Assembly: GCA_035534435.1 (NCBI GenBank)
Contig: DATLRX010000057.1
Location: 515 to 64,514, forward strand
DNA length: 64,000 nt
Direction of reading: 5' to 3'
DNA from: Candidatus Acidiferrales bacterium
Lineage (GTDB): Bacteria; Chloroflexota; Dormibacteria; Aeolococcales; Aeolococcaceae
Part shown: positions 1 through 64,000 of the stretch, piece after piece
How positions within the stretch are numbered: position 1 is the first letter of the stretch
Layout of the letters: each line of letters opens with the position of its first letter
Notes under the pieces: generated by a model
Databases searched by the model: none
What the model saw: only the letters and a program-made list of their open reading frames with translations
Told to the model about the DNA's origin: nothing
Program-made: the position numbers and the translations under genes

Positions 1-788
1 GCGAGCAGCGCCCTCCCCTCCTCCACACGCCCGGCATCCGCCATGAGGATCGCCGACCAGAACGCTGCCTCGTCGTTGCCCGCCAGCGACGCCCCGGCGC
101 GCTCGAACTCGACGAGCGCGTTCTCGAGGTCGCCGGCGACCTCGCTCGCCTCGGCCATGTCGATGTGCTGGTAGCCGCGATGCACACCGATCAGCCGCCG
201 CAGCTCGCCGAGAGGATCGGCTGAGTCCTCGACGCGCAGGTCGACGAGCCGTTGCTGCCACGGTTGGCTTGAACTCGTGCCGGAGACGATGAGCATCGCG
301 GCGGACTGCCGTCCGCGGATGTCACCGCCGGCGGCTTCGGCGGCGTCCAGGGCCGCCATGAGCCGGTCGGCGAGCGGTCCTGTCGAAGCCGTGAATGCCT
401 CGAGCATCGCCGGCCACACGCCCGCCCCACGCATCATGTTCGCCTGCACGGACACACCGTCGCCGGTTGCGTGCCCCGCAGCCTCGATGCAGAGCGTGCC
501 GGTGTGCACCGCGACGCGACCGGTGACGTCGACGAACGCCACCTGACGGCGCGCCTCGTCGGTGTCCGCCCGGGTGAGGGCGGCCATCGCGGTGACGGGG
601 TCGACGCCGAGGCGCATGAGCGCGAGTCCGCGCGGCCCGTATGCGGGCTCCGCGAAGGACTGCGTCGCCACGACGCCGACGCCCGGCTCCGCCCACGTCA
701 CGACGGAACCCACCGAGAAGTAATGCGACTGCACCGCGACACCGAGGTCGCCGGTGTCGGGATCGCGCGCGACGATCGAGTACGTCAT
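1..788 (-). CDS. DUF1028-family (Ntn-hydrolase fold) protein, 3' end runs off the window
   Basis: Not in the ORF track because there is no stop in the window. My own translation from ATG 788 (ATGA overlap with the rnhA stop at 785-787) gives MTYSIVARDPDTGDLGVAVQSHYFSVGSVVTWAEPGVGVVATQSFAEPAYGPRGL..., with no stop down to position 1. The N-terminal MTxSIVARD...GVAVQS matches the DUF1028 signature as I recall it. Confidence 0.7.
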   Translation of the reverse strand, partial: MTYSIVARDPDTGDLGVAVQSHYFSVGSVVTWAEPGVGVVATQSFAEPAYGPRGLALMRLGVDPVTAMAALTRADTDEARRQVAFVDVTGRVAVHTGTLCIEAAGHATGDGVSVQANMMRGAGVWPAMLEAFTASTGPLADRLMAALDAAEAAGGDIRGRQSAAMLIVSGTSSSQPWQQRLVDLRVEDSADPLGELRRLIGVHRGYQHIDMAEASEVAGDLENALVEFERAGASLAGNDEAAFWSAILMADAGRVEEGRALL

Positions 789-1228
789 GGCTTTCCGCCG
801 TTCGACACCGCAAGGATCCGCATCGTCTCCTTCACAGCGAGGGCATCGACGTGCTCATTGCCGCGAATGCCGCTGTGACCACGCACGTGCTCGAAATGCA
901 CCCGCGAGTCGATGAGCGGATCGATCGTTGGATAGAGATCGAGATTCTTGTGCCGCTTCCACGATCCCTGCAGCCAGTTGATGACCCCGAGGCTGTCGGT
1001 GCGCACGACGATCCGCCACCCGGGGTCGTCACCGATGCGCGCGTGAATGCGCAGCAGCGCCTCGCGCACCGCCTTCAACTCCTCCCGATTGTTGGTCGTG
1101 GCGATGTCCCCGCCCGCCGCCTCCTCCACGGTCCCGTCCGGCCACTCGAGGAGGTACGCCCACGCACCGGCACCCGGGTTGCCGGAACACGAACCGTCGG
1201 CGTACGCGATGACGGTCCGCTTCGTCAC
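785..1228 (-). CDS. rnhA: ribonuclease HI
   Basis: ORF 785..1330(-). VIAYADGSCSGNPGAGAWAYLL, TNNREELKAV and HVRGHSGIRGNEHVDALA fit the RNase HI catalytic pattern. Start set at GTG 1228 (GTGA overlap with the upstream stop); ATG 1258 is also possible. Confidence 0.85.
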   Translation of the reverse strand: MTKRTVIAYADGSCSGNPGAGAWAYLLEWPDGTVEEAAGGDIATTNNREELKAVREALLRIHARIGDDPGWRIVVRTDSLGVINWLQGSWKRHKNLDLYPTIDPLIDSRVHFEHVRGHSGIRGNEHVDALAVKETMRILAVSNGGKP

Positions 1229-1920
1229 GGCGCGAGGATCCGGTCGCAGTTGGCGCATTGCGTGAGGCCCGCACCGGTGCGCACTGCCCGGCGCTCCTCG
1301 TTGGATATCGGCATGCGGCAACCGCCACACGACTCGCCTGCAACACCCGTGACCGCCGGGCGTCGGCGCGACGCAACGCGGGTGTACAGCGACACATCCG
1401 CGGGTTCGGCCTCCGCGACGATGGAGGCTCGCTCGGTGCCGGCCGCCTCGAGTTGCGCGGTGAGCGTTTGCAGCCGGGCGCGCAGCGGTTCCATCGCACT
1501 CGCGCGCTGGGCCTCTCGCGCTGCGACCAGGGCGGTGACGTCGCGCAGCGTCGTCTGTGCCGCGTCCACCTGCTCCATGCGTTCGAGCGCTTCGTCTTCC
1601 GCGACCGCGAGCTTGACGCGCAGCACCTCCAGCTCGCGTTGCATCTCGATCAGCTCCGCGGGGTTGTGGATGCTACCGCTGTAGAGGCGGCGGTCCATCT
1701 CACGGACGCGTGTCTGCAGCGACGTCGCCTCGAGCTCGGCGATGCCCGCAACGGTCCCGCTTTCCCGATGCGCCTCGCGCGCCGCCTTCTCAGCGGTGCG
1801 CAGGTTGTCGAGCTCAGCGTCACCTTTGATCGTCGACTCGACGCCGGAGATCTCCGACCGCAAGGTGGCGATCTGATCGTCCGCATGCTGCAGGCGGAGG
1901 AGCGTCGACGCGCGGCTCAT
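1225..1920 (-). CDS. coiled-coil zinc-ribbon protein (DUF164/COG1579-like)
   Basis: 231 aa. Long Glu/Leu/Ala/Arg-rich helical part, then a C-terminal CGGC...CANC zinc ribbon. This family commonly neighbours RNase H in actinobacteria. ATGA overlap with the trpD stop. Confidence 0.75.
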   Translation of the reverse strand: MSRASTLLRLQHADDQIATLRSEISGVESTIKGDAELDNLRTAEKAAREAHRESGTVAGIAELEATSLQTRVREMDRRLYSGSIHNPAELIEMQRELEVLRVKLAVAEDEALERMEQVDAAQTTLRDVTALVAAREAQRASAMEPLRARLQTLTAQLEAAGTERASIVAEAEPADVSLYTRVASRRRPAVTGVAGESCGGCRMPISNEERRAVRTGAGLTQCANCDRILAP

Positions 1921-2945
1921 GCGGCGGCCTCATGGGAAACACGCACCAACGCGGCGAGCGCACTCCGTGCCGAGCCGCTGTCGATGGACTCGGCGGCCGC
2001 GCCGATGCCGTCGCGAAGTGTCTCGACGTGATCCCCCGCCACCAGCACCGCCGCCGTGTTCAGGAGCACCACGTCGCGATGCGGGCCACCCGCGCCGTCG
2101 AGCACCGCGAGGATGATCGCCGCGTTGGTGGCCGCGTCACCGCCGCGAACAGCGTCGAGCGACGCCACCTGGATGCCCACGTCCGCGGGATCGAGGATCG
2201 ATTCGCGCACCCCGCTCTGGGTCACCTCGTAACAATGCGCGCTCCCCTCGACGCCGAGCTCGTCGAGGCCGTCCGGCCCGGTGAACACGAGGGCGTGGAC
2301 GTGTCCGAGCCTGTGCAGGACCTCCGCCATCAGCGGCGCGAGGCGCCCGTTGGCAACGCCGATGAGCTGATGACGGACTCGCGCCGGGCTCGCAAGCGGG
2401 CCGAGCACGTTGAAGACCGTGCGAATGCCGAGCTCGCGACGCACCGGGACCACGTGACGGAGCGCGGGATGAAAGTCCGGCGCGAACAGGAACCCGACGC
2501 CGGCCTCCTCGACACACCTGCGCACACCGTGGGGAGGCAGCGAGATGACGACGCCGAGCGCCTCGAGCACGTCGGCGCTGCCGCAACGTGAGGACGCGGC
2601 GCGGTTGCCGTGCTTGGCCACGGGGCACCCGGCGCCCGCGGCGACCAGGGCCGCGGCCGTGGAGATGTTGAACGTGCCGGCCCCGTCGCCGCCGGTGCCG
2701 CACGTGTCGACGGCATCGACGGAGAGCGAGACGATGGTGGCGTGCGCGCGCATCGATTCGACCATGCCGGCAATCTCATCGACCGTCTCGCCCTTCATGC
2801 GCAGCGCGACGATGAGGGCGCCGATCTGAGCGGGCGTCGCCGCACCCTCCATCATCGCGTCCATGACCGCACGGGCCATCGGCATGTCGAGGTTGCGACC
2901 GGAGACGACCGTCTCGAGTGCCTGTCGCATCACCACCTCACCCAT
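1917..2945 (-). CDS. trpD: anthranilate phosphoribosyltransferase
   Basis: ORF 1917..3101(-). DTCGTGGDGAGTFNIST, KHGNRAASS and GFLFAPDFHPALRHV are TrpD motifs. Start chosen at ATG 2945 (MGEVVMRQALE) because the 52 aa upstream are low-complexity. Confidence 0.9.
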   Translation of the reverse strand: MGEVVMRQALETVVSGRNLDMPMARAVMDAMMEGAATPAQIGALIVALRMKGETVDEIAGMVESMRAHATIVSLSVDAVDTCGTGGDGAGTFNISTAAALVAAGAGCPVAKHGNRAASSRCGSADVLEALGVVISLPPHGVRRCVEEAGVGFLFAPDFHPALRHVVPVRRELGIRTVFNVLGPLASPARVRHQLIGVANGRLAPLMAEVLHRLGHVHALVFTGPDGLDELGVEGSAHCYEVTQSGVRESILDPADVGIQVASLDAVRGGDAATNAAIILAVLDGAGGPHRDVVLLNTAAVLVAGDHVETLRDGIGAAAESIDSGSARSALAALVRVSHEAAA

Positions 2946-2997
2946 CTCGGGCGACGGTATCACCGAGCGTGAAGAGGACGATCCATATACTCGGAGG

Positions 2998-3915
2998 GTG
3001 ACCGCGCGCACACTCGAGCCATTCGACCCTGAGGTGGTCGCGCCGTGGCGTCTCGGCGACGGCCCGCGCGGCGCGCTGCTCATCCACGGATTCGCCAGCA
3101 CCCCGCCGGAGCTGCGCCGCCTCGGCGAGATCCTCGCGCGAGAGGGTTTCCGCTGTCACGCCCCTGCGCTCCCGGGACACGGCACGACGCCGCACGAGCT
3201 CGAGCGCACCCGGTGGCAGGACTGGGCGGCGCACGTCCAGGTCGCGTTCGACGAGCTCGCCACTGAGTGCTCGGACGTGGTCGTCGCCGGGCAGTCGATG
3301 GGCGGGACGCTCGCGCTCCACCTCGCAGCACACGACCACCGCGTTCGCGCTGTCGCCACGCTCGCCGCTCCCATCTGGCTCAGCGGACCGCTCCCGGCGC
3401 TGCTCCCGATCCTCAGCCATGTGGTGCGCTGGCACCGCGCCGGTGACGACGTCGACCTCTGGAACCCCGAGGCCGTCGAGGAATTGCACAGCTATGGCAT
3501 GCGACCGACGCGCAGCATCAACGAGCTGCGCCGCTTATGCGCGGTCGTGCGCAACGAGCTGGCCGAGGTTCGCGCACCCGTGTTCATCCTGCACGGTGAG
3601 CGTGATCGATCGATCGACCCGCGCTGCGCGAAGGAAATTGCGCAGCGGCTCGTCGGCAGCGAAGCCGTGCAGCTGCGCATGCTGCCGCGCAGCGGCCATG
3701 GCATCTCCGTCGACGTGGATCGCGACAGTGTCAACGCCGACATCCTGCGGTGGTTCGCCCGGTTCGCACCCGCGGAAACGGCGGTGAAGCCACCCCGCGG
3801 TGGCCGCCGGTCGCTAGGCGCTCAACCGGAGTCGCGCGTGGAGTCCAGGAGTCGTGCAGCGATCTCCGGGTCGATCACGGGGTTCGCGGGAGGACCCTCG
3901 TCAAGGTCGCGGTGA
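2998..3915 (+). CDS. alpha/beta hydrolase (carboxylesterase/lysophospholipase-like)
   Basis: ORF 2863..3915(+). LLIHGF, nucleophile elbow GQSMGG, and late ILHGERD...SGHG. Start set at GTG 2998, 6 nt after a TATACT -10-like hexamer (2986-2991), so possibly leaderless. The last ~50 aa are low-complexity and overlap the convergent gene. Confidence 0.75.
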   Translation: MTARTLEPFDPEVVAPWRLGDGPRGALLIHGFASTPPELRRLGEILAREGFRCHAPALPGHGTTPHELERTRWQDWAAHVQVAFDELATECSDVVVAGQSMGGTLALHLAAHDHRVRAVATLAAPIWLSGPLPALLPILSHVVRWHRAGDDVDLWNPEAVEELHSYGMRPTRSINELRRLCAVVRNELAEVRAPVFILHGERDRSIDPRCAKEIAQRLVGSEAVQLRMLPRSGHGISVDVDRDSVNADILRWFARFAPAETAVKPPRGGRRSLGAQPESRVESRSRAAISGSITGFAGGPSSRSR

Positions 3916-4112
3916 TGCCTGGAGTGATGCCGCTGGGCCTGCTGCGCCGCGGCGCGCGCGGCGTCTCGAACGACGTCGCCGCAGCCGGCACAGCGCAACA
4001 CGGCGGCGGTCATGCCCTTTCCCGCGTACTCGCGATGCGAGAAGCGCATCTCGCCGCCGCACGTGGCACAGCGACGGCGCAGCGCTGCGCCTGCGGAAGT
4101 GTCGCCCGTCAT
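3822..4112 (-). CDS. small zinc-ribbon protein, unknown function
   Basis: Internal ATG 4112 of ORF 3822..4418(-): MTGDTSAGAALRRRCATCGGEMRF...VLRCAGCGDVV gives two CxxC pairs, followed by a His/Arg-rich tail. No family recognised. Confidence 0.5.
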   Translation of the reverse strand: MTGDTSAGAALRRRCATCGGEMRFSHREYAGKGMTAAVLRCAGCGDVVRDAARAAAQQAQRHHSRHHRDLDEGPPANPVIDPEIAARLLDSTRDSG

Positions 4113-4171
4113 CGCGGCAAGGGTACGACCACCAGCGTCCCGCGCCGGCGCGCTCGCCCAAGGAACCCGGC

Positions 4172-4744
4172 GTGACACCGATCGTCGACGGGCTCCGCGC
4201 AATCGCGCGACCGGCCGCTGACGTCCCCGCGCCGCCGGCCGGTGGTGGCCGCCCCGCGTCCGTGCTCCTCCTCTGCGACCCCTCGACGCCGGGCGTACCC
4301 CTGCTCTTCGTGCTTCGGTCTCCCGATCTTCGAGCGCACCCGGGACAGATCGCGTTCCCGGGCGGCAGCGCGGAGCCGGGTGACGCCGGCGTGGTTGAAA
4401 CCGCGCTTCGCGAGGCACACGAGGAGCTCGGCGTCGATCCCGACAACGTCGAGGTGCTCGGGCTGCTCTCGCCGTTCGCGACCGTCGTGTCGGACCGATG
4501 GTTGACCCCGGTGCTCGGGCTGGAGCGCAGTCCGTCGCACCTGCGCGGTGACGAGTTCGAGATCGCCGAGTGGTTCCGAATCGACATCGCCGACCTGCTC
4601 GTGGCGCCGCACACCGTGCGCGAGATGGAGCGGGACGGCATCCGTCGCCGCGTTCATTTCTATGAGGCGTCGCAGCGCGTGATCTGGGGGGTCACCGGAG
4701 GGATCCTCCACGAGCTGCTCGAGCTGCTCGGGCGCACCGACTGA
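4172..4744 (+). CDS. NUDIX hydrolase, CoA pyrophosphatase type
   Basis: GTG 4172 within ORF 3854..4744(+). Nudix box GGSAEPGDAGVVETALREAHEELGV, preceded by LFVLRSPDLRAHPGQIAFPGG (CoA-ase type upstream motif). Confidence 0.8.
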   Translation: MTPIVDGLRAIARPAADVPAPPAGGGRPASVLLLCDPSTPGVPLLFVLRSPDLRAHPGQIAFPGGSAEPGDAGVVETALREAHEELGVDPDNVEVLGLLSPFATVVSDRWLTPVLGLERSPSHLRGDEFEIAEWFRIDIADLLVAPHTVREMERDGIRRRVHFYEASQRVIWGVTGGILHELLELLGRTD

Positions 4745-4746
4745 GG

Positions 4747-5370
4747 TCAGGCGCCGGCCGACGTGATCTTCTGGTCCTGAGCTTGTGCCACGGCCTCTGC
4801 GTACGACTGCGCAACCGGTCCGCTCGAGTTCACGATGAGAACCACCGAAATGACACCTCCCTCCTGGAAGACGATGCCGATCTCGCTGTAGCCGGCCGAT
4901 GTCTTGCCGATGTATTCGTCCGCCTGTGAACCGATTCCACCCGGCGACGACGAGCTCGACTGTGCGGTGACCTGGCTCTTCGTTGCGTCACGCAACTGCG
5001 CATAGTCCGCGGATGCGGCCTGCGACGAGGTGTCGAGCAGCACGTCATCCTCGACCCGATACGTGTTGCCGGGATTCGCGAATCCACGCTGGTCGGTGTT
5101 GGCGATCGAGTTCATCCTGCCGTCGCTCACCTGCGCAAGCACCGGACCTCCGGACGGCAGTTCCTGCACCGTCAATGCAAGAGCGCTCGCCGCCGCAGTC
5201 GGATCGGAAGACGAACTCGACGACGGTGTTCCGAAGCCACTGTTCGATTGACCGACGCTCGCGGATGGTGAGTGAGACCCCGACGTTGTGCTGCACGCAC
5301 TCAGTCCGACGGTCGACGCACATGCCCCGATAGCGAGCGCGACACGCGTGAAATGGCTCATCGAATACAT
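4747..5370 (-). CDS. secreted lipoprotein, unknown function
   Basis: ORF 4747..5568(-). Start at MYSMSHFTRVALAIGACASTVGLSAC (signal peptide plus lipobox), then a Ser-rich linker and a globular C-terminal part. No family recognised. Confidence 0.65.
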   Translation of the reverse strand: MYSMSHFTRVALAIGACASTVGLSACSTTSGSHSPSASVGQSNSGFGTPSSSSSSDPTAAASALALTVQELPSGGPVLAQVSDGRMNSIANTDQRGFANPGNTYRVEDDVLLDTSSQAASADYAQLRDATKSQVTAQSSSSSPGGIGSQADEYIGKTSAGYSEIGIVFQEGGVISVVLIVNSSGPVAQSYAEAVAQAQDQKITSAGA

Positions 5371-5404
5371 CCCCCGGTTGCCACCGTAGCACACGTGCCC
5401 CGGA

Positions 5405-6058
5405 TCAGCGGTATCGCGGATGCACCACAAACGGGTTGTCGCGCATCTCCTCGTCGACCGTGGTGCGCTCGCCGTGTCCCGGATAGACGACGGTTTCGGG
5501 AGGCAGCGTGTAGATGCGATGCTCGATCGAGAAGATGAGCGCGGGCATGGAGCCACCGAGCAGGTCACATCTCCCGACGCCGCGATGGAACAGCGTGTCT
5601 CCGGTCAGCAGATCGGGGCCGACGCGGAAACACACCGACCCGCGCGTATGCCCGGGGGTGTGCACGACCTCGATGTCGAGATCGTGCCAGCGCAGCATCT
5701 CGCCGTCACGAAGCTCCTGCTCGCACACGACATCGGGCTGATCGTCCGGGACGCCGGGCAGGTACCGCACGGCTTCGAGCTGCTCCCGATCGTCGGGGTG
5801 AAGCGCGGCCTCGCAGCCGAACGCGGCCTTGAGCGCGGGCACGCCGTTGACGTGGTCCGGATGACCGTGAGTCAGGAGGATGCGATCGCAACGCAGTCCG
5901 CGCTGCTCCAGCAACGCGATCGTCTGAGGGTGCTGGAGCCCGGGATCGACGACCAGGGTATGAGTCGTGTCTCTGCGCCGGAGGATGTAGCAGTTCTGAT
6001 CGAACATCGGATCGACGACGATCGCGAGCTCGACGAGATCGCGCAGCGTGTCGGTCAC
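5405..6058 (-). CDS. MBL-fold metallo-hydrolase (hydroxyacylglutathione hydrolase-like)
   Basis: 217 aa. LLTHGHPDHV (HxHxDH), later HTPGHTRGS and YPGHG. Confidence 0.85.
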   Translation of the reverse strand: MTDTLRDLVELAIVVDPMFDQNCYILRRRDTTHTLVVDPGLQHPQTIALLEQRGLRCDRILLTHGHPDHVNGVPALKAAFGCEAALHPDDREQLEAVRYLPGVPDDQPDVVCEQELRDGEMLRWHDLDIEVVHTPGHTRGSVCFRVGPDLLTGDTLFHRGVGRCDLLGGSMPALIFSIEHRIYTLPPETVVYPGHGERTTVDEEMRDNPFVVHPRYR

Positions 6059-6067
6059 GACCGCATG

Positions 6068-8746
6068 CTACCTGGGGTTGGCGTTGATCGGCCCGAGCAC
6101 GTCGGCGCCGGTGATCGGCAGCACGAACCCCGCTCCGTGGCGTTCGCGCTTTCGCGGCGCGTCCGACTCGACGAGCGCGCGCTCGAGCACCTCGCCGACG
6201 TACTCCACCGGCACCACGTCGATCGCGTCGAGGATCTCCCTGTCCACCTCGTACAGGTCACGCATGTTCTTCGCGGGAAGAATGAACGTCTTCAATCCGG
6301 AACGGTGTGCGGCGAGCAGCTTGTCCTTGACGCCCCCGATGGGCAACACCTTGCCACGCAACGTGATCTCGCCCGTCATGGCGAGGTCGCGGCGGACGCG
6401 GCGGCCCGTCGCAACCGACACCATCGCGGTCGCCATGGTCACGCCCGCTGAGGGGCCATCCTTCGGGATGGCGCCGGCGGGGACGTGCACGTGGACGGCG
6501 TGCGTGTCAAAGAAGTCGCGCGGCGCGCCGTACTCGATCGCGTGGACTTTCGCCCACGACAGCGCGGCCTTCACCGACTCCTCCATGACGCTTCCGAGCT
6601 GTCCCGTGAGGACGAGATCGGGCTTGGTCTCGATGGCCAGCGCCTCGACGGTGATGATGTCGCCACCGACCTCGCTGACGACGACCCCGGTGACGGCGCC
6701 GATCTCGTCCTGTTCCTGCGCCTCACCGTAGTCGTGACGGCGCGGGCCGAGGAGATCGGTGAGGTCGTCAGGCGTGATCACGATCGGTGGCGTCGCGCCG
6801 GCGGCGAGCTTTCTCGGGACCTTGCGCGCGACCTCGGCGATGGTTCGATCGAGCTGGCGAACACCCGCCTCGCGCGTGTACCCGTGGAGCATCGCGACGA
6901 TGCTCTCGCGCGGGATCTCGAGCTCGCCGGCATCCAGCGAGTGCTGATCGAGCTGGCGCGGCACCAGGTGACGCTCCGCGATCTCGACCTTCTCCTGCTC
7001 GGTGTAGCCGGTGATCCGGATGATCTCCATCCTGTCGCGCAGCGGGGCGCTGATCGTCTCCGTGATGTTCGCCGTCGTGATGAACAGCACCTGCGAGAGG
7101 TCATACGGCACCTCGAGGTAGTGGTCGCTGAACTCCCAGTTCTGCTCAGGGTCGAGGACCTCGAGCAGCGCCGCGGAGGGATCGCCGCGGAAGTCGGCTC
7201 CGACCTTGTCGATCTCATCGAGCATGATCACCGCATTCCGCGTGCCCGCGGTCCGCATCGACTGGATGATCCGCCCGGGCAGTGCACCGATATACGTGCG
7301 CCGGTGCCCGCGAATCTCGGCCTCATCACGGATGCCGCCCAGCGACATGCGCACGAACTTGCGATCAAGCGCGCGCGCAATGGACCGTCCAAGCGAAGTC
7401 TTTCCGACACCGGGAGGTCCGACGAAACACAGGATGGGCGTCTGCAGAGTCCTTCGCTTCGCCTGCGCGAGTGCGGCGGGTCCTGTCGTCGCGGGGACCC
7501 CTCGCCGCTCTCCAGCCGGGTCTGACCCGTCCTGCGCTTCAGGAACGTCCTGCGGCTCGCCCGGCCTGCGATCGGCGCTGCCCCCCGCGCCGCCACCCGC
7601 CTCTTGCGTCGAGTCTTCGGTGGCGCCTGCCCCCGCGTCGACAGGACCCGCGCCCTCCGACAGGGCCTTAAGCCGAATGCGATCCCGAACGGCCAACCAT
7701 TCCAGGATCCGGTCCTTCACCTTGGTCAGCCCGTAGTGGTCTTCGTCGAGAATCGCGGACGCGCGTTCGATGTCCAGGGTCTCGGCGGGCGGGTCGACCC
7801 ACGGAAGATCCAGCAGCCAGTCGACCCAGGTGCGGACCATTCCCATCTCCGGCGACGCGCTCGGGATCTGTTCGAGGCGGTGCACCTCTTTGAGGACACG
7901 CGTCTTGACGTTCTCCGGCATACCGGCCTTCTCGACCCTGGTGGCGAGATCCTCGTCATCCTCACCCGCGTCGTCGAGCTCCGTCAGCTCCTTGCGGATC
8001 GCGCGCAACTGCTCGCGAAGGATGTGCTCGCGCTGCGAGTTGTTGATCGTCTTCTGAACGTCCTCGTGGATCTTCGTGCGCAACTGCGCAACCTCGACCT
8101 CGCGCGCGAGCAGCGGGATGAGGGTTCGCAGGCGGGCGATCGGATCGGTCTGCTGCAACAGCGCTACCCGGTCGTCGAAGTCGAAATCGGGACAGGTGCT
8201 GGCGATGTCGGCGATCAGCTCCGGGTCTCCGGCACGCGCCATCGCGACAGCGGTGTCAGCACCGACCTGCGCGCCGGCGTTGACGTAGTCGGCGAAGAGC
8301 GATCGCACCGACCCGAAGAGCGCGTCAACCTCGGTGCCTTCAGTGATGTCTGCGGTGACCGGCGTGACCGTGGCAATCCACGCGTCGCCGGTTGCGTCGA
8401 AGGCATCGATGCGCACGCGCTCCTTCCCCTCGACGAGCGCATGAGCTCCCCCACCGGGAAGGCGCCGGAACGCGCCGACATGGGCGATGACCGCGATCGT
8501 GTGCACATCGTCGAGCGACGCCTCGTCGCGAGCGGCGTCGCGCTGGATCGCGAGGACGACGCGACCGTCGCCGTTCACGGCGGCCTCCAGCGCCGCGACC
8601 GAGCGCGGACGCCCTGCTGCCAGCGGCGCGAGCTGAGACGGGAACACGACGTTGTCCCGCAGCGGCACCGCGGGGAGGGTCATGGATGCCGGCGGCGGGG
8701 GTCCGGCAGCCGGCTCGTCGGGCGCGGAGAGCTCAGCTTCGGGCAT
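6068..8746 (-). CDS. lon: ATP-dependent Lon protease (endopeptidase La)
   Basis: ORF 6068..8818(-). N-terminal LON domain, Walker A GPPGVGKTS, Walker B VIMLDEIDK, protease site PKDGPSAGVTMATA. Start set at ATG 8746 (MPEAEL). Carries an unusual insertion before the Walker A (see findings). Confidence 0.93.
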   Translation of the reverse strand: MPEAELSAPDEPAAGPPPPASMTLPAVPLRDNVVFPSQLAPLAAGRPRSVAALEAAVNGDGRVVLAIQRDAARDEASLDDVHTIAVIAHVGAFRRLPGGGAHALVEGKERVRIDAFDATGDAWIATVTPVTADITEGTEVDALFGSVRSLFADYVNAGAQVGADTAVAMARAGDPELIADIASTCPDFDFDDRVALLQQTDPIARLRTLIPLLAREVEVAQLRTKIHEDVQKTINNSQREHILREQLRAIRKELTELDDAGEDDEDLATRVEKAGMPENVKTRVLKEVHRLEQIPSASPEMGMVRTWVDWLLDLPWVDPPAETLDIERASAILDEDHYGLTKVKDRILEWLAVRDRIRLKALSEGAGPVDAGAGATEDSTQEAGGGAGGSADRRPGEPQDVPEAQDGSDPAGERRGVPATTGPAALAQAKRRTLQTPILCFVGPPGVGKTSLGRSIARALDRKFVRMSLGGIRDEAEIRGHRRTYIGALPGRIIQSMRTAGTRNAVIMLDEIDKVGADFRGDPSAALLEVLDPEQNWEFSDHYLEVPYDLSQVLFITTANITETISAPLRDRMEIIRITGYTEQEKVEIAERHLVPRQLDQHSLDAGELEIPRESIVAMLHGYTREAGVRQLDRTIAEVARKVPRKLAAGATPPIVITPDDLTDLLGPRRHDYGEAQEQDEIGAVTGVVVSEVGGDIITVEALAIETKPDLVLTGQLGSVMEESVKAALSWAKVHAIEYGAPRDFFDTHAVHVHVPAGAIPKDGPSAGVTMATAMVSVATGRRVRRDLAMTGEITLRGKVLPIGGVKDKLLAAHRSGLKTFILPAKNMRDLYEVDREILDAIDVVPVEYVGEVLERALVESDAPRKRERHGAGFVLPITGADVLGPINANPR

Positions 8747-8775
8747 TGAACGAGCATAGCCGGGGCTCCGCGCCG

Positions 8776-9804
8776 TCAAACGTCGAGTCCCACTCCCGTC
8801 GCCCAGTCGCGATGCCACGCACCGGAGTAGTACGCGGCGGCAGCGGGGTGGGCGATGTGGAGTGCCGTCTCCCAGTTCGCGCCAAGCCCGGCCGAGCTCC
8901 AGTTCGCGGACGAGACCAGCACGGAGCCGTCGATCACGGCACCCTTGGCATGTCCTGACGTGGACCGCGCCGGATCCATGCGGCGGATCTCGAACGGCAC
9001 CGTCCCCAGGAGTCGCGCATCGACGCGTTCAGGAACACCGCCGAGCAGCAGCGCGCAGTCGACCCCGCGATCGGAGGCGTCCGCCATGAGGTCGAGAAGG
9101 CGGCGCACCGGTGGCTCGCCGGGACGCACATACGGAACGGTCACCAGCGCAGAGCGTCGGGCGTCGATGAGCATCGACGCCTGCGCCGCGGCGATGGCGC
9201 ACCCACCCGTGATGAGACGCAGCCTCCGGGTCCCGACGCGCGCGGTGATCGGCGCGAATTGCGGGGTGGGCGCCCCGACAACCGGGACCGTGGCCGTGGC
9301 ACGGCCCGACCAGTTCTCAGGAGGGCGTCGCGCGATGTCCCACCGTGCGTCGAACGCGCGGCGAGCATCGCGCTCGAGCGTTTGCGAGCCTGATGCGGCC
9401 GCCCACCACTCGCGCGTGCCGGAGAGCGGCGTCGCGATGGGAGGAAAGCGAAGATGGCGGTCACGCGGCGCGTCCCGCCAGATGAGGTTGCCCGTGCCGA
9501 CGGCGACGGTCCCGTCGATCAGCAGCACCTTCCCGTGCGAGGCGTGACCCTGACCGCCCGCGACACGACACCGGCCGCCGGCGGCGATCAGCCCACGCGC
9601 CGTCGCGGCGTTGCCGTCGGAGGCGTGCGCGTCGAGCATGAGACGCACGCGCACCCCGCGTCGCGCCGCGCGCACGAGCTCCCATCGGTACGAGGGACCG
9701 ACCTCGTAGAGCGCGGCATCGATGCGCACGCGCGCATCACGCAGCAGCCGCGAGAGCAGCGTTCCCGCGGCGTCCGGTCCGAGCGCGCACGTCAGCGATG
9801 TCAC
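8776..9804 (-). CDS. phospholipase D-family protein with two HKD motifs, no TM segment
   Basis: 342 aa. HASHGKVLLIDGTVAVGTGN and SGHAKGAVIDGSVLVSSANW (HxKx4D twice). No hydrophobic N-terminus. Confidence 0.8.
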   Translation of the reverse strand: MTSLTCALGPDAAGTLLSRLLRDARVRIDAALYEVGPSYRWELVRAARRGVRVRLMLDAHASDGNAATARGLIAAGGRCRVAGGQGHASHGKVLLIDGTVAVGTGNLIWRDAPRDRHLRFPPIATPLSGTREWWAAASGSQTLERDARRAFDARWDIARRPPENWSGRATATVPVVGAPTPQFAPITARVGTRRLRLITGGCAIAAAQASMLIDARRSALVTVPYVRPGEPPVRRLLDLMADASDRGVDCALLLGGVPERVDARLLGTVPFEIRRMDPARSTSGHAKGAVIDGSVLVSSANWSSAGLGANWETALHIAHPAAAAYYSGAWHRDWATGVGLDV

Positions 9805-9894
9805 GCAAGCGACAGCGTGCGGAAGCCCACAACCCGATCGTGGGAGCGGGGCACGCCCACGCGGCGGACGTTGAGGTCCGCCGACGCTCGGCTC

Positions 9895-10425
9895 CTACGC
9901 GGTCGCCGGTCCCTGCTGCGTCAGCTTCGACAGCCGCTGCAGCTCCACGTGGTGCTGCTTGACGTTTGCGATGACGTCGTTGAGCACGGTGTCCTGGGCC
10001 TGCAGATGCTGCTGCAGTTGCAGGCATTCGCTGAGGATCGCCTCCGCGTCCTTGTACGTCTGCTCCGAGCGCTTGTCGGCGGCCTTCCCCTGAATGTTCT
10101 GGCCGACGATGATGATCGGCAGCAACACCAACTGAATGAAGGTCTGGGCGATCCACGCGACGATGACGATCGCCTGACCGCTGCTGATCGCCGAGGGAAG
10201 GCTGATCAGAGCGAGCAGCGTGAAGATATACGCGCACCACATCGTGCCGACCACGGCGGTGATGATCAGCGCGACCTTGCCGTTGACGCCGACGCGCTCG
10301 TCATCGACCTTGACGGGCTTGTCATGCTGGCGCTGCGCGATGCGCGGATGCGGAATGTGCTGGAACAGCTCCTCGACCCTGGGGATCGTGGTCACCGGCG
10401 CCGGCTGGGCGGGTTGGTCCGTCAT
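9895..10425 (-). CDS. DUF1003-like membrane protein
   Basis: ATG 10425 in ORF 9895..10617(-). Two TM helices (VALIITAVVGTMWCAYIFTLLALISL, IVIVAWIAQTFIQLVLLPIIIVGQN), then a KAADKRSEQTYKDAE coiled tail, as in DUF1003. Confidence 0.65.
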   Translation of the reverse strand: MTDQPAQPAPVTTIPRVEELFQHIPHPRIAQRQHDKPVKVDDERVGVNGKVALIITAVVGTMWCAYIFTLLALISLPSAISSGQAIVIVAWIAQTFIQLVLLPIIIVGQNIQGKAADKRSEQTYKDAEAILSECLQLQQHLQAQDTVLNDVIANVKQHHVELQRLSKLTQQGPATA

Positions 10426-10513
10426 CGCGCGTTCTCCTGAAACTGGGTGCTCGGAGGTGGCACCCAATTGCGCGGTATCGTGAACGATGCGAACGGCGTT
10501 GAGTGCGCTCGGG

Positions 10514-11215
10514 TCAGGCCCGCCGGCGCAGCATCGCCGGTGGTCGTGACCGCCGCAGGCTCCATGCGGGCTGCCGTTCGACGAATTCGTACATCGCGGC
10601 AGGCCGCCCCGCGCCACCCTTCGACACCATTCCGGTCGCGCGGACGAGGCCGGACTGCTCGAGCTCGCGGCGAAAGTTCGACGGCTCGTAGGTCACGCCG
10701 CTGATGGCCTCGAACACCCGTCGCGCCCGGGGCATCGTGAAGCGCTCCGGCAGCAGGCCCACCGCAATGTTCGACCACCAGAGCTTGCCGCGCAGTCGCT
10801 CGACGGCGTCGACGACGATGCGCGCATGGTCGAAGCCGAGCGGCGGCAGGGCGTCGACAGGCTCCCATCGCGCGCTCGACTCGTCGGCTCGAAGCACCGC
10901 CGCATCGATGAGCGCCAGGTACGCGACTGTCGGGATCCAGCCGCGAGGATCGCGCTCGGGGTCCGCATACGTCTCGAGCTGCTCGAGGTAGACGGCGCCA
11001 ACCCCTGTCTTCTCCGTCAGCTTCCGCTGCGCCGTCTCCTCGGGGCGCTCGCTCGGGCTCATGAAGCCTCCGGGGAGCACCCAGGTCCCCTCGAACGGCG
11101 CCTCCGTGCGCTGCACGAGCAGGACGTGGAGGCGCCCGGACAGTGGGGCGAGCACGACGGGCACCGCCGACATCCCGGCGGGAGCCGGGAAGCCCGAGGA
11201 GTTGACCGCCGACAT
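10514..11215 (-). CDS. NrtR-like regulator (degenerate Nudix domain + C-terminal winged helix)
   Basis: ORF 10514..11311(-). Nudix-like GGFMSPSERPEETAQRKLTEKTGV with acidic residues partly replaced. C-terminal LLPERFTMPRARRVFEAISG...FRRELEQSGLV...GRPAAMYEF looks like a wHTH. Start uncertain (ATG 11215 or 11173); 11311 would overlap the divergent gene. Confidence 0.6.
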   Translation of the reverse strand: MSAVNSSGFPAPAGMSAVPVVLAPLSGRLHVLLVQRTEAPFEGTWVLPGGFMSPSERPEETAQRKLTEKTGVGAVYLEQLETYADPERDPRGWIPTVAYLALIDAAVLRADESSARWEPVDALPPLGFDHARIVVDAVERLRGKLWWSNIAVGLLPERFTMPRARRVFEAISGVTYEPSNFRRELEQSGLVRATGMVSKGGAGRPAAMYEFVERQPAWSLRRSRPPAMLRRRA

Positions 11216-11288
11216 CGCGGTGGAGCGGCCGGCATCGGAGCGTGCTGGCATCGCGATCGATTGTGGCGACGCGCTAGGCTGCATTGCC

Positions 11289-12116
11289 ATGGAGTCCGGG
11301 AGCATCACCACCGCGGACGGCTTTCGGGCCGCCTACGCGGAGATCTTCACCGACGTCTACGCGCTGACCGCGGACCTCGATGATCACCGTGCTCTCGGCA
11401 TCACCGGCTGTCCGGGCTGGACGGTCCGTGACCACGTCGCGCACATCGTCGACCTCGAGGGCCTTCTCGTCGGTCGCGAGCGTCCGAACCACAGCATCCC
11501 CGACGGGCTCTCGTACATCCGGAACGAGCCCGGTGAGTTCATGGAGATCGGGGTGGACGCGCGCCGGGGCATGCCGTACCACGAGCTGATCGCGGAATAC
11601 CGGGATGTCACCAGGGAGCGGCTCGCGCGCCTCGACGACCTGGACGACTCGCAGCTCGACGAGATGGGGCAGGGCTTCTTCGGGCAGGGGAAGCGCCGAT
11701 CCCTGCTCGGCATCCGCGTCTTCGACCTCTGGTCCCACGAGCAGGACATCCGCCGGGCCCTCGGTGAGCCCGGCGGCTTCGGTGGTATCCCCGCTGCCCA
11801 CAGCCGCGAACGCATGATGACGGGCGCCGGCGCGAAGCTCCAGGAACGCCTCGAGCCCGCCGCCGGCACCTCCGTGGTCTTCGACATCACGGGCATCGGC
11901 GGGGCCCGGCGGGCGATCGTGTTCGACGGAGAGCGCGGACGGTCCGGCATGGACCTCCCTGAGATCCCCACCGCGACGCTGCGCCTCGACCTGAACACGC
12001 TGACGGTGCTGGCGTGCGGCCGTTCCGACGATCCGCTGGCGAGCTCGCGCGTTGTTGTCGAGGGTGTCCAAAACCTGGGACGGCGCGTGCTCGAGGACCT
12101 GTCGTTCACACCGTGA
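11289..12116 (+). CDS. mycothiol-dependent maleylpyruvate-isomerase-family (DinB_2-type) protein
   Basis: ATG 11289 in ORF 11061..12116(+). CPGWTVRDHVAHIVDLE and LWSHEQDIRRALG are typical of the TIGR03083-like N-domain. The stop overlaps the next start (GTGA). Confidence 0.7.
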   Translation: MESGSITTADGFRAAYAEIFTDVYALTADLDDHRALGITGCPGWTVRDHVAHIVDLEGLLVGRERPNHSIPDGLSYIRNEPGEFMEIGVDARRGMPYHELIAEYRDVTRERLARLDDLDDSQLDEMGQGFFGQGKRRSLLGIRVFDLWSHEQDIRRALGEPGGFGGIPAAHSRERMMTGAGAKLQERLEPAAGTSVVFDITGIGGARRAIVFDGERGRSGMDLPEIPTATLRLDLNTLTVLACGRSDDPLASSRVVVEGVQNLGRRVLEDLSFTP

Positions 12117-12637
12117 CGCGCACCATCCGGCGTCTTGCGGCGGTCATGACACTCGGGGCGACACTGGTGCTCGCCGGCTGCGGTCTGCAGCAATCGGACT
12201 CGTCGGTGCCGAACGGAGGGCTCCCGGGAATCAGCGGGCCGGCAACGCCGATCAGCGCAGTCACGCTGTCCGGCACGCCGTTCGCCTGGTCGTCCACACA
12301 CGGACATGTCGTCGTCCTCGACTTCTGGGGCTCGTGGTGCGGACCGTGCAATGCCGAGCAGCCGCAACTCAATCAGATTGCCGCGCAATGGATGCCCAAA
12401 GGTGTGGTCTTCCTCGGCGTGGACGTGAACGACACGACCCCCAACGGTGCGGCCTTCGAGCGTACCTACAACGTGCCGTATCCCAGCGTCAGCGATGCCA
12501 GCGAGGTCATCGAGTCCGAGTACAACGTCCCCGCGCCACCGACCGTGGTCATCGTGGACGCGCAGGGCAACATCGTCGACCACTTCCTCGGCACGGTCAC
12601 CGGCCTGAGCGCCGACCTGAGCCGGCTCACCGCATGA
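12113..12637 (+). CDS. TlpA/ResA-family thioredoxin-like lipoprotein
   Basis: GTG 12113 in ORF 12014..12637(+). Signal peptide plus lipobox LVLAGCG, redox motif FWGSWCGPCNAE. Confidence 0.8.
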   Translation: MTRTIRRLAAVMTLGATLVLAGCGLQQSDSSVPNGGLPGISGPATPISAVTLSGTPFAWSSTHGHVVVLDFWGSWCGPCNAEQPQLNQIAAQWMPKGVVFLGVDVNDTTPNGAAFERTYNVPYPSVSDASEVIESEYNVPAPPTVVIVDAQGNIVDHFLGTVTGLSADLSRLTA

Positions 12638-13848
12638 CGCAGATCACCGTGTACGGCGCACCCTGGTGCCCGGACTGCAAGCGCGCGAAACGATTCCTCG
12701 CGGAGCAGCGCATCGCCTACGACTGGGTCGATATCGACGAGGACGCCGGCGGTCTGGCACACGTCGAGGAGCTGCAGAAGGGCGGCAGGTCGATCCCGAC
12801 GATCGTGTTCGACGGCACGGACGTCCTCATCGAGCCCACCAACGAGGACCTCGCTCGCAAGCTCGGGCTGACGCTCGAGGCCAAACGCGAGTGCTACGAC
12901 CTCGCGATCGTCGGTGGCGGGCCCGCCGGACTGGCGGCGGCGATCTACGCGGCGCGCGAAGGCATCGACGCCGTGGTGGTCGAGCGCAGCGGACTCGGCG
13001 GGCAGGCCGGCGTCACCGAGCGGATCGACAACTACCCCGGGTTCCCCGACGGCGTCGGCGGCGCCGACCTGGCCGAGCGGTTCATCGCGCAGGCGCGCCG
13101 CTACGAGGTGGAGCTGCTCAGCGCGGTGAGCGTCGAGCGCATCACCGCCGAGGGTTCGGAGGCGGGCGACGTCTGCCTCCGCCTGGCGAACGGGCAGGAG
13201 ATCGAGGCGCACGCCGCGCTCATCGCGACGGGCTCCTCGTACCGGCGGCTGGGCATCCCCGGGGAGGACGACCTCATCGGCGCCGGGGTGCATTTCTGCG
13301 CAACGTGCGACGGCCCGTTCTATCGCGGCGCAGACGAGCTCCTCGTCATCGGCGGCGGCAACTCAGCGCTCGAGGAGGGGCTCTTTCTCACGAAGTTCGC
13401 CAAGCGTGTGCGCATCGTGCAGCGCGACCCTGAGCTCACCGCATCACGCCTGCTGCAGGACAAGATCGACCACGACAAGCGGTTCGTCGTGCACCGCAAC
13501 ACCGAGGTCGTGGAGCTCACCGGCAAGGGCAAGCTCGAGTCGGTCCGCCTCCGCGATCGCGACACGGGAGCGGAAGAGGTCGTGCAGCCGCGGGCCGCGT
13601 TCGTCTTCATCGGGCTCGACCCCAACACGTCGTTCCTGAAGGGCAGCGTCGATCTCGACGCTCGCGGGTTCGTCGACGACAAGGGCGGCTTCCGCACATC
13701 CCTTCCCGGCGTCTTCGTCGCGGGCGATGTCCGGCGCGGGTCGACGAAGCAACTCGGATCAGCCGTGGGCGACGGCATCGCCGCGTTGATCGCGATCCGC
13801 GAATACCTCCAGGAGCACCACGAGGTCGCCCGTCACCCCGAGGATTGA
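12634..13848 (+). CDS. glutaredoxin-like domain fused to thioredoxin-disulfide reductase
   Basis: ATG 12634 (ATGA overlap) in ORF 12052..13848(+). N-terminal YGAPWCPDCKRAKRFL (Grx/NrdH-like). Then GGGPAGLAAAIYAAREG (FAD), HFCATCDG (redox Cys pair), GGGNSALEEG (NADPH). Confidence 0.85.
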   Translation: MTQITVYGAPWCPDCKRAKRFLAEQRIAYDWVDIDEDAGGLAHVEELQKGGRSIPTIVFDGTDVLIEPTNEDLARKLGLTLEAKRECYDLAIVGGGPAGLAAAIYAAREGIDAVVVERSGLGGQAGVTERIDNYPGFPDGVGGADLAERFIAQARRYEVELLSAVSVERITAEGSEAGDVCLRLANGQEIEAHAALIATGSSYRRLGIPGEDDLIGAGVHFCATCDGPFYRGADELLVIGGGNSALEEGLFLTKFAKRVRIVQRDPELTASRLLQDKIDHDKRFVVHRNTEVVELTGKGKLESVRLRDRDTGAEEVVQPRAAFVFIGLDPNTSFLKGSVDLDARGFVDDKGGFRTSLPGVFVAGDVRRGSTKQLGSAVGDGIAALIAIREYLQEHHEVARHPED

Positions 13849-13887
13849 CGGCGACAGATTGCGCGATGCTATAGTGCGCTGCGCAAT
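13845..13887 (+). promoter_or_regulatory. putative padR promoter with flanking inverted repeat (operator candidate)
   Basis: TTGACG (13845-13850), 19 nt, TATAGT (13870-13875). ATTGCGC (13858-13864) and GCGCAAT (13881-13887) form a 7-bp inverted repeat bracketing the -10. The ATG at 13888 follows directly, so the leader is very short or absent. Confidence 0.45.
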
Positions 13888-14604
13888 ATGGAAATCCGCA
13901 CACGACCCAAGGACATGGTGGCCCTGACCACGCTCAGCTTCCTGAGCGAGGGACCGTGCCACCCCTATGAGATCCAGCGGATGCTCCGCGAGCGCCACAA
14001 GTCGTACGCGGTCGGCAAGACACGGGCCCTTTACAGGGCGATCGAGGAGCTCGAGGCCGTTGGCTACATCGAGTCCGTCGAGACCAGCCGCGAGGGCCGC
14101 AGGCCGGAGCGGACGGTGTACCGCATCACCCCGGAGGGCCGCGAGGAGCTGGAGAACTGGCTCGCCGACGTGCTGGCAGCTCCCGTGGACGAGACCCCGG
14201 TCTTCAGCATCGCCGTCGGGCTGCTCGGGTACATCACCCAGGAGCGTGCCGAGAGTGCCCTGGCCATGCGCCTCGTCAGCCTCAGGGCGAGGCTCGTCGC
14301 CCTCGAAGCCACCCTGAAGCTCGCCCAGGACGACCTCGGGCTCCCGCGCCTCGTCCTGCTCGAGCTCGAGCACGCCATGGCACTCGCCGCCGCGGAGATG
14401 GACTGGGTCCGCCGGCTCCTCGGCGAGATGCAGTCAGGCGTCCTGGTCTGGAACGACGAGATCCTCAGAGCCCATTTCGAAACCATGCACGCCGCTGAAG
14501 CCCGCAGGCGGAACAGCCGCGAAACAGCGCATCTCGCCACGCTGCCGCGTCCCGCGGACCGGCGCGAGCCCCAATCACCTGCCAACCGGGAGGAGACGCG
14601 ATGA
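13888..14604 (+). CDS. PadR-family transcriptional regulator (long form)
   Basis: 238 aa. LSFLSEGPCHPYEIQRML...YRAIEELEAVGYIE...ERTVYRITPEGREEL is the PadR wHTH. Confidence 0.85.
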   Translation: MEIRTRPKDMVALTTLSFLSEGPCHPYEIQRMLRERHKSYAVGKTRALYRAIEELEAVGYIESVETSREGRRPERTVYRITPEGREELENWLADVLAAPVDETPVFSIAVGLLGYITQERAESALAMRLVSLRARLVALEATLKLAQDDLGLPRLVLLELEHAMALAAAEMDWVRRLLGEMQSGVLVWNDEILRAHFETMHAAEARRRNSRETAHLATLPRPADRREPQSPANREETR

Positions 14605-15545
14605 TCGAGACGCACAACCTTCGACGAGTGTTCAAGTCGCGCAAGGGCGCGGTGGAAGCGGTCGCCGGCGTCGACCTCGACGTCAAGAAGGGCGAGATCT
14701 TCGGCTTCCTCGGGCCGAACGGCGCGGGCAAGACGACGACGCTGCGGATGCTCTCCACCCTGCTGCCCATCACGAGCGGTGAAGCCACGGTCGCCGGCTT
14801 CGACCTGCTGCGCGACGCGGCGAAGGTCCGGTTCGAGATCGGGTACGTGAGCCAGGAAGGCAGCAGCGCGCCCGAGATCCCCGGCCGGACCGAGCTGATC
14901 CTGCAGGGCCGTCTCTACGGGATGACGAAGACACGCTCCGAGCAGCGCGCGGGTGAGCTCATCGCCGCGCTCGAGCTCGCCGATTGCGCGGATCGTCAGA
15001 CCAAGACGTATTCGGGTGGTCAGAAGCGACGTCTCGACATCGGCGTCGGCCTGATGCACCTGCCGCAGCTGCTCTTCCTCGACGAGCCGACGACCGGGCT
15101 GGACCCGCAGAGCAGAGCGCGGATGTGGGACGAGGTGCGCAAATTGCGCGACACCGGCACGACGGTCTTCCTGACGACGCACTACCTCGAGGAGGCGGAT
15201 GCGCTCTGCGACCGCATCGCCATCATCGACCACGGGAAGATCGTCGCCCTGGGCACGCCGGATGAGCTGAAACGGCAGGTCGCGGGCGACGTCATCGTCG
15301 TCGGGACCGATCACGCCGGCGACCGCGTGCTCGAGCTGCTCAAGGGACAGTCCTACGTGCGCGAGGCCACGAGTGGCGACGGCGTCGTGCGGCTCTATGT
15401 CGACCGTGGCGAGACGGCGATGCCGCAGATCATCCGCGTGCTCGACTCCGCGGGCATACCGCTCGCATCACTGTCGCTCAGCCGCCCCAGCCTCGACGAC
15501 GTGTTCCTGCATCAGACCGGGCGCTCGCTGCGCGATGCGGCATAG
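14601..15545 (+). CDS. ABC transporter ATP-binding protein (DrrA-like)
   Basis: Walker A GPNGAGKTT, signature YSGGQKRRL, Walker B LLFLDEPTTGLD. ATGA overlap with the padR stop. Confidence 0.9.
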   Translation: MIETHNLRRVFKSRKGAVEAVAGVDLDVKKGEIFGFLGPNGAGKTTTLRMLSTLLPITSGEATVAGFDLLRDAAKVRFEIGYVSQEGSSAPEIPGRTELILQGRLYGMTKTRSEQRAGELIAALELADCADRQTKTYSGGQKRRLDIGVGLMHLPQLLFLDEPTTGLDPQSRARMWDEVRKLRDTGTTVFLTTHYLEEADALCDRIAIIDHGKIVALGTPDELKRQVAGDVIVVGTDHAGDRVLELLKGQSYVREATSGDGVVRLYVDRGETAMPQIIRVLDSAGIPLASLSLSRPSLDDVFLHQTGRSLRDAA

Positions 15546-15557
15546 GAGGTAACGATC

Positions 15558-16319
15558 ATGAAGATGCTCAAAGACACCTGGCTCATGTTCCAGCGCTACC
15601 TCTTCGTCTTCCTGCGCAACCCGGCGTGGGTGGTCATCGGCGTGCTGCAGCCGGTGCTGTACCTCGTGCTCTTCGCGCCGCTGCTCACGTCGCTCACCGA
15701 GACGCCCGGCTTTCCGTCCGGCGGCGCGTACAACGTGTTCGTGCCGGGGTTGCTCATCCAGCTCGGGCTCTTCGGCGCAAGCGGTGTCGGCTTCGGCTTG
15801 ATCGCCGAGCTGCGCGCCGGCGTGATCGAACGCTTCCGCGTGACTCCGGTGAGCCGCTTCGCGCTGCTCCTCGGCCGCGCGTTGCGCGACATCCTGACGC
15901 TCGTGGTGCAGTCGTTGATCCTGCTGTTGCTGGCGGTTCCGTTCGGGCTCAAACCGACGGTCTCCGGCGTGTTCGTCATGCTCGGACTGGTCGCGCTCAT
16001 CGGGCTCGGCATGTCGTCGCTCGCGTATGCCGCAGCGCTCGCGCTGAAGAGCGAGGACTCGTATGCGCCGCTGATCTTCACGCTGTCGCTGCCGTTGCTC
16101 CTGCTCAGTGGCGTGCTGCTGCCCCTGCAGCTCGCGCCGCAATGGCTGCAACACATCGCCCAGGCGAACCCGCTCTCCTACGCGGTCACCGCCGCGCGCG
16201 ACGTGTTCAACGGACACGGCGGGGACGTCGACGTCTACAAGGGGCTCGCCATCATGGCCGCGCTTGCCGTGGTGGGCGTCCTCGTGGGAGCGCGCCGCTT
16301 CAGCCGGGCCATCGCCTGA
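15558..16319 (+). CDS. ABC-2 type transporter permease (DrrB-like)
   Basis: 253 aa, six predicted TM helices. It directly follows the ATPase, which fits an ABC-2 family layout. Confidence 0.8.
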   Translation: MKMLKDTWLMFQRYLFVFLRNPAWVVIGVLQPVLYLVLFAPLLTSLTETPGFPSGGAYNVFVPGLLIQLGLFGASGVGFGLIAELRAGVIERFRVTPVSRFALLLGRALRDILTLVVQSLILLLLAVPFGLKPTVSGVFVMLGLVALIGLGMSSLAYAAALALKSEDSYAPLIFTLSLPLLLLSGVLLPLQLAPQWLQHIAQANPLSYAVTAARDVFNGHGGDVDVYKGLAIMAALAVVGVLVGARRFSRAIA

Positions 16320-16334
16320 CCGAAACCGCAGCGT

Positions 16335-17009
16335 TCAGAACCCGGAGGCGATCTCCTCGCGGCTGAGGAATGCCTGCACGGAACGCGCGAGCGCCTGGTT
16401 GAAGGCCGTCCGCGCCGCCGCGTCCTCGTCGGGCGTCACGGCGCGGGCCACCTGCCGGCCTTCGATCCACGGTGGGACCGAGCGGCCGATCAGGTCGTTG
16501 TCGACGCGCACCCCGACGACGGCCTGCTCGTCCTCCGCCACCTCGATGGACACCTGGTGGACGACACCGAGGTGATCGACGAGCTTCCAGGCGCGCGCCC
16601 AGCACCGCGACGAGGAGACGGGCGACGTCAGCCGCACCGGGTCGGCGACGAGAGTCGTGTCCGCCGCGTGTGCCGAGGCGCGCAGCGCGACGCGGATCGG
16701 CGCGTCGAGCTCCCCGCTCATCCACCCGACGAGCGAGGGGGCGCGGTTGTCCAGGTCGGGCAGTGCGAGCTGATAGAAGCCGTTGGAGAGCGCCGCGACG
16801 GTGCCCGCATGGCGGCGGCAGTACGCGCTGTCGTTGAACATGGCCCCGTGTCGAATGCACCATGTCGTGCCGCACACGCGTCCGCGCCGGTCGGCGTAGA
16901 CGCAACGGATCGACACTGCCTCGGGGCACCCCTGCTCGGTGCAGCACACGCGACCGGACGGTCTGCGCAACGCCTGCCGCAGCGTCCACATTCGATCGAA
17001 CGGCGCCAT
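16335..17009 (-). CDS. hypothetical Cys/His-rich protein
   Basis: 224 aa. The first ~70 aa carry 9 Cys and several His (VCCTEQGCPE..IRCVYADRRGRVCGTTWCIRHG..AYCRRHAG). The remainder is soluble-looking. No family recognised. Confidence 0.55.
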   Translation of the reverse strand: MAPFDRMWTLRQALRRPSGRVCCTEQGCPEAVSIRCVYADRRGRVCGTTWCIRHGAMFNDSAYCRRHAGTVAALSNGFYQLALPDLDNRAPSLVGWMSGELDAPIRVALRASAHAADTTLVADPVRLTSPVSSSRCWARAWKLVDHLGVVHQVSIEVAEDEQAVVGVRVDNDLIGRSVPPWIEGRQVARAVTPDEDAAARTAFNQALARSVQAFLSREEIASGF

Positions 17010-17080
17010 GGGAGCAGCCCTCCTCAGGCGCCGATGGTACCAAAGTCAACGCACCGAACGAATCGAGCGCGCTGCAGTGA

Positions 17081-17470
17081 TCAGCTGGCGAGGGCCGGCG
17101 TGTCCTCGAAGCAGGAGCGGACGACAGCGCCCAGTCCCGGAAGGCTGAACGGCTTGGTGATCAGGTGGTTGGCGCCGGCGAGCCTCGCGCGTTCGACGTC
17201 GGCGTCCGCGGACAGCGACGTGAAGACGAGCACCGGCATCGATTGCGTCTGCGGCATCGACCTGATGTGCCGGCAGACCTCGATCCCGTCAACGCCGGGC
17301 ATCATCACGTCGAGGATCGCGAGGTCGAACGCTTCGGTGTCGAGCTTGCTGATGGCCTCACTGCCGTCCTGCGCCTCGGTGACTTCGAATCCTTCCATGC
17401 TGAGATACAACCCGACTACGTGCAGCAGTCGCGGTTCGTCATCGACGAGAAGGATGCGCTGCTGGGCCAA
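17081..17470 (-). CDS. single-domain response regulator (receiver only)
   Basis: C-terminal part of ORF 17081..17857(-): RILLVDDEP...DLAILDVMMPGVDG...VLVFTSL...ITKPF. The only start candidate near the domain is TTG 17470. No output domain and no kinase nearby. Confidence 0.7.
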   Translation of the reverse strand: MAQQRILLVDDEPRLLHVVGLYLSMEGFEVTEAQDGSEAISKLDTEAFDLAILDVMMPGVDGIEVCRHIRSMPQTQSMPVLVFTSLSADADVERARLAGANHLITKPFSLPGLGAVVRSCFEDTPALAS

Positions 17471-17743
17471 CGAGTGCGACCTCCCGGGCGCGTGGACAGG
17501 TGGGTCGCCCCAGTATCGAGCGATGGAAGCGGGCGAATTCGGCGACCATCGTTCCGTCACCGCCCAGCGACAATCGCCATGGCGTCCTCCGCCCCCTGCG
17601 CGAACGTACTGGATGATGTGCACGCATGCTCGTCGTCGAACGCGTCGCAGGGGCTCCTGACAACCGTGCCTGAGCCCGGCGCGCCGCGACGAACGACCCG
17701 AAGGATCCTCACCGAGCCGCGGCGCCCTGCACGGATCCGCGCG

Positions 17744-19090
17744 ATGCCCTCGGCACCGTGGCTCGCGGTGGGCACCGTCTGCGTCGGCGCCTTCATGGGC
17801 CAACTCGACGCGAGCATCGTCTCGACGGCGCTGCCGGTCCTGCGCCTCAACCTGCATGCGTCGATCGCCGCCGTCGAGTGGGTGGTGCTGATCTATGTGC
17901 TCGTCCTTGCCGGGACCGTCGCCGCGGTCGGCAAGCTGGCCGACCGGATCGGTCGCAAGCTCCTCTACACGTACGGCTTCGGCATCTTCGTCGTCGGTTC
18001 CGCGGTGTGCGCCGTCGCACCGTCGCTCGGCGTCCTGGTGGCCGCGCGGTTCGTCCAGGCGATCGGCGCCGTCATGCTCCAGGCCAATTCATACGCACTC
18101 ATCCGAGACGTCCTGCCGGCGTCGAGGCTCGGCACCGGGCTCGGCATCCAGGGTGCGGCGCAGGCGGTCGGGCTCACCCTGGGACCGGTGCTCGGCGGTG
18201 CGCTCACCGCGCTCGGCGGATGGCGGCTGATCTTCCTCGTCAACGTGCCGATCGGGCTCGCCGGTCTCGCGCTCGGATGGTTCCTCCTGCCCCGAAGCAC
18301 ACACCGCGATGCGGAGAGCCGGGTGGATGCCCGGGGCACCGTGCTGCTGGCGGCGATCCCGTCAGCCCTGCTCGCCGCACTGTCGCTGGCCGCGCAGCGG
18401 GACGCGCCCGGGTGGGTGGTCCCGGCGCTCGTGGTGCTCGCCTGCCTCCTCGCCGCCGGCGCGTATGCCCGCCAGCGACGAGCTCCCGGTGCAGTGATCG
18501 ATGCCGCCCTGGTCCGGGTGCCCGCCTTCGTCGCCGGGATCAGCTCGGCGCTGCTCTCATACGTCGTGCTGTTCAGCTGCCTCGTCGCCGTGCCGTTCTT
18601 CCTCGAGCGGGAGGTGCACCTCGGAGCGGCCGCGGCGGGGTTCGAGCTCACCGCCCTGCCACTCGCCCTGGCGATCGTCGCCCCGCTGGGCGGAGTCATC
18701 CGCGACCGTTCCGGCCCGCGACTCCCCGCGGGGCTTGGGATGGCGATAGCCGCGCTCGGGATGGGCATCCTCGCACTCGCGGCGAGCCACCCCGGGCTCA
18801 CCGTCCCGGCCCTGGCCGTTGCCGGCGCCGGCATGGGGCTCTTCATCCCAGCGAACAATGCCGCCACGATGAGCGCCGCCCCGACCGAGCGCGGAGGCGC
18901 GGCCGGGGGGTTGCTGAACATGGCACGTGGCCTCGGCACCGCAATCGGGGTGTCCGTCACCTCGCTGGCGTTCGCGGCCGGACGCGGATTGATCGCGGTG
19001 GCACTGCTGATGATCTTCGTGTCGATCGCGGCCGGGATCACCGGTGTGGCCTGGTCGGTCCCGCGTATCCGCCGAGACCTCGAGGGCTGA
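17744..19090 (+). CDS. MFS transporter, DHA2 (EmrB/QacA-like, 14-TM) drug:H+ antiporter family
   Basis: ATG 17744 in ORF 17165..19090(+). VGAFMGQLDASIVSTALP and GKLADRIGRKLLY motifs, with many TM helices. Confidence 0.85.
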   Translation: MPSAPWLAVGTVCVGAFMGQLDASIVSTALPVLRLNLHASIAAVEWVVLIYVLVLAGTVAAVGKLADRIGRKLLYTYGFGIFVVGSAVCAVAPSLGVLVAARFVQAIGAVMLQANSYALIRDVLPASRLGTGLGIQGAAQAVGLTLGPVLGGALTALGGWRLIFLVNVPIGLAGLALGWFLLPRSTHRDAESRVDARGTVLLAAIPSALLAALSLAAQRDAPGWVVPALVVLACLLAAGAYARQRRAPGAVIDAALVRVPAFVAGISSALLSYVVLFSCLVAVPFFLEREVHLGAAAAGFELTALPLALAIVAPLGGVIRDRSGPRLPAGLGMAIAALGMGILALAASHPGLTVPALAVAGAGMGLFIPANNAATMSAAPTERGGAAGGLLNMARGLGTAIGVSVTSLAFAAGRGLIAVALLMIFVSIAAGITGVAWSVPRIRRDLEG

Positions 19091-19100
19091 GGCTCGGACG

Positions 19101-20159
19101 TCAGTCCGGCGCAGCGGGGTACCAGCGGCCGGGGTTCTCGCCCGCCCGGCGGGCGCGCCCCGAACGCTCGAGGAGCACCAGGTGCGCGAGCGTCTCTCCG
19201 ACGGCCGCGCGGCGCATGAAGCCCTTGATCTCCGACCAGTCACGCGACCAGCGCAGCAGGAGCGTGACGTCCCAGCATGTGGCTCCTGGCGATGCGGTGA
19301 TCGCCGCCATGGTCTCTTCGAGCCGGCGCCGGTGGTGATCGATGAGCTGGTCGACGCGCGGCGCGAGACCGCGAAACCGCCACTCGTGAGCCGGAAGCAC
19401 CTCATCGATGTCGAGGTCGCGCACGGCGGCGAGCGCGTCGAGGAAGTCCGCGAGCGGGTTGTCGGGCTGCTGGACGTGGACCGCGATGCTCGGGCTGATC
19501 CTCGGGAGCACGTGATCGCCGCTGAACAGCAGGCGGCGGTCACCGTCGAGGAAGCAGACATGGCCCGGTGAGTGTCCCGGTGTGTGCAGGGTGGTCAGGT
19601 CCCACCCCTTGAGCGGGACTCGCGTGCGGTCCTCGAGGAGCATGTCGGGAAGTGCCGCGGCGACGAACTCGCGCACCCCCATCGAGGCGACCGTGAGCTC
19701 CGAGCGCATCTCCTCGGGCACGCCTGCCTCGACGAGGAGCGCGGCCATGCTCGCGAGCAGGGCGGTCACGCCGGTGCCGTATCGGGCTGGGATCAGCGCC
19801 GCGTCGGCCGGGTGGAGGGCGATCCAGGCCCCCGACGCGTCGCGGAGCCGGCCGGCAAGGCCGTAGTGGTCGGGGTGGATGTGAGTGACGAGGATCGCCC
19901 GGACGTCGGCCGGCGCGTATCCGGCGACCGCCATACCGGACATCAGCGCCGCCCACGCCTCCTCGGTGCTCCAGCCGGTGTCGATCACCGCGAGGCCGTC
20001 GTCGGCCTCGAGCAGATAGACGAGGACGTAGCGCAGCGGGTTGTTCGGCAGCGGTACGGGCACCGACCAGAGGCCGGGACGAACCTGTTCCACATCGGGA
20101 AGCCCGGGGGCGTCCCACGAGCGCCGCTGCGCTGTCCCGGTGACCTCGATGCCCGCCAT
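19101..20159 (-). CDS. MBL-fold metallo-hydrolase
   Basis: ATG 20159 in ORF 19101..20216(-). LVTHIHPDHYG and HTPGHSPGH; the C-terminal part looks winged-helix-like. Confidence 0.8.
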   Translation of the reverse strand: MAGIEVTGTAQRRSWDAPGLPDVEQVRPGLWSVPVPLPNNPLRYVLVYLLEADDGLAVIDTGWSTEEAWAALMSGMAVAGYAPADVRAILVTHIHPDHYGLAGRLRDASGAWIALHPADAALIPARYGTGVTALLASMAALLVEAGVPEEMRSELTVASMGVREFVAAALPDMLLEDRTRVPLKGWDLTTLHTPGHSPGHVCFLDGDRRLLFSGDHVLPRISPSIAVHVQQPDNPLADFLDALAAVRDLDIDEVLPAHEWRFRGLAPRVDQLIDHHRRRLEETMAAITASPGATCWDVTLLLRWSRDWSEIKGFMRRAAVGETLAHLVLLERSGRARRAGENPGRWYPAAPD

Positions 20160-20166
20160 GCGGGCG

Positions 20167-21015
20167 TCAGGCGCCGGCGGGAGTGGCGGCGAGATGCTCC
20201 AGGACGACGTCGGCAACGTCGTCCCAATGCTGCTCCGGAATCCAGTGGGAGCCGCCCTCCAGCTCGAGGAGGTGATACGCGTCCGTGCAGTGCTCCGCCG
20301 TCAGCTCGACCGCCTCGCGCGTGAACACCGGGTCGTGGTCGCCCCAGATGTACAGCACGGGGACGTCGACCGGCTTGGCATGCGCCGGCTCGGTGCCGAG
20401 CGCCCGGTACCAGTTGAGCGCGCCGGTCGGTCCCACGGCGCGCAGTGCCGCGACGTCCTGATGGGCATGGGCTTTGCTCAAGCCCGTCGCCATGAGCAAC
20501 GACTCGGCGGTGACTCCGCCACCCGCTTCAAAGAGCGATTCGGCGACACGTGGGAGCCGGAGGATGGGGATGTACGCCATCTGCACGCGTTGACGGGCAC
20601 CGCGAAGCGCCTCCCGCAGTGCGGCGGTGTGCGGGGTTGAGACCGCACAGAGAGACGCGACGGTGTCGGGATGGTCGCCGGCGAGCGCCCATGCAACGGT
20701 GCCGCCCCAGTCGTGGCCGATGACATGGAAGCGCTGCGCACCGAGCGTCGATGCCATCGCAAGCACGTCGTCGCAGAGCTCGCTGACGCGGTATGCATCG
20801 ACGCCCACCGGAGACGCGCCCGCCGAATAGCCGCGCTGGCTGGGTGCGACGGCGCGATATCCCGCGTCCCCAAGCGTCGCGAGGGCATCGCGCCAGCAGG
20901 ACGCGTTCTGCGGGAAGCCGTGGAGGAGCAGAACGAGCTCGCCCGTGGCAGGCCCGGCAGTGAGCGCGTCGAAGTGCATCCCGTTCGCCGCGATGGTCGT
21001 GTGCCTCACAGACAC
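20167..21015 (-). CDS. alpha/beta hydrolase (epoxide hydrolase/haloalkane dehalogenase-like)
   Basis: 282 aa. LLLHGFPQN and nucleophile elbow GHDWGG. Confidence 0.8.
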   Translation of the reverse strand: MSVRHTTIAANGMHFDALTAGPATGELVLLLHGFPQNASCWRDALATLGDAGYRAVAPSQRGYSAGASPVGVDAYRVSELCDDVLAMASTLGAQRFHVIGHDWGGTVAWALAGDHPDTVASLCAVSTPHTAALREALRGARQRVQMAYIPILRLPRVAESLFEAGGGVTAESLLMATGLSKAHAHQDVAALRAVGPTGALNWYRALGTEPAHAKPVDVPVLYIWGDHDPVFTREAVELTAEHCTDAYHLLELEGGSHWIPEQHWDDVADVVLEHLAATPAGA

Positions 21016-21084
21016 TGTGATGCCAGCGTATCAGGCAGCCGTCGCGCGATACCCGCGACGCGCGTGTTCCTGCACCATGCGCGA

Positions 21085-21873
21085 GTGGCCGATGCGCTGT
21101 TCACGCCCGACGCCGGACGGTTCGTACCGAGCGAGCACACCCGCGGACCCTGGGATCCCGCCGCCATGCACGGAGGCGCGCCTGCGGCGCTGATCGGTGG
21201 CGTGATGGAGGCGATGCCGTCCGATGTACCGATGTCCATCGTGCGCACCACGGTCGACATCTTCCGACCGGTGCCACTGCGTCCACTGACCGTCTCCGCG
21301 CGTATCGAGCGCAATGGCCGTCGCGTGCAACTGCTCAGCGCAACGTTGATGGACGGCGACGTCGAAGTCTGTCGCGCTTCGGCGTGGCGCATGCGTGTCA
21401 CCGACCTCGACCTGGGGGCGCCGGAGCACGGTCCTCTCCCGTTTGCAGGACCGCACCAGTCGACTCCGCATGTCCCGGAGTCCGACGAGCCCGCGTTTCA
21501 CCGCACCGGCATCGAAATGCGATATGCGGAAGGCGCGTTCCTCGAACCAGGCAACGCGATCGCGTGGTTGCGACTCACGATGCCGGTGATCGCCGGCGAA
21601 TCACCGACACCGTTGCAGCGTGCGCTTGCAGCCGCGGACTTCGGCAACGGTGTCAGCGCGGTGCTGCCGTGGGATCAGTTCGTGTTCATCAACACCGATC
21701 TGACCGTGTACCTCCATCGCGACCCCGAGGGTGAGTGGGTCTGCCTCGATGCGGGCACGGAAGTCGATGCACGCGGCATCGGCCTCGCGCACAGTCGCCT
21801 GTACGACGAGCGCGGGCCCGTGGGCCGCTCATTGCAAGGGCTGTACGTCGACCGGCGACCGGCCGGTACCTGA
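21085..21873 (+). CDS. thioesterase-family (double hotdog, acyl-CoA thioesterase-like) protein
   Basis: GTG 21085 in ORF 20671..21873(+). GPWDPAAMHGGAPAAL near the N-terminus and ...DLTVYLHRDPEGEWVCL near the C-terminus resemble the TesB-like thioesterase family. Confidence 0.6.
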   Translation: MADALFTPDAGRFVPSEHTRGPWDPAAMHGGAPAALIGGVMEAMPSDVPMSIVRTTVDIFRPVPLRPLTVSARIERNGRRVQLLSATLMDGDVEVCRASAWRMRVTDLDLGAPEHGPLPFAGPHQSTPHVPESDEPAFHRTGIEMRYAEGAFLEPGNAIAWLRLTMPVIAGESPTPLQRALAAADFGNGVSAVLPWDQFVFINTDLTVYLHRDPEGEWVCLDAGTEVDARGIGLAHSRLYDERGPVGRSLQGLYVDRRPAGT

Positions 21874-21884
21874 CGCGCCTGACT

Positions 21885-22601
21885 TCAGCCGCCGACGAGG
21901 CTCTGGACCCGGGGATCCTCCCGGATGGGAGCGAGATCCGGATCGTTCCTCGCCCAGGCACGGAGGTCCGGCTGACTGTGGAGCGCGCTCCCCAGCAGCG
22001 GCAGCGCCTCCTCCACCCGTGCATTGCGAGCGTAGAAACACGCGAGGTTGAAATCGGCGACGGCCCTGTCCTCGGGGTCGGGAAAGAGCTCGGTCTCGAG
22101 CGTGTATGCCCACAGCGCTGTCGCCTCCGCGCCGGCCGGATCACCGTGTTCCCCCAACCACGACGACACGTGCTGCGCCACGTGCGCATGACCGTTGCCG
22201 GGCACGAGGCGCCAGACCGCGCCACCGGTGGGGCGCTCGCGGCGCAGCTCGTCGTCGGTGCACGCGGCGACGGCCTTCTTGAGCGCAGCGTATGTGGCGG
22301 CAGAGGCGGCGCGAACCGCTTCTGAGGTGTCATGCCGGTGAGCCTCGTAGATCTCGGCGTTGCGGCCATCGAGCTCGCTGTCGTCGAACGGCCCTTCCAG
22401 CGGCGCGCCGACGCGCATCGAGTCGAGCGTGTGCGCTGCATGCTCCCGCCATGTGTTCAGATGCGCGATGTTGTCCTTCGCCGTCCAGCGCCCCGCCTCG
22501 GCAGCCGGTGAGTCATCACACAGCGCGATGAGCACCTCCTCGCGCTCCTGCGCAGCATCCAGTGTCTGCTGGAGACGATCCCGCAGGCTCGCTTCCGTCA
22601 T
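21885..22601 (-). CDS. DinB-fold (ClbS/DfsB- or DinB_2-like) domain fused to a C-terminal TPR-like helical domain
   Basis: ATG 22601 in ORF 21885..22733(-). WTAKDNIAHLNTWREHAAH and GNGHAHVAQH give the His pattern of DinB-type four-helix bundles. The C-terminus ADFNLACFYARNARVEEALPLLGSALHSQPDLRAWARNDPDLAPIRE is TPR-like. The ATG overlaps the helicase stop (ATGA). Confidence 0.55.
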   Translation of the reverse strand: MTEASLRDRLQQTLDAAQEREEVLIALCDDSPAAEAGRWTAKDNIAHLNTWREHAAHTLDSMRVGAPLEGPFDDSELDGRNAEIYEAHRHDTSEAVRAASAATYAALKKAVAACTDDELRRERPTGGAVWRLVPGNGHAHVAQHVSSWLGEHGDPAGAEATALWAYTLETELFPDPEDRAVADFNLACFYARNARVEEALPLLGSALHSQPDLRAWARNDPDLAPIREDPRVQSLVGG

Positions 22602-25600
22602 GCGCTCAGCATAGCGAGGGCCGGGGATGCCGCGCCCCACGGGGCGGCCATCTCCACGTATCGGCACAACGCGTTCACCAGCCGCATCTGTTCGGGCGTG
22701 TGACAGCGCGCGCGAAGAAGCTCCGGCGAGCACACGAGAATCGACACGGCCCGCGCGCGGGATACCGCCACGTTGAGTCGGTTCAGGCTGAAGAGGAACT
22801 CCAGGTTGCGCGGGAGATCCTCGACACTCGACGTCGCCATCGAGAAGATGCTCACCGCTGCCTCCTGACCCTGAAAGCGATCCACGGTGCCGACCCTGGC
22901 GCCCTGTGGGAGCGCCTCCACGAGGCAGGCAACATGCGCGTTGTACGGCGCCACAACCACGATGTCATCGAGCGTCAGCGGTCGCTCCTCGTCGCTGTCC
23001 GAACGCCAGGTTCCGCGCGTCAACTGTTCGATGATCTCGCGGACGTGCCGCGCTTCGTCATCGGAGCGGATTCGATCCCCGGCGTGCTCGACGAACGCGT
23101 GGCGGAGTCCCGTCATCGCCACGCCGTCCTCGAGCACCGCCTGGCGCGCGCACTGCGGTTCGGAACCGAGACGGCTTTCGTAGAAGGAGCGCGAGATGAA
23201 CGCGCTGACGTCAGGATGCATGCGCCATGTGAGGTCGAGCAGCACGCCACGATCGGGCGCGATGGTGACGTCACCGCCGAGGAGATGGTCGAGGGCCGAC
23301 ACGCCGACTCCCGGGGGATGACTGCCCTGCAGCGGCTGGGCAAGCTGGCGCGGATCGCCCACAAGCACGAGGTTGCGCGCGGCGCGCGAGACCCCCAGAG
23401 CGTCGGACAGGGACAGCTGGCCGGCCTCGTCGATGACGAGTGTGTCGAACATCCCTTCGAGTTCCGGCCGGGAGAACAGCCACGACGTGCCGCCGACGAT
23501 GTCGACTGCGTCCTCAGACAGTGCGCGCTCAACGTCGCCGGGGGAACGTGCCATCCGGATCGCGTCAGTTCCCGCTGTCGACGAACGCTGATGGATCATC
23601 CGCGGCATCGGGCCGAACCTCGGTGCGAGCTCCTCGATCTTGCCCAACAGCGTCCGGATCGCGCTGTGCGAGAGGGCTGTGATCCCGATCGGGCCACGTC
23701 CGTGGTCGAGCAGCGCGAGAATCGCTTCCGCCGCGGTATGGGTCTTGCCGGCTCCCGGTGGTCCCTGGATCGGGAGGCATCCGGCATTGAGGTCGAGGAT
23801 CAGGCGAGTTGCGGTTTGTGACGCCGTCTCGCCCGCGATCCGGAGCTCACCGTGAGGATCGGTGCACCGTCGCGGTGGGAGGCGCATGAGCAGATCACGA
23901 CCGGCACGCCGCGCGCCCGGCGCATCGACACCGTGCGCGACCACCCAGCGCGCCAGATCGAGCAGTGATTCCTCCTGCGCATCGGTCTGAATCGGCGTCG
24001 TCGGTATGAGAAAACGTGGCGACCCCCATGCCATCTGTGCCGGCGTGCGCGACAGCGTGATCTCTCCTCGAGCCGAGTCGAGCTCCGTCACTTCGCCCGC
24101 GGTCACCGCCCATCCTCGGTCGTTGCGCACGTGCGGATTCAGCGGCTTGTCGTCCTTGCCGATCCGGTGCTCCTGTGGCTCGAACCGGTAGCGCTCGATG
24201 ACACGTGAGCCCTCCTCGCGCGAACCGATCTGCACCAGCGGCCCCAGGGCGTACGTGTCGTTCTCGAGCTCCTCGGCCGTCATCGCGATCTGGTCGAAGT
24301 GACGCCACCAGCCGACCTTGCTCTCGCGCCGGTGATACGAGAGCACCGGGGCAAGCAACCATCGCGCCTGTTCCACGGCGATCCGTTCCTCCGGCGCGCC
24401 GGGGACTCCGGCGACGAGCGCCGCGGCAACGTCCTGCGTGGCACCGACCTTGTCGTGGACTGCGTCGGGAACACCACGCTCAACAGGTTCGGGTCGCTCA
24501 ACGGGGGCGCCACGAAGCGCCTCCTCCTCGGCACGTCGCGCCTCGAGCCAGTCGCGCAACAGCGCCGTCGATGCGCAGTCGCGCGCGTTGTACAGCGCGA
24601 TCTCGTCGAGCAGGAACGAGTCGCCGTCACTCCCGTCCTCGCGGCTGATCAACCAGCGCTCGTACATCACCATGCTGCCCGCGGCATCGGCGATCGACTC
24701 CTCGCGCGCCGGCATGTAGAGGCGTTCCACCTTCTTGAGCGAGTACGAGTCGGTCGACAACCGGATTCCCTGGCGCACGACGCGATAGAGGTCGACGAGC
24801 ACCTCGTTGCGCAGCAGGCGGTCCACCTCCTCCTCGCGAGTGCCGTGCCGGCTCATGAGCCGGCGCAGCGCGGTCTTCTCATACGCGGCGTAGTGGTAGA
24901 TGTGCATGTCGGGATACCGGTCGAGCTGCGCGATCGCGAAGTCGACGAAGTCCTCGAAGGCGCTCTTCTCCCCTGCCTCGTCGTGTCCCCACCACGGGTG
25001 GTACGTGCCCAGTATGTCGACGGCGCCGAACAGGTACTCGAGCGGGACGTCGCGCGCCAGGCCGTCGCCCTCCATGTCGAAGAACAGATCCCCGGGGGAT
25101 GGCGTGGGGAGCGCGCAGAGACCGTGCCCGACCTCCCACGCGTCGAGCAACTCGTAGCGCGGCGTGCCGTCGGCCTCGGGCCCCCTGTGCTGCAACGCGG
25201 CCTGCGCGCGAAGGGAGCGGAAGGTGTCGGCCTGCATGCGCGCCGGGGGCTCCGCGTCGGCGTCCGTCAGCGCGAGCGCCGTCATCGTGTCGATGCCCGC
25301 CGACTGCAACACCAGCACCTGACCCGAGCGCATCCGCGCGACCTCGGAGAGATGATCGTCCTGCCTCCGCTGCGCGGCGCATCGCTTCGCATAGCCGCAC
25401 GTGCCGCAGTGCGCAACCGGATCGGGATACGTGTCATCGAGTCCGGCGAGCATCGCCACGTCGAAATCGCGCTTCACCGACGCGTGGTACGCGGAGAACT
25501 CGTCGACGCGGTACGGATGCTCCGTGCCGTCGCCGAGGATCACCTGCATCAGTTGCGGCGCCGTGCCCTGCAGGCGCTGCAGGTGCGCGGAGTACTCGCA

Positions 25601-26068
25601 GAGCTGGAGCAGCGCCTCGGACCGCACTCTGCGCGCCAGCTTCGCGTCGGCAGCCTCGTACGAGAACGCGCCGAGGTTACTCGGGCGGTCGACACGCAGT
25701 AGGAAATCCGCCCGGCCGAGCCAGCGACCGTCGAAGAACGTCGGCTGGTAAATGACGTCATATCCGTCGCGCATCGCGGAAAGCGTCTCCGCCTCGAGCG
25801 CCTCGAGCTCGGCGGCGGTGCTCGCATGGCGGTCCTGGCCGTCCTCGAATGCCTTGATGCGCAGATTCCGCGCGGACAGCGTCTCGAGGTGGTGCCGCTC
25901 GTGCCCGGCGCCGAGGTTCGCAAGCACCTCGCTCAGTGCGGAGGGATCGCGTTCGATCTGCTCGCCGGCAGCCACACGCCGCTTCAGCGAGACGAGATGG
26001 CCACATGCCAGGTAGTCGCAGAGGTCGGTGGCCGTGTACACCGGACGGCCGTCGGCGAGGAAGCGCAT
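22598..26068 (-). CDS. fusion protein: Cas4/RecB-like 4-Cys PD-(D/E)XK nuclease + RNase-H-fold (DEDD-like) exonuclease (TM0106/TIGR03491-like) + SF1B Upf1/Dna2-like helicase
   Basis: ATG 26068 (MRFLADGRPVYTATDL) in ORF 22598..26440(-), 1156 aa. Nuclease: CDYLAC, GRADFL, YEAADAKL, QLCEY, HCGTCGYAKRC. Exonuclease-like: LFFDMEGD, HIYHYAAYEKTAL. Helicase: GPPGAGKTH, VIDEAGQ, VGDPRQL, TVDRFQGQE, VAVSRAR. Confidence 0.85.
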   Translation of the reverse strand: MRFLADGRPVYTATDLCDYLACGHLVSLKRRVAAGEQIERDPSALSEVLANLGAGHERHHLETLSARNLRIKAFEDGQDRHASTAAELEALEAETLSAMRDGYDVIYQPTFFDGRWLGRADFLLRVDRPSNLGAFSYEAADAKLARRVRSEALLQLCEYSAHLQRLQGTAPQLMQVILGDGTEHPYRVDEFSAYHASVKRDFDVAMLAGLDDTYPDPVAHCGTCGYAKRCAAQRRQDDHLSEVARMRSGQVLVLQSAGIDTMTALALTDADAEPPARMQADTFRSLRAQAALQHRGPEADGTPRYELLDAWEVGHGLCALPTPSPGDLFFDMEGDGLARDVPLEYLFGAVDILGTYHPWWGHDEAGEKSAFEDFVDFAIAQLDRYPDMHIYHYAAYEKTALRRLMSRHGTREEEVDRLLRNEVLVDLYRVVRQGIRLSTDSYSLKKVERLYMPAREESIADAAGSMVMYERWLISREDGSDGDSFLLDEIALYNARDCASTALLRDWLEARRAEEEALRGAPVERPEPVERGVPDAVHDKVGATQDVAAALVAGVPGAPEERIAVEQARWLLAPVLSYHRRESKVGWWRHFDQIAMTAEELENDTYALGPLVQIGSREEGSRVIERYRFEPQEHRIGKDDKPLNPHVRNDRGWAVTAGEVTELDSARGEITLSRTPAQMAWGSPRFLIPTTPIQTDAQEESLLDLARWVVAHGVDAPGARRAGRDLLMRLPPRRCTDPHGELRIAGETASQTATRLILDLNAGCLPIQGPPGAGKTHTAAEAILALLDHGRGPIGITALSHSAIRTLLGKIEELAPRFGPMPRMIHQRSSTAGTDAIRMARSPGDVERALSEDAVDIVGGTSWLFSRPELEGMFDTLVIDEAGQLSLSDALGVSRAARNLVLVGDPRQLAQPLQGSHPPGVGVSALDHLLGGDVTIAPDRGVLLDLTWRMHPDVSAFISRSFYESRLGSEPQCARQAVLEDGVAMTGLRHAFVEHAGDRIRSDDEARHVREIIEQLTRGTWRSDSDEERPLTLDDIVVVAPYNAHVACLVEALPQGARVGTVDRFQGQEAAVSIFSMATSSVEDLPRNLEFLFSLNRLNVAVSRARAVSILVCSPELLRARCHTPEQMRLVNALCRYVEMAAPWGAASPALAMLSA

Positions 26069-26328
26069 CAGCGAAGCATCCTCGCTCGGCGGCGGCCGCG
26101 CTCGCGCGCGATCGGAAGGCTGAGCTGCCGGCCGCCCGTGCGGCGCGTGCGGTCCGCCCTGTCCGGCGTCGACGGGACCAACGCCGGGGCGCTCTCCAGC
26201 GAGAGCGTTCGCGACATCGCGAACAGCTCGGCCCGGCGAGCCATCAGTGCCTGGGCGCGGGCAAGGTACTGCCCGTCGCGGTCGGCCATGCCGCGGTCCT
26301 GCGCAACGTTCGTGGGATCCATGGCCAC
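26068..26328 (-). CDS. possible small protein (73-86 aa), translationally coupled to the nuclease-helicase
   Basis: ORF 26068..26328(-). Third codon positions are almost all G/C when read by hand, which looks like coding. The stop TGA (26070-26068) shares a base with the helicase ATG (TGATG). Start could be GTG 26328, ATG 26322 or the later ATG of MADRDGQ. Helical N-part and Arg-rich tail; no family recognised. Confidence 0.45.
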   Translation of the reverse strand: MAMDPTNVAQDRGMADRDGQYLARAQALMARRAELFAMSRTLSLESAPALVPSTPDRADRTRRTGGRQLSLPIARERGRRRARMLR

Positions 26329-26369
26329 AGCGTGGCGGGGGGCCGCGACAGGAGCCTGTCGCGTAGGGT
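26329..26369. promoter_or_regulatory. divergent promoter region with a perfect 9-2-9 palindrome (operator candidate)
   Basis: CGCGACAGG-AG-CCTGTCGCG at 26344-26363. On the plus strand TAGGGT (26364-26369) lies 6 nt before the GNAT GTG 26376. On the minus strand TGTCGCGG-N8-CACGCT (26350-26329) lies just before the small-ORF start. Confidence 0.5.
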
Positions 26370-26375
26370 GACCGG

Positions 26376-26903
26376 GTGCCAGACGACGTCGAGATCCGGC
26401 CGATTCGCGCCTCCGAGTACACCGCCGCCGGCGAGGCCACCGCTCGCGCCTATCGGGAGTTCTGGCAGCCCGACTCGCCGGGCTGGGACGCGTACATCGC
26501 CAGGATCGCCGACGTCGGCAGCCGGGCCGGCATCGCAGTCGTGCTCGTCGCGCTCGACGCCGGCCTCGTCGCCGGCTCGGCGACTCTCGAGCTCGATGCT
26601 CGGATCCGTCCCGGACCGGCCGACCCGCTCGCGCCTGACGAAGCGCACCTGCGCATGGTCGGCATCAGCCCCGACCATCGCGGAAAGGGCATCGGTCGCC
26701 GGCTCGTGGTCGCGTGCATCGACCTGGCACGCGAGCGCGGGCGCCGGGTGATGACGCTCGACACCGACGAGGTGATGGTCGCGGCGCAACGGCTGTACAC
26801 GTCGCTCGGATTCGTGCCGACGGGTCCGACGCGGCGTCCGGGTGGGCCCGAGTTGCTCGGCTTCCGTCTCGATATCCCCGCACAGTCCGGGACGACACGC
26901 TAG
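26376..26903 (+). CDS. GNAT-family N-acetyltransferase
   Basis: 175 aa, GTG start. ISPDHRGKGIGRRLV (acetyl-CoA binding R/Q-x-x-G-x-G/A) and AQRLYTSLGF. Confidence 0.85.
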   Translation: MPDDVEIRPIRASEYTAAGEATARAYREFWQPDSPGWDAYIARIADVGSRAGIAVVLVALDAGLVAGSATLELDARIRPGPADPLAPDEAHLRMVGISPDHRGKGIGRRLVVACIDLARERGRRVMTLDTDEVMVAAQRLYTSLGFVPTGPTRRPGGPELLGFRLDIPAQSGTTR

Positions 26904-26912
26904 GCTCGTCGC

Positions 26913-27911
26913 GTGCCAGGCGTGTACGAGAAGGGAGAGAAGGAACACCGAGTCATCAGGTTGTTCGTGCGTCTCTCCGAGACCGAGATGGGTCTCACGT
27001 CGCGACAGCTCGCGGACGAGCTGGAGGTGAACACGAGGACCGTCCAGCGGTACATCGCGACGCTTCGTGACAACGCCGGCATCGACATCGAGGAGACAGG
27101 CGGGCGCTGGCGCATCGGCCGGCGCAGCAGGCTTCCGGCACTGCAGCTCGACCACTACCAGGCAACGATGCTGCTGGTCGCGGTGCGGCTCCTGCAGCAG
27201 CTTCGACCGGAGCAGGACCCGGCGCTCGTCGGCGCGCTCGCACACCTCTCGCGGGCGCTGGCCGTGCCGCTGGTGAGCGAGTACCTGCGCAGGACGCTTG
27301 CGGCCGCCGAGCGCCGCAAGCCCGCGGCGGAGCATCTCGGCGTCGAGCGGGCGGTCATCGACGGCTTCGTGCTGCATCGAGAGATCGAGGTCCGCTACGT
27401 CGACGCCAAGGGCAACGAGACGAAACGCGACCTGCGCCCGTATTTCATCGAGCCCGCCGCCGAGAGCCGGCACATCTACGTCTTCGCCCGCGACTCCGCG
27501 TCGCGGGAGGTGCGCTCCTTCCGCCTCGACCGCATCCGCACGGCTCGCCTGCTGCCGACGACGTTCACGGTGCCGGACGACTTCGACATCGACGACGCCC
27601 TCGGCGCCGCGTGGTCCATCTGGCAGGGTGCGGGCGGCGATCGCGTCGTCCTCCGCTTCCCGGAAACCGCGCGTCAGTGGGTCGACGAGACGCCGTGGCC
27701 CGCGCGCGCGCAGCGCTCCAACCTCGGCGGCGGCGGGATCGAGGTGCGCCTGGACGTCGCCAGCGAGGTCGAGATGCGCCCGTGGCTCCTTCGGTGGGGC
27801 TCCAACGTCGAGGTGCTGGAGCCGCCGTCGCTGCGCGCGCACATGGCCGAGACGCTTGCGGCCGCGGCGGGGTTGTACGCGTCGAATCCTCGGAAAGGGG
27901 GTAGAACCTAG
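26913..27911 (+). CDS. HTH-WYL-WCX transcriptional regulator (WYL domain protein)
   Basis: 332 aa. HTH LTSRQLADELEVNTRTVQRYIATL. WYL-type core IEVRYVDAKGNETKRDLRPYFIEPAAESRHIYVFARDSASREVRSFRLDRI. C-terminal extension ...MRPWLLRWGSNVEVLEPPSLR. Confidence 0.85.
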   Translation: MPGVYEKGEKEHRVIRLFVRLSETEMGLTSRQLADELEVNTRTVQRYIATLRDNAGIDIEETGGRWRIGRRSRLPALQLDHYQATMLLVAVRLLQQLRPEQDPALVGALAHLSRALAVPLVSEYLRRTLAAAERRKPAAEHLGVERAVIDGFVLHREIEVRYVDAKGNETKRDLRPYFIEPAAESRHIYVFARDSASREVRSFRLDRIRTARLLPTTFTVPDDFDIDDALGAAWSIWQGAGGDRVVLRFPETARQWVDETPWPARAQRSNLGGGGIEVRLDVASEVEMRPWLLRWGSNVEVLEPPSLRAHMAETLAAAAGLYASNPRKGGRT

Positions 27912-27916
27912 AGACG

Positions 27917-28318
27917 ATGGACGAGAAGATCACCCTCACCGACGAAGAGTGGCGTCAACGCCTCACGCCTGAGCAGTACGCAGTGCTCCGCAAGGCGAGC
28001 ACGGAGCGAGCCTTCACCGGCAAGTACGTGCACGTCGATGCCAAGGGCGTGTACCGGTGCGCAGGATGCGGGGCGGAGCTCTTCAGCTCCCACACGAAGT
28101 TCGACTCCGGCACGGGCTGGCCGAGCTTCTACGAGGCGATCAACCCCGACGCGGTCGAGGAGCATCGCGACTGGAGCATGCTCATCCCCCGCACGGAGAT
28201 CCGCTGCGCAAAGTGCGGCGGCCACCTCGGTCACGTCTTCCCCGACGGACCGGCGCCCACAGGACAGCGCTACTGCATGAACTCCTGCGCGCTGTCCCTC
28301 GACAAGAAGAAGGACTGA
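27917..28318 (+). CDS. msrB: peptide-methionine (R)-S-oxide reductase
   Basis: 133 aa. CAGCGAELF, GTGWPSF, IRCAKCGGHLGHVF, GQRYCMNS (catalytic Cys). The TGA stop at 28316-28318 is in the same frame as recQ. Confidence 0.93.
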   Translation: MDEKITLTDEEWRQRLTPEQYAVLRKASTERAFTGKYVHVDAKGVYRCAGCGAELFSSHTKFDSGTGWPSFYEAINPDAVEEHRDWSMLIPRTEIRCAKCGGHLGHVFPDGPAPTGQRYCMNSCALSLDKKKD

Positions 28319-30361
28319 CCCCCGATCGAGCCCTCGGCGCGGGCTCGCGCGGTACTCGAGCAGACCTTCGGCTTCGCGGACTTCCGTCCGGGACAGGCAG
28401 ACGTCATCGCCGCAGCCGAGGCCCGTGCTGACGTTCTCTTCGTAGCGCCGACCGGCTCCGGGAAGAGCATCGGGTACTGGATCCCGGGCATCGTCAACGG
28501 CGGCCTCACCATCGTGATCTCGCCGCTCATCGCGCTCATGGTCGATCAGGTCGCGCGGCTCAACGAGCTCGGCATCCCCGCCGCATGTCTGCACAGCCAG
28601 GTCAGCGCGTCGGCGCGCGCCGAGTCGATGCGCGCCGCCGCCGCGGGCGAGCTGCGCTTCCTGTACCTCGCACCCGAGCGCATTGGCGCTCCCGGGTTCC
28701 TCGAGGGCCTGAGCCGTCTCGCGGTGGAACGGTTCGTCGTCGACGAGGCGCACTGCATCTCGAGCTGGGGCCACGATTTCCGCCCCGAGTACCGCCGTCT
28801 TGGCGAGGCCATCGCGGCCTGCGATCGCCCGCCGGTCGGCGCGTTCACGGCCACCGCCACGCCGCGCGTCCGTGAGGACATCGCGACGAGTCTCGGCCTG
28901 CGGTCGCCGGTCGAGCGCGTCACCGGATTCGTGCGCGACAACCTGACGATGTCCGTCATCCGCTGCCGGGGCGTCGCCGACAAGCGCGACGCGGTGCTGC
29001 GCCTCGTCCGTCCCGGCGCTGGTCGCGCCCTCATCTACTGCGGGAGCCGGCGCACGACGGACGCGATCACCGACGTGCTGGCCGGCGCCGGAGTTTCCGT
29101 TGCCTCGTATCACGGTGCGCTCGACGGCGACGCGCGCCAGAGCGTGCACGAGGGGTTCGCGGCGGGTCGCCTGCAGGCGATCGTCGCCACGTCCGCGTTC
29201 GGCATGGGCGTCGACTTCCCGGACATCCGCCGTGTCATCCATCACGACTTCCCCGGCAGCCTCGAGGAGTACTACCAGCAGGCGGGACGCGCGGGACGCG
29301 ACGGCGAGCCGTCCGAGTGCACCCTCCTGTACAACGCGGCCGACCGTCAGCTGCAGGAGTTCTTCATCGAGCAGGCGTACCCCGAGCGCGATGCGGTTCG
29401 CGCTGTCTACCGCGAGCTCCTCCGCGAAGGGACCGACTCCATCGACGACTGGGAGGCACGTGGAGTCAGCACCAACCAGGCACGTGCCGCGCTCGAGCTG
29501 TTGCGCCGCGCCGACGTCATCCAGCCCGACGGCGGCATCCGGCGCTTGACGGCGGCGCCCGTGGACTTCGATGAGCAGGCGCTGCTGAAGGCCAACGCCT
29601 ATGCGCGCGTGACACAGGTCATGGACTACGCGATCTCGCGCAGCTGCCGCCATGCGCGCATCGCCGACTACTTCGGCGAGCAGGGCGTGGCGAGGACCTG
29701 CCGCGCCTGCGACAACTGTCTCGACCCGGACGGCGGCGCCGTCGTGGCCGTGGATGCCGACGACGTCGACGCCGCACTCGCGTGCATCGCGCGGTTCGAC
29801 AACCATCTCGGCGGCGTGCGTATCGCCTCCATCCTTCGCGGTGCGACCGATGCGTGGACGGCGTCACGAGCCTGGGTCACGGAGTTGCCGTTCTTCGGAG
29901 CGTTGCGCACCTGGGACGTCGAGCGCATCCGAGACCTGCTCGAGCGGCTCGTCGAGCTGGACTGCGCGACGCGTGGCCACGGCGAGAAGCCGACGCTCGG
30001 CATCACGCAGCGCGGGCGCGACGTCCTCGGTGGAGCAGCGTCTGTCGATGTCGACGTTCGCGCGACCCGGACGCGGTCACCGGCTCGAGGTCGCAAGCAG
30101 TCCGCGGGCAGTCCGGTCGAGGAGCTCACTTCTGAGGTCGGCGCGCGATTCGAGGCGTTGCGGCGCTGGAGGCTCGAGGTGGCGCGCGGCTCCGAGGTGC
30201 CGCCGTACGTCGTCTTCCACGACAAGACACTGGTCGAGATCGCGCGTCGCAATCCGACGTCGGCCGCATCCCTGGTGCTGATCGCCGGCGTGGGGCCGGC
30301 CAAGCTCGCCCGCTATGGCCAGTCGCTGCTCGCCGCACTCCACACTGGGGCCGAGAGCTAG
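28319..30361 (+). CDS. recQ: ATP-dependent DNA helicase RecQ (start codon unresolved)
   Basis: The ORF track starts at GTG 28514. Motif 0 (LEQTFGFADFRPGQ) and Walker A (APTGSGKS) lie upstream at about 28355-28468 in the same frame. VVDEAHCISSWGHDFRPEY, the Zn-binding CRHARIADYF...CRACDNC and the HRDC (YVVFHDKTLVEIA...IAGVGPAKLARYG) are all present. Confidence 0.85.
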   Translation, partial: PPIEPSARARAVLEQTFGFADFRPGQADVIAAAEARADVLFVAPTGSGKSIGYWIPGIVNGGLTIVISPLIALMVDQVARLNELGIPAACLHSQVSASARAESMRAAAAGELRFLYLAPERIGAPGFLEGLSRLAVERFVVDEAHCISSWGHDFRPEYRRLGEAIAACDRPPVGAFTATATPRVREDIATSLGLRSPVERVTGFVRDNLTMSVIRCRGVADKRDAVLRLVRPGAGRALIYCGSRRTTDAITDVLAGAGVSVASYHGALDGDARQSVHEGFAAGRLQAIVATSAFGMGVDFPDIRRVIHHDFPGSLEEYYQQAGRAGRDGEPSECTLLYNAADRQLQEFFIEQAYPERDAVRAVYRELLREGTDSIDDWEARGVSTNQARAALELLRRADVIQPDGGIRRLTAAPVDFDEQALLKANAYARVTQVMDYAISRSCRHARIADYFGEQGVARTCRACDNCLDPDGGAVVAVDADDVDAALACIARFDNHLGGVRIASILRGATDAWTASRAWVTELPFFGALRTWDVERIRDLLERLVELDCATRGHGEKPTLGITQRGRDVLGGAASVDVDVRATRTRSPARGRKQSAGSPVEELTSEVGARFEALRRWRLEVARGSEVPPYVVFHDKTLVEIARRNPTSAASLVLIAGVGPAKLARYGQSLLAALHTGAES

Positions 30362-30429
30362 AGGCTGCCGGCGGCCGGGGGATTGGCGTCACCATAGCGT
30401 CGAAGGAATACCGGGAGGCGGGTACGCGG

Positions 30430-31074
30430 ATGGGCATGTCGGAGCGTCCAAGGCGGCTTGCGGCCGCGGCCTCGCTGGCGGGCTTCGTCGTCGCCTTTGG
30501 GATTGTCTCCTGGTATGTCACCGGGGGAACCGGCCCTCACGCGACGCCCTCACCGGAGGGTTCTCTGTTGACCGGCACACCGGGACCGATACCGATATCG
30601 CTGGACTGCGCGGCCAATGAACTGGAACTCACTGGAGCGTTCGGTGAATGCGTCACGCCCGTCGACAGTCCGTTCGGCACGTGTTCGGTAGCCGGCCACA
30701 TCCTCGAGGCAGCGGTCCTTCTCGGACACGGCAGCCCCGACGAGTGGTTCTACATCGAAATCAACGGCGCGTTCGATGGTGCCGGCACCTACGACCTGGG
30801 ACCGTGGCCTCATCCGCTTGGCACGAAGAACGATCCACCGAAGATCGCACTCGAACAGGACGGGTCGAGCGAATCGCTGCAACGTGTCAACGGCGTCCCA
30901 ATCGAGCAGTACGGCACGGACAACCTCTGGCAGTCGGTTGCCGGGAGCGTCACCGTCACGGGCAGCAACGGACGGTCGGGCACCGTCTCGGCCATCCTCG
31001 AAATGTCAGCCGGCCACAACGCAACCGCGCCGGGTACCACGCTCACGGTGTCTGGAACGTGGCGCTGTCCATGA
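30430..31074 (+). CDS. hypothetical membrane-anchored/secreted protein
   Basis: 214 aa. N-terminal TM/signal (LAAAASLAGFVVAFGIVSWYV), then a Gly/Thr/Ser-rich, probably beta-rich domain with 4 Cys. No family recognised. Confidence 0.55.
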   Translation: MGMSERPRRLAAAASLAGFVVAFGIVSWYVTGGTGPHATPSPEGSLLTGTPGPIPISLDCAANELELTGAFGECVTPVDSPFGTCSVAGHILEAAVLLGHGSPDEWFYIEINGAFDGAGTYDLGPWPHPLGTKNDPPKIALEQDGSSESLQRVNGVPIEQYGTDNLWQSVAGSVTVTGSNGRSGTVSAILEMSAGHNATAPGTTLTVSGTWRCP

Positions 31075-31100
31075 CACGTCGGCCGGTGGCCGAGCGATAG

Positions 31101-31580
31101 CTACGCCGGAATGTTGCAGGTGGCCGCGATGCCGCGGCGCGAGAAGTACTTCTGGTGGTACTCCTCCGCATCCCAGAACTTTCCGGCCGGGACGATCTCG
31201 GTGACGATCGGTCGGCGGTAGCGGCCTGAGGCCTCGAGCGCGGCCTTCGACGCCAGGGCGGCGGCTTCCTGCTCCGGGGAGTGAGAGAAGATCACCGACC
31301 GGTAGTTGTCGCCGATGTCCGGACCTTGGCGGTTCAGCTGAGTCGGATCGTGGTTCATCCAGAAGATGTCGAGCAGGTTCTCGTAGCTGACCTTTGTGGG
31401 GTCGTACGTGACCTCGACCGCTTCGGCATGGCCCGTGCGATGCGAGCACACGGCCTCATAGCTCGGCGCTTCCGTGAAGCCGCCCGTGTAGCCGACCTTG
31501 GTCGAGACGACCCCGTCGACCTGCTCGAATACTGATTCCACGCCCCAGAAGCACCCTGCGCCGAATGTCGCTGTTTCCAT
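31101..31580 (-). CDS. msrA: peptide-methionine (S)-S-oxide reductase
   Basis: ATG 31580 in ORF 31101..31613(-). [10 protein letters not shown] active site, GYTGG, GHAEAV, YHQKY. Confidence 0.93.
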
Positions 31581-31613
31581 GGTCCGAGTATGCCTCGATG
31601 GTGCCTCAGCCAA

Positions 31614-32888
31614 TCACGAGCCGTGGAGCGCCAGCTTCACCTGTCCGGTGGCATACGCCGGGGGCCAGACGACGACGCTCACCCGTGGCGCCTGCCACTG
31701 CCAGACGACCGCCGCCGCGCGCACGTTCTGGCCGACCTGGCCGGCCGCGATCGAGAAGAGCACGCCCGCGCCGTTGGGAAGGCTGCCCTCGGGGAGGTCG
31801 AGCGATCGAGCGGCTGCGGCGATGCTCGATGCCTCGTCGCCACCGGCACGGGCCAGGACATCGGCGAAGAGCACCCACGCCGCGCTGAAGCCGGCGATCC
31901 CCTCCTCGCTCGGCACCTTCCCGGTGCGCTGTTTCCAGAGTGACGCGAAGCGGTTGTAGAGCGCTCGCGCCTGCGGATCGAGCACGTCGGGATTGAAGTC
32001 AGCTTGCGGCCGGTCCGAGGCGAACACACCGACCGCTCCCGAGCCGAGCACGTTGCCGAAATCCTGGTCGCACTGCGCCATGGTCGTGCCCATGAACACC
32101 TTCACGGACAATCCCGCGGCGAGGAACGCGCGCCGGAACGCGATGCCGTCCTGGATGTGCGACGACAGCACGAGGATGTCCGGCTTCGCCTTCGCGAGCG
32201 CCTGCATCACGGGCGCCCAGTCCGGCGTGTACGGGTTGTACACGGACTCGCCGCTGATGCTGAGCCCTCCGGCCTGGAGCGCTGACCGCGTGGCGTCGGC
32301 AACCGAGTGCCCGTACTCGTCGCCGGCGGTCACGAAATACACGCGAATCCTCGAGACCGGACCGAGCTTCGGGACGAGCTGTGAGATGACGAACTGTCCG
32401 GAGTTGCTGCCCAGCCCGGCGCCGTCGACACCGACCCGGAACACCAGTGGCGAGCCCTCCCCGGTCACACGATCTGCGACCGCACCGGTCTCCCAGTACA
32501 CCATCCCGTCGGCCGCGACTCCGGCAGCCGCTGGGATCGAGAGCTGTGACGAGTATGCGCCAATCACGGCAGGAACTCCGTCAGCGTGCAGGCTCGCGAT
32601 CGCGCCGGGCAGCTGCGTCTGATCCTCGACGTCGCGAACGTCGAGCGAGATCGACCTGCCACCGGCGCCACCCGCTGCGTTGACCATCTGCGCGGCGAGC
32701 TGGACGCCGAGATACTCGTCCGTCGAGTCCGGCGCGTCGGTGCCCGCGAGCGGGAAGATCGCGCCGATGCGGAGCGGCACCGGGCCGGCCGCGGCGACCG
32801 AGGCGCAAGCCCCCGCGAGCACCGGGAGGATCAGCGCGCCGATCAGTCCGAGTGGGCGGGAGCGCGAGGTTCCTGGTTCCTGCGGCAC
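31614..32888 (-). CDS. ABC transporter substrate-binding lipoprotein, branched-chain amino acid (LivJ/Peripla_BP_6) type
   Basis: 424 aa. Signal peptide plus lipobox (LPVLAGACAS); periplasmic-binding-protein type I pattern (IGAIFPLAG..., YSSQLSIPAA). No cognate permease or ATPase adjacent. Confidence 0.7.
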   Translation of the reverse strand: MPQEPGTSRSRPLGLIGALILPVLAGACASVAAAGPVPLRIGAIFPLAGTDAPDSTDEYLGVQLAAQMVNAAGGAGGRSISLDVRDVEDQTQLPGAIASLHADGVPAVIGAYSSQLSIPAAAGVAADGMVYWETGAVADRVTGEGSPLVFRVGVDGAGLGSNSGQFVISQLVPKLGPVSRIRVYFVTAGDEYGHSVADATRSALQAGGLSISGESVYNPYTPDWAPVMQALAKAKPDILVLSSHIQDGIAFRRAFLAAGLSVKVFMGTTMAQCDQDFGNVLGSGAVGVFASDRPQADFNPDVLDPQARALYNRFASLWKQRTGKVPSEEGIAGFSAAWVLFADVLARAGGDEASSIAAAARSLDLPEGSLPNGAGVLFSIAAGQVGQNVRAAAVVWQWQAPRVSVVVWPPAYATGQVKLALHGS

Positions 32889-32934
32889 CGGGCGATCTTA
32901 CCCGCGCCGGTCTCAGGACGGGCACGGTGCGGCG

Positions 32935-33780
32935 CTACGGAACCTCGAGGCCGATCGGCCGCCGTCCGATCGCTCCGGCCGTCGCCGACGGTCTCGTCCT
33001 CTGACGCGCCGCCCAGAACCTTCCAACCGCGTAGGTGCCGGCACCGATCGAGCCGACGAAGAATCCGATCGGGAGGTTCGACAGATACGCGAGCGCGATC
33101 GCAGCCCACACCGTGCCGAGCGCGATCAGGACCGAGAGGCCCATCGCCGTCAACGGCCTGTCGGTGAAGGACCGGGCGGCAGCCGCCGGGCTGATCAGCA
33201 GGCTGAAGATGAGCAGGGCACCGACTACTGGCACTGCCATCGTCGTGGTCAGTGCGACCACCAGCAGGAACACCACTTCCATGCGCAATCGCCCGACTCC
33301 GCGAGCCTCGGCGACGTCGGGCATCACCGACGAGAACATCAGCGGCCGGTATGCGAGCAACACGGCGACGATGCACACCCCGCCGATGGCTGCGATGGGA
33401 ACAAGCTCGCTGCTGCTCACGCCGAGCACCTCTCCGAAGAGCAGCGAGAAGATCACGGGCGCATATTCGGTCGTCATGGACAGGAAGAGCGATCCAAGAC
33501 CCAGCATCACGACGATCACGAGCGCAGTGGCGACATCGTGGCGTGCCCGCCGTCCGAGTCCCGCGATCGTCACCGCGCCGAGGATCGAGAATACCGCCAA
33601 CCCGATGATCGCGTCGACACCGATGAGGCTTGCACCCGCAGCTCCCGCAAAAGCGCCGTTCGGCAGGGCGTGTGCGGCGAACGCGGAACCGCGCAGCACG
33701 ATGAAGAATCCGACCACGCCGGCAACAACCGCAACGATCGAAGCCGACTCCCAAGCGTTGAGCATGAGACCCGAGAACAT
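32935..33780 (-). CDS. metal ABC transporter permease (ABC-3/TroD-like)
   Basis: ATG 33780 (MFSGLMLNAWE) inside the long ORF 32935..34806(-), with ATGA overlap on the upstream permease stop. Multi-TM; paralogous to the upstream permease. Confidence 0.8.
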   Translation of the reverse strand: MFSGLMLNAWESASIVAVVAGVVGFFIVLRGSAFAAHALPNGAFAGAAGASLIGVDAIIGLAVFSILGAVTIAGLGRRARHDVATALVIVVMLGLGSLFLSMTTEYAPVIFSLLFGEVLGVSSSELVPIAAIGGVCIVAVLLAYRPLMFSSVMPDVAEARGVGRLRMEVVFLLVVALTTTMAVPVVGALLIFSLLISPAAAARSFTDRPLTAMGLSVLIALGTVWAAIALAYLSNLPIGFFVGSIGAGTYAVGRFWAARQRTRPSATAGAIGRRPIGLEVP

Positions 33781-34661
33781 CACGCAGCCTCCGTCGCGCC
33801 GGCGCGGACCGCGGCTTTCGAGCGTGCTCGAAACGGAAGCTGCGAAGCGAGGTACACAAGGAAGATCAGCGTGACGACGAAGAAACTCACCGGCCATCCG
33901 CCGCCACTCGGGAACCAGTAGTAGCTGTCGTACGCGAGGAGCACGCCGAGCCACGTTGCCACTACACCGATGACCGAGGCGATGAGCGCCGCACGACCCG
34001 GTCTGTTGGTGACGCGAAGCGCGGTCGCCGCGGGACCGATCAACAGTGCTGTCGACAGAATCGCTCCGATGGTCACCGCGGAGAGCGATACCGCGAGCGC
34101 GAGCGCGGTGAGATATCCGATACCCACCAAGCGCACATGCACGCCCCGCGCGGTGGCAAGGTCGGAGCTGACCGAGCTGAGGATGAGCGGGCGGTACATC
34201 GCGAGCACGATCCCCGCGGCGACGACGCTGAAGATGACGATGACGGGGATCATCGAGGACGGCAATGTGAAGATCGACCCGAAGAGGACGTTGACGGTCG
34301 CGCCCGTCGTACTCGACACCGTCGTGTCGAGGTACAGCAACAGCGCGGCGAGTCCGAGCGCCGCGCCGAGCACGATCCCGGTTGCGAGATCGCGTCCGCG
34401 CGGGCGCCGGATCCCGATCCACTCCATCACTCCCGCAGCCATCAGGTTCATCGCCACAAACCCGAACAGGGGGCTGATCCCGATGAGGAACGCCGCCGAT
34501 CCTCCGGCGGTGCCGATATCGGCCAGCGAGTGACCGGCGAAGGATTGGCCGCGCATCACGGTAAATGTGCCGACGATGCCGGAGACCACGGCCACAACGC
34601 CACCGACCAGCAGCGCCGTCTGGACCGGCAGGTTGGAGAAGAAGCCTGGCTCGACAATCAT
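33780..34661 (-). CDS. metal ABC transporter permease (ABC-3/TroC-like)
   Basis: 293 aa multi-TM. Typical ZnuB/MntC/TroC-like sequence (LLVGGVVAVVSGIVGTFTVMRGQSFAGHSLADIG). Confidence 0.85.
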   Translation of the reverse strand: MIVEPGFFSNLPVQTALLVGGVVAVVSGIVGTFTVMRGQSFAGHSLADIGTAGGSAAFLIGISPLFGFVAMNLMAAGVMEWIGIRRPRGRDLATGIVLGAALGLAALLLYLDTTVSSTTGATVNVLFGSIFTLPSSMIPVIVIFSVVAAGIVLAMYRPLILSSVSSDLATARGVHVRLVGIGYLTALALAVSLSAVTIGAILSTALLIGPAATALRVTNRPGRAALIASVIGVVATWLGVLLAYDSYYWFPSGGGWPVSFFVVTLIFLVYLASQLPFRARSKAAVRAGATEAA

Positions 34662-34663
34662 GG

Positions 34664-35491
34664 CTAGACCAGCTCGACGATCGATCCGGTCTCACCGTGC
34701 TGGAGAGCCTCGTCGCGACGTCCCGCCACCACGAGGATGCGGTCGTGCACATGGATGACGTCGACGTGGACTCCGTAGAGCTTGGTGAGCGATTCGCTCG
34801 AGACAACTTCAGCCGTCGTTCCCGTCGCGATCCGGCCGTTGGCGACGTAGACGATGCGATCCATCACCGGGAGCAGCGGGTTCATGTCGTGCGTGGAGAT
34901 GAGGACGGCGATTCGTTGGTCGCGGGCGATTCGCGCCAGGAGAGCCACAACTTCCTGCTCGCTGGCGATGTCGAGGTTCGCGAGCGGTTCGTCGAGGAGC
35001 AGCAGGCGCGGATGGCTGATCAGCGCGTGGGCGATGAGGATTCGCTGCTGCTCGCCACCGGAGAGATTGCCCACACGCGCATCCGCAAATCGTGTGGCGT
35101 CGACCGCCTCGAGCATCTCGTCGACCTGTTTGCGACGCCCCGCCGACGGCCACGGAAGGCCGAATCGGTGTCCGTCGATGCCGAGGCCGACGAGGTCACG
35201 TGCGCGCATCGGCATGTCCGGATCGAGCGTGATTCGCTGGGGCACGTAGCCGATGAGCGGATGCCGCGATCCACTTGCGACGTGAACCGTGCCGGCAGTG
35301 GGCGCAATGAGCCCCAGGATGACCCGAAGCAGCGTCGTCTTGCCGGCGCCGTTCGAGCCGATCAGTCCGGTGAATTCACCCGCGTTGACGTGGAAGGTGA
35401 CGTCGTGCAGAATCTCGCGGCCGGACAGCGCGACGCTGATGCCGTCGACGGCGAGAACCTCATCCGGCCTCGTGGCGCCATTTCCCTCCAC
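34664..35491 (-). CDS. metal ABC transporter ATP-binding protein (ZnuC/TroB-like)
   Basis: Walker A GSNGAGKTT, signature LSGGEQQRILIAHAL, Walker B LLLLDEPLANLD. Confidence 0.9.
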   Translation of the reverse strand: MEGNGATRPDEVLAVDGISVALSGREILHDVTFHVNAGEFTGLIGSNGAGKTTLLRVILGLIAPTAGTVHVASGSRHPLIGYVPQRITLDPDMPMRARDLVGLGIDGHRFGLPWPSAGRRKQVDEMLEAVDATRFADARVGNLSGGEQQRILIAHALISHPRLLLLDEPLANLDIASEQEVVALLARIARDQRIAVLISTHDMNPLLPVMDRIVYVANGRIATGTTAEVVSSESLTKLYGVHVDVIHVHDRILVVAGRRDEALQHGETGSIVELV

Positions 35492-35493
35492 GG

Positions 35494-36432
35494 TTACAAG
35501 CTTGCGGTGGAGATGCCGTCTCCCACCGCCCGTTGCAGCGCGGTGACCTCAGCGAGCATCCACGTCTGGTAGGTGAAGCCGGGACTCGGCATCGTTTCGT
35601 ACACGCCGATGACCGGAATGTTCGCGGAGTGCGCAGCGTCGATGAACGTCTGAGTCAGCGTGTCGGTCACCTGCTGGTTGTAGACGAACGCCTTGACCTT
35701 GTGCTGCGTGAAGAGATTCGTCTGGAATGAGATGTCCTGGGGCGAGGGATCGACTCCATTCATGATGTCGGCCTGAAAGCGGAACGGCGTCAGGTTGTCG
35801 GCGCCAGCTGCCTCGAGCATGTAGTCCGCGACCGGTTCGGTGGTGGCCACCGGCGTCCCTGCGTACCGCTCCTTGAAGTCGGCGATTGCCTGCAACCACG
35901 GATTCAGCGATGCAATGAAGGTGGTGGCGTTCTCGCTGAAATACGCGGCGTCAGCCGGCTTCAGTGCCGCGTAGACGCTCGCCAGGGTGGTGGCCACCTT
36001 CGGCATCGTCGTCGGGTCATACCACAGGTGCGGATTCGGAGTGGTATCCGGGAGCCCGAGCAGGTGCTGCACATCGACGACCTTGCGAGCCTGGTTCGGC
36101 GAGGCCGATTCGATCTTGGTCATGTAGTCGTCGTACCCGACGCCGTTCTGGATAACCAGCTGTGCGCTCCCGACCTCCTCGGCAACGCTCGGGCTCACCT
36201 CATAGGTGTGCGGATCGGTGTTCGGGTTACTCTCAATTGAGATGACCGAGACGTCCTTCCCGCCGATCTGCGCGGCCACGTTGCCGTACTGGTTCTCGGC
36301 GGCCACGACCGCGATCGTCCCCGGCGCTGGCTGGATGGTCGTCCCACCGCATGACGTGGCCATCCCGACGAAGGCGAGCCCAACTGCTATCCGTGGTCCG
36401 CACGAGACGCTCCGCGGACTCGGACGTTTCAT
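35494..36432 (-). CDS. metal ABC transporter substrate-binding lipoprotein (ZnuA/TroA cluster A-I type)
   Basis: 312 aa. Signal peptide plus Cys (FVGMATSCGG); DPHTYE and NPHLWYDP metal-ligand His motifs. Confidence 0.85.
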   Translation of the reverse strand: MKRPSPRSVSCGPRIAVGLAFVGMATSCGGTTIQPAPGTIAVVAAENQYGNVAAQIGGKDVSVISIESNPNTDPHTYEVSPSVAEEVGSAQLVIQNGVGYDDYMTKIESASPNQARKVVDVQHLLGLPDTTPNPHLWYDPTTMPKVATTLASVYAALKPADAAYFSENATTFIASLNPWLQAIADFKERYAGTPVATTEPVADYMLEAAGADNLTPFRFQADIMNGVDPSPQDISFQTNLFTQHKVKAFVYNQQVTDTLTQTFIDAAHSANIPVIGVYETMPSPGFTYQTWMLAEVTALQRAVGDGISTASL

Positions 36433-36479
36433 GAGACCGTAGTCTACATGAAACTCAGTATCGTTTAGCCTCAGAACCC
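36433..36479 (-). promoter_or_regulatory. AT-rich promoter/operator candidate upstream of the metal ABC operon
   Basis: This 47-nt gap is the most AT-rich stretch nearby. Minus-strand reading: GGCTAAACGATACTGAGTTTCATGTAGACTACGGTCTC-ATG. It has a TAGACT -10-like hexamer 8 nt before the ATG, and TGAGTTTCA resembles a Zur-box half site (TGATTTTCA). Confidence 0.35.
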
Positions 36480-37211
36480 CTATGCTGGACTGCCGTAGCC
36501 GGCGAGAGCGCTCCCGAGATCAAGCGAGCCCTCCTGCAGCGCCCGCCCGATGAGGACGCCACTGGCACCCGCGGCGGCACATGCCGCGATGTCCTCGACG
36601 CTCCCGATGCCTCCGGACACCATCACGGGCCCGCCGTAGAGGTCGCGGCAGATCTGCAGGCCGTCGAGGTTGGGGCCGCTCATCAAGCCGTCTCGTGCGG
36701 TGTCCGTGTAGACGAGCCCGGCCGCGGGCCAGCGCCGCCACCGGCGCAACAGCTCCGTGGCTGCGAGACCATCCTCGGTCCAACCCTGCCCCCGCGACGC
36801 GCCGGCACGGACGTCGAGCCCGAGGAGCACGCGGCCGTTGGCCGCGGCGCAGATCTCCGCCGCGAGCACGGGTTCGCGCGCGGCAACGCGCCCGATGATC
36901 ACGAGCGATGCGCCGCTCTCGAGCCAGCGCACCGCGGTGTCGACACTGCGGACCCCGCCGCCGACCTGCACGGTGCATCCGGACGCCACGCTGACGTTGA
37001 CGACGCGCGCGACCGTCTCCGCGCTCTCGCGAGACGGCAATCCCCGTGCGGCGTCCAGGTCGACGACGTGCAGCCGGACCGCGCCGTCGTCGATGAACGT
37101 GCGCGCGAGCGTCGCGGGGTCCGCGGCGTACACCGTCGGTTGCGCGTACTCCCCCTGCGCGGGCCGGACACTGCGGCCGCCCTGCACGTCGATCGTCGGG
37201 ATCACCAGCAT
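36480..37211 (-). CDS. hisA: HisA/PriA-family phosphoribosyl isomerase ((beta/alpha)8 barrel)
   Basis: ATG 37211 (MLVIPTIDVQGGRSV) in ORF 36480..37247(-). VQVGGGVRS and VSGGIGSVEDI phosphate-binding motifs. Sits apart from any other his gene except hisN. Confidence 0.6.
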   Translation of the reverse strand: MLVIPTIDVQGGRSVRPAQGEYAQPTVYAADPATLARTFIDDGAVRLHVVDLDAARGLPSRESAETVARVVNVSVASGCTVQVGGGVRSVDTAVRWLESGASLVIIGRVAAREPVLAAEICAAANGRVLLGLDVRAGASRGQGWTEDGLAATELLRRWRRWPAAGLVYTDTARDGLMSGPNLDGLQICRDLYGGPVMVSGGIGSVEDIAACAAAGASGVLIGRALQEGSLDLGSALAGYGSPA

Positions 37212-37295
37212 CGCCGGATGCTCCGTCGAGAGTCGACAATGCGCCACAGCGCGCCGGGGCCCTCCATGCGGGGATTCTACGAGCCCCGCTGGGAT

Positions 37296-38063
37296 TTATC
37301 CGTCCGGCGCGCTCATCAGCCGGACCATCTCGTCGTGGAGCCGGCCGTTGGTGGAGATGACGTTTCCCGAGTCGATGCGGTCGGCTCCGTCGAAATCGCT
37401 GAACCGGCCTCCAGCCTCGGCGATGATGACCTGCGTGGCAGCAACGTCCCAGGGGTTGACCCACGCCTCGACCGCGACGTCGATGACGCCCTCCGCAACG
37501 AGCATGTGGGACCAGAAGTCACCGAGCGCACGCACCACACGGGCGCGGCGCAGCACCTCCCGGAAGCCCGCTTCGCCTCGCCGCGCCGCGAAGTCGCGGA
37601 CGTCGGTGCACGACACGTACGCCTCCTCGAGGGTTGGCGTCCGCGACACGCGCATGCGCCCCGACTCGGTGAAGGCACCCTGCCCCGTGGCGCCCCACCA
37701 TCGCCTCCCGAGCGCCGGGGCCGAGACGACGCCGCACACAGCGCGCTCGCCGCGCATCAGCGCGATGAGCGTCGCCCACACGGGGACGCCGTTCGCGTAG
37801 CTCACGGTGCCGTCGATGGGGTCGAGCATCCAGCGCCAGTCCGTGTTCCCCTCGCCTCCATACTCCTCACCGACGATCTGCTGCTCGGGGCGGAGCCGTC
37901 CGAGCGCCTCGCGAAGGGCCTCCTCCGTGGCGCGATCGGCGTCGGTCACCGGGGTGTTGTCCGCCTTGGTGTCGACGCGCAGGTCGGGCGCGCGAAAGCG
38001 TGCGAGCGTGATCGCGTCGGCGATCTCGGCGAGTTCGAGTGCGACCTCGAGGTGTGACTGCAT
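37296..38063 (-). CDS. hisN: inositol-monophosphatase-family protein, probable histidinol-phosphatase
   Basis: ATG 38063 (MQSHLEVALE) in ORF 37296..38402(-). DTKADNTPVTDADR, WMLDPIDGT and NPWDVAA are IMPase motifs. Adjacency to the hisA-like gene suggests HisN. Confidence 0.6.
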   Translation of the reverse strand: MQSHLEVALELAEIADAITLARFRAPDLRVDTKADNTPVTDADRATEEALREALGRLRPEQQIVGEEYGGEGNTDWRWMLDPIDGTVSYANGVPVWATLIALMRGERAVCGVVSAPALGRRWWGATGQGAFTESGRMRVSRTPTLEEAYVSCTDVRDFAARRGEAGFREVLRRARVVRALGDFWSHMLVAEGVIDVAVEAWVNPWDVAATQVIIAEAGGRFSDFDGADRIDSGNVISTNGRLHDEMVRLMSAPDG

Positions 38064-38115
38064 GTCGAGCGCATAGTGTCGCGATCCGCGAGTCCCTCGT
38101 GCCTTTCTCCATACC

Positions 38116-38802
38116 ATGGCCCCGATGACCGACGCCGCAATCGCCGCACCCGTGCCCGCGAGCACCGTCGCACTGCTCCGCGATGTCGACGGAGGCGTTG
38201 AGGTGTGCATGCTGCGGCGGCCCGGCCGGAGCAGCTTCGCCGCCGGCGCCTTCGTCTTTCCCGGCGGTGCCGTCGACGCCGAGGACGGTTCCGGTCCGGA
38301 CGCGTACCGCGTCGCCGGCATCCGCGAGGTGCTGGAGGAGGTCGGTCTCCTGATCGGCGGCGCAGCGGCGGGCACGGGAGACGACGATCTCGACGTGCGC
38401 ATCAGCGCGGCGCGCGCTCAGCTCCTCGGCGGAGGGCGCCTCGCGGATGCGCTTGCCGCGCACGGTCTCGTCATCACGCCGGAGGACCTGGTCTACATCG
38501 CGCACTTCATCACGCCGCCGCGGGAAGGCCGCCGCTACGACACGCGGTTCTTCGGCATGCGTGTCGGCTCGCAGCAGGATGTTCGCGTCCATGCGGCCGA
38601 GGCCGTGGAGGGCGGATGGCACCGTCCCGAATCGATGCTGGCGCTGCAGTTCCCGGAGATCATGCCGCCGACGCGGATGATGTGCCACGAGTTCGCGCGA
38701 CTTGGATCGGTCGATGCGATCCTGACAACGCTCGTCGCCCGCCCCATCGAGGTGACCGACATCACGCCGGAGATCATCGCCGGATGGATGGGCCTCCAGT
38801 GA
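38116..38802 (+). CDS. NUDIX hydrolase
   Basis: 228 aa. Nudix box FPGGAVDAEDGSGPDAYRVAGIREVLEEVGL. Confidence 0.8.
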   Translation: MAPMTDAAIAAPVPASTVALLRDVDGGVEVCMLRRPGRSSFAAGAFVFPGGAVDAEDGSGPDAYRVAGIREVLEEVGLLIGGAAAGTGDDDLDVRISAARAQLLGGGRLADALAAHGLVITPEDLVYIAHFITPPREGRRYDTRFFGMRVGSQQDVRVHAAEAVEGGWHRPESMLALQFPEIMPPTRMMCHEFARLGSVDAILTTLVARPIEVTDITPEIIAGWMGLQ

Positions 38803-39620
38803 GCGACACGACGACGCGCGTGCTCGCACCCAACCCATCGGTGTTCACCGGGCCCGGCACCAACACATACCTCGTCGGCGGTGAGCGCTCGCTCATCTGC
38901 GTCGATCCGGGGCCGGATGACGACACGCACCTCGCAGCGATCCTCGCGGCGGCTGCGGCGCGCGGCGCGCGTATCGAGACGATCGTGCTCACGCACTCGC
39001 ATCCCGACCATCGCCCACTCGCGGCGCGCCTCGCCACGCAGACCGGCGCACGCGTCCACTGTTTCGATCCGTCGGCAGGCGACGAGCACGCGGACGTGAT
39101 GCGCGACGGTGACGTTGTGCACGCCGACGGTGTCGTACTCGTCGCCGTGCACACACCCGGGCACACACGCGACCATCTCTGCTTCCACGACGCGGCGGCG
39201 CGTGCGCTGTACTCGGGTGATCACATCCTCAGCGGCACGACGACCGTCATCCCTCCGGGCGAGGGCGACATGTCCGACTACATGGACTCGCTGCGCCGGG
39301 TGCGCGACCTCTCGCCCACCACGCTCTACCCGGGCCACGGTGAGCGTGTCGATGATGCCGCGGCGCTCATCCGGGAATACATCACGCACCGTGAGCAGCG
39401 CGAGGCGCAGGTGCTCGGCGCGGCGCGAGGTCACGGCGACGCGTTCATCCCGATGGACCTCGTTCCCGGGCTGTATGCGGCCTACCCCGTCGAGGTGTAT
39501 CCCCTCGCCGCGTGGACGGTCCAGGCGCACCTCGACAAGCTGGTGCGCGACCACCTCGTCGATCGAGTCGACGTCCCCGCGGCATCCGGCGCACCGCGGT
39601 ACGTCGCGCGCCGCGCGTAG
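38799..39620 (+). CDS. MBL-fold metallo-hydrolase
   Basis: GTG 38799 (GTGA overlap with the Nudix stop) in ORF 38205..39620(+). LTHSHPDH, HTPGHTRDH, YPGHG. Confidence 0.8.
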   Translation: MSDTTTRVLAPNPSVFTGPGTNTYLVGGERSLICVDPGPDDDTHLAAILAAAAARGARIETIVLTHSHPDHRPLAARLATQTGARVHCFDPSAGDEHADVMRDGDVVHADGVVLVAVHTPGHTRDHLCFHDAAARALYSGDHILSGTTTVIPPGEGDMSDYMDSLRRVRDLSPTTLYPGHGERVDDAAALIREYITHREQREAQVLGAARGHGDAFIPMDLVPGLYAAYPVEVYPLAAWTVQAHLDKLVRDHLVDRVDVPAASGAPRYVARRA

Positions 39621-39624
39621 CGTC

Positions 39625-40797
39625 CTACCGCCGGCGGATCTTGCCCAGCGCGGTGCGATCGAGACTCTCGACGAGGATCAGCTCGCGCGGGAGCTTGTGC
39701 CGGGCGATCGTCGCCCCGGCATACGTGCGCAACGACTCGAGCGTCGGCGGCGCACTGTGGCTCGCCGGCACGACACGGGCGACAATGCGCTGCCCCCACT
39801 CGCGGTCGGCGCTCGCCGAGACGGCGACGGCGGAGACACCGGGATGCCCGGCGAGCGCGGCCTCGACCTCGGCCGGCCAGATCTTCTCGCCCCCGCTGAC
39901 GATCACATCGGCGAGCTTCCCGCGAACCCGCACGGTGCCATCGGCGTCGATCTCGCCACCGTCGCCTGTGCGCAGCCAGCCGTCCGCATCGAACGCCGCG
40001 GCGGTGGCCGCCTGATCGAGACGGTACCCGCGCATGAGCGTGGGTCCCCGGATCAGCAGCTCGCTCCCTGCGGTGGCGTGCACCTCGACGCCGGGAAGCG
40101 GGCGGCCGTCGTAGACGACACCGCCGCACGTCTCCGTCATGCCGTATGTCTGCACCACCGGCGCGCCGGCGGCAACCGCCCGGTCACGCAGGGGTGCATC
40201 CATGCCTGAGCCACCGACGAGCATCGCGCGAAAGTGGCGCAGGCCGGCGCCGGCGTCGAGCAGGCGGGTCAGCTGCGTCGGGACGATCGACGTGAAGCGC
40301 GCGTCGGGAAGCCCCGCCACGGTCCCCGCCGTGAGCTGGCTGCGAAAGCTCACCGGTGCGCCGAGCAGGAGATGCCGGTAGACCACGAGCATGCCGCCGA
40401 TGTGCGCGAGCGGCAGGCACGACAGCCACCGGTCCGTGGCACCCGCTCCCAGCACGACGGCCGATGCGCGGATCGCCGCATCGACGGCGCTATGCGGCAG
40501 CTCCGCGAGCGCGGGCGTGCCGGATGTCCCGGAGGTCGCGATCACGAGTGCTATCGCCTCGTCTGCGGGCGCGCCGTCGACCCGGCGCATGCCGTCCGTG
40601 TCGACGAGCACCGTCGGCCGCGCGCGCTCCAGCAGCCGCTCGCGCTCCGGAGTGGTCAGACCCATGTGAAGCGGGAGGACCGCGAATCCCAGGTCGAGCG
40701 CGCTGCGCAGGATCGGCAGCCACGCCCGGCCGGGCGGCAGCGCGACAGCCACCAGGTCTCCGGCTCGGACCGTGTTGCGACGGGAGGGAATCGGCAC
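39625..40797 (-). CDS. menE: o-succinylbenzoate-CoA ligase (short AMP-dependent synthetase)
   Basis: 390 aa. [28 protein letters not shown] and a terminal GKIRR adenylation motif. Assignment supported by men cluster context. Confidence 0.8.
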
Positions 40798-40883
40798 TGC
40801 TTCGAGCGTACCGCCCGCGCCGAGCCCGTCGGGCTACCATCGGGGCGAACGCGCAAGCGCGATCGATTCGAGATCAGCCTGAG

Positions 40884-41708
40884 GTGTATCGCATCGTGGA
40901 GTGGGTCGCGACCGGCGAATGGGAGGACATTCGCTACCAGACCGCCGGCGGCATCGCCAAGCTGACGATCAACCGGCCCGAGGTTCGCAACGCCTTCCGG
41001 CCCACGACGCTGTTCGAGCTCACCCGCGCGTTCGAGATGGCACGCGACGACCCGGAGATCGGGGTGATCATCCTCACCGGCGAGGGGCCGGATGCGTTCT
41101 GCTCGGGTGGTGATCAGCGCATCCGCGGCGACGACGGGTACCGCGACGCCACAGGTGTCGGGCGGCTCAACGTCCTCGACCTCCAGGTGCAGATCCGACG
41201 GTTGCCGAAGCCCGTGATCGCCATGGTCGCCGGTTACGCGATCGGCGGCGGCCACGTGCTCCACCTCGTGTGCGACATGACCATCGCCGCTGAGAACGCG
41301 CGCTTCGGTCAGACCGGCCCGAAGGTCGGCTCGTTCGACGCCGGGTACGGGTCGGGCCTGCTCGCCCGGACCATCGGGCTCAAGCGCGCGAAGGAGATCT
41401 GGTTTCTCTGCGAGCAGTACGACGCCGCGACCGCCGAGCGCTGGGGGCTCGTGAACCGCGTCGTTCCGCTGGAAGGGCTCGAGGAGGCAACCGTCGCGGT
41501 GTGCAACCGCATGCTCGAGATGAGCCCGCTTGCGTTGCGCCTGCTGAAGGCGGGCTTCAACGCAGACCAGGATGGTCTTGCGGGCGTGCAGCAGCTCGCC
41601 GGCGACGCGACCCTCCTCTACTACATGAGCGAGGAGGCGCAGGAAGGGCGCGACGCATACGTGCAGAAGCGAAAGCCGGACTTCGCGAAGTTCCCACACC
41701 GCCCGTGA
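40884..41708 (+). CDS. menB: 1,4-dihydroxy-2-naphthoyl-CoA synthase
   Basis: GTG 40884 (or 40896) in ORF 40356..41708(+). [39 protein letters not shown] are crotonase/MenB motifs. Confidence 0.92.
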
Positions 41709-42604
41709 TCGCGGAGGCGGCGCCCCGGCCGGGACCGCTCGCCGTCTGGTGGATCGGGGCTCGACCACGAACGCTGGTCGCGGCAATCGTGCCCGTGCTT
41801 GTCGGCGCGTCATGGGCGGGACGGCATGCGGTGTCGATTCCGCGATCCCTGCTCGCGTTGCTGGTGGCCGTCGCGTTCCAGATCGGCGTCAACTACGCCA
41901 ACGACTACTTCGACGGTGTGCGGGGCGTGGACACGGCAGCACGCATGGGACCGAGGCGTCTTGTCGCGTCCGGCCTTGCTCCGGCACGCGCAGTCGCGAC
42001 TGCCGCGATCGTGATGGTGAGCGTCGGCGCGATCGCCGGCCTTGCGCTGGCGCTGCTGACGACGCCGTGGCTCATCGCGGCCGGCGCCGCCTCTGTGCTC
42101 GGACTGCTCCTGTACTCGGGAGGCCCGTGGCCGTATGCGTCGGTCGGTCTCGGCGAACTCTCCGTGTTCGTCTTCTTCGGGCTCGTCGCGACGTGCGGCA
42201 CCGCATACGTGCAGCAGGACCGGCTCGACGCGAGCGTGCTCTGGCTCGCGGTCCCGGTCGGCCTGCTCGCATGCGCGCTGCTGATGGCCAACAACCTTCG
42301 CGACATCCCGACGGACAGCCTCGCGGGGAAGCGGACGCTGGCCGTGCGGCTCGGCGCGCAGCGCAGCCGCGCGCTGCTGGTCGCGACGGTCACCGTCGCG
42401 CTGCTTGTGCCGACGGTGGGCGCGCTGGTTCGCTCGCTGCCGTGGTTGACGGTCTTGACGTTGATCACCGTGCCGCTGGCAATCGCGCCGCTGCGCGTGG
42501 TGCGTGCCGCCGAAGGACGCGCGCTCGTCCCTGCGCTCATCGGAATCACCCGGCTCGAGCTGGTGTTCGGCATCATCCTCGCCGGGGCGCTGCTGGCGTC
42601 GTGA
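41705..42604 (+). CDS. menA: 1,4-dihydroxy-2-naphthoate polyprenyltransferase
   Basis: GTG 41705 (GTGA overlap) in ORF 41501..42604(+). UbiA-family NYANDYFDG and NNLRDIPTD motifs; multi-TM. Confidence 0.9.
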
Positions 42605-43458
42605 GGCGACTCCACTTCAGCATCGAGCTCCTCCACCCGGTGATGGGCGTGACGAGGCGCAGCGGCTACCTGCTCGAAGGGCCGGCCGGGTGGGGGGAAT
42701 GCTCGCCGCTCGCGAGCTGGAACGAGGCCGAGCGCGAGGCGGCGGAACGCTCGGCGCTCGAAGCGGCGATGCTGCCGTTTCCCGCGACTGACAGCGCGCG
42801 AGTCGCGGTGAACGCGATGATCCCCCGTGTCGCACCCGATGTTGCTGCCACTCTTGCCCTCAACTCGGGGTGCGGCACGGTCAAGGTGAAGGTCGGCGAT
42901 GCCGACTCACTGGACAGGGTCGCCGCGGTCCGGGCTGCGTGCGGCCCCGGGGTGCGCATCCGGCTCGACGCCAATGGCGCGTGGGACGTCGACACCACGC
43001 TGCGCATGCTGACCGTGCTCAGCGTGTACGACATCGAGCTGGTGGAGGACCCGGTCGTGTCGCTCGAGGAGCTGGCGACACTTCGCGGCCGCGTCCCCAT
43101 GCCGATTGCAGCCGAGTCCTCGATCCGGACTGTGGCAGACGCGCGTCGCTTCCACGACATCGAGGCCGCGGACGTGATCGTCCTCAAACCGCAACGTATC
43201 GGTGGCGTCCGTGAGGCCCTTCGCGCCGCGGAGGCCGCCGGAGTGCCCGCGATCGCGTCGAGTGCTCTCGAGACCTCCGTGGGGCTCGCCGCGGTGGTCG
43301 CGCTTGCGGCGTCCCTGCCGGAGTCGCCGTTCGCGCACGGCGCCGGCACAGCGCTGCTGCTCGCGACGGATGTCGTCAGCGATCCGCTGCTGCCGGTGAA
43401 CGGCTGGATCGTCCCGCGACGCCCGCATGTCAGGGCCGACGTCCTCACCCCGGCATGA
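42601..43458 (+). CDS. menC: o-succinylbenzoate synthase (enolase superfamily)
   Basis: GTG 42601 (GTGA overlap) in ORF 41749..43458(+). KVKVG, RLDANGAW, ELVEDP, VLKP pattern. Supported by men context. Confidence 0.85.
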   Translation: MRRLHFSIELLHPVMGVTRRSGYLLEGPAGWGECSPLASWNEAEREAAERSALEAAMLPFPATDSARVAVNAMIPRVAPDVAATLALNSGCGTVKVKVGDADSLDRVAAVRAACGPGVRIRLDANGAWDVDTTLRMLTVLSVYDIELVEDPVVSLEELATLRGRVPMPIAAESSIRTVADARRFHDIEAADVIVLKPQRIGGVREALRAAEAAGVPAIASSALETSVGLAAVVALAASLPESPFAHGAGTALLLATDVVSDPLLPVNGWIVPRRPHVRADVLTPA

Positions 43459-45179
43459 GCGAACCCGGCGAGGGAGACATCGCGCTGGCGTGCGTGAACG
43501 TGCTGCTCGACGAACTCGTCCTCGGTGGCGTCTCGCACATGTGCATGACACCGGGCTCGCGCTCGACGCCGATCGCGCTCGCCGCCGCCCGCCATCCCGG
43601 CATCACGCTCCACGTGCATGTCGACGAGCGTTCCTCCGCGTTCTTCGCGCTCGGCATCGCCGCGGCGTCCGGCGCGCCGGTGGCGACGTTCTGCACCTCG
43701 GGGACCGCCGCGGCGAACCACCATCCCGCGGTTGTCGAAGCATTCATGGCGCGGGTGCCGCTCATCGTGCTCACGGCAGACCGTCCGCCGGAGCTGCAGG
43801 GTGTGGGTGCCAATCAGACGATCAACCAGCAGGAGCTGTTCGGGACATTCGTCAAATGGTTCTGCGACAGCGGAGTGCCCGACGACGGCGCGCGGGCGTT
43901 CCATCACTGGAGCTCGCTCGGAGGGCGCGCGATCTTTCACGCTACCGGCGACCCTCCCGGGCCGGTGCACCTGAACCTTCCGTTCCGGGAGCCGCTGCTT
44001 CCCAGCGGCGATGCGATACACACGGGATCGCCGTTCGCACGCTCGACGTATACGGCGACGCACGCGTCGCCGGATCGCATGCCCGCGTTCGCCCGCGAAG
44101 TGGCGACCGGACACAGGGTCGTCGTCGTTGCCGGACGTCTTCGGGTGCCTCCCGCGGGCCTGGCAGAGCTCTGCGCCGAGCGCGGCTGGCCGCTGCTCGC
44201 GGAGCCGATCTCGGGGTTGCGCGGCGCCGCGAGCGGAGTGGACGGCGGCCCGCTTCGCGCGGGCGCCCTCCTCGCCGCCGACGCCGGATTCCGGGAGCGC
44301 CAGCACGCGGACCTCGTCATCCAGTTCGGCGCGGCGCCGACCTCACGCGGCGTGCAGGAGCTGGTGCGCAGCGCGGATCGGTTGCTCATCGTCGACCCCG
44401 ATGGTCTCGTCGCCGACCCGGATCGACGCTCGACGCTGACCATCGACCGTGACCCGGCGGCGGTCATCGCGGCGCTGCGCGAAACGCGCACGTCGCTGCC
44501 GCGCACGAGCCCGCAGTGGGCCGGCGACTGGCAGGAGGGCGATCGGCTCGTGCGTTTCGCGGTCGACGCCCTGCTCGATGGATGGAGTGAACCCTTCGAG
44601 GGACGGATCGCCCGCGACCTCGCCGCCGCGATCCCGAACGGCGGCGTGCTCTTCGCGGGCTCGAGCATGCCGATCCGCGACATCGACCAGTACATGGCAC
44701 CGCGCGACGGGCTTCGAGTGCTGGCCAATCGCGGCGCGAGCGGCATCGACGGGCTGGTTTCGACGGTGTTCGGCATCGCCGCCGTGAGCACCCCGACCTA
44801 CGCCCTGCTCGGCGACCTCGCGCTCCTGCACGATGCGGCGGGCCTGCTCTGGGGAGCACGACGCTGTCCCGGCGCGGTGCTCGTCGTGATCGACAACGAC
44901 GGCGGCGGCATCTTCTCCCTGCTCCCGCAGTCGTCCCTGCCGCGACAGGAGTTCGAGCTGCTCTTCGGCACGCCCCACGGCCTCGATCTCGAGGCGATCG
45001 CGCGCTCGGCGGGGGCGGGCGTGCGCTCGCTCGATCGTGCCGAGGTGTTCGTCCCTGCACTCCACGAAGCGGAGGCGTCCGGCGGCGTCCAGGTCGTGCG
45101 TGTGCGCGTCGACCGCTCGCGATCGGCGGCGTTGCGAGCCGAGGTCGGACGCACCGTGGCCGCAGCGCTCGCCGGCTGA
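43455..45179 (+). CDS. menD: 2-succinyl-5-enolpyruvyl-6-hydroxy-3-cyclohexene-1-carboxylate synthase
   Basis: 574 aa, ATGA overlap with the menC stop. ThDP enzyme: PGSRSTPIALA, TSGTAAANHHPAV, GDLALLHD...NDGGGIF. Confidence 0.92.
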   Translation: MSEPGEGDIALACVNVLLDELVLGGVSHMCMTPGSRSTPIALAAARHPGITLHVHVDERSSAFFALGIAAASGAPVATFCTSGTAAANHHPAVVEAFMARVPLIVLTADRPPELQGVGANQTINQQELFGTFVKWFCDSGVPDDGARAFHHWSSLGGRAIFHATGDPPGPVHLNLPFREPLLPSGDAIHTGSPFARSTYTATHASPDRMPAFAREVATGHRVVVVAGRLRVPPAGLAELCAERGWPLLAEPISGLRGAASGVDGGPLRAGALLAADAGFRERQHADLVIQFGAAPTSRGVQELVRSADRLLIVDPDGLVADPDRRSTLTIDRDPAAVIAALRETRTSLPRTSPQWAGDWQEGDRLVRFAVDALLDGWSEPFEGRIARDLAAAIPNGGVLFAGSSMPIRDIDQYMAPRDGLRVLANRGASGIDGLVSTVFGIAAVSTPTYALLGDLALLHDAAGLLWGARRCPGAVLVVIDNDGGGIFSLLPQSSLPRQEFELLFGTPHGLDLEAIARSAGAGVRSLDRAEVFVPALHEAEASGGVQVVRVRVDRSRSAALRAEVGRTVAAALAG

Positions 45180-45184
45180 GACGC

Positions 45185-46369
45185 TCAGTCCTCGGCGGGC
45201 AGGGCTCCGAGGGCTCTGAGCACGGGACCGAACTTGGCCTCGGTCTCGAGATCCTCAGCCGCCGGGTCGGAGCCGGCGACGATTCCCGCTCCGGCATGCA
45301 GGCGCGCCGTGGCGCCCGTGATCTCGGCGCAGCGAAGGGTGATCGCCCACTCGCCGTCGCCGCGGGCGTCGACCCAACCGACGAGACCGGCATAGAAGCG
45401 GCGGTCGAAGTCCTCGAGCCGGCTGATCACGGCCGACGCGGCGGCCCGCGGCGTGCCGCAAACCGCAGGCGTGGGGTGCAGCGACGCGGCCATCGCCAGC
45501 GCATCTGGCGCGTCGGGTCTGAGGGTGCCGCGGACGGCGGTCCGCAGGTGCCAGAGGGTGGCGGTGGGGCTCAGCGACGGCTCCGGATCGACGATCAGCT
45601 CCGAGCAATAAGGGGCCAGGCCGTCAGCGACCGCCTCGGCGATGAGCCGGTGCTCACGCTGCTCCTTTCCCGACGCCAGCAGCTCGCGGGCGATCTCCCG
45701 GTCCCGAGCGGGGTCCGCGCTGCGCAGCGCGGTTCCCGCCAGCGGGTCGCTCGACACCGTCATCCCCTCGCGGCGCAGGAGCAGCTCCGGGGAAGCGCCG
45801 ACGAGCGTGCTGCCGCCGCCGGGGAGCGAGACCAGGAACACGTACGACCCCGGCTCGGCAGCCGACAGCCTGCGCGCGACGACGCGCGGGTCGATCGGAC
45901 GGTCGGCCTCGACCGCCAGGCTGCGCGCAAGGACGACCTTCTCGATCTCACCGGCCTCGATCGCTTCAAGGGCGCGTTCGACAGCGGACTCGTAGTCGAC
46001 CGGGAGTGGCTCGGGGATGAGCGAGCGCACCGCCCAGACAGGCTCCGGCGCAATCCCGGAGAACGCCGGCTCGTCGCGCAGCGCCATGTCCGGCACGCGC
46101 AGCACGGCTTCGCAGCCGCCGCTGTACGGCAGCGCTCCGAGAGCGATCGCGGTTCCCCCGACCTCGGCCAGGACGGTCTGGGTCAGGGCAGCAGCGCGAG
46201 CGACATGATCAGGACCCGCCGGGACCACCACGGAGCGCGACCTCCCCATGGCCGAGACACCCGCGTCGCCATGCTGGATGACCACGCTCGAGCGCTCGCC
46301 GAAGGCCGCGAACAGATCGTCTCCGGCGGCATCAGCCCCGGCCTGCGGCGCGGGCCTCGTGAGGCTCAT
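45185..46369 (-). CDS. menF: isochorismate synthase
   Basis: ATG 46369 (MSLTRPAP) in ORF 45185..46579(-). Chorismate-binding C-terminus: LHPTPAVCGTP, RFYAGLVGW, GAGIVAGSDPAAE. Confidence 0.85.
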   Translation of the reverse strand: MSLTRPAPQAGADAAGDDLFAAFGERSSVVIQHGDAGVSAMGRSRSVVVPAGPDHVARAAALTQTVLAEVGGTAIALGALPYSGGCEAVLRVPDMALRDEPAFSGIAPEPVWAVRSLIPEPLPVDYESAVERALEAIEAGEIEKVVLARSLAVEADRPIDPRVVARRLSAAEPGSYVFLVSLPGGGSTLVGASPELLLRREGMTVSSDPLAGTALRSADPARDREIARELLASGKEQREHRLIAEAVADGLAPYCSELIVDPEPSLSPTATLWHLRTAVRGTLRPDAPDALAMAASLHPTPAVCGTPRAAASAVISRLEDFDRRFYAGLVGWVDARGDGEWAITLRCAEITGATARLHAGAGIVAGSDPAAEDLETEAKFGPVLRALGALPAED

Positions 46370-47055
46370 CGCCGGACCCCGATCAGGAGTTGCGCGGCGC
46401 CGGCGCCGAGCACCACACGACGGCAGTGCACGAATCCCGAGCGAGCGAGCAGATCGAGCAGGCCATCGGGCGGGGGGAGATACGCCGTGGACGCCGGGAG
46501 ATAGCGATAGGCGCTCCGGTCCGAGATCAGACCGCCGACGAGCGGGACGACGCGCCGGAAGTAGAGCGAGTGCATCCACCGAAGCACGGGGTTGCGAGGC
46601 TCCGACACTTCGAGAAAGACGGCGCGGCCGCCGCGACGGATCACTCGCGCCGCCTCATCGAAGCAGGAGCCGATGTCGACGACGTTCCGGAGCGCGAAGC
46701 CGCTGATCGCTCCGTCGACGGACGCGTCGCGTAGCGGCAGGGCGAGCGCGTCGGCGCGAACGAGGGGCGCTGTCGTGCGGGCCTTGGCGAGCATGCCGGC
46801 CGCCATGTCGACCCCGACGCCCTTCAATCCCGAGCGCTCGAGCACCCTGCACAGGTCGCCGGTGCCGCATCCCAGATCGACGACGCGCGCACCGGCCGGA
46901 AGCCGCAGCTCACGCACCGCACGGCGGCGCCAGCCGGCATCGAGGCCGAGGGTCATCACGCGGTTGACCAGGTCGTAGCGCGGCGCGATCCGGTCGAACA
47001 TCTCCTCGACGGCCTGCGCCTTCCGCTCGCCGATCGGGAGCTCGGCCGCGGTCAC
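46366..47055 (-). CDS. menG: demethylmenaquinone methyltransferase
   Basis: 229 aa. MFDRIAPRYDLVNRVMTLG, VVDLGCGTGD, FALRNV (UbiE/MenG signature). The stop overlaps the menF ATG. Confidence 0.88.
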   Translation of the reverse strand: MTAAELPIGERKAQAVEEMFDRIAPRYDLVNRVMTLGLDAGWRRRAVRELRLPAGARVVDLGCGTGDLCRVLERSGLKGVGVDMAAGMLAKARTTAPLVRADALALPLRDASVDGAISGFALRNVVDIGSCFDEAARVIRRGGRAVFLEVSEPRNPVLRWMHSLYFRRVVPLVGGLISDRSAYRYLPASTAYLPPPDGLLDLLARSGFVHCRRVVLGAGAAQLLIGVRR

Positions 47056-47092
47056 GAATCCACTCTACCAAGCATCCCGCCGGGCGCCTGAC

Positions 47093-48133
47093 TCAGCCCT
47101 GATCGATGGCGCGGCTCGACCGCGGATGCATGCGGAGGACCGTCTCGACCGCGAACACCACGATCGCGGTGGCCACCGCGACCACGGCGAGGAGTTCGGC
47201 GAGGCGCTCGGGACCACCGGACCCGGTCCCGACGACCCACCACAGCCAATCGCGGAATGCGAGCGCGGTCGGCACGGCGACGGAGCCGATGACTGCCGCA
47301 TCGACCACCCGGCGCCGCCATCCGGCCACGGGCCGGTCGCTCCGCACCAGGCCGACGTACGACCCCGCCGGGACGAGGAACGCGAACATCCCGCTCGATC
47401 CGACCACGACGTCGATCCAGAGGGCGGGTCCCGCCCCCTCACGGAGCAGCGTGTTCAGAGCGAGGAGCACCCCGAACGCGAGCGCCGCGGCGACGGCGGC
47501 GACCAGCGGGAACCGCCGGATCGGCCGGACGACCGCACGGTCGAGCCACGCGATGCCCTCGTGCGCGAAGCGCGCGAGCGGCCCGAGCCACCTCGTGCAC
47601 CATTCGGCGAGCACGAGGACGTCGCTGAGCAGGTCGGTGGCGGGCGCTGGGTCGCCGGTCATGTGCGGCACCGACCGGGCTGCGCGCCTCACGCCGACCC
47701 ATGCAGAGGCGACCGCGACGGAGAGCACCGCGATGACGGCGATCATCACCCCCGTACCGGCGATCCAGTTCTCCCGATTCGCCTGCACGGCAACGCTGAT
47801 CCAGTCGGCGGCGAGCGTCACCGTCATCGCGCCGAGCACCACACCGCAGCAGCGGAGGACGCCGAGCACCCGCTCGATCGGCAGCGGCTGATCGCGGCGG
47901 CAGAGCGCGATCCGCACCAGGCACACGGCGGCGACCAGGGGCACGAAGAACACCGCGAACGAGGTCACGGCGTCGTACGGGTCATTGCTCCACGGAAGGT
48001 GGTCGTACAGCCCGAGGAACTGCTTGGCCGGAAGCTGAAACGCGAGGAATACGAACGCGGCGACGAGCACCGCCCCGGCCGCGCGCGCAACGGTCTCACG
48101 GCGTGGATCTCCGACCGGAAGGTACGTCCGCAT
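47093..48133 (-). CDS. hypothetical polytopic membrane protein
   Basis: 346 aa with about 8 hydrophobic segments. No family recognised. Confidence 0.55.
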   Translation of the reverse strand: MRTYLPVGDPRRETVARAAGAVLVAAFVFLAFQLPAKQFLGLYDHLPWSNDPYDAVTSFAVFFVPLVAAVCLVRIALCRRDQPLPIERVLGVLRCCGVVLGAMTVTLAADWISVAVQANRENWIAGTGVMIAVIAVLSVAVASAWVGVRRAARSVPHMTGDPAPATDLLSDVLVLAEWCTRWLGPLARFAHEGIAWLDRAVVRPIRRFPLVAAVAAALAFGVLLALNTLLREGAGPALWIDVVVGSSGMFAFLVPAGSYVGLVRSDRPVAGWRRRVVDAAVIGSVAVPTALAFRDWLWWVVGTGSGGPERLAELLAVVAVATAIVVFAVETVLRMHPRSSRAIDQG

Positions 48134-48161
48134 GCCCGGATGAAACCACTGGCGCGGCCGT

Positions 48162-48977
48162 ATGGCTACGGTCGGCGCCCGGACGCGCTTCGTTTACCCT
48201 GGGGCCATGGCGGTCAGCTCCATCCCCGCGCCGAGCGCGGTCTCCGAGTCGCAGTCGGTCGCCGCGCGAGCAACCGACGCGGTCAAGGTCTACGGTCGCG
48301 GCGACGCAATGGTGCGCGCGCTGGACGGTGTGACCGTCGCGTTCGCGAAGGGCCAGTTCAGCGCGATCATGGGACCGTCTGGGTCCGGGAAGTCGACACT
48401 GCTGCACTGCCTCGCCGGTCTCGACCGGCTCACATCCGGAACCGTGCACATCGGCGATGTGGAACTGGGCAGCCTCGGCGACAAGTCGCTCACGCTGCTG
48501 CGCCGCGAGCGCGTCGGCTTCATCTTCCAGTCGTTCAACCTTGTTCCGACGCTGTCCGCGTACGACAACATCGTCCTGCCGCTGACCATCGCGGGCCGCA
48601 AGCCGGACGCCGCCGCGCTCGCGGAGGTGGTGCGCATCACCGGGCTCGGCGACCGCCTCAAGCATCGTCCGAACGAGCTGTCCGGCGGGCAGCAGCAACG
48701 CGTCGCGGCGGCGCGCGCACTCGCCAGCCAGCCCGAGATCATCTTCGCCGACGAGCCGACGGGAAACCTCGATTCGAGAGCGAGCAGCGACCTGCTGGAC
48801 TTTCTGCGCCATGCGGTGTCCGAGCTCGGCCAGACCATCATCATGGTGACGCACGATCCCATCGCCGCCGCTCACGCGGACCGTGTGGTGTTCCTCGCCG
48901 ACGGACACGTGGTCCACGAGATGCATGGACCGACGGCCGACAGCATCCTCGGCGTCATGCGTCACCTCGGTGACTGA
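48162..48977 (+). CDS. ABC transporter ATP-binding protein (MacB/LolD/FtsE type)
   Basis: GPSGSGKST, LSGGQQQRVAAARAL, IIFADEPTGNLD. The alternative start ATG 48207 (MAVSS) is possible. Confidence 0.9.
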   Translation: MATVGARTRFVYPGAMAVSSIPAPSAVSESQSVAARATDAVKVYGRGDAMVRALDGVTVAFAKGQFSAIMGPSGSGKSTLLHCLAGLDRLTSGTVHIGDVELGSLGDKSLTLLRRERVGFIFQSFNLVPTLSAYDNIVLPLTIAGRKPDAAALAEVVRITGLGDRLKHRPNELSGGQQQRVAAARALASQPEIIFADEPTGNLDSRASSDLLDFLRHAVSELGQTIIMVTHDPIAAAHADRVVFLADGHVVHEMHGPTADSILGVMRHLGD

Positions 48978-48999
48978 CCAGCTCACGCGGGGTTGACGG

Positions 49000-51537
49000 A
49001 TGCTCGGGGTCAGCCTGAGAAGTCTGCTCAGCCACAAGCTCCGGCTTGCGCTCACCACCATCGCGGTGATCCTCGGTGTGTCGTTCGTCGCGGGCACCTT
49101 CATCCTCACCGACACCATCAACGCGACATTCACCGGCATCTTCAACACCGCCGAGGCAGGGGTGGCGGTCACCGTGCACGGTCATCCGATTGCGGGCGAA
49201 GGCAAGGGCATCGGCGGCGGGCAGTACCATCCCGTCCCCACGTCATTGCTCGCCACGGTGCGCGCCGTTCCGGGTGTCAAGGATGCAGTCGGAAACATCT
49301 TCCGCAACGGCGCGACCCTGATCGGGAGCGACGGGAAACCCATCGGCGGCAACGGTCCGCCGACATTCGGCGCCGGCTGGATCACCGACAAAGGCATCTC
49401 TCCGTACCACCTGCGCAGCGGTCGTGCTCCGACGCAACCGACCGACGTCGTCGTGGACGCGGGCACCGCGACGAAGAACAATCTCTCGGTGGGTGAGTCC
49501 ATCCCCATCGTGTTTCAGGGTGGCGTCGAGCAGCACTTCACGATCTCCGGTATTGCGGGATACGGCAGCTCGGACAATCTCGGCGGCGCGACGATCGTGC
49601 TCTTCAGCGAGGCCACGGCCGCGCAGGTGATGAACACCCAGGGCAAGTACGACAGCATCCTCGTGAGCGCTGACAGTGGCGTCACGGATGTCGTGCTGCG
49701 TGAGCGCATCGCGCAGGCACTCCCCGGCTACGCCGAGGCGGAGACGGGTCAGCAGGCAGCGCAGGAAGCAGAGCAGAGCACCGAGAACACGATCAGCACG
49801 TTCATCGGCACGCCGCTGCTCATCTTCGCCTTCATCTCGCTGTTCGTCGGCTCGTTCCTGATCATCAACACATTCAACATCCTCGTCGCGCAGCGCACGC
49901 GAGAGCTGGCATTGCTCCGCGCGCTGGGTGCGACGCGGGCGCAGGTGCTGCGGTCGGTCCTCATCGAGGCGGCCCTGACCGGGATCGTCGCGTCGATCCT
50001 CGGTTTCGCGGTCGGCATCCTCATCGCCAAAGCGCTGCTCTCCGTCTTCGGGTCGGCGTCGACCGCGGGCATCACGCTGCTGCCGCGCACGCTGGTCATC
50101 GCCGTGCTCGTCGGCACGATCGTCACGGTCATCGCCGCCTCCCTCCCGGCTCGCCGAGCCACGAAGATCTCGCCGGTCGAGGCGCTCGCCGAGGCGCTCC
50201 CGGAGACACAGCCGCTGCCGCGACGTCGCATCGTCACCGGGCTCGTCGTCTTCCTGCTCGGATGCGCCGCGCTCGGCGTCGGGTTGTCCACATCGAGCGA
50301 CGCGAAGTTGCAGCTCATCGGCGCGGGGTTCCTCGCGGTGTTCGTCGGTGTGGCTCTGCTGGCGCCGCTTCTGGTGGTGCCCGTCGCGATCGTGCTCGGC
50401 TGGCCGGTGCGACATCTCCGCGGCGCCCCCGGCATCCTCGCCGGCGAGAACGCGCGACGCAACCCGCGTCGCACGGCGTTGACCGCCGCGGCGCTGATGA
50501 TCGGTCTCGCGCTCGTCACGATGGTCGCGGTGCTCACCGACTCGCTGCGGGTCTCCACCAACGATGCGATCGAGGGCGCGTTCCGCGCCAACTTCATCGT
50601 CTTCACCGAAGGCCCGGACTTCAGCACGCAGGCGGCGCAGACGCTCTCTGCAGACCCCGCATTGAGCGACGTCACCGAGGTACGCGGCACATCGGTCCTC
50701 ATCGGCGGCAGCTCCCAGAGCATCGCGGCCATCGACCCCACCAACCTGGGCCGCGTGCTGACGCTGAACATGGTGTCCGGCGAGGCAGCAACGATCGCAT
50801 CGACCGACACTGCGATCGTGGACCAAACGGAGGCCACGGCGTCGAAGGTGCACGTCGGTCAGATGGTGACCTTCAACTTCCCGCAGGGTTCCGCGGTCCG
50901 GATCCGCGTCGGCGGGATCTACACGGCCAACGCGCTCGTGAGCGGCTACATCGTGTCGATCGCGACCATGGCGCCGCAGGTGCCGACGCAGCTCGACGAC
51001 ATCCTGCTTGCCAATGCCGCTCCCGGAGTGTCGGAGAGTCAGGCGGAGCAGGCGCTCATGCACGACGTCCGCGCGTTTCCGTTGCTCAAGGCGATGAGCC
51101 GGTCCGAGTACCGCGCGTTCGTCGGTTCGCAGCTCGACAGCTTCCTCAACCTGATCTACGTGTTGCTCGCGTTCGCGATCATCATCGCCGTGCTCGGCAT
51201 CGCCAACACGCTCATCCTGAGCGTGCTCGAACGGACACGCGAGATCGGCGTGCTGCGCGCACTCGGGATGACACGCTCGCAGACGCGTTCGATGGTGCGC
51301 TGGGAGTCCGTGATCATCTCGCTGCTCGGTGCCGTGCTCGGGTTGAGCGTCGGCCTCGGTCTCGGTATCGCGGTGACCGGTTCACTGCACGACCTCGGCA
51401 TCACACAGGTGTCGGTGCCCGGAGGGAACCTCGCGATCTATGCCGTGGCTGCGGGCGCCTTCGGCGTCCTGGCCGCGATCTTCCCGACGATCCGCGCGTC
51501 ACGCGTCGACATCCTGCGGGCGATCACGGTCGAGTAG
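49000..51537 (+). CDS. ABC transporter permease with duplicated FtsX domains (MacB-like, ~10 TM)
   Basis: 845 aa. Two FtsX-type 4-helix modules (..FNILVAQRTRELALLRALGATRAQV.. and ..LILSVLERTREIGVLRALGMTRSQT..), each preceded by a large extracytoplasmic domain. Confidence 0.88.
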   Translation: MLGVSLRSLLSHKLRLALTTIAVILGVSFVAGTFILTDTINATFTGIFNTAEAGVAVTVHGHPIAGEGKGIGGGQYHPVPTSLLATVRAVPGVKDAVGNIFRNGATLIGSDGKPIGGNGPPTFGAGWITDKGISPYHLRSGRAPTQPTDVVVDAGTATKNNLSVGESIPIVFQGGVEQHFTISGIAGYGSSDNLGGATIVLFSEATAAQVMNTQGKYDSILVSADSGVTDVVLRERIAQALPGYAEAETGQQAAQEAEQSTENTISTFIGTPLLIFAFISLFVGSFLIINTFNILVAQRTRELALLRALGATRAQVLRSVLIEAALTGIVASILGFAVGILIAKALLSVFGSASTAGITLLPRTLVIAVLVGTIVTVIAASLPARRATKISPVEALAEALPETQPLPRRRIVTGLVVFLLGCAALGVGLSTSSDAKLQLIGAGFLAVFVGVALLAPLLVVPVAIVLGWPVRHLRGAPGILAGENARRNPRRTALTAAALMIGLALVTMVAVLTDSLRVSTNDAIEGAFRANFIVFTEGPDFSTQAAQTLSADPALSDVTEVRGTSVLIGGSSQSIAAIDPTNLGRVLTLNMVSGEAATIASTDTAIVDQTEATASKVHVGQMVTFNFPQGSAVRIRVGGIYTANALVSGYIVSIATMAPQVPTQLDDILLANAAPGVSESQAEQALMHDVRAFPLLKAMSRSEYRAFVGSQLDSFLNLIYVLLAFAIIIAVLGIANTLILSVLERTREIGVLRALGMTRSQTRSMVRWESVIISLLGAVLGLSVGLGLGIAVTGSLHDLGITQVSVPGGNLAIYAVAAGAFGVLAAIFPTIRASRVDILRAITVE

Positions 51538-51550
51538 AAGCGATAACCCC

Positions 51551-51567
51551 GCTGACGTGCCGTCAGC
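51551..51567. terminator. possible bidirectional hairpin between convergent genes
   Basis: GCTGACG-tgc-CGTCAGC (7-bp stem, 3-nt loop) lies 14 nt after the FtsX-permease stop and overlaps the NiCoT stop codon. There is no U-tract. Confidence 0.35.
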
Positions 51568-52663
51568 CGGACCGCCGCTGGGACGACGCTGCCCGTTCCC
51601 ACCGCTGCTCGATGCGGCCGAATCGCCAGATCGCGAGGGCAGCGGCCCAGGTGATGACGAACAGGCCGACGATGATGAACCCGGCCTCGTTGATGTTGAA
51701 GTTCGACATGAAATCCCAGAAGCCACCGGAGAACTTGAGCTGCGATGCAAGCAGTCCGAAGATCTCGATCGTGCCGATGAGCACCGCCACCACCACCGAG
51801 AGTCCCGTGATGGTGATGTTGTAGTAGACCTTGCGCACGGGCTTCGAGAACGCCCACCCGTAGGCGAAGTTCATGAAGGAGCCGTCGAGCGTGTCGAGCG
51901 TCGCCATGCCGGCAGCGAACAGGATCGGCAGGCTCAGCACCGCGTACCAGGGAAGGCCGGCCGTGGCCACGCCCGCGGTCGCCGCGAGCAGCGCCACCTC
52001 AGTCGCCGTGTCGAAGCCGAGTCCGAAGAGCACGCCGACCGGATACATCTGCCAGGGACTCTTGATCGCCCGCATCAGCTTGCCGAAAAAGCGCGTCATG
52101 AGCCCGCGCGCGTTCAACTGCTGCTCGAGCTCCTCGTCGTTGTAGCGGCCGCGACGCATCTCGAGAAACACCTTGACGATCCCGACGAGGATCACCAGGT
52201 TGAGCGCGGCGATGAGGTAGAGGAAGGAGCCCGACACCGCGGTGCCGATGATGCCGCCGAACGTCGCGACCGTCGAGTTGGAGCTGCTGACCTCAGTGAC
52301 GATCGCGCGGGCTGCGAACGTCAACCCGATCCCGAGCACGAAGACGACGCTCGAGTGACCGAGCGAGAACCAGAAGCCCACCGACATCGGCCGCTTGCCC
52401 TCGGACATCAGCTTTCGGGTCGTGTTGTCGATGGCTGAGATGTGATCCGCGTCGAACGCGTGCCGGAGCCCGAGCGTGTAGGCGGTCACTGCGACGCCGA
52501 TGCCGAGAAACTTGGAGTGCTCGGGAAGGATCGCGAGGATGAACACGCCCCAGCCCACGACGTACAGGCCGATGATGAAACCGACCATGCCGCCGACCCT
52601 GCCCCACTCGCGCGGCGTCAGCGAGCCGCGGATCCGGGTCAGGCGAGACGGCGTCGCGGCCAT
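51563..52663 (-). CDS. nickel/cobalt transporter, NiCoT (HoxN/HupN/NixA) family
   Basis: 366 aa. Signature RHAFDADHISAIDNTTRKL in TM2 and LGHSSVVF; 8 TM helices. Confidence 0.88.
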   Translation of the reverse strand: MAATPSRLTRIRGSLTPREWGRVGGMVGFIIGLYVVGWGVFILAILPEHSKFLGIGVAVTAYTLGLRHAFDADHISAIDNTTRKLMSEGKRPMSVGFWFSLGHSSVVFVLGIGLTFAARAIVTEVSSSNSTVATFGGIIGTAVSGSFLYLIAALNLVILVGIVKVFLEMRRGRYNDEELEQQLNARGLMTRFFGKLMRAIKSPWQMYPVGVLFGLGFDTATEVALLAATAGVATAGLPWYAVLSLPILFAAGMATLDTLDGSFMNFAYGWAFSKPVRKVYYNITITGLSVVVAVLIGTIEIFGLLASQLKFSGGFWDFMSNFNINEAGFIIVGLFVITWAAALAIWRFGRIEQRWERAASSQRRSG

Positions 52664-52745
52664 GTTGGCGTCCTCCTTGTCCCCCTGAACGTCAGGAGCC
52701 CGCCCAGCGTATCAAAACGCGACCAGCACGCAATAGCGTCCAGGA

Positions 52746-52781
52746 GCCATCTGCACCGTCCGCGCCGCAGCCTCAGATGGC
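52746..52781. promoter_or_regulatory. inverted repeat in the NiCoT / fur-family divergent intergenic region
   Basis: GCCATCTG (52746-52753) and CAGATGGC (52774-52781): 8-bp perfect arms with a 20-nt spacer, ending 16 nt before the ATG at 52797. Confidence 0.3.
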
Positions 52782-52796
52782 GGCTATCCTTGGGAT

Positions 52797-53237
52797 ATGG
52801 CGCCCACCACTGTCGATGAGCTCGTGGCGCAACTCCGCGATGGCGGCTCGAGGGTCACCACCGCCCGCCGTCTCGTGCTCACGGCCCTCGTCCAGGGCGC
52901 CAGCCACCCCACCGCCGAGGAGCTGCTGGCGGCGGTTCGCACGCTCGCGCCCGACGTCCACGCCTCCACGGTGTATCGCAACCTCGAGGAGCTCGAGCGC
53001 CTCGGCGTCGTCATCCACAACCACCTCGGGCACGGCGCGGCCACCTACCACCTGGCGACCGAGGCCCACGGGCACCTCGTCTGCGAGGTCTGCGGCGACA
53101 CGATCGAGGCCCCCGATGACCTGTTCGCGGCCATGGCCGAGGGCGCCAAGCGGCGCCTCGGCTTCGAGCTTCGCCCGTACCACTTCGCCGTCCTCGGCGT
53201 GTGCGCGGCGTGTGCGCAGGCGGGCACCGGCGCCTGA
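52797..53237 (+). CDS. Fur-family metalloregulator (Zur/Nur-like)
   Basis: 146 aa. Recognition helix region ASTVYRNLEELERLGVV; HLGHGAATYHL metal-site His residues; CEVCGD...CAAC structural Zn site. Confidence 0.85.
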   Translation: MAPTTVDELVAQLRDGGSRVTTARRLVLTALVQGASHPTAEELLAAVRTLAPDVHASTVYRNLEELERLGVVIHNHLGHGAATYHLATEAHGHLVCEVCGDTIEAPDDLFAAMAEGAKRRLGFELRPYHFAVLGVCAACAQAGTGA

Positions 53238-53254
53238 GGTTGCCACAGGCAGGC

Positions 53255-54196
53255 CTAGTCGCTGCTCCTGCTGCGCTCAGGCACGAGCCGCTCGACCTTG
53301 AGGAATTCCGGGGGTGCATGGTCGACCTGCAGGGTCGTGTGCTCGACGTGGAAGCGATCCTCGAGGAACCGCTCCAGCTCGAGCCGGATCGCGTGGCAGT
53401 CGTCCCTGGGATGCACGAGCACGTGGGCCGAGAGCGAGGGGAAACCCGACGTCAGCTCCCAGACGTGGAGATCGTGGACGTTGACCACGTGGGCGTGCGC
53501 GGCGAGCGCGCTGCCGATCTCCTCCGGGTCGAGGTCCGCCGGCGACGCCTCGAGCAGCACGCGCCCCGCCTTGCCGAGCAGCCGCACGCCCGCATAGACC
53601 ATCAGGCACGCGACCAGCAGCGAGGCGAGCGCATCGGCGCGTTCGAACCCGGTCGTGACGATCACCACACCGGCGACCAGCGTGCCGATCAGCGCGTAGA
53701 GGTCCGTGAGGATGTGCCGGAAGCTCGCCTCGATGTTGAGGCTCCGCCGGTTCGCGCGCGACAGCTGCCACGTGACCCCGAGGTTCACCACGACTCCCGC
53801 GGCTGCCGTCGCGATCACCGCGCCGCCCTGCACCGACGGCGGTGACGCGACGCGCAGCACCGCCTCGAAGATGAGCACGGCGGCGAGCATCAGGAGCGTC
53901 GCTCCGCTGACGAGGGCCGCGAGGATTTCCGCCCGTTTCAGCCCGAAGGTGAGTCCGCCCTCCGGCGGCCGCTGCGCGAGGCGAACCGCGATCAGCGACA
54001 CGCCGAGTGCGGCGACGTCGGTGAGCATGTGTCCGGCGTCCGAAAGCAGCGCGAGTGACCGTGCCAGGACGCCGATCACCACCTCGGCCACCATGAACGC
54101 GGCGATCAGGCAGAGTGCTGCGACCAGCGATCCCTGATCCGTCTCCGCGCCGGACGGATGAGCGTGATGCGAATCGGCGTCGTGCGGCAGTGACAC
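53255..54196 (-). CDS. cation diffusion facilitator (CzcD/ZitB-like) efflux transporter
   Basis: 313 aa. His-rich N-terminus (HDADSHHAHP), LLSDAGHMLTDV (TM2 HxxxD) and FRHILTDL (TM5), plus a C-terminal cytoplasmic domain. Confidence 0.88.
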   Translation of the reverse strand: MSLPHDADSHHAHPSGAETDQGSLVAALCLIAAFMVAEVVIGVLARSLALLSDAGHMLTDVAALGVSLIAVRLAQRPPEGGLTFGLKRAEILAALVSGATLLMLAAVLIFEAVLRVASPPSVQGGAVIATAAAGVVVNLGVTWQLSRANRRSLNIEASFRHILTDLYALIGTLVAGVVIVTTGFERADALASLLVACLMVYAGVRLLGKAGRVLLEASPADLDPEEIGSALAAHAHVVNVHDLHVWELTSGFPSLSAHVLVHPRDDCHAIRLELERFLEDRFHVEHTTLQVDHAPPEFLKVERLVPERSRSSD

Positions 54197-54205
54197 AGCC
54201 TCACC

Positions 54206-55123
54206 CTACGCCCCGACATCCCACCACAGCGTCACGATCGGTTCCGTAGGAGGCCGCACGGCCCAGAGGCCGTCGTCATACATGAGACGGTCGCCGAGCG
54301 CTGCCGCAACCTCGGCATCGCGACTCGCGTCAAGGCACAGCCGGCGCCGGATCGAAGCCACGGCATCCTCGCGCCGCGCGTAGCCACCGGCGCCGGGTTC
54401 CGTGGGTGCGCTGCGCCGGCGCACCGGGAGTCCGAGGCCACGGAGCAGGGAGACGGCGTCAGCGGCGTCCGGTCGCGATGGACGCTCGAGCCCGTGAAAC
54501 CGCAGCCAGAGGTCTGCCATCCACGACGTCGGGTGCCGGCGCGTGATCTCCATCACCACGCGGTGTCGCGCATGCTTGTGCAGCGCAAGCGCAAACGGGG
54601 CAAGATCGCCCACGTTGTACGCGACATGGTTGCAGACGACGACATCCACAACCGGGGTGCGCCGTTCGACGTCCGGCCACACGCCCCTGATGCTCCGAAC
54701 AGAGACACCGACGCGACGCGCCTGACGGCGAAACTCGGACAGCAAAGCGGCCGACGAGTCGACGCCGATGATCAACGAGCATCGCGGATGCAGCGGCAAC
54801 GACGCGGCGCCGGTGCCGACGCCGACGTCGAGCACGGTGCCGTTCACCGGCAGCCCCTCGAGCGCGCGCCGGTTCGCATACGTGAGCTCACCGGGCTTGA
54901 CGCGCTCGACTCGCGTGCGGAACGGCTCCACGGGGAATCCCCACGGCGATTCCGGCGCGGCGGCAAGGATCGCCTCGGGGAGCACCCACGTCCGCATCGC
55001 GTCTCGCCACTGCTGCGGATCCACAGACGGATCATGCGACAGCGCCCGCCATCCGCTGCGGCTCCAGCAGTAACCCCGTTGCGGCGCAAGGCGTTCCAGA
55101 TCCGCCGGTTGCGTGTCCCCCAC
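54206..55123 (-). CDS. class I SAM-dependent methyltransferase
   Basis: 305 aa. Motif I VLDVGVGTGAASL and post-I IGVDSS. Substrate unknown. Confidence 0.7.
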   Translation of the reverse strand: MGDTQPADLERLAPQRGYCWSRSGWRALSHDPSVDPQQWRDAMRTWVLPEAILAAAPESPWGFPVEPFRTRVERVKPGELTYANRRALEGLPVNGTVLDVGVGTGAASLPLHPRCSLIIGVDSSAALLSEFRRQARRVGVSVRSIRGVWPDVERRTPVVDVVVCNHVAYNVGDLAPFALALHKHARHRVVMEITRRHPTSWMADLWLRFHGLERPSRPDAADAVSLLRGLGLPVRRRSAPTEPGAGGYARREDAVASIRRRLCLDASRDAEVAAALGDRLMYDDGLWAVRPPTEPIVTLWWDVGA

Positions 55124-55147
55124 GTCCGGACTCGGAGGGCAGCAGGC

Positions 55148-56296
55148 ATGGCACGGCGCGGAAGGGTCGGGGTCGTCGCGGCGATCGCAACGCTCGCGCT
55201 CGCCGGCTGCGCCTCGAGGGCGGCGCGGCCCAGCGCGGTCGCGACCACGTCACCGACGCCCGCGCCAGCGACGGCGTCCGCCGCAACCCCGGCGCCGTCG
55301 CTGCCGATCCCCGCCGGGTTTCAACCGGTAGCGCTCAGCGCCATCAGCGAGAACGACTTCTGGGTGCTCGGCCGGTCACCATGCGCCACGGTGCTCGGAT
55401 GCCCGACGGAGATCCTCCACACCGTCGATGGCGGTGCGACGTTCGAGCGCATCACGGCGCCCGCGACCATCTGTCTCACCGGAGCACCACCGGGCGGCGG
55501 ACCACCGACGGTTCGCGACCTTCGCTTTGCGAACGCGTTGGACGGCTGGGTATTCGGCGACGGCCCTGCGTGGTCGACACACGACGGCGGCGAGCACTGG
55601 GCCGAGCTCGATTTCAACTGGACGTTTCTGCAGATCGAGCCCGGCGCCAACGGATGGGTCTACGCGACGGTTCAGATCTGCTCGAACCCCGCTGACACGT
55701 CAACCTGCACCGACTTTGTGATGCGGTCACCGGCTCACGACGAGGAGTGGTCTCAGCTGGCGATACCGGACAATCCGGCAGGACGACCCGTGATCGGCGT
55801 CCACGGCGACACCGTCTGGGTGATGTACTTCGGCCGCAGCACCGGGCTCGCGTGGACATCCCACGACGACGGCAGGATCTGGCAACACGCTTCGATGGCG
55901 TGCGAACCCGACCTCGGCGGTACGTTCGATCCGGTGAGCACGACGGTCATCTGGGCGTTCTGTGCGACTGGGACGCAGGGCGGACCGGCGCTGTCGACCA
56001 ACGGCGGTGCGACCTACGCATTGAAGAACGGACCGCCCAACGACTTCTGGAACGGTGCGACGGTCGCGGCGCAGTCGGCGCAGAAGGCATTCGTCGGCGC
56101 CGGCAACAGTGCCATCCAGGTGACGACGAACGGCGGCCTCACGTATCAGACCCTCCCCCAGTTCCCGACCGCGTTGTGGATCGGGTTCACCGACTCTGCG
56201 GTCGGTTACGTGATCACCGAGGACGACATCACGCTCACTTCCCGACTCTGGCGAACGACCGATGGGGGCAGCGTCTGGAAGCTCGTTACCCTGTGA
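55148..56296 (+). CDS. lipoprotein with BNR/Ycf48-like beta-propeller repeats
   Basis: ATG 55148 in ORF 54494..56296(+). Lipobox LALAGCA and a Pro/Ala/Thr linker. Repeated S/TxDGGxxW-like units: HTVDGGATF, STHDGGEHW, TSHDDGRIW, STNGGATY, TTNGGLTY, TTDGGSVW. Confidence 0.7.
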   Translation: MARRGRVGVVAAIATLALAGCASRAARPSAVATTSPTPAPATASAATPAPSLPIPAGFQPVALSAISENDFWVLGRSPCATVLGCPTEILHTVDGGATFERITAPATICLTGAPPGGGPPTVRDLRFANALDGWVFGDGPAWSTHDGGEHWAELDFNWTFLQIEPGANGWVYATVQICSNPADTSTCTDFVMRSPAHDEEWSQLAIPDNPAGRPVIGVHGDTVWVMYFGRSTGLAWTSHDDGRIWQHASMACEPDLGGTFDPVSTTVIWAFCATGTQGGPALSTNGGATYALKNGPPNDFWNGATVAAQSAQKAFVGAGNSAIQVTTNGGLTYQTLPQFPTALWIGFTDSAVGYVITEDDITLTSRLWRTTDGGSVWKLVTL

Positions 56297-56736
56297 GCGT
56301 GACGACCGACCCTGTTGACCCCGCTGCATTTCCTGGCCCCGCCGAGCTCACGCATCTGCTCGTCGTGTCCGACATCGCTCGCTCCGTCGCCTTCTATCGC
56401 GACGTCGTCGGTGCCGAGCTGTTCCGCGAGTACGGCGGCACGAGTGCCGTGTTCCGGCTCGCGGGCACGTGGTTGCTGCTCGTCACCGGAGGTGGTCCCA
56501 CCGCCGACAAGCCCACCGTCACGTTCGCACCGCCCCACGACCCGAACAGTGTCAGCAGTGAGATGACGTTCCGGGTCGGTGACTGCCGCGCCGTGTACGC
56601 CTCGCTCAAGGAACGCGGCGCGGTGTTTCTCACCCCACCCGTCGACCACGGTTACGAGGTTCGCTGCTTCTTCCGCGACCCCGACGGGCACCTGCTCGAG
56701 CTCAGCGAGGTGTCGTCCCCCGCGTCGCCGGGTTAG
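56293..56736 (+). CDS. VOC/glyoxalase-family protein
   Basis: GTG 56293 (GTGA overlap) in ORF 55747..56736(+). THLLVVSDIARSVAFYRDVVG and FFRDPDGHLLEL are typical VOC beta-alpha-beta-beta-beta modules. Confidence 0.75.
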   Translation: MSVTTDPVDPAAFPGPAELTHLLVVSDIARSVAFYRDVVGAELFREYGGTSAVFRLAGTWLLLVTGGGPTADKPTVTFAPPHDPNSVSSEMTFRVGDCRAVYASLKERGAVFLTPPVDHGYEVRCFFRDPDGHLLELSEVSSPASPG

Positions 56737-57161
56737 GGCTTCCTGTGCGGGACGACCAGAACCGGGCAGGGCGCGATCTGGAGCAGCCGGTGCGCGACGC
56801 TGCCGAGCAACAGCCCGCGGAGCGGTCCGCTCCCGACGCTGCCGAGAACGATCAGATCCGCCTGGGCCGTGGTCGCGGCAGCCGCGATCGGGTGCGCGGG
56901 ACCGCTGATGGTGACCTGGTCCACCTCGAACGACACATCGATGCCCTCCGCCTGCAGCTTCGAGACCTGTGCCCCGATCCGAGTCTTGATCTCGGGTTCA
57001 AGCGCCTGCGCGTGGTGAGCGCCGCCGTGCCCCGGTACCAGCTCATCGACGTACACGACGACCATTCGCGCCTTCTGGTCGACCGCGAGACCCTTCGCGA
57101 ATTCCAGTGCCCGGTCGCCGGCCGCGGAGCCGTCGGTTGCAGCCAGGATGACCTTGAACAT
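56733..57161 (-). CDS. universal stress protein (UspA family)
   Basis: 142 aa. ILAATDGS...ADLIVLGSVGSGPLRGLLLGSVAHRLLQIAPCPVLVV. Confidence 0.88.
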   Translation of the reverse strand: MFKVILAATDGSAAGDRALEFAKGLAVDQKARMVVVYVDELVPGHGGAHHAQALEPEIKTRIGAQVSKLQAEGIDVSFEVDQVTISGPAHPIAAAATTAQADLIVLGSVGSGPLRGLLLGSVAHRLLQIAPCPVLVVPHRKP

Positions 57162-57211
57162 GTCTCACCTCGTTGAACCCCTGACGATGCCCCCAGCATG
57201 TGATCGTGCGC

Positions 57212-57520
57212 CTACGGGTGCAGGGCGTGCACGCCGGCCGCCGTCGCGCAGGCTCCGACCACGACCACGAGGAACGGCGCACGCAGCCCGACGAGGAGGA
57301 AGGCGACCGCGAGGCCCGCAGCGCGCGAGTCGAGCAGGAGGTGGCTGCCCGTCGCGAACACGGAGACTGCGATGAGTGCGCTCAGCAACGTCACAGGGAG
57401 CGCCTCAAGCACTCGCCTCGCCATCGGTGACTCGAGCAGCCGCGCGGGGACGACGTAGCCGGCGAGCTTGAGCGCGACACAGCCGGCCGACGCGATGATC
57501 ACGGCGATCCACAGCTTCAT
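57212..57520 (-). CDS. azlD: branched-chain amino acid exporter small subunit AzlD
   Basis: ATG 57520 in ORF 57212..58225(-). 102 aa, 3-4 TM helices, ATGA overlap with the azlC stop. Confidence 0.75.
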   Translation of the reverse strand: MKLWIAVIIASAGCVALKLAGYVVPARLLESPMARRVLEALPVTLLSALIAVSVFATGSHLLLDSRAAGLAVAFLLVGLRAPFLVVVVGACATAAGVHALHP

Positions 57521-58215
57521 CGGCTGAACGCCAGCAGGAGCGCGACGCCGAGAAGACCGCCGACCAGGATCGGCGCGCCGACCGGGACAAACGGCACGGT
57601 CAGCAGCGCGATGGCCCCTGCCGCGAGTGCCGTCAACCGCATCCGAGCACTGGTGAGCCTGGGCGCCAGCAGCGCCGTGAACGCGGCGGGACCCGCGACA
57701 TCGAGCCCGGTGGCGGCCGGGGATCCGAGGGCATTGCCTGCGAACGCGCCGACGATCGTCGAGAGGTTCCAGAGGACGTAGACGGTCAACGCCGTCGCCC
57801 AGAACGCCCAGGCCGCGTAGCCGGCAGATGCCTCGGTGACGGCCATCGCCGTGCTCTCGTCGATCGTCACCTCCGCCATGAGCAGGCGGCGCCATCCCGT
57901 GGGACGGAGCAGCGCGTTGATCCGCGCCGCGTACAGCCCGTTGCGAGTGCCGAGCAGCAGCGCCGTGCCGACCGCGGAGAAGAGCGAGCCTCCGCCGCCG
58001 ATGACGCTCACGAGCGCGAACTGCGATGCTCCCGAGAACAGCACGAGCGAGAGCAGGCAGATCTGCGCGAGGTTGAGGTGCGTCTCGACGGAGACCGCAC
58101 CGAACGAGAGACCGAACGGAACGACGCTGACCCCGATCGTGACCGCGCGGTTGCGGATGCGGCGATGCGCAGCAGCGCGCAGCGCATCCCGGTGATCGTT
58201 GTTCGGCGCAGACAT
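57517..58215 (-). CDS. azlC: AzlC-family branched-chain amino acid exporter subunit
   Basis: 232 aa polytopic protein. SLVLFSGASQFALV matches the AzlC pattern. Confidence 0.78.
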   Translation of the reverse strand: MSAPNNDHRDALRAAAHRRIRNRAVTIGVSVVPFGLSFGAVSVETHLNLAQICLLSLVLFSGASQFALVSVIGGGGSLFSAVGTALLLGTRNGLYAARINALLRPTGWRRLLMAEVTIDESTAMAVTEASAGYAAWAFWATALTVYVLWNLSTIVGAFAGNALGSPAATGLDVAGPAAFTALLAPRLTSARMRLTALAAGAIALLTVPFVPVGAPILVGGLLGVALLLAFSR

Positions 58216-58265
58216 CGAACCGCAAAGCCTAGGGAAACGCTCGCGATTCGCGCGCGGCGATCGCG

Positions 58266-58295
58266 TTGACAGCTCGATCGCGCCGTCGCTACCCT
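58266..58295 (+). promoter_or_regulatory. sigma-70-like promoter upstream of the MetE-family gene
   Basis: TTGACA (58266-58271), 18 nt, TACCCT (58290-58295). Confidence 0.45.
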
Positions 58296-58314
58296 ACCGG
58301 GCATCCTTCAGACT

Positions 58315-59424
58315 CTGCAGCCACCCTTTCGTGCCGATCACGTCGGCAGCCTGTTGCGACCGGCGCGCCTGATGGAGGCGCGAGCGCGTCGCGCCGCGGG
58401 CGAGATCACCGCAGATCAACTGCGCGAGGTCGAGGACGGCGCGATCCGCGACGTCGTCGCGATGCAGCGCGACGTCGGACTCCGGTCCGCAACTGACGGC
58501 GAGTTCCGCCGGTCGGCATGGCACATGGATTTCATCTATCAACTCGGTGGCGTCACGCAGGCGGACGAGAAGCTGCACGTCCAGTTCTTCAATGACGAGG
58601 GAACACTGGACTTCGCTCCCGCCGCGTTGCGCATCAGCGACAGGATCACGCTTCGCGAAACGATTTTCGCCGACCACTTCAGGTTTCTGCAGTCAACAGT
58701 GACCGGCGGTGTGACCCCGAAGCTGACGATCCCCTCGCCGAGCATGGTGCACTACCGCGGCGGCCGCGCCGCCATCGATGCCGCGGTCTATCCGGACCTC
58801 GAACAGTTCTGGGACGACCTCATCGCCGCGTACGCGAACGAGGTGCGCGCGCTGGGCGACCTCGGCTGCACGTACCTGCAGCTCGACGACACGAGCCTCG
58901 CGTACCTCAACGACCCGCGTCAGCGCGAGTTGATCGCGTCACTCGGAGGCGATCGTGAGCATCAGCACGAGCTGTACATCCGCAACATCAACCGCGTGCT
59001 CGCCGCCAGGCCCCCGGGCATGCGCGTCACCACCCACATGTGTCGCGGCAACTTCCGTTCGTCGTGGGCGGCGGAGGGCGGCTACGATTTCGTCGCCGAA
59101 GCGCTGTTCGGTGAGCTCGCCGTCGACGGTTTCTTCCTCGAGTTCGACGACGCGCGCTCGGGCGGCTTCGAGCCGCTCCGCTTCGTCCCCAAGGGCAAGT
59201 CCGTCGTCTTGGGACTCGTGACGACGAAGCGCGGGACGCTCGAGCACAAGGACGACCTCAAGCGTCGCATCGACGCCGCGGCGAAGTACGTGCCGCTCGA
59301 GCAGCTCTGCCTTTCGCCGCAGTGCGGATTCTCGTCGACCGTCGAGGGCAACACGCTGACGTACGACGAGGAGGTTGCCAAGCTCCGCCTGATCGTCGAG
59401 ACCGCTGCCGAGGTCTGGGGATAG
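58315..59424 (+). CDS. cobalamin-independent methionine synthase family protein (MetE C-terminal-like, YxjG/YxjH type); start uncertain
   Basis: ORF track: TTG 58354..59424. The in-frame sequence upstream reads PPFRADHVGSLLRP, which I recognise as the conserved N-terminus of this family. The only in-frame candidates after the stop at 58267 are ATC 58303 and CTG 58315. The C-terminus has LCLSPQCGFSS (Zn/Cys motif). Confidence 0.75.
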   Translation: MQPPFRADHVGSLLRPARLMEARARRAAGEITADQLREVEDGAIRDVVAMQRDVGLRSATDGEFRRSAWHMDFIYQLGGVTQADEKLHVQFFNDEGTLDFAPAALRISDRITLRETIFADHFRFLQSTVTGGVTPKLTIPSPSMVHYRGGRAAIDAAVYPDLEQFWDDLIAAYANEVRALGDLGCTYLQLDDTSLAYLNDPRQRELIASLGGDREHQHELYIRNINRVLAARPPGMRVTTHMCRGNFRSSWAAEGGYDFVAEALFGELAVDGFFLEFDDARSGGFEPLRFVPKGKSVVLGLVTTKRGTLEHKDDLKRRIDAAAKYVPLEQLCLSPQCGFSSTVEGNTLTYDEEVAKLRLIVETAAEVWG

Positions 59425-59519
59425 CCGACGCGCCCCGGCCGGTGGGCATCCGCAACCGAACGCTTCGCGACCTTGCCAGATTCGTGGGTGTCGATTCGTA
59501 TAGTGTGTCGCCGCCCTGA

Positions 59520-59539
59520 GCGGTCAGAATTCTCACCGC
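59520..59539. promoter_or_regulatory. 20-bp near-perfect palindrome (operator candidate) upstream of the TauE/SafE gene
   Basis: GCGGTCAGAATTCTCACCGC matches its reverse complement at 18/20 positions. It is AT-rich at the centre and lies 88 nt upstream of GTG 59628, downstream of a TATAGT hexamer (59499-59504). Confidence 0.4.
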
Positions 59540-59627
59540 GGAACGCAAACTTGACGCGGGGGTCGCCATCCCCCACAGTATCTCGAGGGCGTCAAACGGG
59601 GCAAACGTTGAGAGGAGGATTCGGGGG

Positions 59628-60554
59628 GTGCATATCGACTTGTATGTCGCGTTGGCCGGGCTCATCGTGGGATGTGCCGTCGGCCTGACGGGGATGGGCG
59701 GTGGCGCACTGATGACCCCGATCCTGGTGCTGGTTTTCGGGGTGGCACCCCTCGCCGCGGTTTCGAGCGACCTGGTCGCGTCGCTGATCATGAAGCCGGT
59801 CGGTGCGGCAGTTCACGCCGGACGTGGAACGGTGCGCTGGAACCTCGCCGCCTGGCTCGCCATCGGCTCCGTGCCGTTCGCGTTTCTCGGTGTCGTGTTC
59901 CTCAAGTCGATCGGCAGCGCGACGCGGGTGCAGCAGGTCGTGAGCGTCGCGCTCGGCTCGGTCCTGCTCCTGGCAGTCGGCGCGTTGGTGTTCAAGATGT
60001 ATCTCGATCACCGCAACGGCAACGCGCACGGTTCGAGCGAGCAGCTGGTCATCAAGAAGCTCCCGACCGTGGCCATCGGCGCATCGATCGGCTTCATCGT
60101 CGGCATCACCTCGGTGGGATCAGGGACGCTCGTCATCGTGCTGCTCCTGTTCCTCTACCCGCGTCTCCGCGGCTCGCAGATGGTCGGCACGGACCTGGCG
60201 CAGGCGATTCCGATGGTCGGCTCGGCGGCGCTGGCACACGTCGTCTTCGGTGATTTCAAGCTTGGCCTGACGGCCTCGATCCTCATCGGCAGCATTCCCG
60301 GTGTCCTCATCGGAGCTGCGATCTCGTCGTACGCGCCGACCGCGTTCATTCGAGGCGCACTCGCCGCCGTGCTTCTCGTCTCCGGCCTGAAGCTCGTGAG
60401 CGTGCCGACTCTCGCGATCGGCATCGTCCTGCTCGCATCCGTCGTCGTCCTGCTCGGGATCTGGGTCTGGATCCGCGCCAGCGGTCGCACCCTGCGCGAG
60501 GTGTCCGGCGAGACTGCGGTACAGGTCAAGTCACCCTCGCTCTCGACACCCTGA
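59628..60554 (+). CDS. TauE/SafE-family sulfite/anion exporter membrane protein
   Basis: 308 aa. GTG start preceded by GAGAGGAGGA (Shine-Dalgarno). GLTGMGGGALMTPIL and a duplicated 4-TM pattern (ITSVGSGTLVIVLL). Confidence 0.8.
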   Translation: MHIDLYVALAGLIVGCAVGLTGMGGGALMTPILVLVFGVAPLAAVSSDLVASLIMKPVGAAVHAGRGTVRWNLAAWLAIGSVPFAFLGVVFLKSIGSATRVQQVVSVALGSVLLLAVGALVFKMYLDHRNGNAHGSSEQLVIKKLPTVAIGASIGFIVGITSVGSGTLVIVLLLFLYPRLRGSQMVGTDLAQAIPMVGSAALAHVVFGDFKLGLTASILIGSIPGVLIGAAISSYAPTAFIRGALAAVLLVSGLKLVSVPTLAIGIVLLASVVVLLGIWVWIRASGRTLREVSGETAVQVKSPSLSTP

Positions 60555-60558
60555 CGGC

Positions 60559-61422
60559 TCAGGGCGCGGGCGGCCCCGCCAGGAGTCGTTCGCGGATCTG
60601 ACGCATGCGCCCCTCGGAGTGATGCGGCAGCTCCCAGCGGGTCTCGAGCCACCACGCACATCCGGCATCGACCCAGGGCGACAGTTGAGCGGCCGCCGCC
60701 ACGCGGTCGCTCGCCGGTGTCTCGCCGTCGACGATGATGTCGATGTCGGTCCCGCCCCGCTCAGCGAGCCACACTCGCAGGTCCCGAACGTCGTCCGGGC
60801 CGCCGGCGCGCCCGGGCACCGCCCACTGCGGGATCACCCCGTCGCAGCGCAACACCCGCTGCATCGACTTCGGACGCGGCCAGACACCGACCACCCAGAT
60901 CGGCATCCGCTGCTGCACGGGCCGGGCGACCTCCCCGAGGTCCGCTCGGCTGCTCTCGAAGTGGTAGTGGCGCCCGTGGAAGCTCGAGCCTCCGTCCCAG
61001 AGCGTGCGAATCAGGTCGATGCCTTCGTCGAGGTACTCGGCGCGCATGCGGAGATCGATCACCTCGCCGGTGTCGGGGAGCTCGGTGTCCACCGCCCCGA
61101 GACCGACGGCGAGCACGGCCCGGCCGGCTGACACCTGGTCGAGCGTGATCACCTGGCTCGCGACCTTCCACGGACGCCGCCACGGCAGCGGCGTCAGCAT
61201 CGTGCCGAGCTTGACGCGGTCGGTGCGTGTGGCCATCGCGGCCAGGAGCGTCCAGGCGTCGACGCCGTATGCCGCCTCCCAGACGAAGACGCCGTCCCAG
61301 CCCGCCTGTTCCGCCACCACGGCGAGTTCGAGCTGCTGTGCGGCGGTGCCGCCTGGAAGCACGACCCCGAACTGCATCCGTCCTCTCTCCACTACCGTGA
61401 TCCGATGGGTCGGGTCGGACAT
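60559..61422 (-). CDS. LLM-class (luciferase-like) flavin/F420-dependent oxidoreductase
   Basis: 287 aa. MQFGVVLP..., AEQAGWDGVFVWE, GRAVLAVGLG pattern. ATG 61377 (MQFGV) is an alternative start. Confidence 0.75.
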   Translation of the reverse strand: MSDPTHRITVVERGRMQFGVVLPGGTAAQQLELAVVAEQAGWDGVFVWEAAYGVDAWTLLAAMATRTDRVKLGTMLTPLPWRRPWKVASQVITLDQVSAGRAVLAVGLGAVDTELPDTGEVIDLRMRAEYLDEGIDLIRTLWDGGSSFHGRHYHFESSRADLGEVARPVQQRMPIWVVGVWPRPKSMQRVLRCDGVIPQWAVPGRAGGPDDVRDLRVWLAERGGTDIDIIVDGETPASDRVAAAAQLSPWVDAGCAWWLETRWELPHHSEGRMRQIRERLLAGPPAP

Positions 61423-61470
61423 ACAACGATACCGCCGTCCCTTTTCGGCGGGTCAGCGCGTATTACTCCC

Positions 61471-62646
61471 ATGCCAAGCAACGCGGCCGGCGCGCCGGCC
61501 GTCGTCGTCATGCTCGCGTTGCTGGTGGCATGCGGCACTCCCTCGGTCACGCCGACGACAGTGCCCGCGAGCCCGACGGCCTCCGCCTCACCGATGCCGA
61601 CGCCGACACCCGACACCTGCTCGAACGCCGGCATGCTGGCCACCTGGAGCCCCACCCAGCTCGCCGAGCAGACGCTGGTGATCCCGGTGAGCGAGACCGA
61701 CGTGACGTCGATCACGCCCGAGGTGGAGGCGGGCGCGGGCGGCATCATCCTCTTCGGGTCCACCGCGCCGGCCAACCTCGGCGAGGTGCTGAGAACACTC
61801 GCTGCGACAGCGCCCGGCGGCATCGCCCCGCTCGTGATGACCGACGAGGAGGGCGGCGCCGTGCAGCGGATGGCCAATCTCGTGGGGTCGATCCCCTCGG
61901 CCCGATCGATGGGCGCGACCATGACCCCCGCGCAGATTCAGTCGCTGGTCACAAGCAGCGCGAAGAAGATGCGGGCAGCGGGGATCACGATGGACCTCGC
62001 GCCGGTCCTCGACCTCGACAACGGGAACGGACCGAACAACCTGGATCCCGACGGCACGAGGTCGTTCAGCCTCAACGCGAACACAACGACGGCGGACGCC
62101 CAGGCCTTCGCGGCAGGACTCGCCGCCGGCGGCATCATCCCGGTCATCAAGCACTTCCCCGGGCTCGGGCAGGCATCGGCGAACACCGACGTGAAACCGG
62201 CCACGACCTTGCCGTGGACGACGCTCGAAGGAGCTGGACTCCTGCCGTTCAAGTCCGCCATCTCCGCGGGCGCCCCCGCCGTGATGATCGCCAACGCCGT
62301 CGTTCCGGGACTGACCACGCTCCCTGCCAGCATCTCCCCGAACGCGATCACCGGCGAGCTGCGCGACCAGCTCGGCTTTCAGGGACTCGTCATGACGGAT
62401 TCGCTCTCGGCCGGAGCGCTGGTGGACATCGGCTACACCGTGCCGAAAGCCGTCGTCGCCGCGATCGCCGCCGGTGCGGACATGGTGCTGTACACGGCCG
62501 CCGCGGCGAGCGTCGCGTCGCTGACCACGAGCACCGTCGCGGCGTTGGTCGCCGCGGTCGGCGCCGGAACGCTCGATCGCAGCCGGCTGGAGAACGCGGT
62601 GGTGCACGTGCTCGCAGCCAAGGACGTGGATCTCTGCGCGGGCTGA
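61471..62646 (+). CDS. glycoside hydrolase family 3 lipoprotein (NagZ-like beta-N-acetylhexosaminidase)
   Basis: ATG 61471 in ORF 61405..62646(+). Lipobox LLVACG; MTDEEGG, VIKHFPGLGQA, GLVMTDSLS (nucleophile Asp). Confidence 0.82.
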   Translation: MPSNAAGAPAVVVMLALLVACGTPSVTPTTVPASPTASASPMPTPTPDTCSNAGMLATWSPTQLAEQTLVIPVSETDVTSITPEVEAGAGGIILFGSTAPANLGEVLRTLAATAPGGIAPLVMTDEEGGAVQRMANLVGSIPSARSMGATMTPAQIQSLVTSSAKKMRAAGITMDLAPVLDLDNGNGPNNLDPDGTRSFSLNANTTTADAQAFAAGLAAGGIIPVIKHFPGLGQASANTDVKPATTLPWTTLEGAGLLPFKSAISAGAPAVMIANAVVPGLTTLPASISPNAITGELRDQLGFQGLVMTDSLSAGALVDIGYTVPKAVVAAIAAGADMVLYTAAAASVASLTTSTVAALVAAVGAGTLDRSRLENAVVHVLAAKDVDLCAG

Positions 62647-62653
62647 CGCGCGG

Positions 62654-63529
62654 TCAGCTGTTGGTCTCGTCCGGCGGGAACAGCGCGGGATCCGGGAACT
62701 CGGCGGCCGGAGCATCGACCTCCTCGCGCTCCGGACACGTGGCGTCGAGCGTGTACGAGGTCATGGACAGCGAGCCGAACGTGTAACCGTCGACGAGCAC
62801 ATCCAGCGTCTGCCCGCCGGCACCTGCCGCACCCGCGAGGTACAGCAGCGGCAGGAAATGATCCGGGGTCGGCACGGCGAGACGGAACTCCGGGCGGGCA
62901 TCGACGGTGAGCACGTCGGTCGGTGTCTCGAGCATCTTCTCGCGCACCGCGCCGTCGAAACGCTCGGCCCAGTCGAACGCCCCATCGGGATTGGCGAAGT
63001 CCATGCCGCCGAGGTTGTGCACCACGTTGCCGCTGCTCAGCAGGAGGACGCCGGCATCGCGCAGCGGCGCGAGCCTCGCCCCGAGGTCGAGGTGGTAGTC
63101 GAACGGCTTGGCGGCGTTGATGGACAGTTGCACCACTGGGATATCGGCGTCGGGAAACGCATGGGCGAGCACCGACCACGTGCCGTGATCGATTCCCCAG
63201 CTGTCGTGGTCGAGTCCAACCCACACGGGTTTCGCGATCTCCGCCACCTCCTCGGCGAAGCTCGTCGAACCGGGCGCGGGGTACTGGAAGTCGAACAGCG
63301 CCTGTGGGAAACCGTAGAAGTCATGGATGGTGCGGGGCGAGGGCATCGCGGTCACCGCAGTCGAGCCGATGTACCAGTGCGCGGAGATCGCCAGGATCGC
63401 GCGCGGGCGGGGAACCGATCTGCCGAACGACGCCCATGCCGCGGTGTATCGATTCTGCTCGAGCGTGTTCATCGGACTGCCGTGTCCGAGGAACACCGCG
63501 GGCATCGGAGCTGCGGTCATCGCATGCAT
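62654..63529 (-). CDS. 4,5-DOPA dioxygenase extradiol-like (YgiD/LigB family)
   Basis: ATG 63529 or 63520 in ORF 62654..63775(-). PAVFLGHGSPMN, ISAHW, IDHGTWSVL, GNVVHNL. Confidence 0.82.
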   Translation of the reverse strand: MHAMTAAPMPAVFLGHGSPMNTLEQNRYTAAWASFGRSVPRPRAILAISAHWYIGSTAVTAMPSPRTIHDFYGFPQALFDFQYPAPGSTSFAEEVAEIAKPVWVGLDHDSWGIDHGTWSVLAHAFPDADIPVVQLSINAAKPFDYHLDLGARLAPLRDAGVLLLSSGNVVHNLGGMDFANPDGAFDWAERFDGAVREKMLETPTDVLTVDARPEFRLAVPTPDHFLPLLYLAGAAGAGGQTLDVLVDGYTFGSLSMTSYTLDATCPEREEVDAPAAEFPDPALFPPDETNS

Positions 63530-63549
63530 CCTACCCGCGCGCCGGGCAA

Positions 63550-63984
63550 TCAGCTCCCGGAACGCTCGAAGGTGAGTCCCATCCCGCCCTCGGAGATCGT
63601 CAACGTCGTGCCCGAGATCCACGCCTGGCCGACGTTGGCATGTCCCGCGATTCCCGCATGGAGCTGTCCCTGCGCGTCGACCGACCAGCGACCGGTGGTT
63701 CGACGCCCGTTCGGCGCCGTGGACGTCGCGGTCCCATCCGCCGCGAAGGTGACGGTCATGAACGCGCTCGTCCATGTGCCGACGATCGCGTCTGTGAGCG
63801 GACGCGCATCACGTTGTTCCGTCGGCGGTTCCACAGCGTTCTGGCGCATCTGCGCCTGAAACTGCGATGCCATGGCGGCCATGTTCGCTCGCATCTCGGC
63901 ACGCGAGGTCTCGTCATGACCGTGATGTGTGAGCAGGTCCTGGACCATGCTCTGTGCGCTCGCAGGCGTGAGCGCCGGCATCAC
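63550..63984 (-). CDS. hypothetical protein
   Basis: 144 aa. Met/Gln/Ala-rich helical N-part, then IVGTWTS..TVTFAADGTAT..GRWSVDAQGQLH (lipocalin-like beta pattern). The start is near the window edge, so the true N-terminus may lie outside. Confidence 0.45.
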   Translation of the reverse strand: MMPALTPASAQSMVQDLLTHHGHDETSRAEMRANMAAMASQFQAQMRQNAVEPPTEQRDARPLTDAIVGTWTSAFMTVTFAADGTATSTAPNGRRTTGRWSVDAQGQLHAGIAGHANVGQAWISGTTLTISEGGMGLTFERSGS

Positions 63985-64000
63985 GGGGTCCGGCAGATGC

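Follow-up and report, generated by a model that had tools for sequence, protein, structure and literature searches.

The two divergent operons described here would, on balance, form an ssDNA-sensing, DriD/SiwR-like DNA-damage unit of the class Dormibacteria, and the locus resembles a repair unit of an undescribed, SOS-independent kind more than it does a phage-defence system. The organisms are uncultured; the one studied here is a soil bacterium of the Dormibacterota. The constant core of the locus is a WYL regulator gene, a palindromic operator (GCGACA-N6-TGTCGC) and a small ORF, with the GNAT, DinB-TPR and RecQ genes as optional members.

Gene layout and predicted products

On the minus strand of the window (the whole stretch of 64,000 nucleotides that was analysed), three ORFs are chained by ATGA overlaps at both junctions. 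An 84-aa small ORF (26068..26322 from an ATG, or 26068..26328 from a GTG) shares its stop with the ATG of a 1156-aa gene (22598..26068), whose stop overlaps the ATG of the third gene, of 238 aa (21885..22601). The proposed frames have GC3 values of 0.89, 0.84 and 0.81, respectively, against 0.68 and 0.59 in mechanical upstream extensions, so coding begins at the proposed starts. On the plus strand, a 175-aa GNAT acetyltransferase with a GTG start (26376..26903) opens the regulator operon and is followed by a 332-aa wHTH-WYL-WCX transcription factor of the DriD/SiwR/PafBC type (26913..27911). The initial annotation had described both the chained operon and the divergent GNAT-WYL pair, with a perfect 9-2-9 palindrome in the gap (26344..26363), and all of these features are present. 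The gap of 47 nt that it gave applies to the GTG start of the small ORF; with the ATG at 26322, which is the most likely start and the one that gene callers use for the homologues, the start codons are 53 nt apart. Also, RecQ does not directly follow the regulator, since a methionine-R-sulfoxide reductase gene (MsrB, SelR; 27917..28318, plus strand) intervenes, starting 5 nt past the WYL stop. The RecQ frame opens 1 nt past the MsrB stop, and its start codon is uncertain (28325..30361, plus strand; DEAD, Helicase_C, RecQ_Zn_bind, RQC and HRDC domains). MsrB and RecQ give the regulator operon a repair context. Regarding lineage, the homologues carry the names Candidatus Dormibacterota/Dormibacteraeota, not Actinomycetota as had been assumed.

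The domain architecture proposed earlier for the 1156-aa protein was recovered by profile searches, with matches to TIGR03491 (the TM0106 family; 257.5 bits, cut-off 97.45), RNase_H_2 (PF13482, 88.6 bits) and, in the helicase part, AAA_11, AAA_12 and AAA_30; all the motifs quoted for it occur in the translation. The nuclease domain (about residues 1-240; 25349..26068, minus strand) contains the iron-staple cysteines C22, C221, C224 and C230, the putative catalytic residues D121, E138, D141 and K143, and a Q155..Y159 motif. The DEDD-like exonuclease domain (residues 328-508; 24545..25087, minus strand) carries D331, E333, H392, E397, Y493 and D497, and the SF1B helicase core (residues 753-1120; 22709..23812, minus strand) has the Walker A GPPGAGKT, DEAGQ, GDPRQL, TVDRFQGQE and VAVSRAR. 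An alignment of 51 homologues shows no variation at the four cysteines, at the nuclease and DEDD-like residues or in the helicase motifs. Sequence matches of the helicase core in the PDB are Upf1, Ighmbp2, Sen1 and Dna2, and the closest fold to the AF2 model of the whole protein (pLDDT 89) is Dna2 (E 2e-27). Moreover, the model of the N-terminal nuclease (pLDDT 93) matches the Dna2 nuclease and Cas4 (TMt <=0.65), and the DEDD-like domain weakly resembles polymerase 3'-5' exonuclease domains, RNase T and Nibbler in its fold. The protein would then be a putative Fe-S PD-(D/E)XK nuclease, DEDD-like exonuclease and Upf1/Dna2-like SF1B helicase in one chain. For the 238-aa protein, the DinB-fold/TPR call is upheld by DUF1706 (25.7 bits), DinB_2 (22.2 bits, just below the cut-off) and a C-terminal TPR_END_plus (58.3 bits).

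The WYL regulator and its candidate operator

Profile searches assign HTH_11, WYL and WCX domains to the regulator, to which DriD and PafC are the nearest relatives with solved structures. Sequence similarity to DriD is weak (~26 bits, E ~3e-5). Six of seven ssDNA-contact residues of DriD align to invariant residues of the regulator family, Y168, R178, R189, Y192, R204 and R207 of DriD corresponding to Y162, R172, R186, Y189, R201 and R204. The DNA-reading residues R37, E40 and R41 of DriD correspond to R42, Q45 and R46, the base-reading R37 and R41 again aligning to invariant residues. Because the regulator keeps these ssDNA-contact and DNA-reading residues, the DNA-damage role suggested earlier for the locus gains support. 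A precedent for the arrangement is SiwR, a WYL activator whose gene and a DinB-superfamily operon are divergent; a palindrome there lies between -35 and -10, and induction is by H2O2 and zeocin (PMC10693628).

The palindrome reads CGCGACAGG-AG-CCTGTCGCG, with the core GCGACA-N6-TGTCGC (CGAC-N8-GTCG). A loose match to it is expected by chance within this window alone, where it has one copy and no wider regulon is visible. About 50 related loci nevertheless keep it, with a constant spacing to the small ORF, and it is the likely operator of the WYL regulator. It is present in 50 of the 53 loci with WYL orthologues, a set with many close relatives whose counts are not independent events, and its distance to the small-ORF ATG is 22 nt for 33 distinct sequences and 23 nt for 8 others. 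The DriD box, ATACGAC-N7-GTCGTAT (PMC10853764), is similar, although the spacer between its half-sites (CGxC-N7-GxCG) is 1 bp shorter.

Alignment of about 50 intergenic regions reveals a conserved hexamer on each side. On the small-ORF side, CACGCT (26329..26334, minus strand; family consensus CA-[TC]-[CG]-[GA]-T), 10 nt past the operator and 6 nt ahead of the ATG, would be the promoter -10, so that the small ORF is probably leaderless. The operator would here cover the -35 region, the same placement as in DriD promoters (PMC13004042); operator position alone fits both activation and repression. On the GNAT side, a hexamer conserved as TACGGT, TAGGGT or TATCGT (TAGGGT here; 26364..26369, plus strand) abuts the operator 6 nt ahead of the GTG, and its position would imply a leaderless GNAT-WYL-MsrB-RecQ transcript. 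The operator on this side sits between -10 and -35, a location usually associated with repression.

Conservation of the gene combination and the defence question

The small ORF is kept in 50 of the 53 WYL-orthologue loci. The five genes had been proposed as one module, which does not hold: across 80 genomes drawn from many phyla, none of DinB-TPR, GNAT and the small ORF neighbours the helicase, nor does any other partner recur, and members swap within Dormibacterota. Of the related loci, 22 have sufficient sequence; DinB-TPR comes after the helicase in 17 of them and is missing in 5. In two loci (L115 and L117) the helicase is absent and DinB-TPR comes directly after the small ORF. The helicase slot holds TM0106 in one configuration; in the other, a 224-aa membrane protein replaces GNAT, Lhr is nearby, and the same regulator, operator and small ORF adjoin Lhr, together with a Fapy-glycosylase gene in L093. 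WYL and MsrB stay linked whichever the locus type, and in the subclade with WYL proteins of at least 74% identity RecQ comes after MsrB.

It is improbable that the palindrome merely autoregulates GNAT-WYL, or is a structural hairpin, with the small-ORF/helicase/DinB operon as a collinear neighbour. The locus lies in a chromosomal neighbourhood of housekeeping genes syntenic across the class, and the entire neighbourhood, including thioesterase, hydrolase, MBL, MFS, MsrA and ABC genes, is collinear among relatives, so much of the within-clade synteny may be plain collinearity. Also consistent with this alternative are the operator abutting the -10 of the GNAT gene, the stand-alone helicase of other phyla, and a similar palindrome of L093 that lies, terminator-like, between two convergent 3' ends. 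Nonetheless, the operator-ATG distance is fixed, with a conserved hexamer between, and the operator stays with the small ORF where YceI and MarR genes split both from the WYL operon (L133 and L138) or an inserted GT87 gene precedes GNAT (L081). Moreover, the core persists as the flanks rearrange (RecQ lost, XFP/acetate kinase inserted, DinB lost), and WYL-TM0106 pairing arose independently in Proteobacteria. The proposed functional link between a WYL regulator and the helicase is supported: the divergent pairing recurs independently on alphaproteobacterial plasmids. In a Steroidobacteraceae MAG, the WYL gene is directly upstream of the TM0106 gene on the same strand.

The proteobacterial pairs are relevant to a further alternative, which we also regard as unlikely: an anti-phage or anti-plasmid module, whose BrxR/CapW-type WYL repressor would release the nuclease-helicase, the small protein and DinB-TPR upon infection ssDNA or damage. 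CapW (PMC11662680) and BrxR (PMC9122601) are indeed ssDNA-sensing WYL repressors that control defence systems, and the neighbour of Bad, a characterised DNA2-like enzyme, is a Type III-like methyltransferase (PMC7430649). A WYL gene diverges from the TM0106 gene in at least 13 of the 25 listed matches on alphaproteobacterial plasmids (hosts Sphingobium, Rhizobium, Paracoccus, Haematobacter, Leisingera and Rhodobacter). The four pairs examined are all among defence-type genes (McrBC-type, HEPN, TIR, DUF3883/PDC-S36, SbcCD-like), and plasmid copies with no WYL gene adjacent (L088-L090) lie beside TmtA-like, SNF2, VapBC and HNH genes. Given this context, the TM0106 helicase family may act mainly on foreign DNA. 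However, the operator of the plasmid pairs is a different one (TGTCA-N5/6-TGACA) and they have no small ORF, and the Dormibacterial locus lies in its conserved neighbourhood rather than in a variable island. PADLOC matched no system there, PADLOC and NCBIfam defence models hit only the generic helicase core (partial matches to MkoA, MkoC and DpdJ), and no homologue occurs among 50,697 phage records; the anti-phage role first suggested gains no direct support at the chromosomal locus. Sister lineages, in which Lhr replaces TM0106, keep the regulator, operator and small ORF, and the regulator operon also holds MsrB and RecQ. The defence reading of the Dormibacterial locus is weak. Points in favour of the repair-unit reading include the MsrB gene shared by the two locus types, RecQ in this subclade, Lhr beside the core elsewhere and the SiwR precedent.

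The small protein and the proposed mechanism

The small protein begins with an acidic segment, followed by a conserved helix (G-x-Y-x-x-R-A-x-A-L-x-A-x-R-x-E-L-F), an Arg/Pro-rich linker that varies, the hexapeptide QLSLPI (codons 26110..26127, minus strand) and a basic tail. It has no Pfam, NCBIfam or PADLOC match, only about 12 credible clusters (74-104 aa) among 1.84 billion representatives, and an annotation in relatives as an 84-aa hypothetical protein. QLSLPI is a putative canonical beta-clamp-binding motif, six residues long, of the hexapeptide type QLxLxL. The pattern Q-[LM]-x-L-[PA]-[LI] occurs in 45 of 46 distinct homologues, against a background of 3 per 128,000 six-frame residues, and the homologues' QLxLP(L/I) is often exactly QLSLPL, the tight-binding clamp motif of Hda (PMC12309361). 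The motif, in the small ORF that is the invariant target, had been overlooked in the initial annotation. The protein would be mostly disordered, with its C-terminal motif docking on the beta sliding clamp.

It is very doubtful that the small ORF is just a leader for translational coupling of the helicase, with QLxLPL fortuitous or nucleotide-constrained (for example, by the helicase ribosome-binding site), because, although its stop overlaps the helicase ATG, its last codons hold the Shine-Dalgarno GAGGA, its product is low-complexity and Arg-rich without profile matches and gene callers leave it unannotated in several relatives, it keeps the helix and motif in Lhr-type loci where it is monocistronic or ends just past the motif, it precedes DinB-TPR and not a helicase in L115 and L117, the motif is 13 codons before the stop and outside the Shine-Dalgarno, conserved motif positions vary synonymously with position 3 varying freely, and the GC3 is high.

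In the repair-unit reading, the regulator, presumably a homodimer, would bind GCGACA-N6-TGTCGC within a promoter region of ~50 bp that serves both directions, at about -40 to -23 of the small-ORF operon, in place of a -35 element as in DriD-activated promoters, and next to the -10 of the GNAT-WYL-MsrB-RecQ operon, both transcripts probably being leaderless. Upon damage, accumulating ssDNA would bind the WYL domain and switch the regulator, most likely activating the small-ORF operon, and its own operon would be autoregulated. The induced small protein would dock on the clamp as a replication brake, a clamp-occupancy factor or a tether. The Dna2-like enzyme, with its Fe-S nuclease, DEDD-like exonuclease and 5'-3' SF1B helicase, would process ssDNA flaps, ends or stalled forks, the DinB-fold/TPR protein would be the third product, and MsrB and RecQ would be supplied from the other arm. 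The Dormibacteria would then have a compact, LexA-independent unit that probably has a role in oxidative stress too.

Gene layout and the divergent promoter region

The three minus-strand genes form a chain with ATGA overlaps at both junctions, in which the small ORF (84 aa, most probably 26068..26322, stop at 26068) overlaps the gene of the large nuclease-helicase (1156 aa, 22598..26068), and this one overlaps the DinB-TPR gene (238 aa, 21885..22601). On the plus strand, the GNAT gene (26376..26903, GTG start) lies 9 nt before the gene of the 332-aa wHTH-WYL-WCX regulator (26913..27911), followed after 5 nt by MsrB (27917..28318) and, about 6 nt further, by RecQ, which closes the series and ends at 30361. 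RecQ had been placed immediately downstream of the regulator in the initial annotation, being MsrB the gene that in fact intervenes.

In a window of ~69% G+C, the third-position GC of the proposed frames is 0.89 for the small ORF, 0.84 for the large protein, and 0.81 for DinB-TPR. In the mechanical 5' extensions of the two larger ORFs it falls to only 0.68 and 0.59, which argues that the proposed starts are right. A 1280-aa helicase ORF beginning at the GTG at 26440 was ruled out, its extension having a third-position GC of 0.68 versus 0.89 in the small-ORF frame. Also, gene callers give the 84-aa small-ORF product in relatives. For RecQ, motif 0 (FGFADFRPGQ) and Walker A (APTGSGKS) are encoded between 28319 and 28514, upstream of the first in-frame ATG, GTG, or TTG (the GTG at 28514), in a frame that opens right after the MsrB stop. 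Because these conserved motifs precede the GTG, the start of RecQ must be non-canonical (e.g. ATC at 28325) or coupled to MsrB. At the other end of the locus, the acyl-CoA thioesterase gene (20671-21873), convergent with the DinB-TPR gene across an 11-nt gap, appears as a mechanical ORF of 400 aa versus 234-265 aa in homologues; its Pfam domains begin at aa 158, so that its true start is probably near 21100.

The palindrome described in the divergent gap is present at 26344-26363 (CGCGACAGG-AG-CCTGTCGCG). An alignment of about 50 intergenic regions reveals a fixed layout on the small-ORF side, consisting of an 18-bp operator, 10 variable nt, a conserved hexamer CA-[T/C]-[C/G]-[G/A]-T (here CACGCT, 26334-26329), 6 nt, and the ATG, with an operator-to-ATG spacing of 22 nt in 33 distinct sequences and of 23 nt in 8. 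This layout implies a leaderless transcript from the ATG at 26322, which would locate the operator at about -40 to -23 relative to the small-ORF start. Towards GNAT, the operator is directly adjoined by a TA-N3-T hexamer (TAGGGT, 26364-26369), and the GTG of GNAT lies 6 nt on. We infer all promoter assignments in this bidirectional region from the arrangement of the sequence. A sigma-70 consensus scan of 21700-30500 returned no promoter-like site, which is compatible with activator-dependent promoters lacking a -35 element, yet is not evidence for them. No second operator copy beyond chance occurs in the 64-kb window, and thus no regulon can be derived from it.

The small clamp-motif protein and the nuclease-helicase

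Homologues of the small ORF share an N-terminal helix (G-x-Y-x-x-R-A-x-A-L-x-A-x-R-x-E-L-F), a variable Arg/Pro-rich linker, and, near the C-terminus in 45 of 46 distinct homologues, the hexapeptide Q-[LM]-x-L-[PA]-[LI]. The window protein carries QLSLPI at aa 66-71, within the peptide GGRQLSLPIARE. This variant is found in three distinct sequences including the window one, the rest being QLTLPL (12), QLSLPL (8), QLALPL (8), QLRLPL (6), and a few others. Position 3 is free and the Leu, Pro, and Gln codons of the motif vary synonymously, and the pattern has a background of 3 occurrences per 128,000 six-frame residues of the window; this synonymous variation and the rarity of the motif argue that selection acts on the peptide.

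In E. coli, Hda binds the clamp tightly through QLSLPL, and clamp motifs in general follow QL[S/D]LF or QxxLF (PMC12309361). QLSLPI agrees with the hexapeptide form QLxLxL of this motif and lies in an accessible region. Like Hda and other clamp-motif proteins, the small ORF carries such a sequence, QL[STARK]LP[LI], here in a disordered basic region by the C-terminus, and many relatives have exactly QLSLPL; however, the small ORF is only 84 aa long and has no other recognisable domain. Its product would be a candidate beta-clamp binder, judging from this motif. Searches of the family against Pfam, NCBIfam, and PADLOC profiles gave no match. The family is narrowly distributed: all 16 word-index matches are close relatives, the sole taxon-named one being Dormibacteraeota, and about 12 credible clusters (74-104 aa) were found among 1.84 billion representatives. 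A literature search retrieved no description of a small clamp-motif protein under WYL control.

For the large protein, the domain reading proposed from the sequence proved correct. Residues 12-508 match TIGR03491 (model positions 2-462 of 462) with 257.5 bits against a cut-off of 97.45, RNase_H_2 (PF13482) matches aa 328-508 with 88.6 bits, and the AAA_11/AAA_12/AAA_30 helicase core covers aa 753-1114 (84.1 bits for AAA_12 and 52.2 bits for AAA_11), which makes the protein a TM0106-family RecB-like putative nuclease fused to an SF1B helicase; its homologues carry TM0106-type RecB-like nuclease names at NCBI. The N-terminal C22 and the C-x2-C-x5-C group (C221, C224, and C230) flank the RecB nuclease motifs, and these cysteines together with D121, D141, K143, Q155, and Y159 do not vary among 51 sequences of 46-90% identity, with E138 conserved in at least 90% of them. 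Also invariant in the 51 homologues are the exonuclease-type residues D331, E333, H392, E397, Y493, and D497 and the helicase motifs. The residues of an iron-staple PD-(D/E)XK nuclease (Cas4/AddB/Dna2-type) are all present, and an Fe-S cluster is predicted from them. The AlphaFold2 model (pLDDT 89, pTM 0.85) has Dna2 as its top PDB fold match (5ean, E 2e-27), with Upf1, Ighmbp2, and Sen1 next. A separate model of the N-terminal region (pLDDT 93) matches the Dna2 nuclease and Cas4, with TMt up to 0.65, and its second domain gives weaker matches to DEDD exonuclease folds.

The closest characterised enzyme found is Bad from Geobacillus, a DNA2-like protein with an Fe-S cluster, ssDNA endonuclease activity, and 5'-3' helicase activity (PMC7430649). 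Dna2, Bad, and the large protein have in common an iron-staple RecB-family nuclease N-terminal to an SF1B helicase in a single chain, and the presence of RecQ in the divergent operon recalls the cooperation of Dna2 with RecQ. However, the central DEDD-like RNase-H-fold module (PF13482) is absent from Dna2. The central domain of Bad is described as unrecognisable, and for this reason Bad may belong to another family. No publication on TM0106/TIGR03491-helicase proteins, biochemistry included, and none pairing PF13482/AAA_12 with defence, was found in the literature.

A 1290-aa TM0106-helicase homologue with 48% identity is encoded at 2780-6652 of the comparison locus L087 (P0117, Logan SRR33230214) and bears a C-terminal GNAT domain (aa ~1193-1270), with a 5'-3' exonuclease gene on its 3' side and no WYL gene nearby. 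This fusion hints at a functional link between GNAT and helicase, although it is a single case and could be an artefact of assembly or gene calling.

Regulator, operator, and conservation of the locus

The regulator contains HTH_11 (aa 17-65), WYL (aa 150-212), and WCX (aa 244-319) domains, the architecture of DriD, and among solved structures DriD and PafC are the nearest to it. Based on the HMMER alignment of the regulator with DriD and on the published DriD contacts, six of the seven ssDNA-contacting residues of the WYL pocket are matched: Y168, R178, R189, Y192, R204, and R207 of DriD correspond to Y162, R172, R186, Y189, R201, and R204, whereas S172 corresponds to K166, which is not conserved. 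For base reading, R37, E40, and R41 of DriD correspond to R42, Q45, and R46. Except for K166, the matched residues are invariant or nearly so in 15 regulator orthologues.

DriD recognizes ATACGAC-N7-GTCGTAT through CGxC half-sites (PMC10853764), and DriD boxes overlap the site where a -35 element is lacking, with a constant spacing to the -10 (PMC13004042). In the locus studied here, the half-sites are CGAC-N8-GTCG, 1 bp longer than in DriD, and lie 10 nt from the conserved, putative -10-like hexamer; the operator and promoter would share the geometry of DriD promoters. Moreover, the DriD regulon of Caulobacter crescentus, where this WYL activator has ssDNA as effector, also includes features with likely counterparts here: an autoregulatory site near the start codon of the regulator operon, a small protein (the effector DidA) among the principal targets, and repair genes. 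Nonetheless, the similarity between the two regulators is only about 26 bits, the half-sites are spaced by 8 against 7 in DriD and enclose a centre rich in GC, the promoters seem to be leaderless, the host belongs to Dormibacterota, and the presumed small target is a soluble protein bearing a motif of the clamp-binding type, whereas DidA is a membrane division inhibitor.

A second comparison is with SiwR (MSMEG_1359) of M. smegmatis, a WYL homodimer with a divergent DinB-superfamily operon and a core-promoter palindrome, which H2O2 and zeocin activate by way of its binding to ssDNA (PMC10693628). The domain layout of SiwR is homologous to that of the regulator, its domains lying at almost the same coordinates, and both are divergent across ~60 bp with the palindrome in the core promoter (a putative one here) and a DinB-superfamily gene (DinB_2/DUF664 for SiwR) in the neighbourhood that is, here presumably, controlled. 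The link of SiwR to oxidative and genotoxic stress is matched here by MsrB in the operon. Here, however, the DinB-fold gene takes the third place of the operon or has been displaced, the first genes being those of the small clamp-motif protein and of the nuclease-helicase.

The conservation of the gene combination depends on the distance considered. Eighty full-length homologues of the large protein (37-47% identity) were collected outside the close clade, from Chloroflexota, Acidobacteriota, Actinomycetota, Bacteroidota, Proteobacteria, Eremiobacterota, and other phyla. By tblastn and custom HMMs, none of the 80 loci has DinB-TPR, GNAT, or small-ORF neighbours, and a WYL neighbour is clear in just one (L074), the match in L040 being weak. 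No partner gene recurs in the 80 loci when their neighbouring ORFs are clustered all against all; the best neighbour family, by the look of its sequence a DEAD-box/Lhr-like helicase, occurs in 7. Also, no overlapping upstream small ORF with the motif was found outside Dormibacterota. A widely conserved five-gene module is thus ruled out by this synteny search, and the combination seen in the initial annotation does not hold as a conserved unit beyond the close clade. The Actinomycetota placement also changes, the best homologues being named Candidatus Dormibacterota or Dormibacteraeota. Relatives in this phylum keep the arrangement at 53-97% identity, but synteny there is by itself weak evidence, because the housekeeping flanks are collinear too.

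A second set comprises 53 loci around WYL orthologues (58-99% identity), in each of which the sequence extends 1.2 kb or more upstream of the WYL gene; many of them are close relatives whose counts are not independent events. The gene before WYL is GNAT in 41 (type A), a 224-aa membrane protein in 10 (type B), and neither in 2, and both the operator GCGACA-N6-TGTCGC and a small-ORF homologue are found in 50 of the 53. The TM0106 helicase is present in all 22 type A loci with sufficient sequence and DinB-TPR in 17 of them; in L115 (35-268) and L117 (3-816), DinB-TPR comes immediately after the small clamp-motif ORF, in an operon without the nuclease-helicase. In type B the TM0106 helicase is absent and an Lhr helicase lies nearby in 8 of 10 loci, with the small ORF just 5' of Lhr (L094) or monocistronic (L133, L135, L138, and L142). 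In L133 and L138, the operator still precedes the small ORF although YceI and MarR genes part it from the WYL operon. RecQ follows MsrB solely in the subclade with WYL proteins at least 74% identical, and several type B loci have a DinB_2/MDMPI_N gene nearby. Since they are retained through the rearrangements between both types, the regulator, the operator, and the small ORF are the constant core; the helicase, the DinB-fold gene, GNAT, and RecQ are interchangeable cargo.

Two loci show local peculiarities. In L081 (6290-7660), the GNAT strand carries an inserted GT87 glycosyltransferase gene that separates GNAT from the operator, and an imperfect operator copy, GCGACATGCACCTGTCGT, still precedes the small ORF. 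L093 is an Lhr-type locus from a Dormibacteraeota MAG, and a run of some eight repeats of the hexamer GGCGGT lies just 5' of its YceI gene (~7620-7665). A palindrome in this last locus was not counted as an operator, being between two convergent 3' ends, where it may be a terminator hairpin.

MsrB is linked to WYL in both locus types, and MsrA (31101..31613) is, like MsrB, less than 4 kb from the regulator. The linkage of MsrB with WYL in all configurations and the nearby MsrA suggest an oxidative-stress component of the unit.

Repair or defence, and significance

The initial annotation proposed a DNA-damage or anti-phage role. As sensors of DNA damage, WYL regulators (PafBC, DriD, and SiwR) are becoming the chief alternative to LexA, and they also switch phage defence (BrxR and CapW). 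As for BrxR and CapW, which are repressors, the WYL regulator is divergent from a nuclease-helicase gene and ssDNA is the likely signal, and the same pairing appears among defence genes on alphaproteobacterial plasmids. However, PADLOC v2 reported only partial helicase-core matches of the large protein (MkoA, MkoC, DpdJ, PDC-S37, and Hhe), nothing for the small ORF, DinB-TPR, or GNAT, and generic WYL models only for the regulator, with no full-length effector match or partner genes of a known defence system. Scores of the large protein against NCBIfam defence equivalogs are far under the cut-offs, and no phage homologues of it were found. Membership in Nhi, Mokosh, Dpd, or Hhe is ruled out, the match being limited to the generic SF1 core. 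The context of the window locus argues for repair or stress response, because it is chromosomal, syntenic, and linked to Lhr, RecQ, and MsrB, with MsrA nearby and no match to a defence system or phage. Mycobacterial lhr-nei2 is a DNA-damage operon of the PafBC regulon, and in a similar manner the type B configuration puts the regulator, operator, and small ORF by Lhr, with L093 adding a Fapy/Nei-type glycosylase gene beside it. PafBC is heterodimeric and reads the non-palindromic RecA-NDp motif, whereas the regulator here is of the single-gene homodimer type with a palindromic site.

The plasmid copies are a different matter. Full-length TM0106-helicase genes occur on 59 plasmids, and by coordinate comparison a WYL gene is divergently adjacent in at least 13 of the 25 plasmid matches listed, from Sphingobium, Rhizobium, Paracoccus, Haematobacter, Leisingera, and Rhodobacter. 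Neighbours of the WYL-linked copies include McrB/McrC-like, SbcCD-like, HEPN, TIR, and DUF3883/PDC-S36 genes, and copies without a WYL neighbour (L088-L090) adjoin a TmtA-like protein, SNF2, VapBC, and HNH. The WYL-linked pairs have another palindrome, TGTCA-N5/6-TGACA, and the small ORF is absent. The intergenic regions of alphaproteobacterial plasmid WYL-TM0106 pairs (L091 5850-6000, L175 5434-5580, L176 5882-6001, and L177 4968-5209) share (A/G)TGTCAGA(G/T)ATTG(A/T)CAC together with a CCTGTCGAG-like element, this palindrome being probably the operator of the plasmid WYL regulators. In a Rhizobium daejeonense plasmid (L176, 9295-13814), genes for an AAA_5 (McrB-like) ATPase and a protein of the McrC family lie downstream of the TM0106 gene and are read the same way, with WYL and TIR genes on its other side, which looks like a composite restriction-type cassette. 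Considering the pairing in all these groups, WYL control of TM0106 nuclease-helicases arose in at least three lineages, which supports the regulatory link first proposed for this locus. The plasmid versions may have a role in defence.

Overall, the observation behind the initial annotation is confirmed with corrections and its interpretation is supported in part. With moderate confidence, we favour a DriD/SiwR-like ssDNA-sensing regulator that drives a bidirectional pair of leaderless promoters. One arm would produce the clamp-motif mini-protein, the Dna2-like nuclease-helicase, and the DinB-TPR protein, and the other would produce GNAT, the regulator itself, MsrB, and RecQ. In this scheme the locus is a WYL-controlled damage response, which is a known kind of system, and the small protein is one possibly new component. 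A wider reading, which joins a new damage-inducible family of ~80-aa disordered clamp binders with interchangeable helicases, a counterpart of Dna2-RecQ, and plasmid WYL-TM0106 cassettes, is tentative and somewhat doubtful as a whole. If it is true, the invariant target of this DriD-like regulator would use a QLSLPL-type motif of Hda grade to bind the beta sliding clamp and could brake replication or pass clamps of stalled forks to repair helicases, being co-expressed with the Dna2-like TM0106 enzyme or Lhr and here also with RecQ. Bacteria would then possess, under the control of an ssDNA sensor, an equivalent of the Dna2-RecQ resection pair of eukaryotes, and the alphaproteobacterial plasmid pairs would be an unrecognised WYL-controlled cassette for defence or DNA processing.

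To our knowledge, the targets of WYL regulators are known in few cultured species only, and Dormibacterota are known solely from metagenomes. The locus, whose regulator has the DNA-reading and ssDNA-contact residues of DriD and whose box is similar, would extend the logic of the DriD type to this phylum, and may point to an undescribed class of target, a tiny protein whose conserved features are one helix and a clamp motif of the top-affinity type. Finally, it gives a first regulatory context, that of putative ssDNA-sensing WYL regulators in three independent lineages, to the widespread and unstudied TM0106 nuclease-exonuclease-helicase family, the same family that is found with McrBC-type, HEPN, and TIR genes on plasmids.
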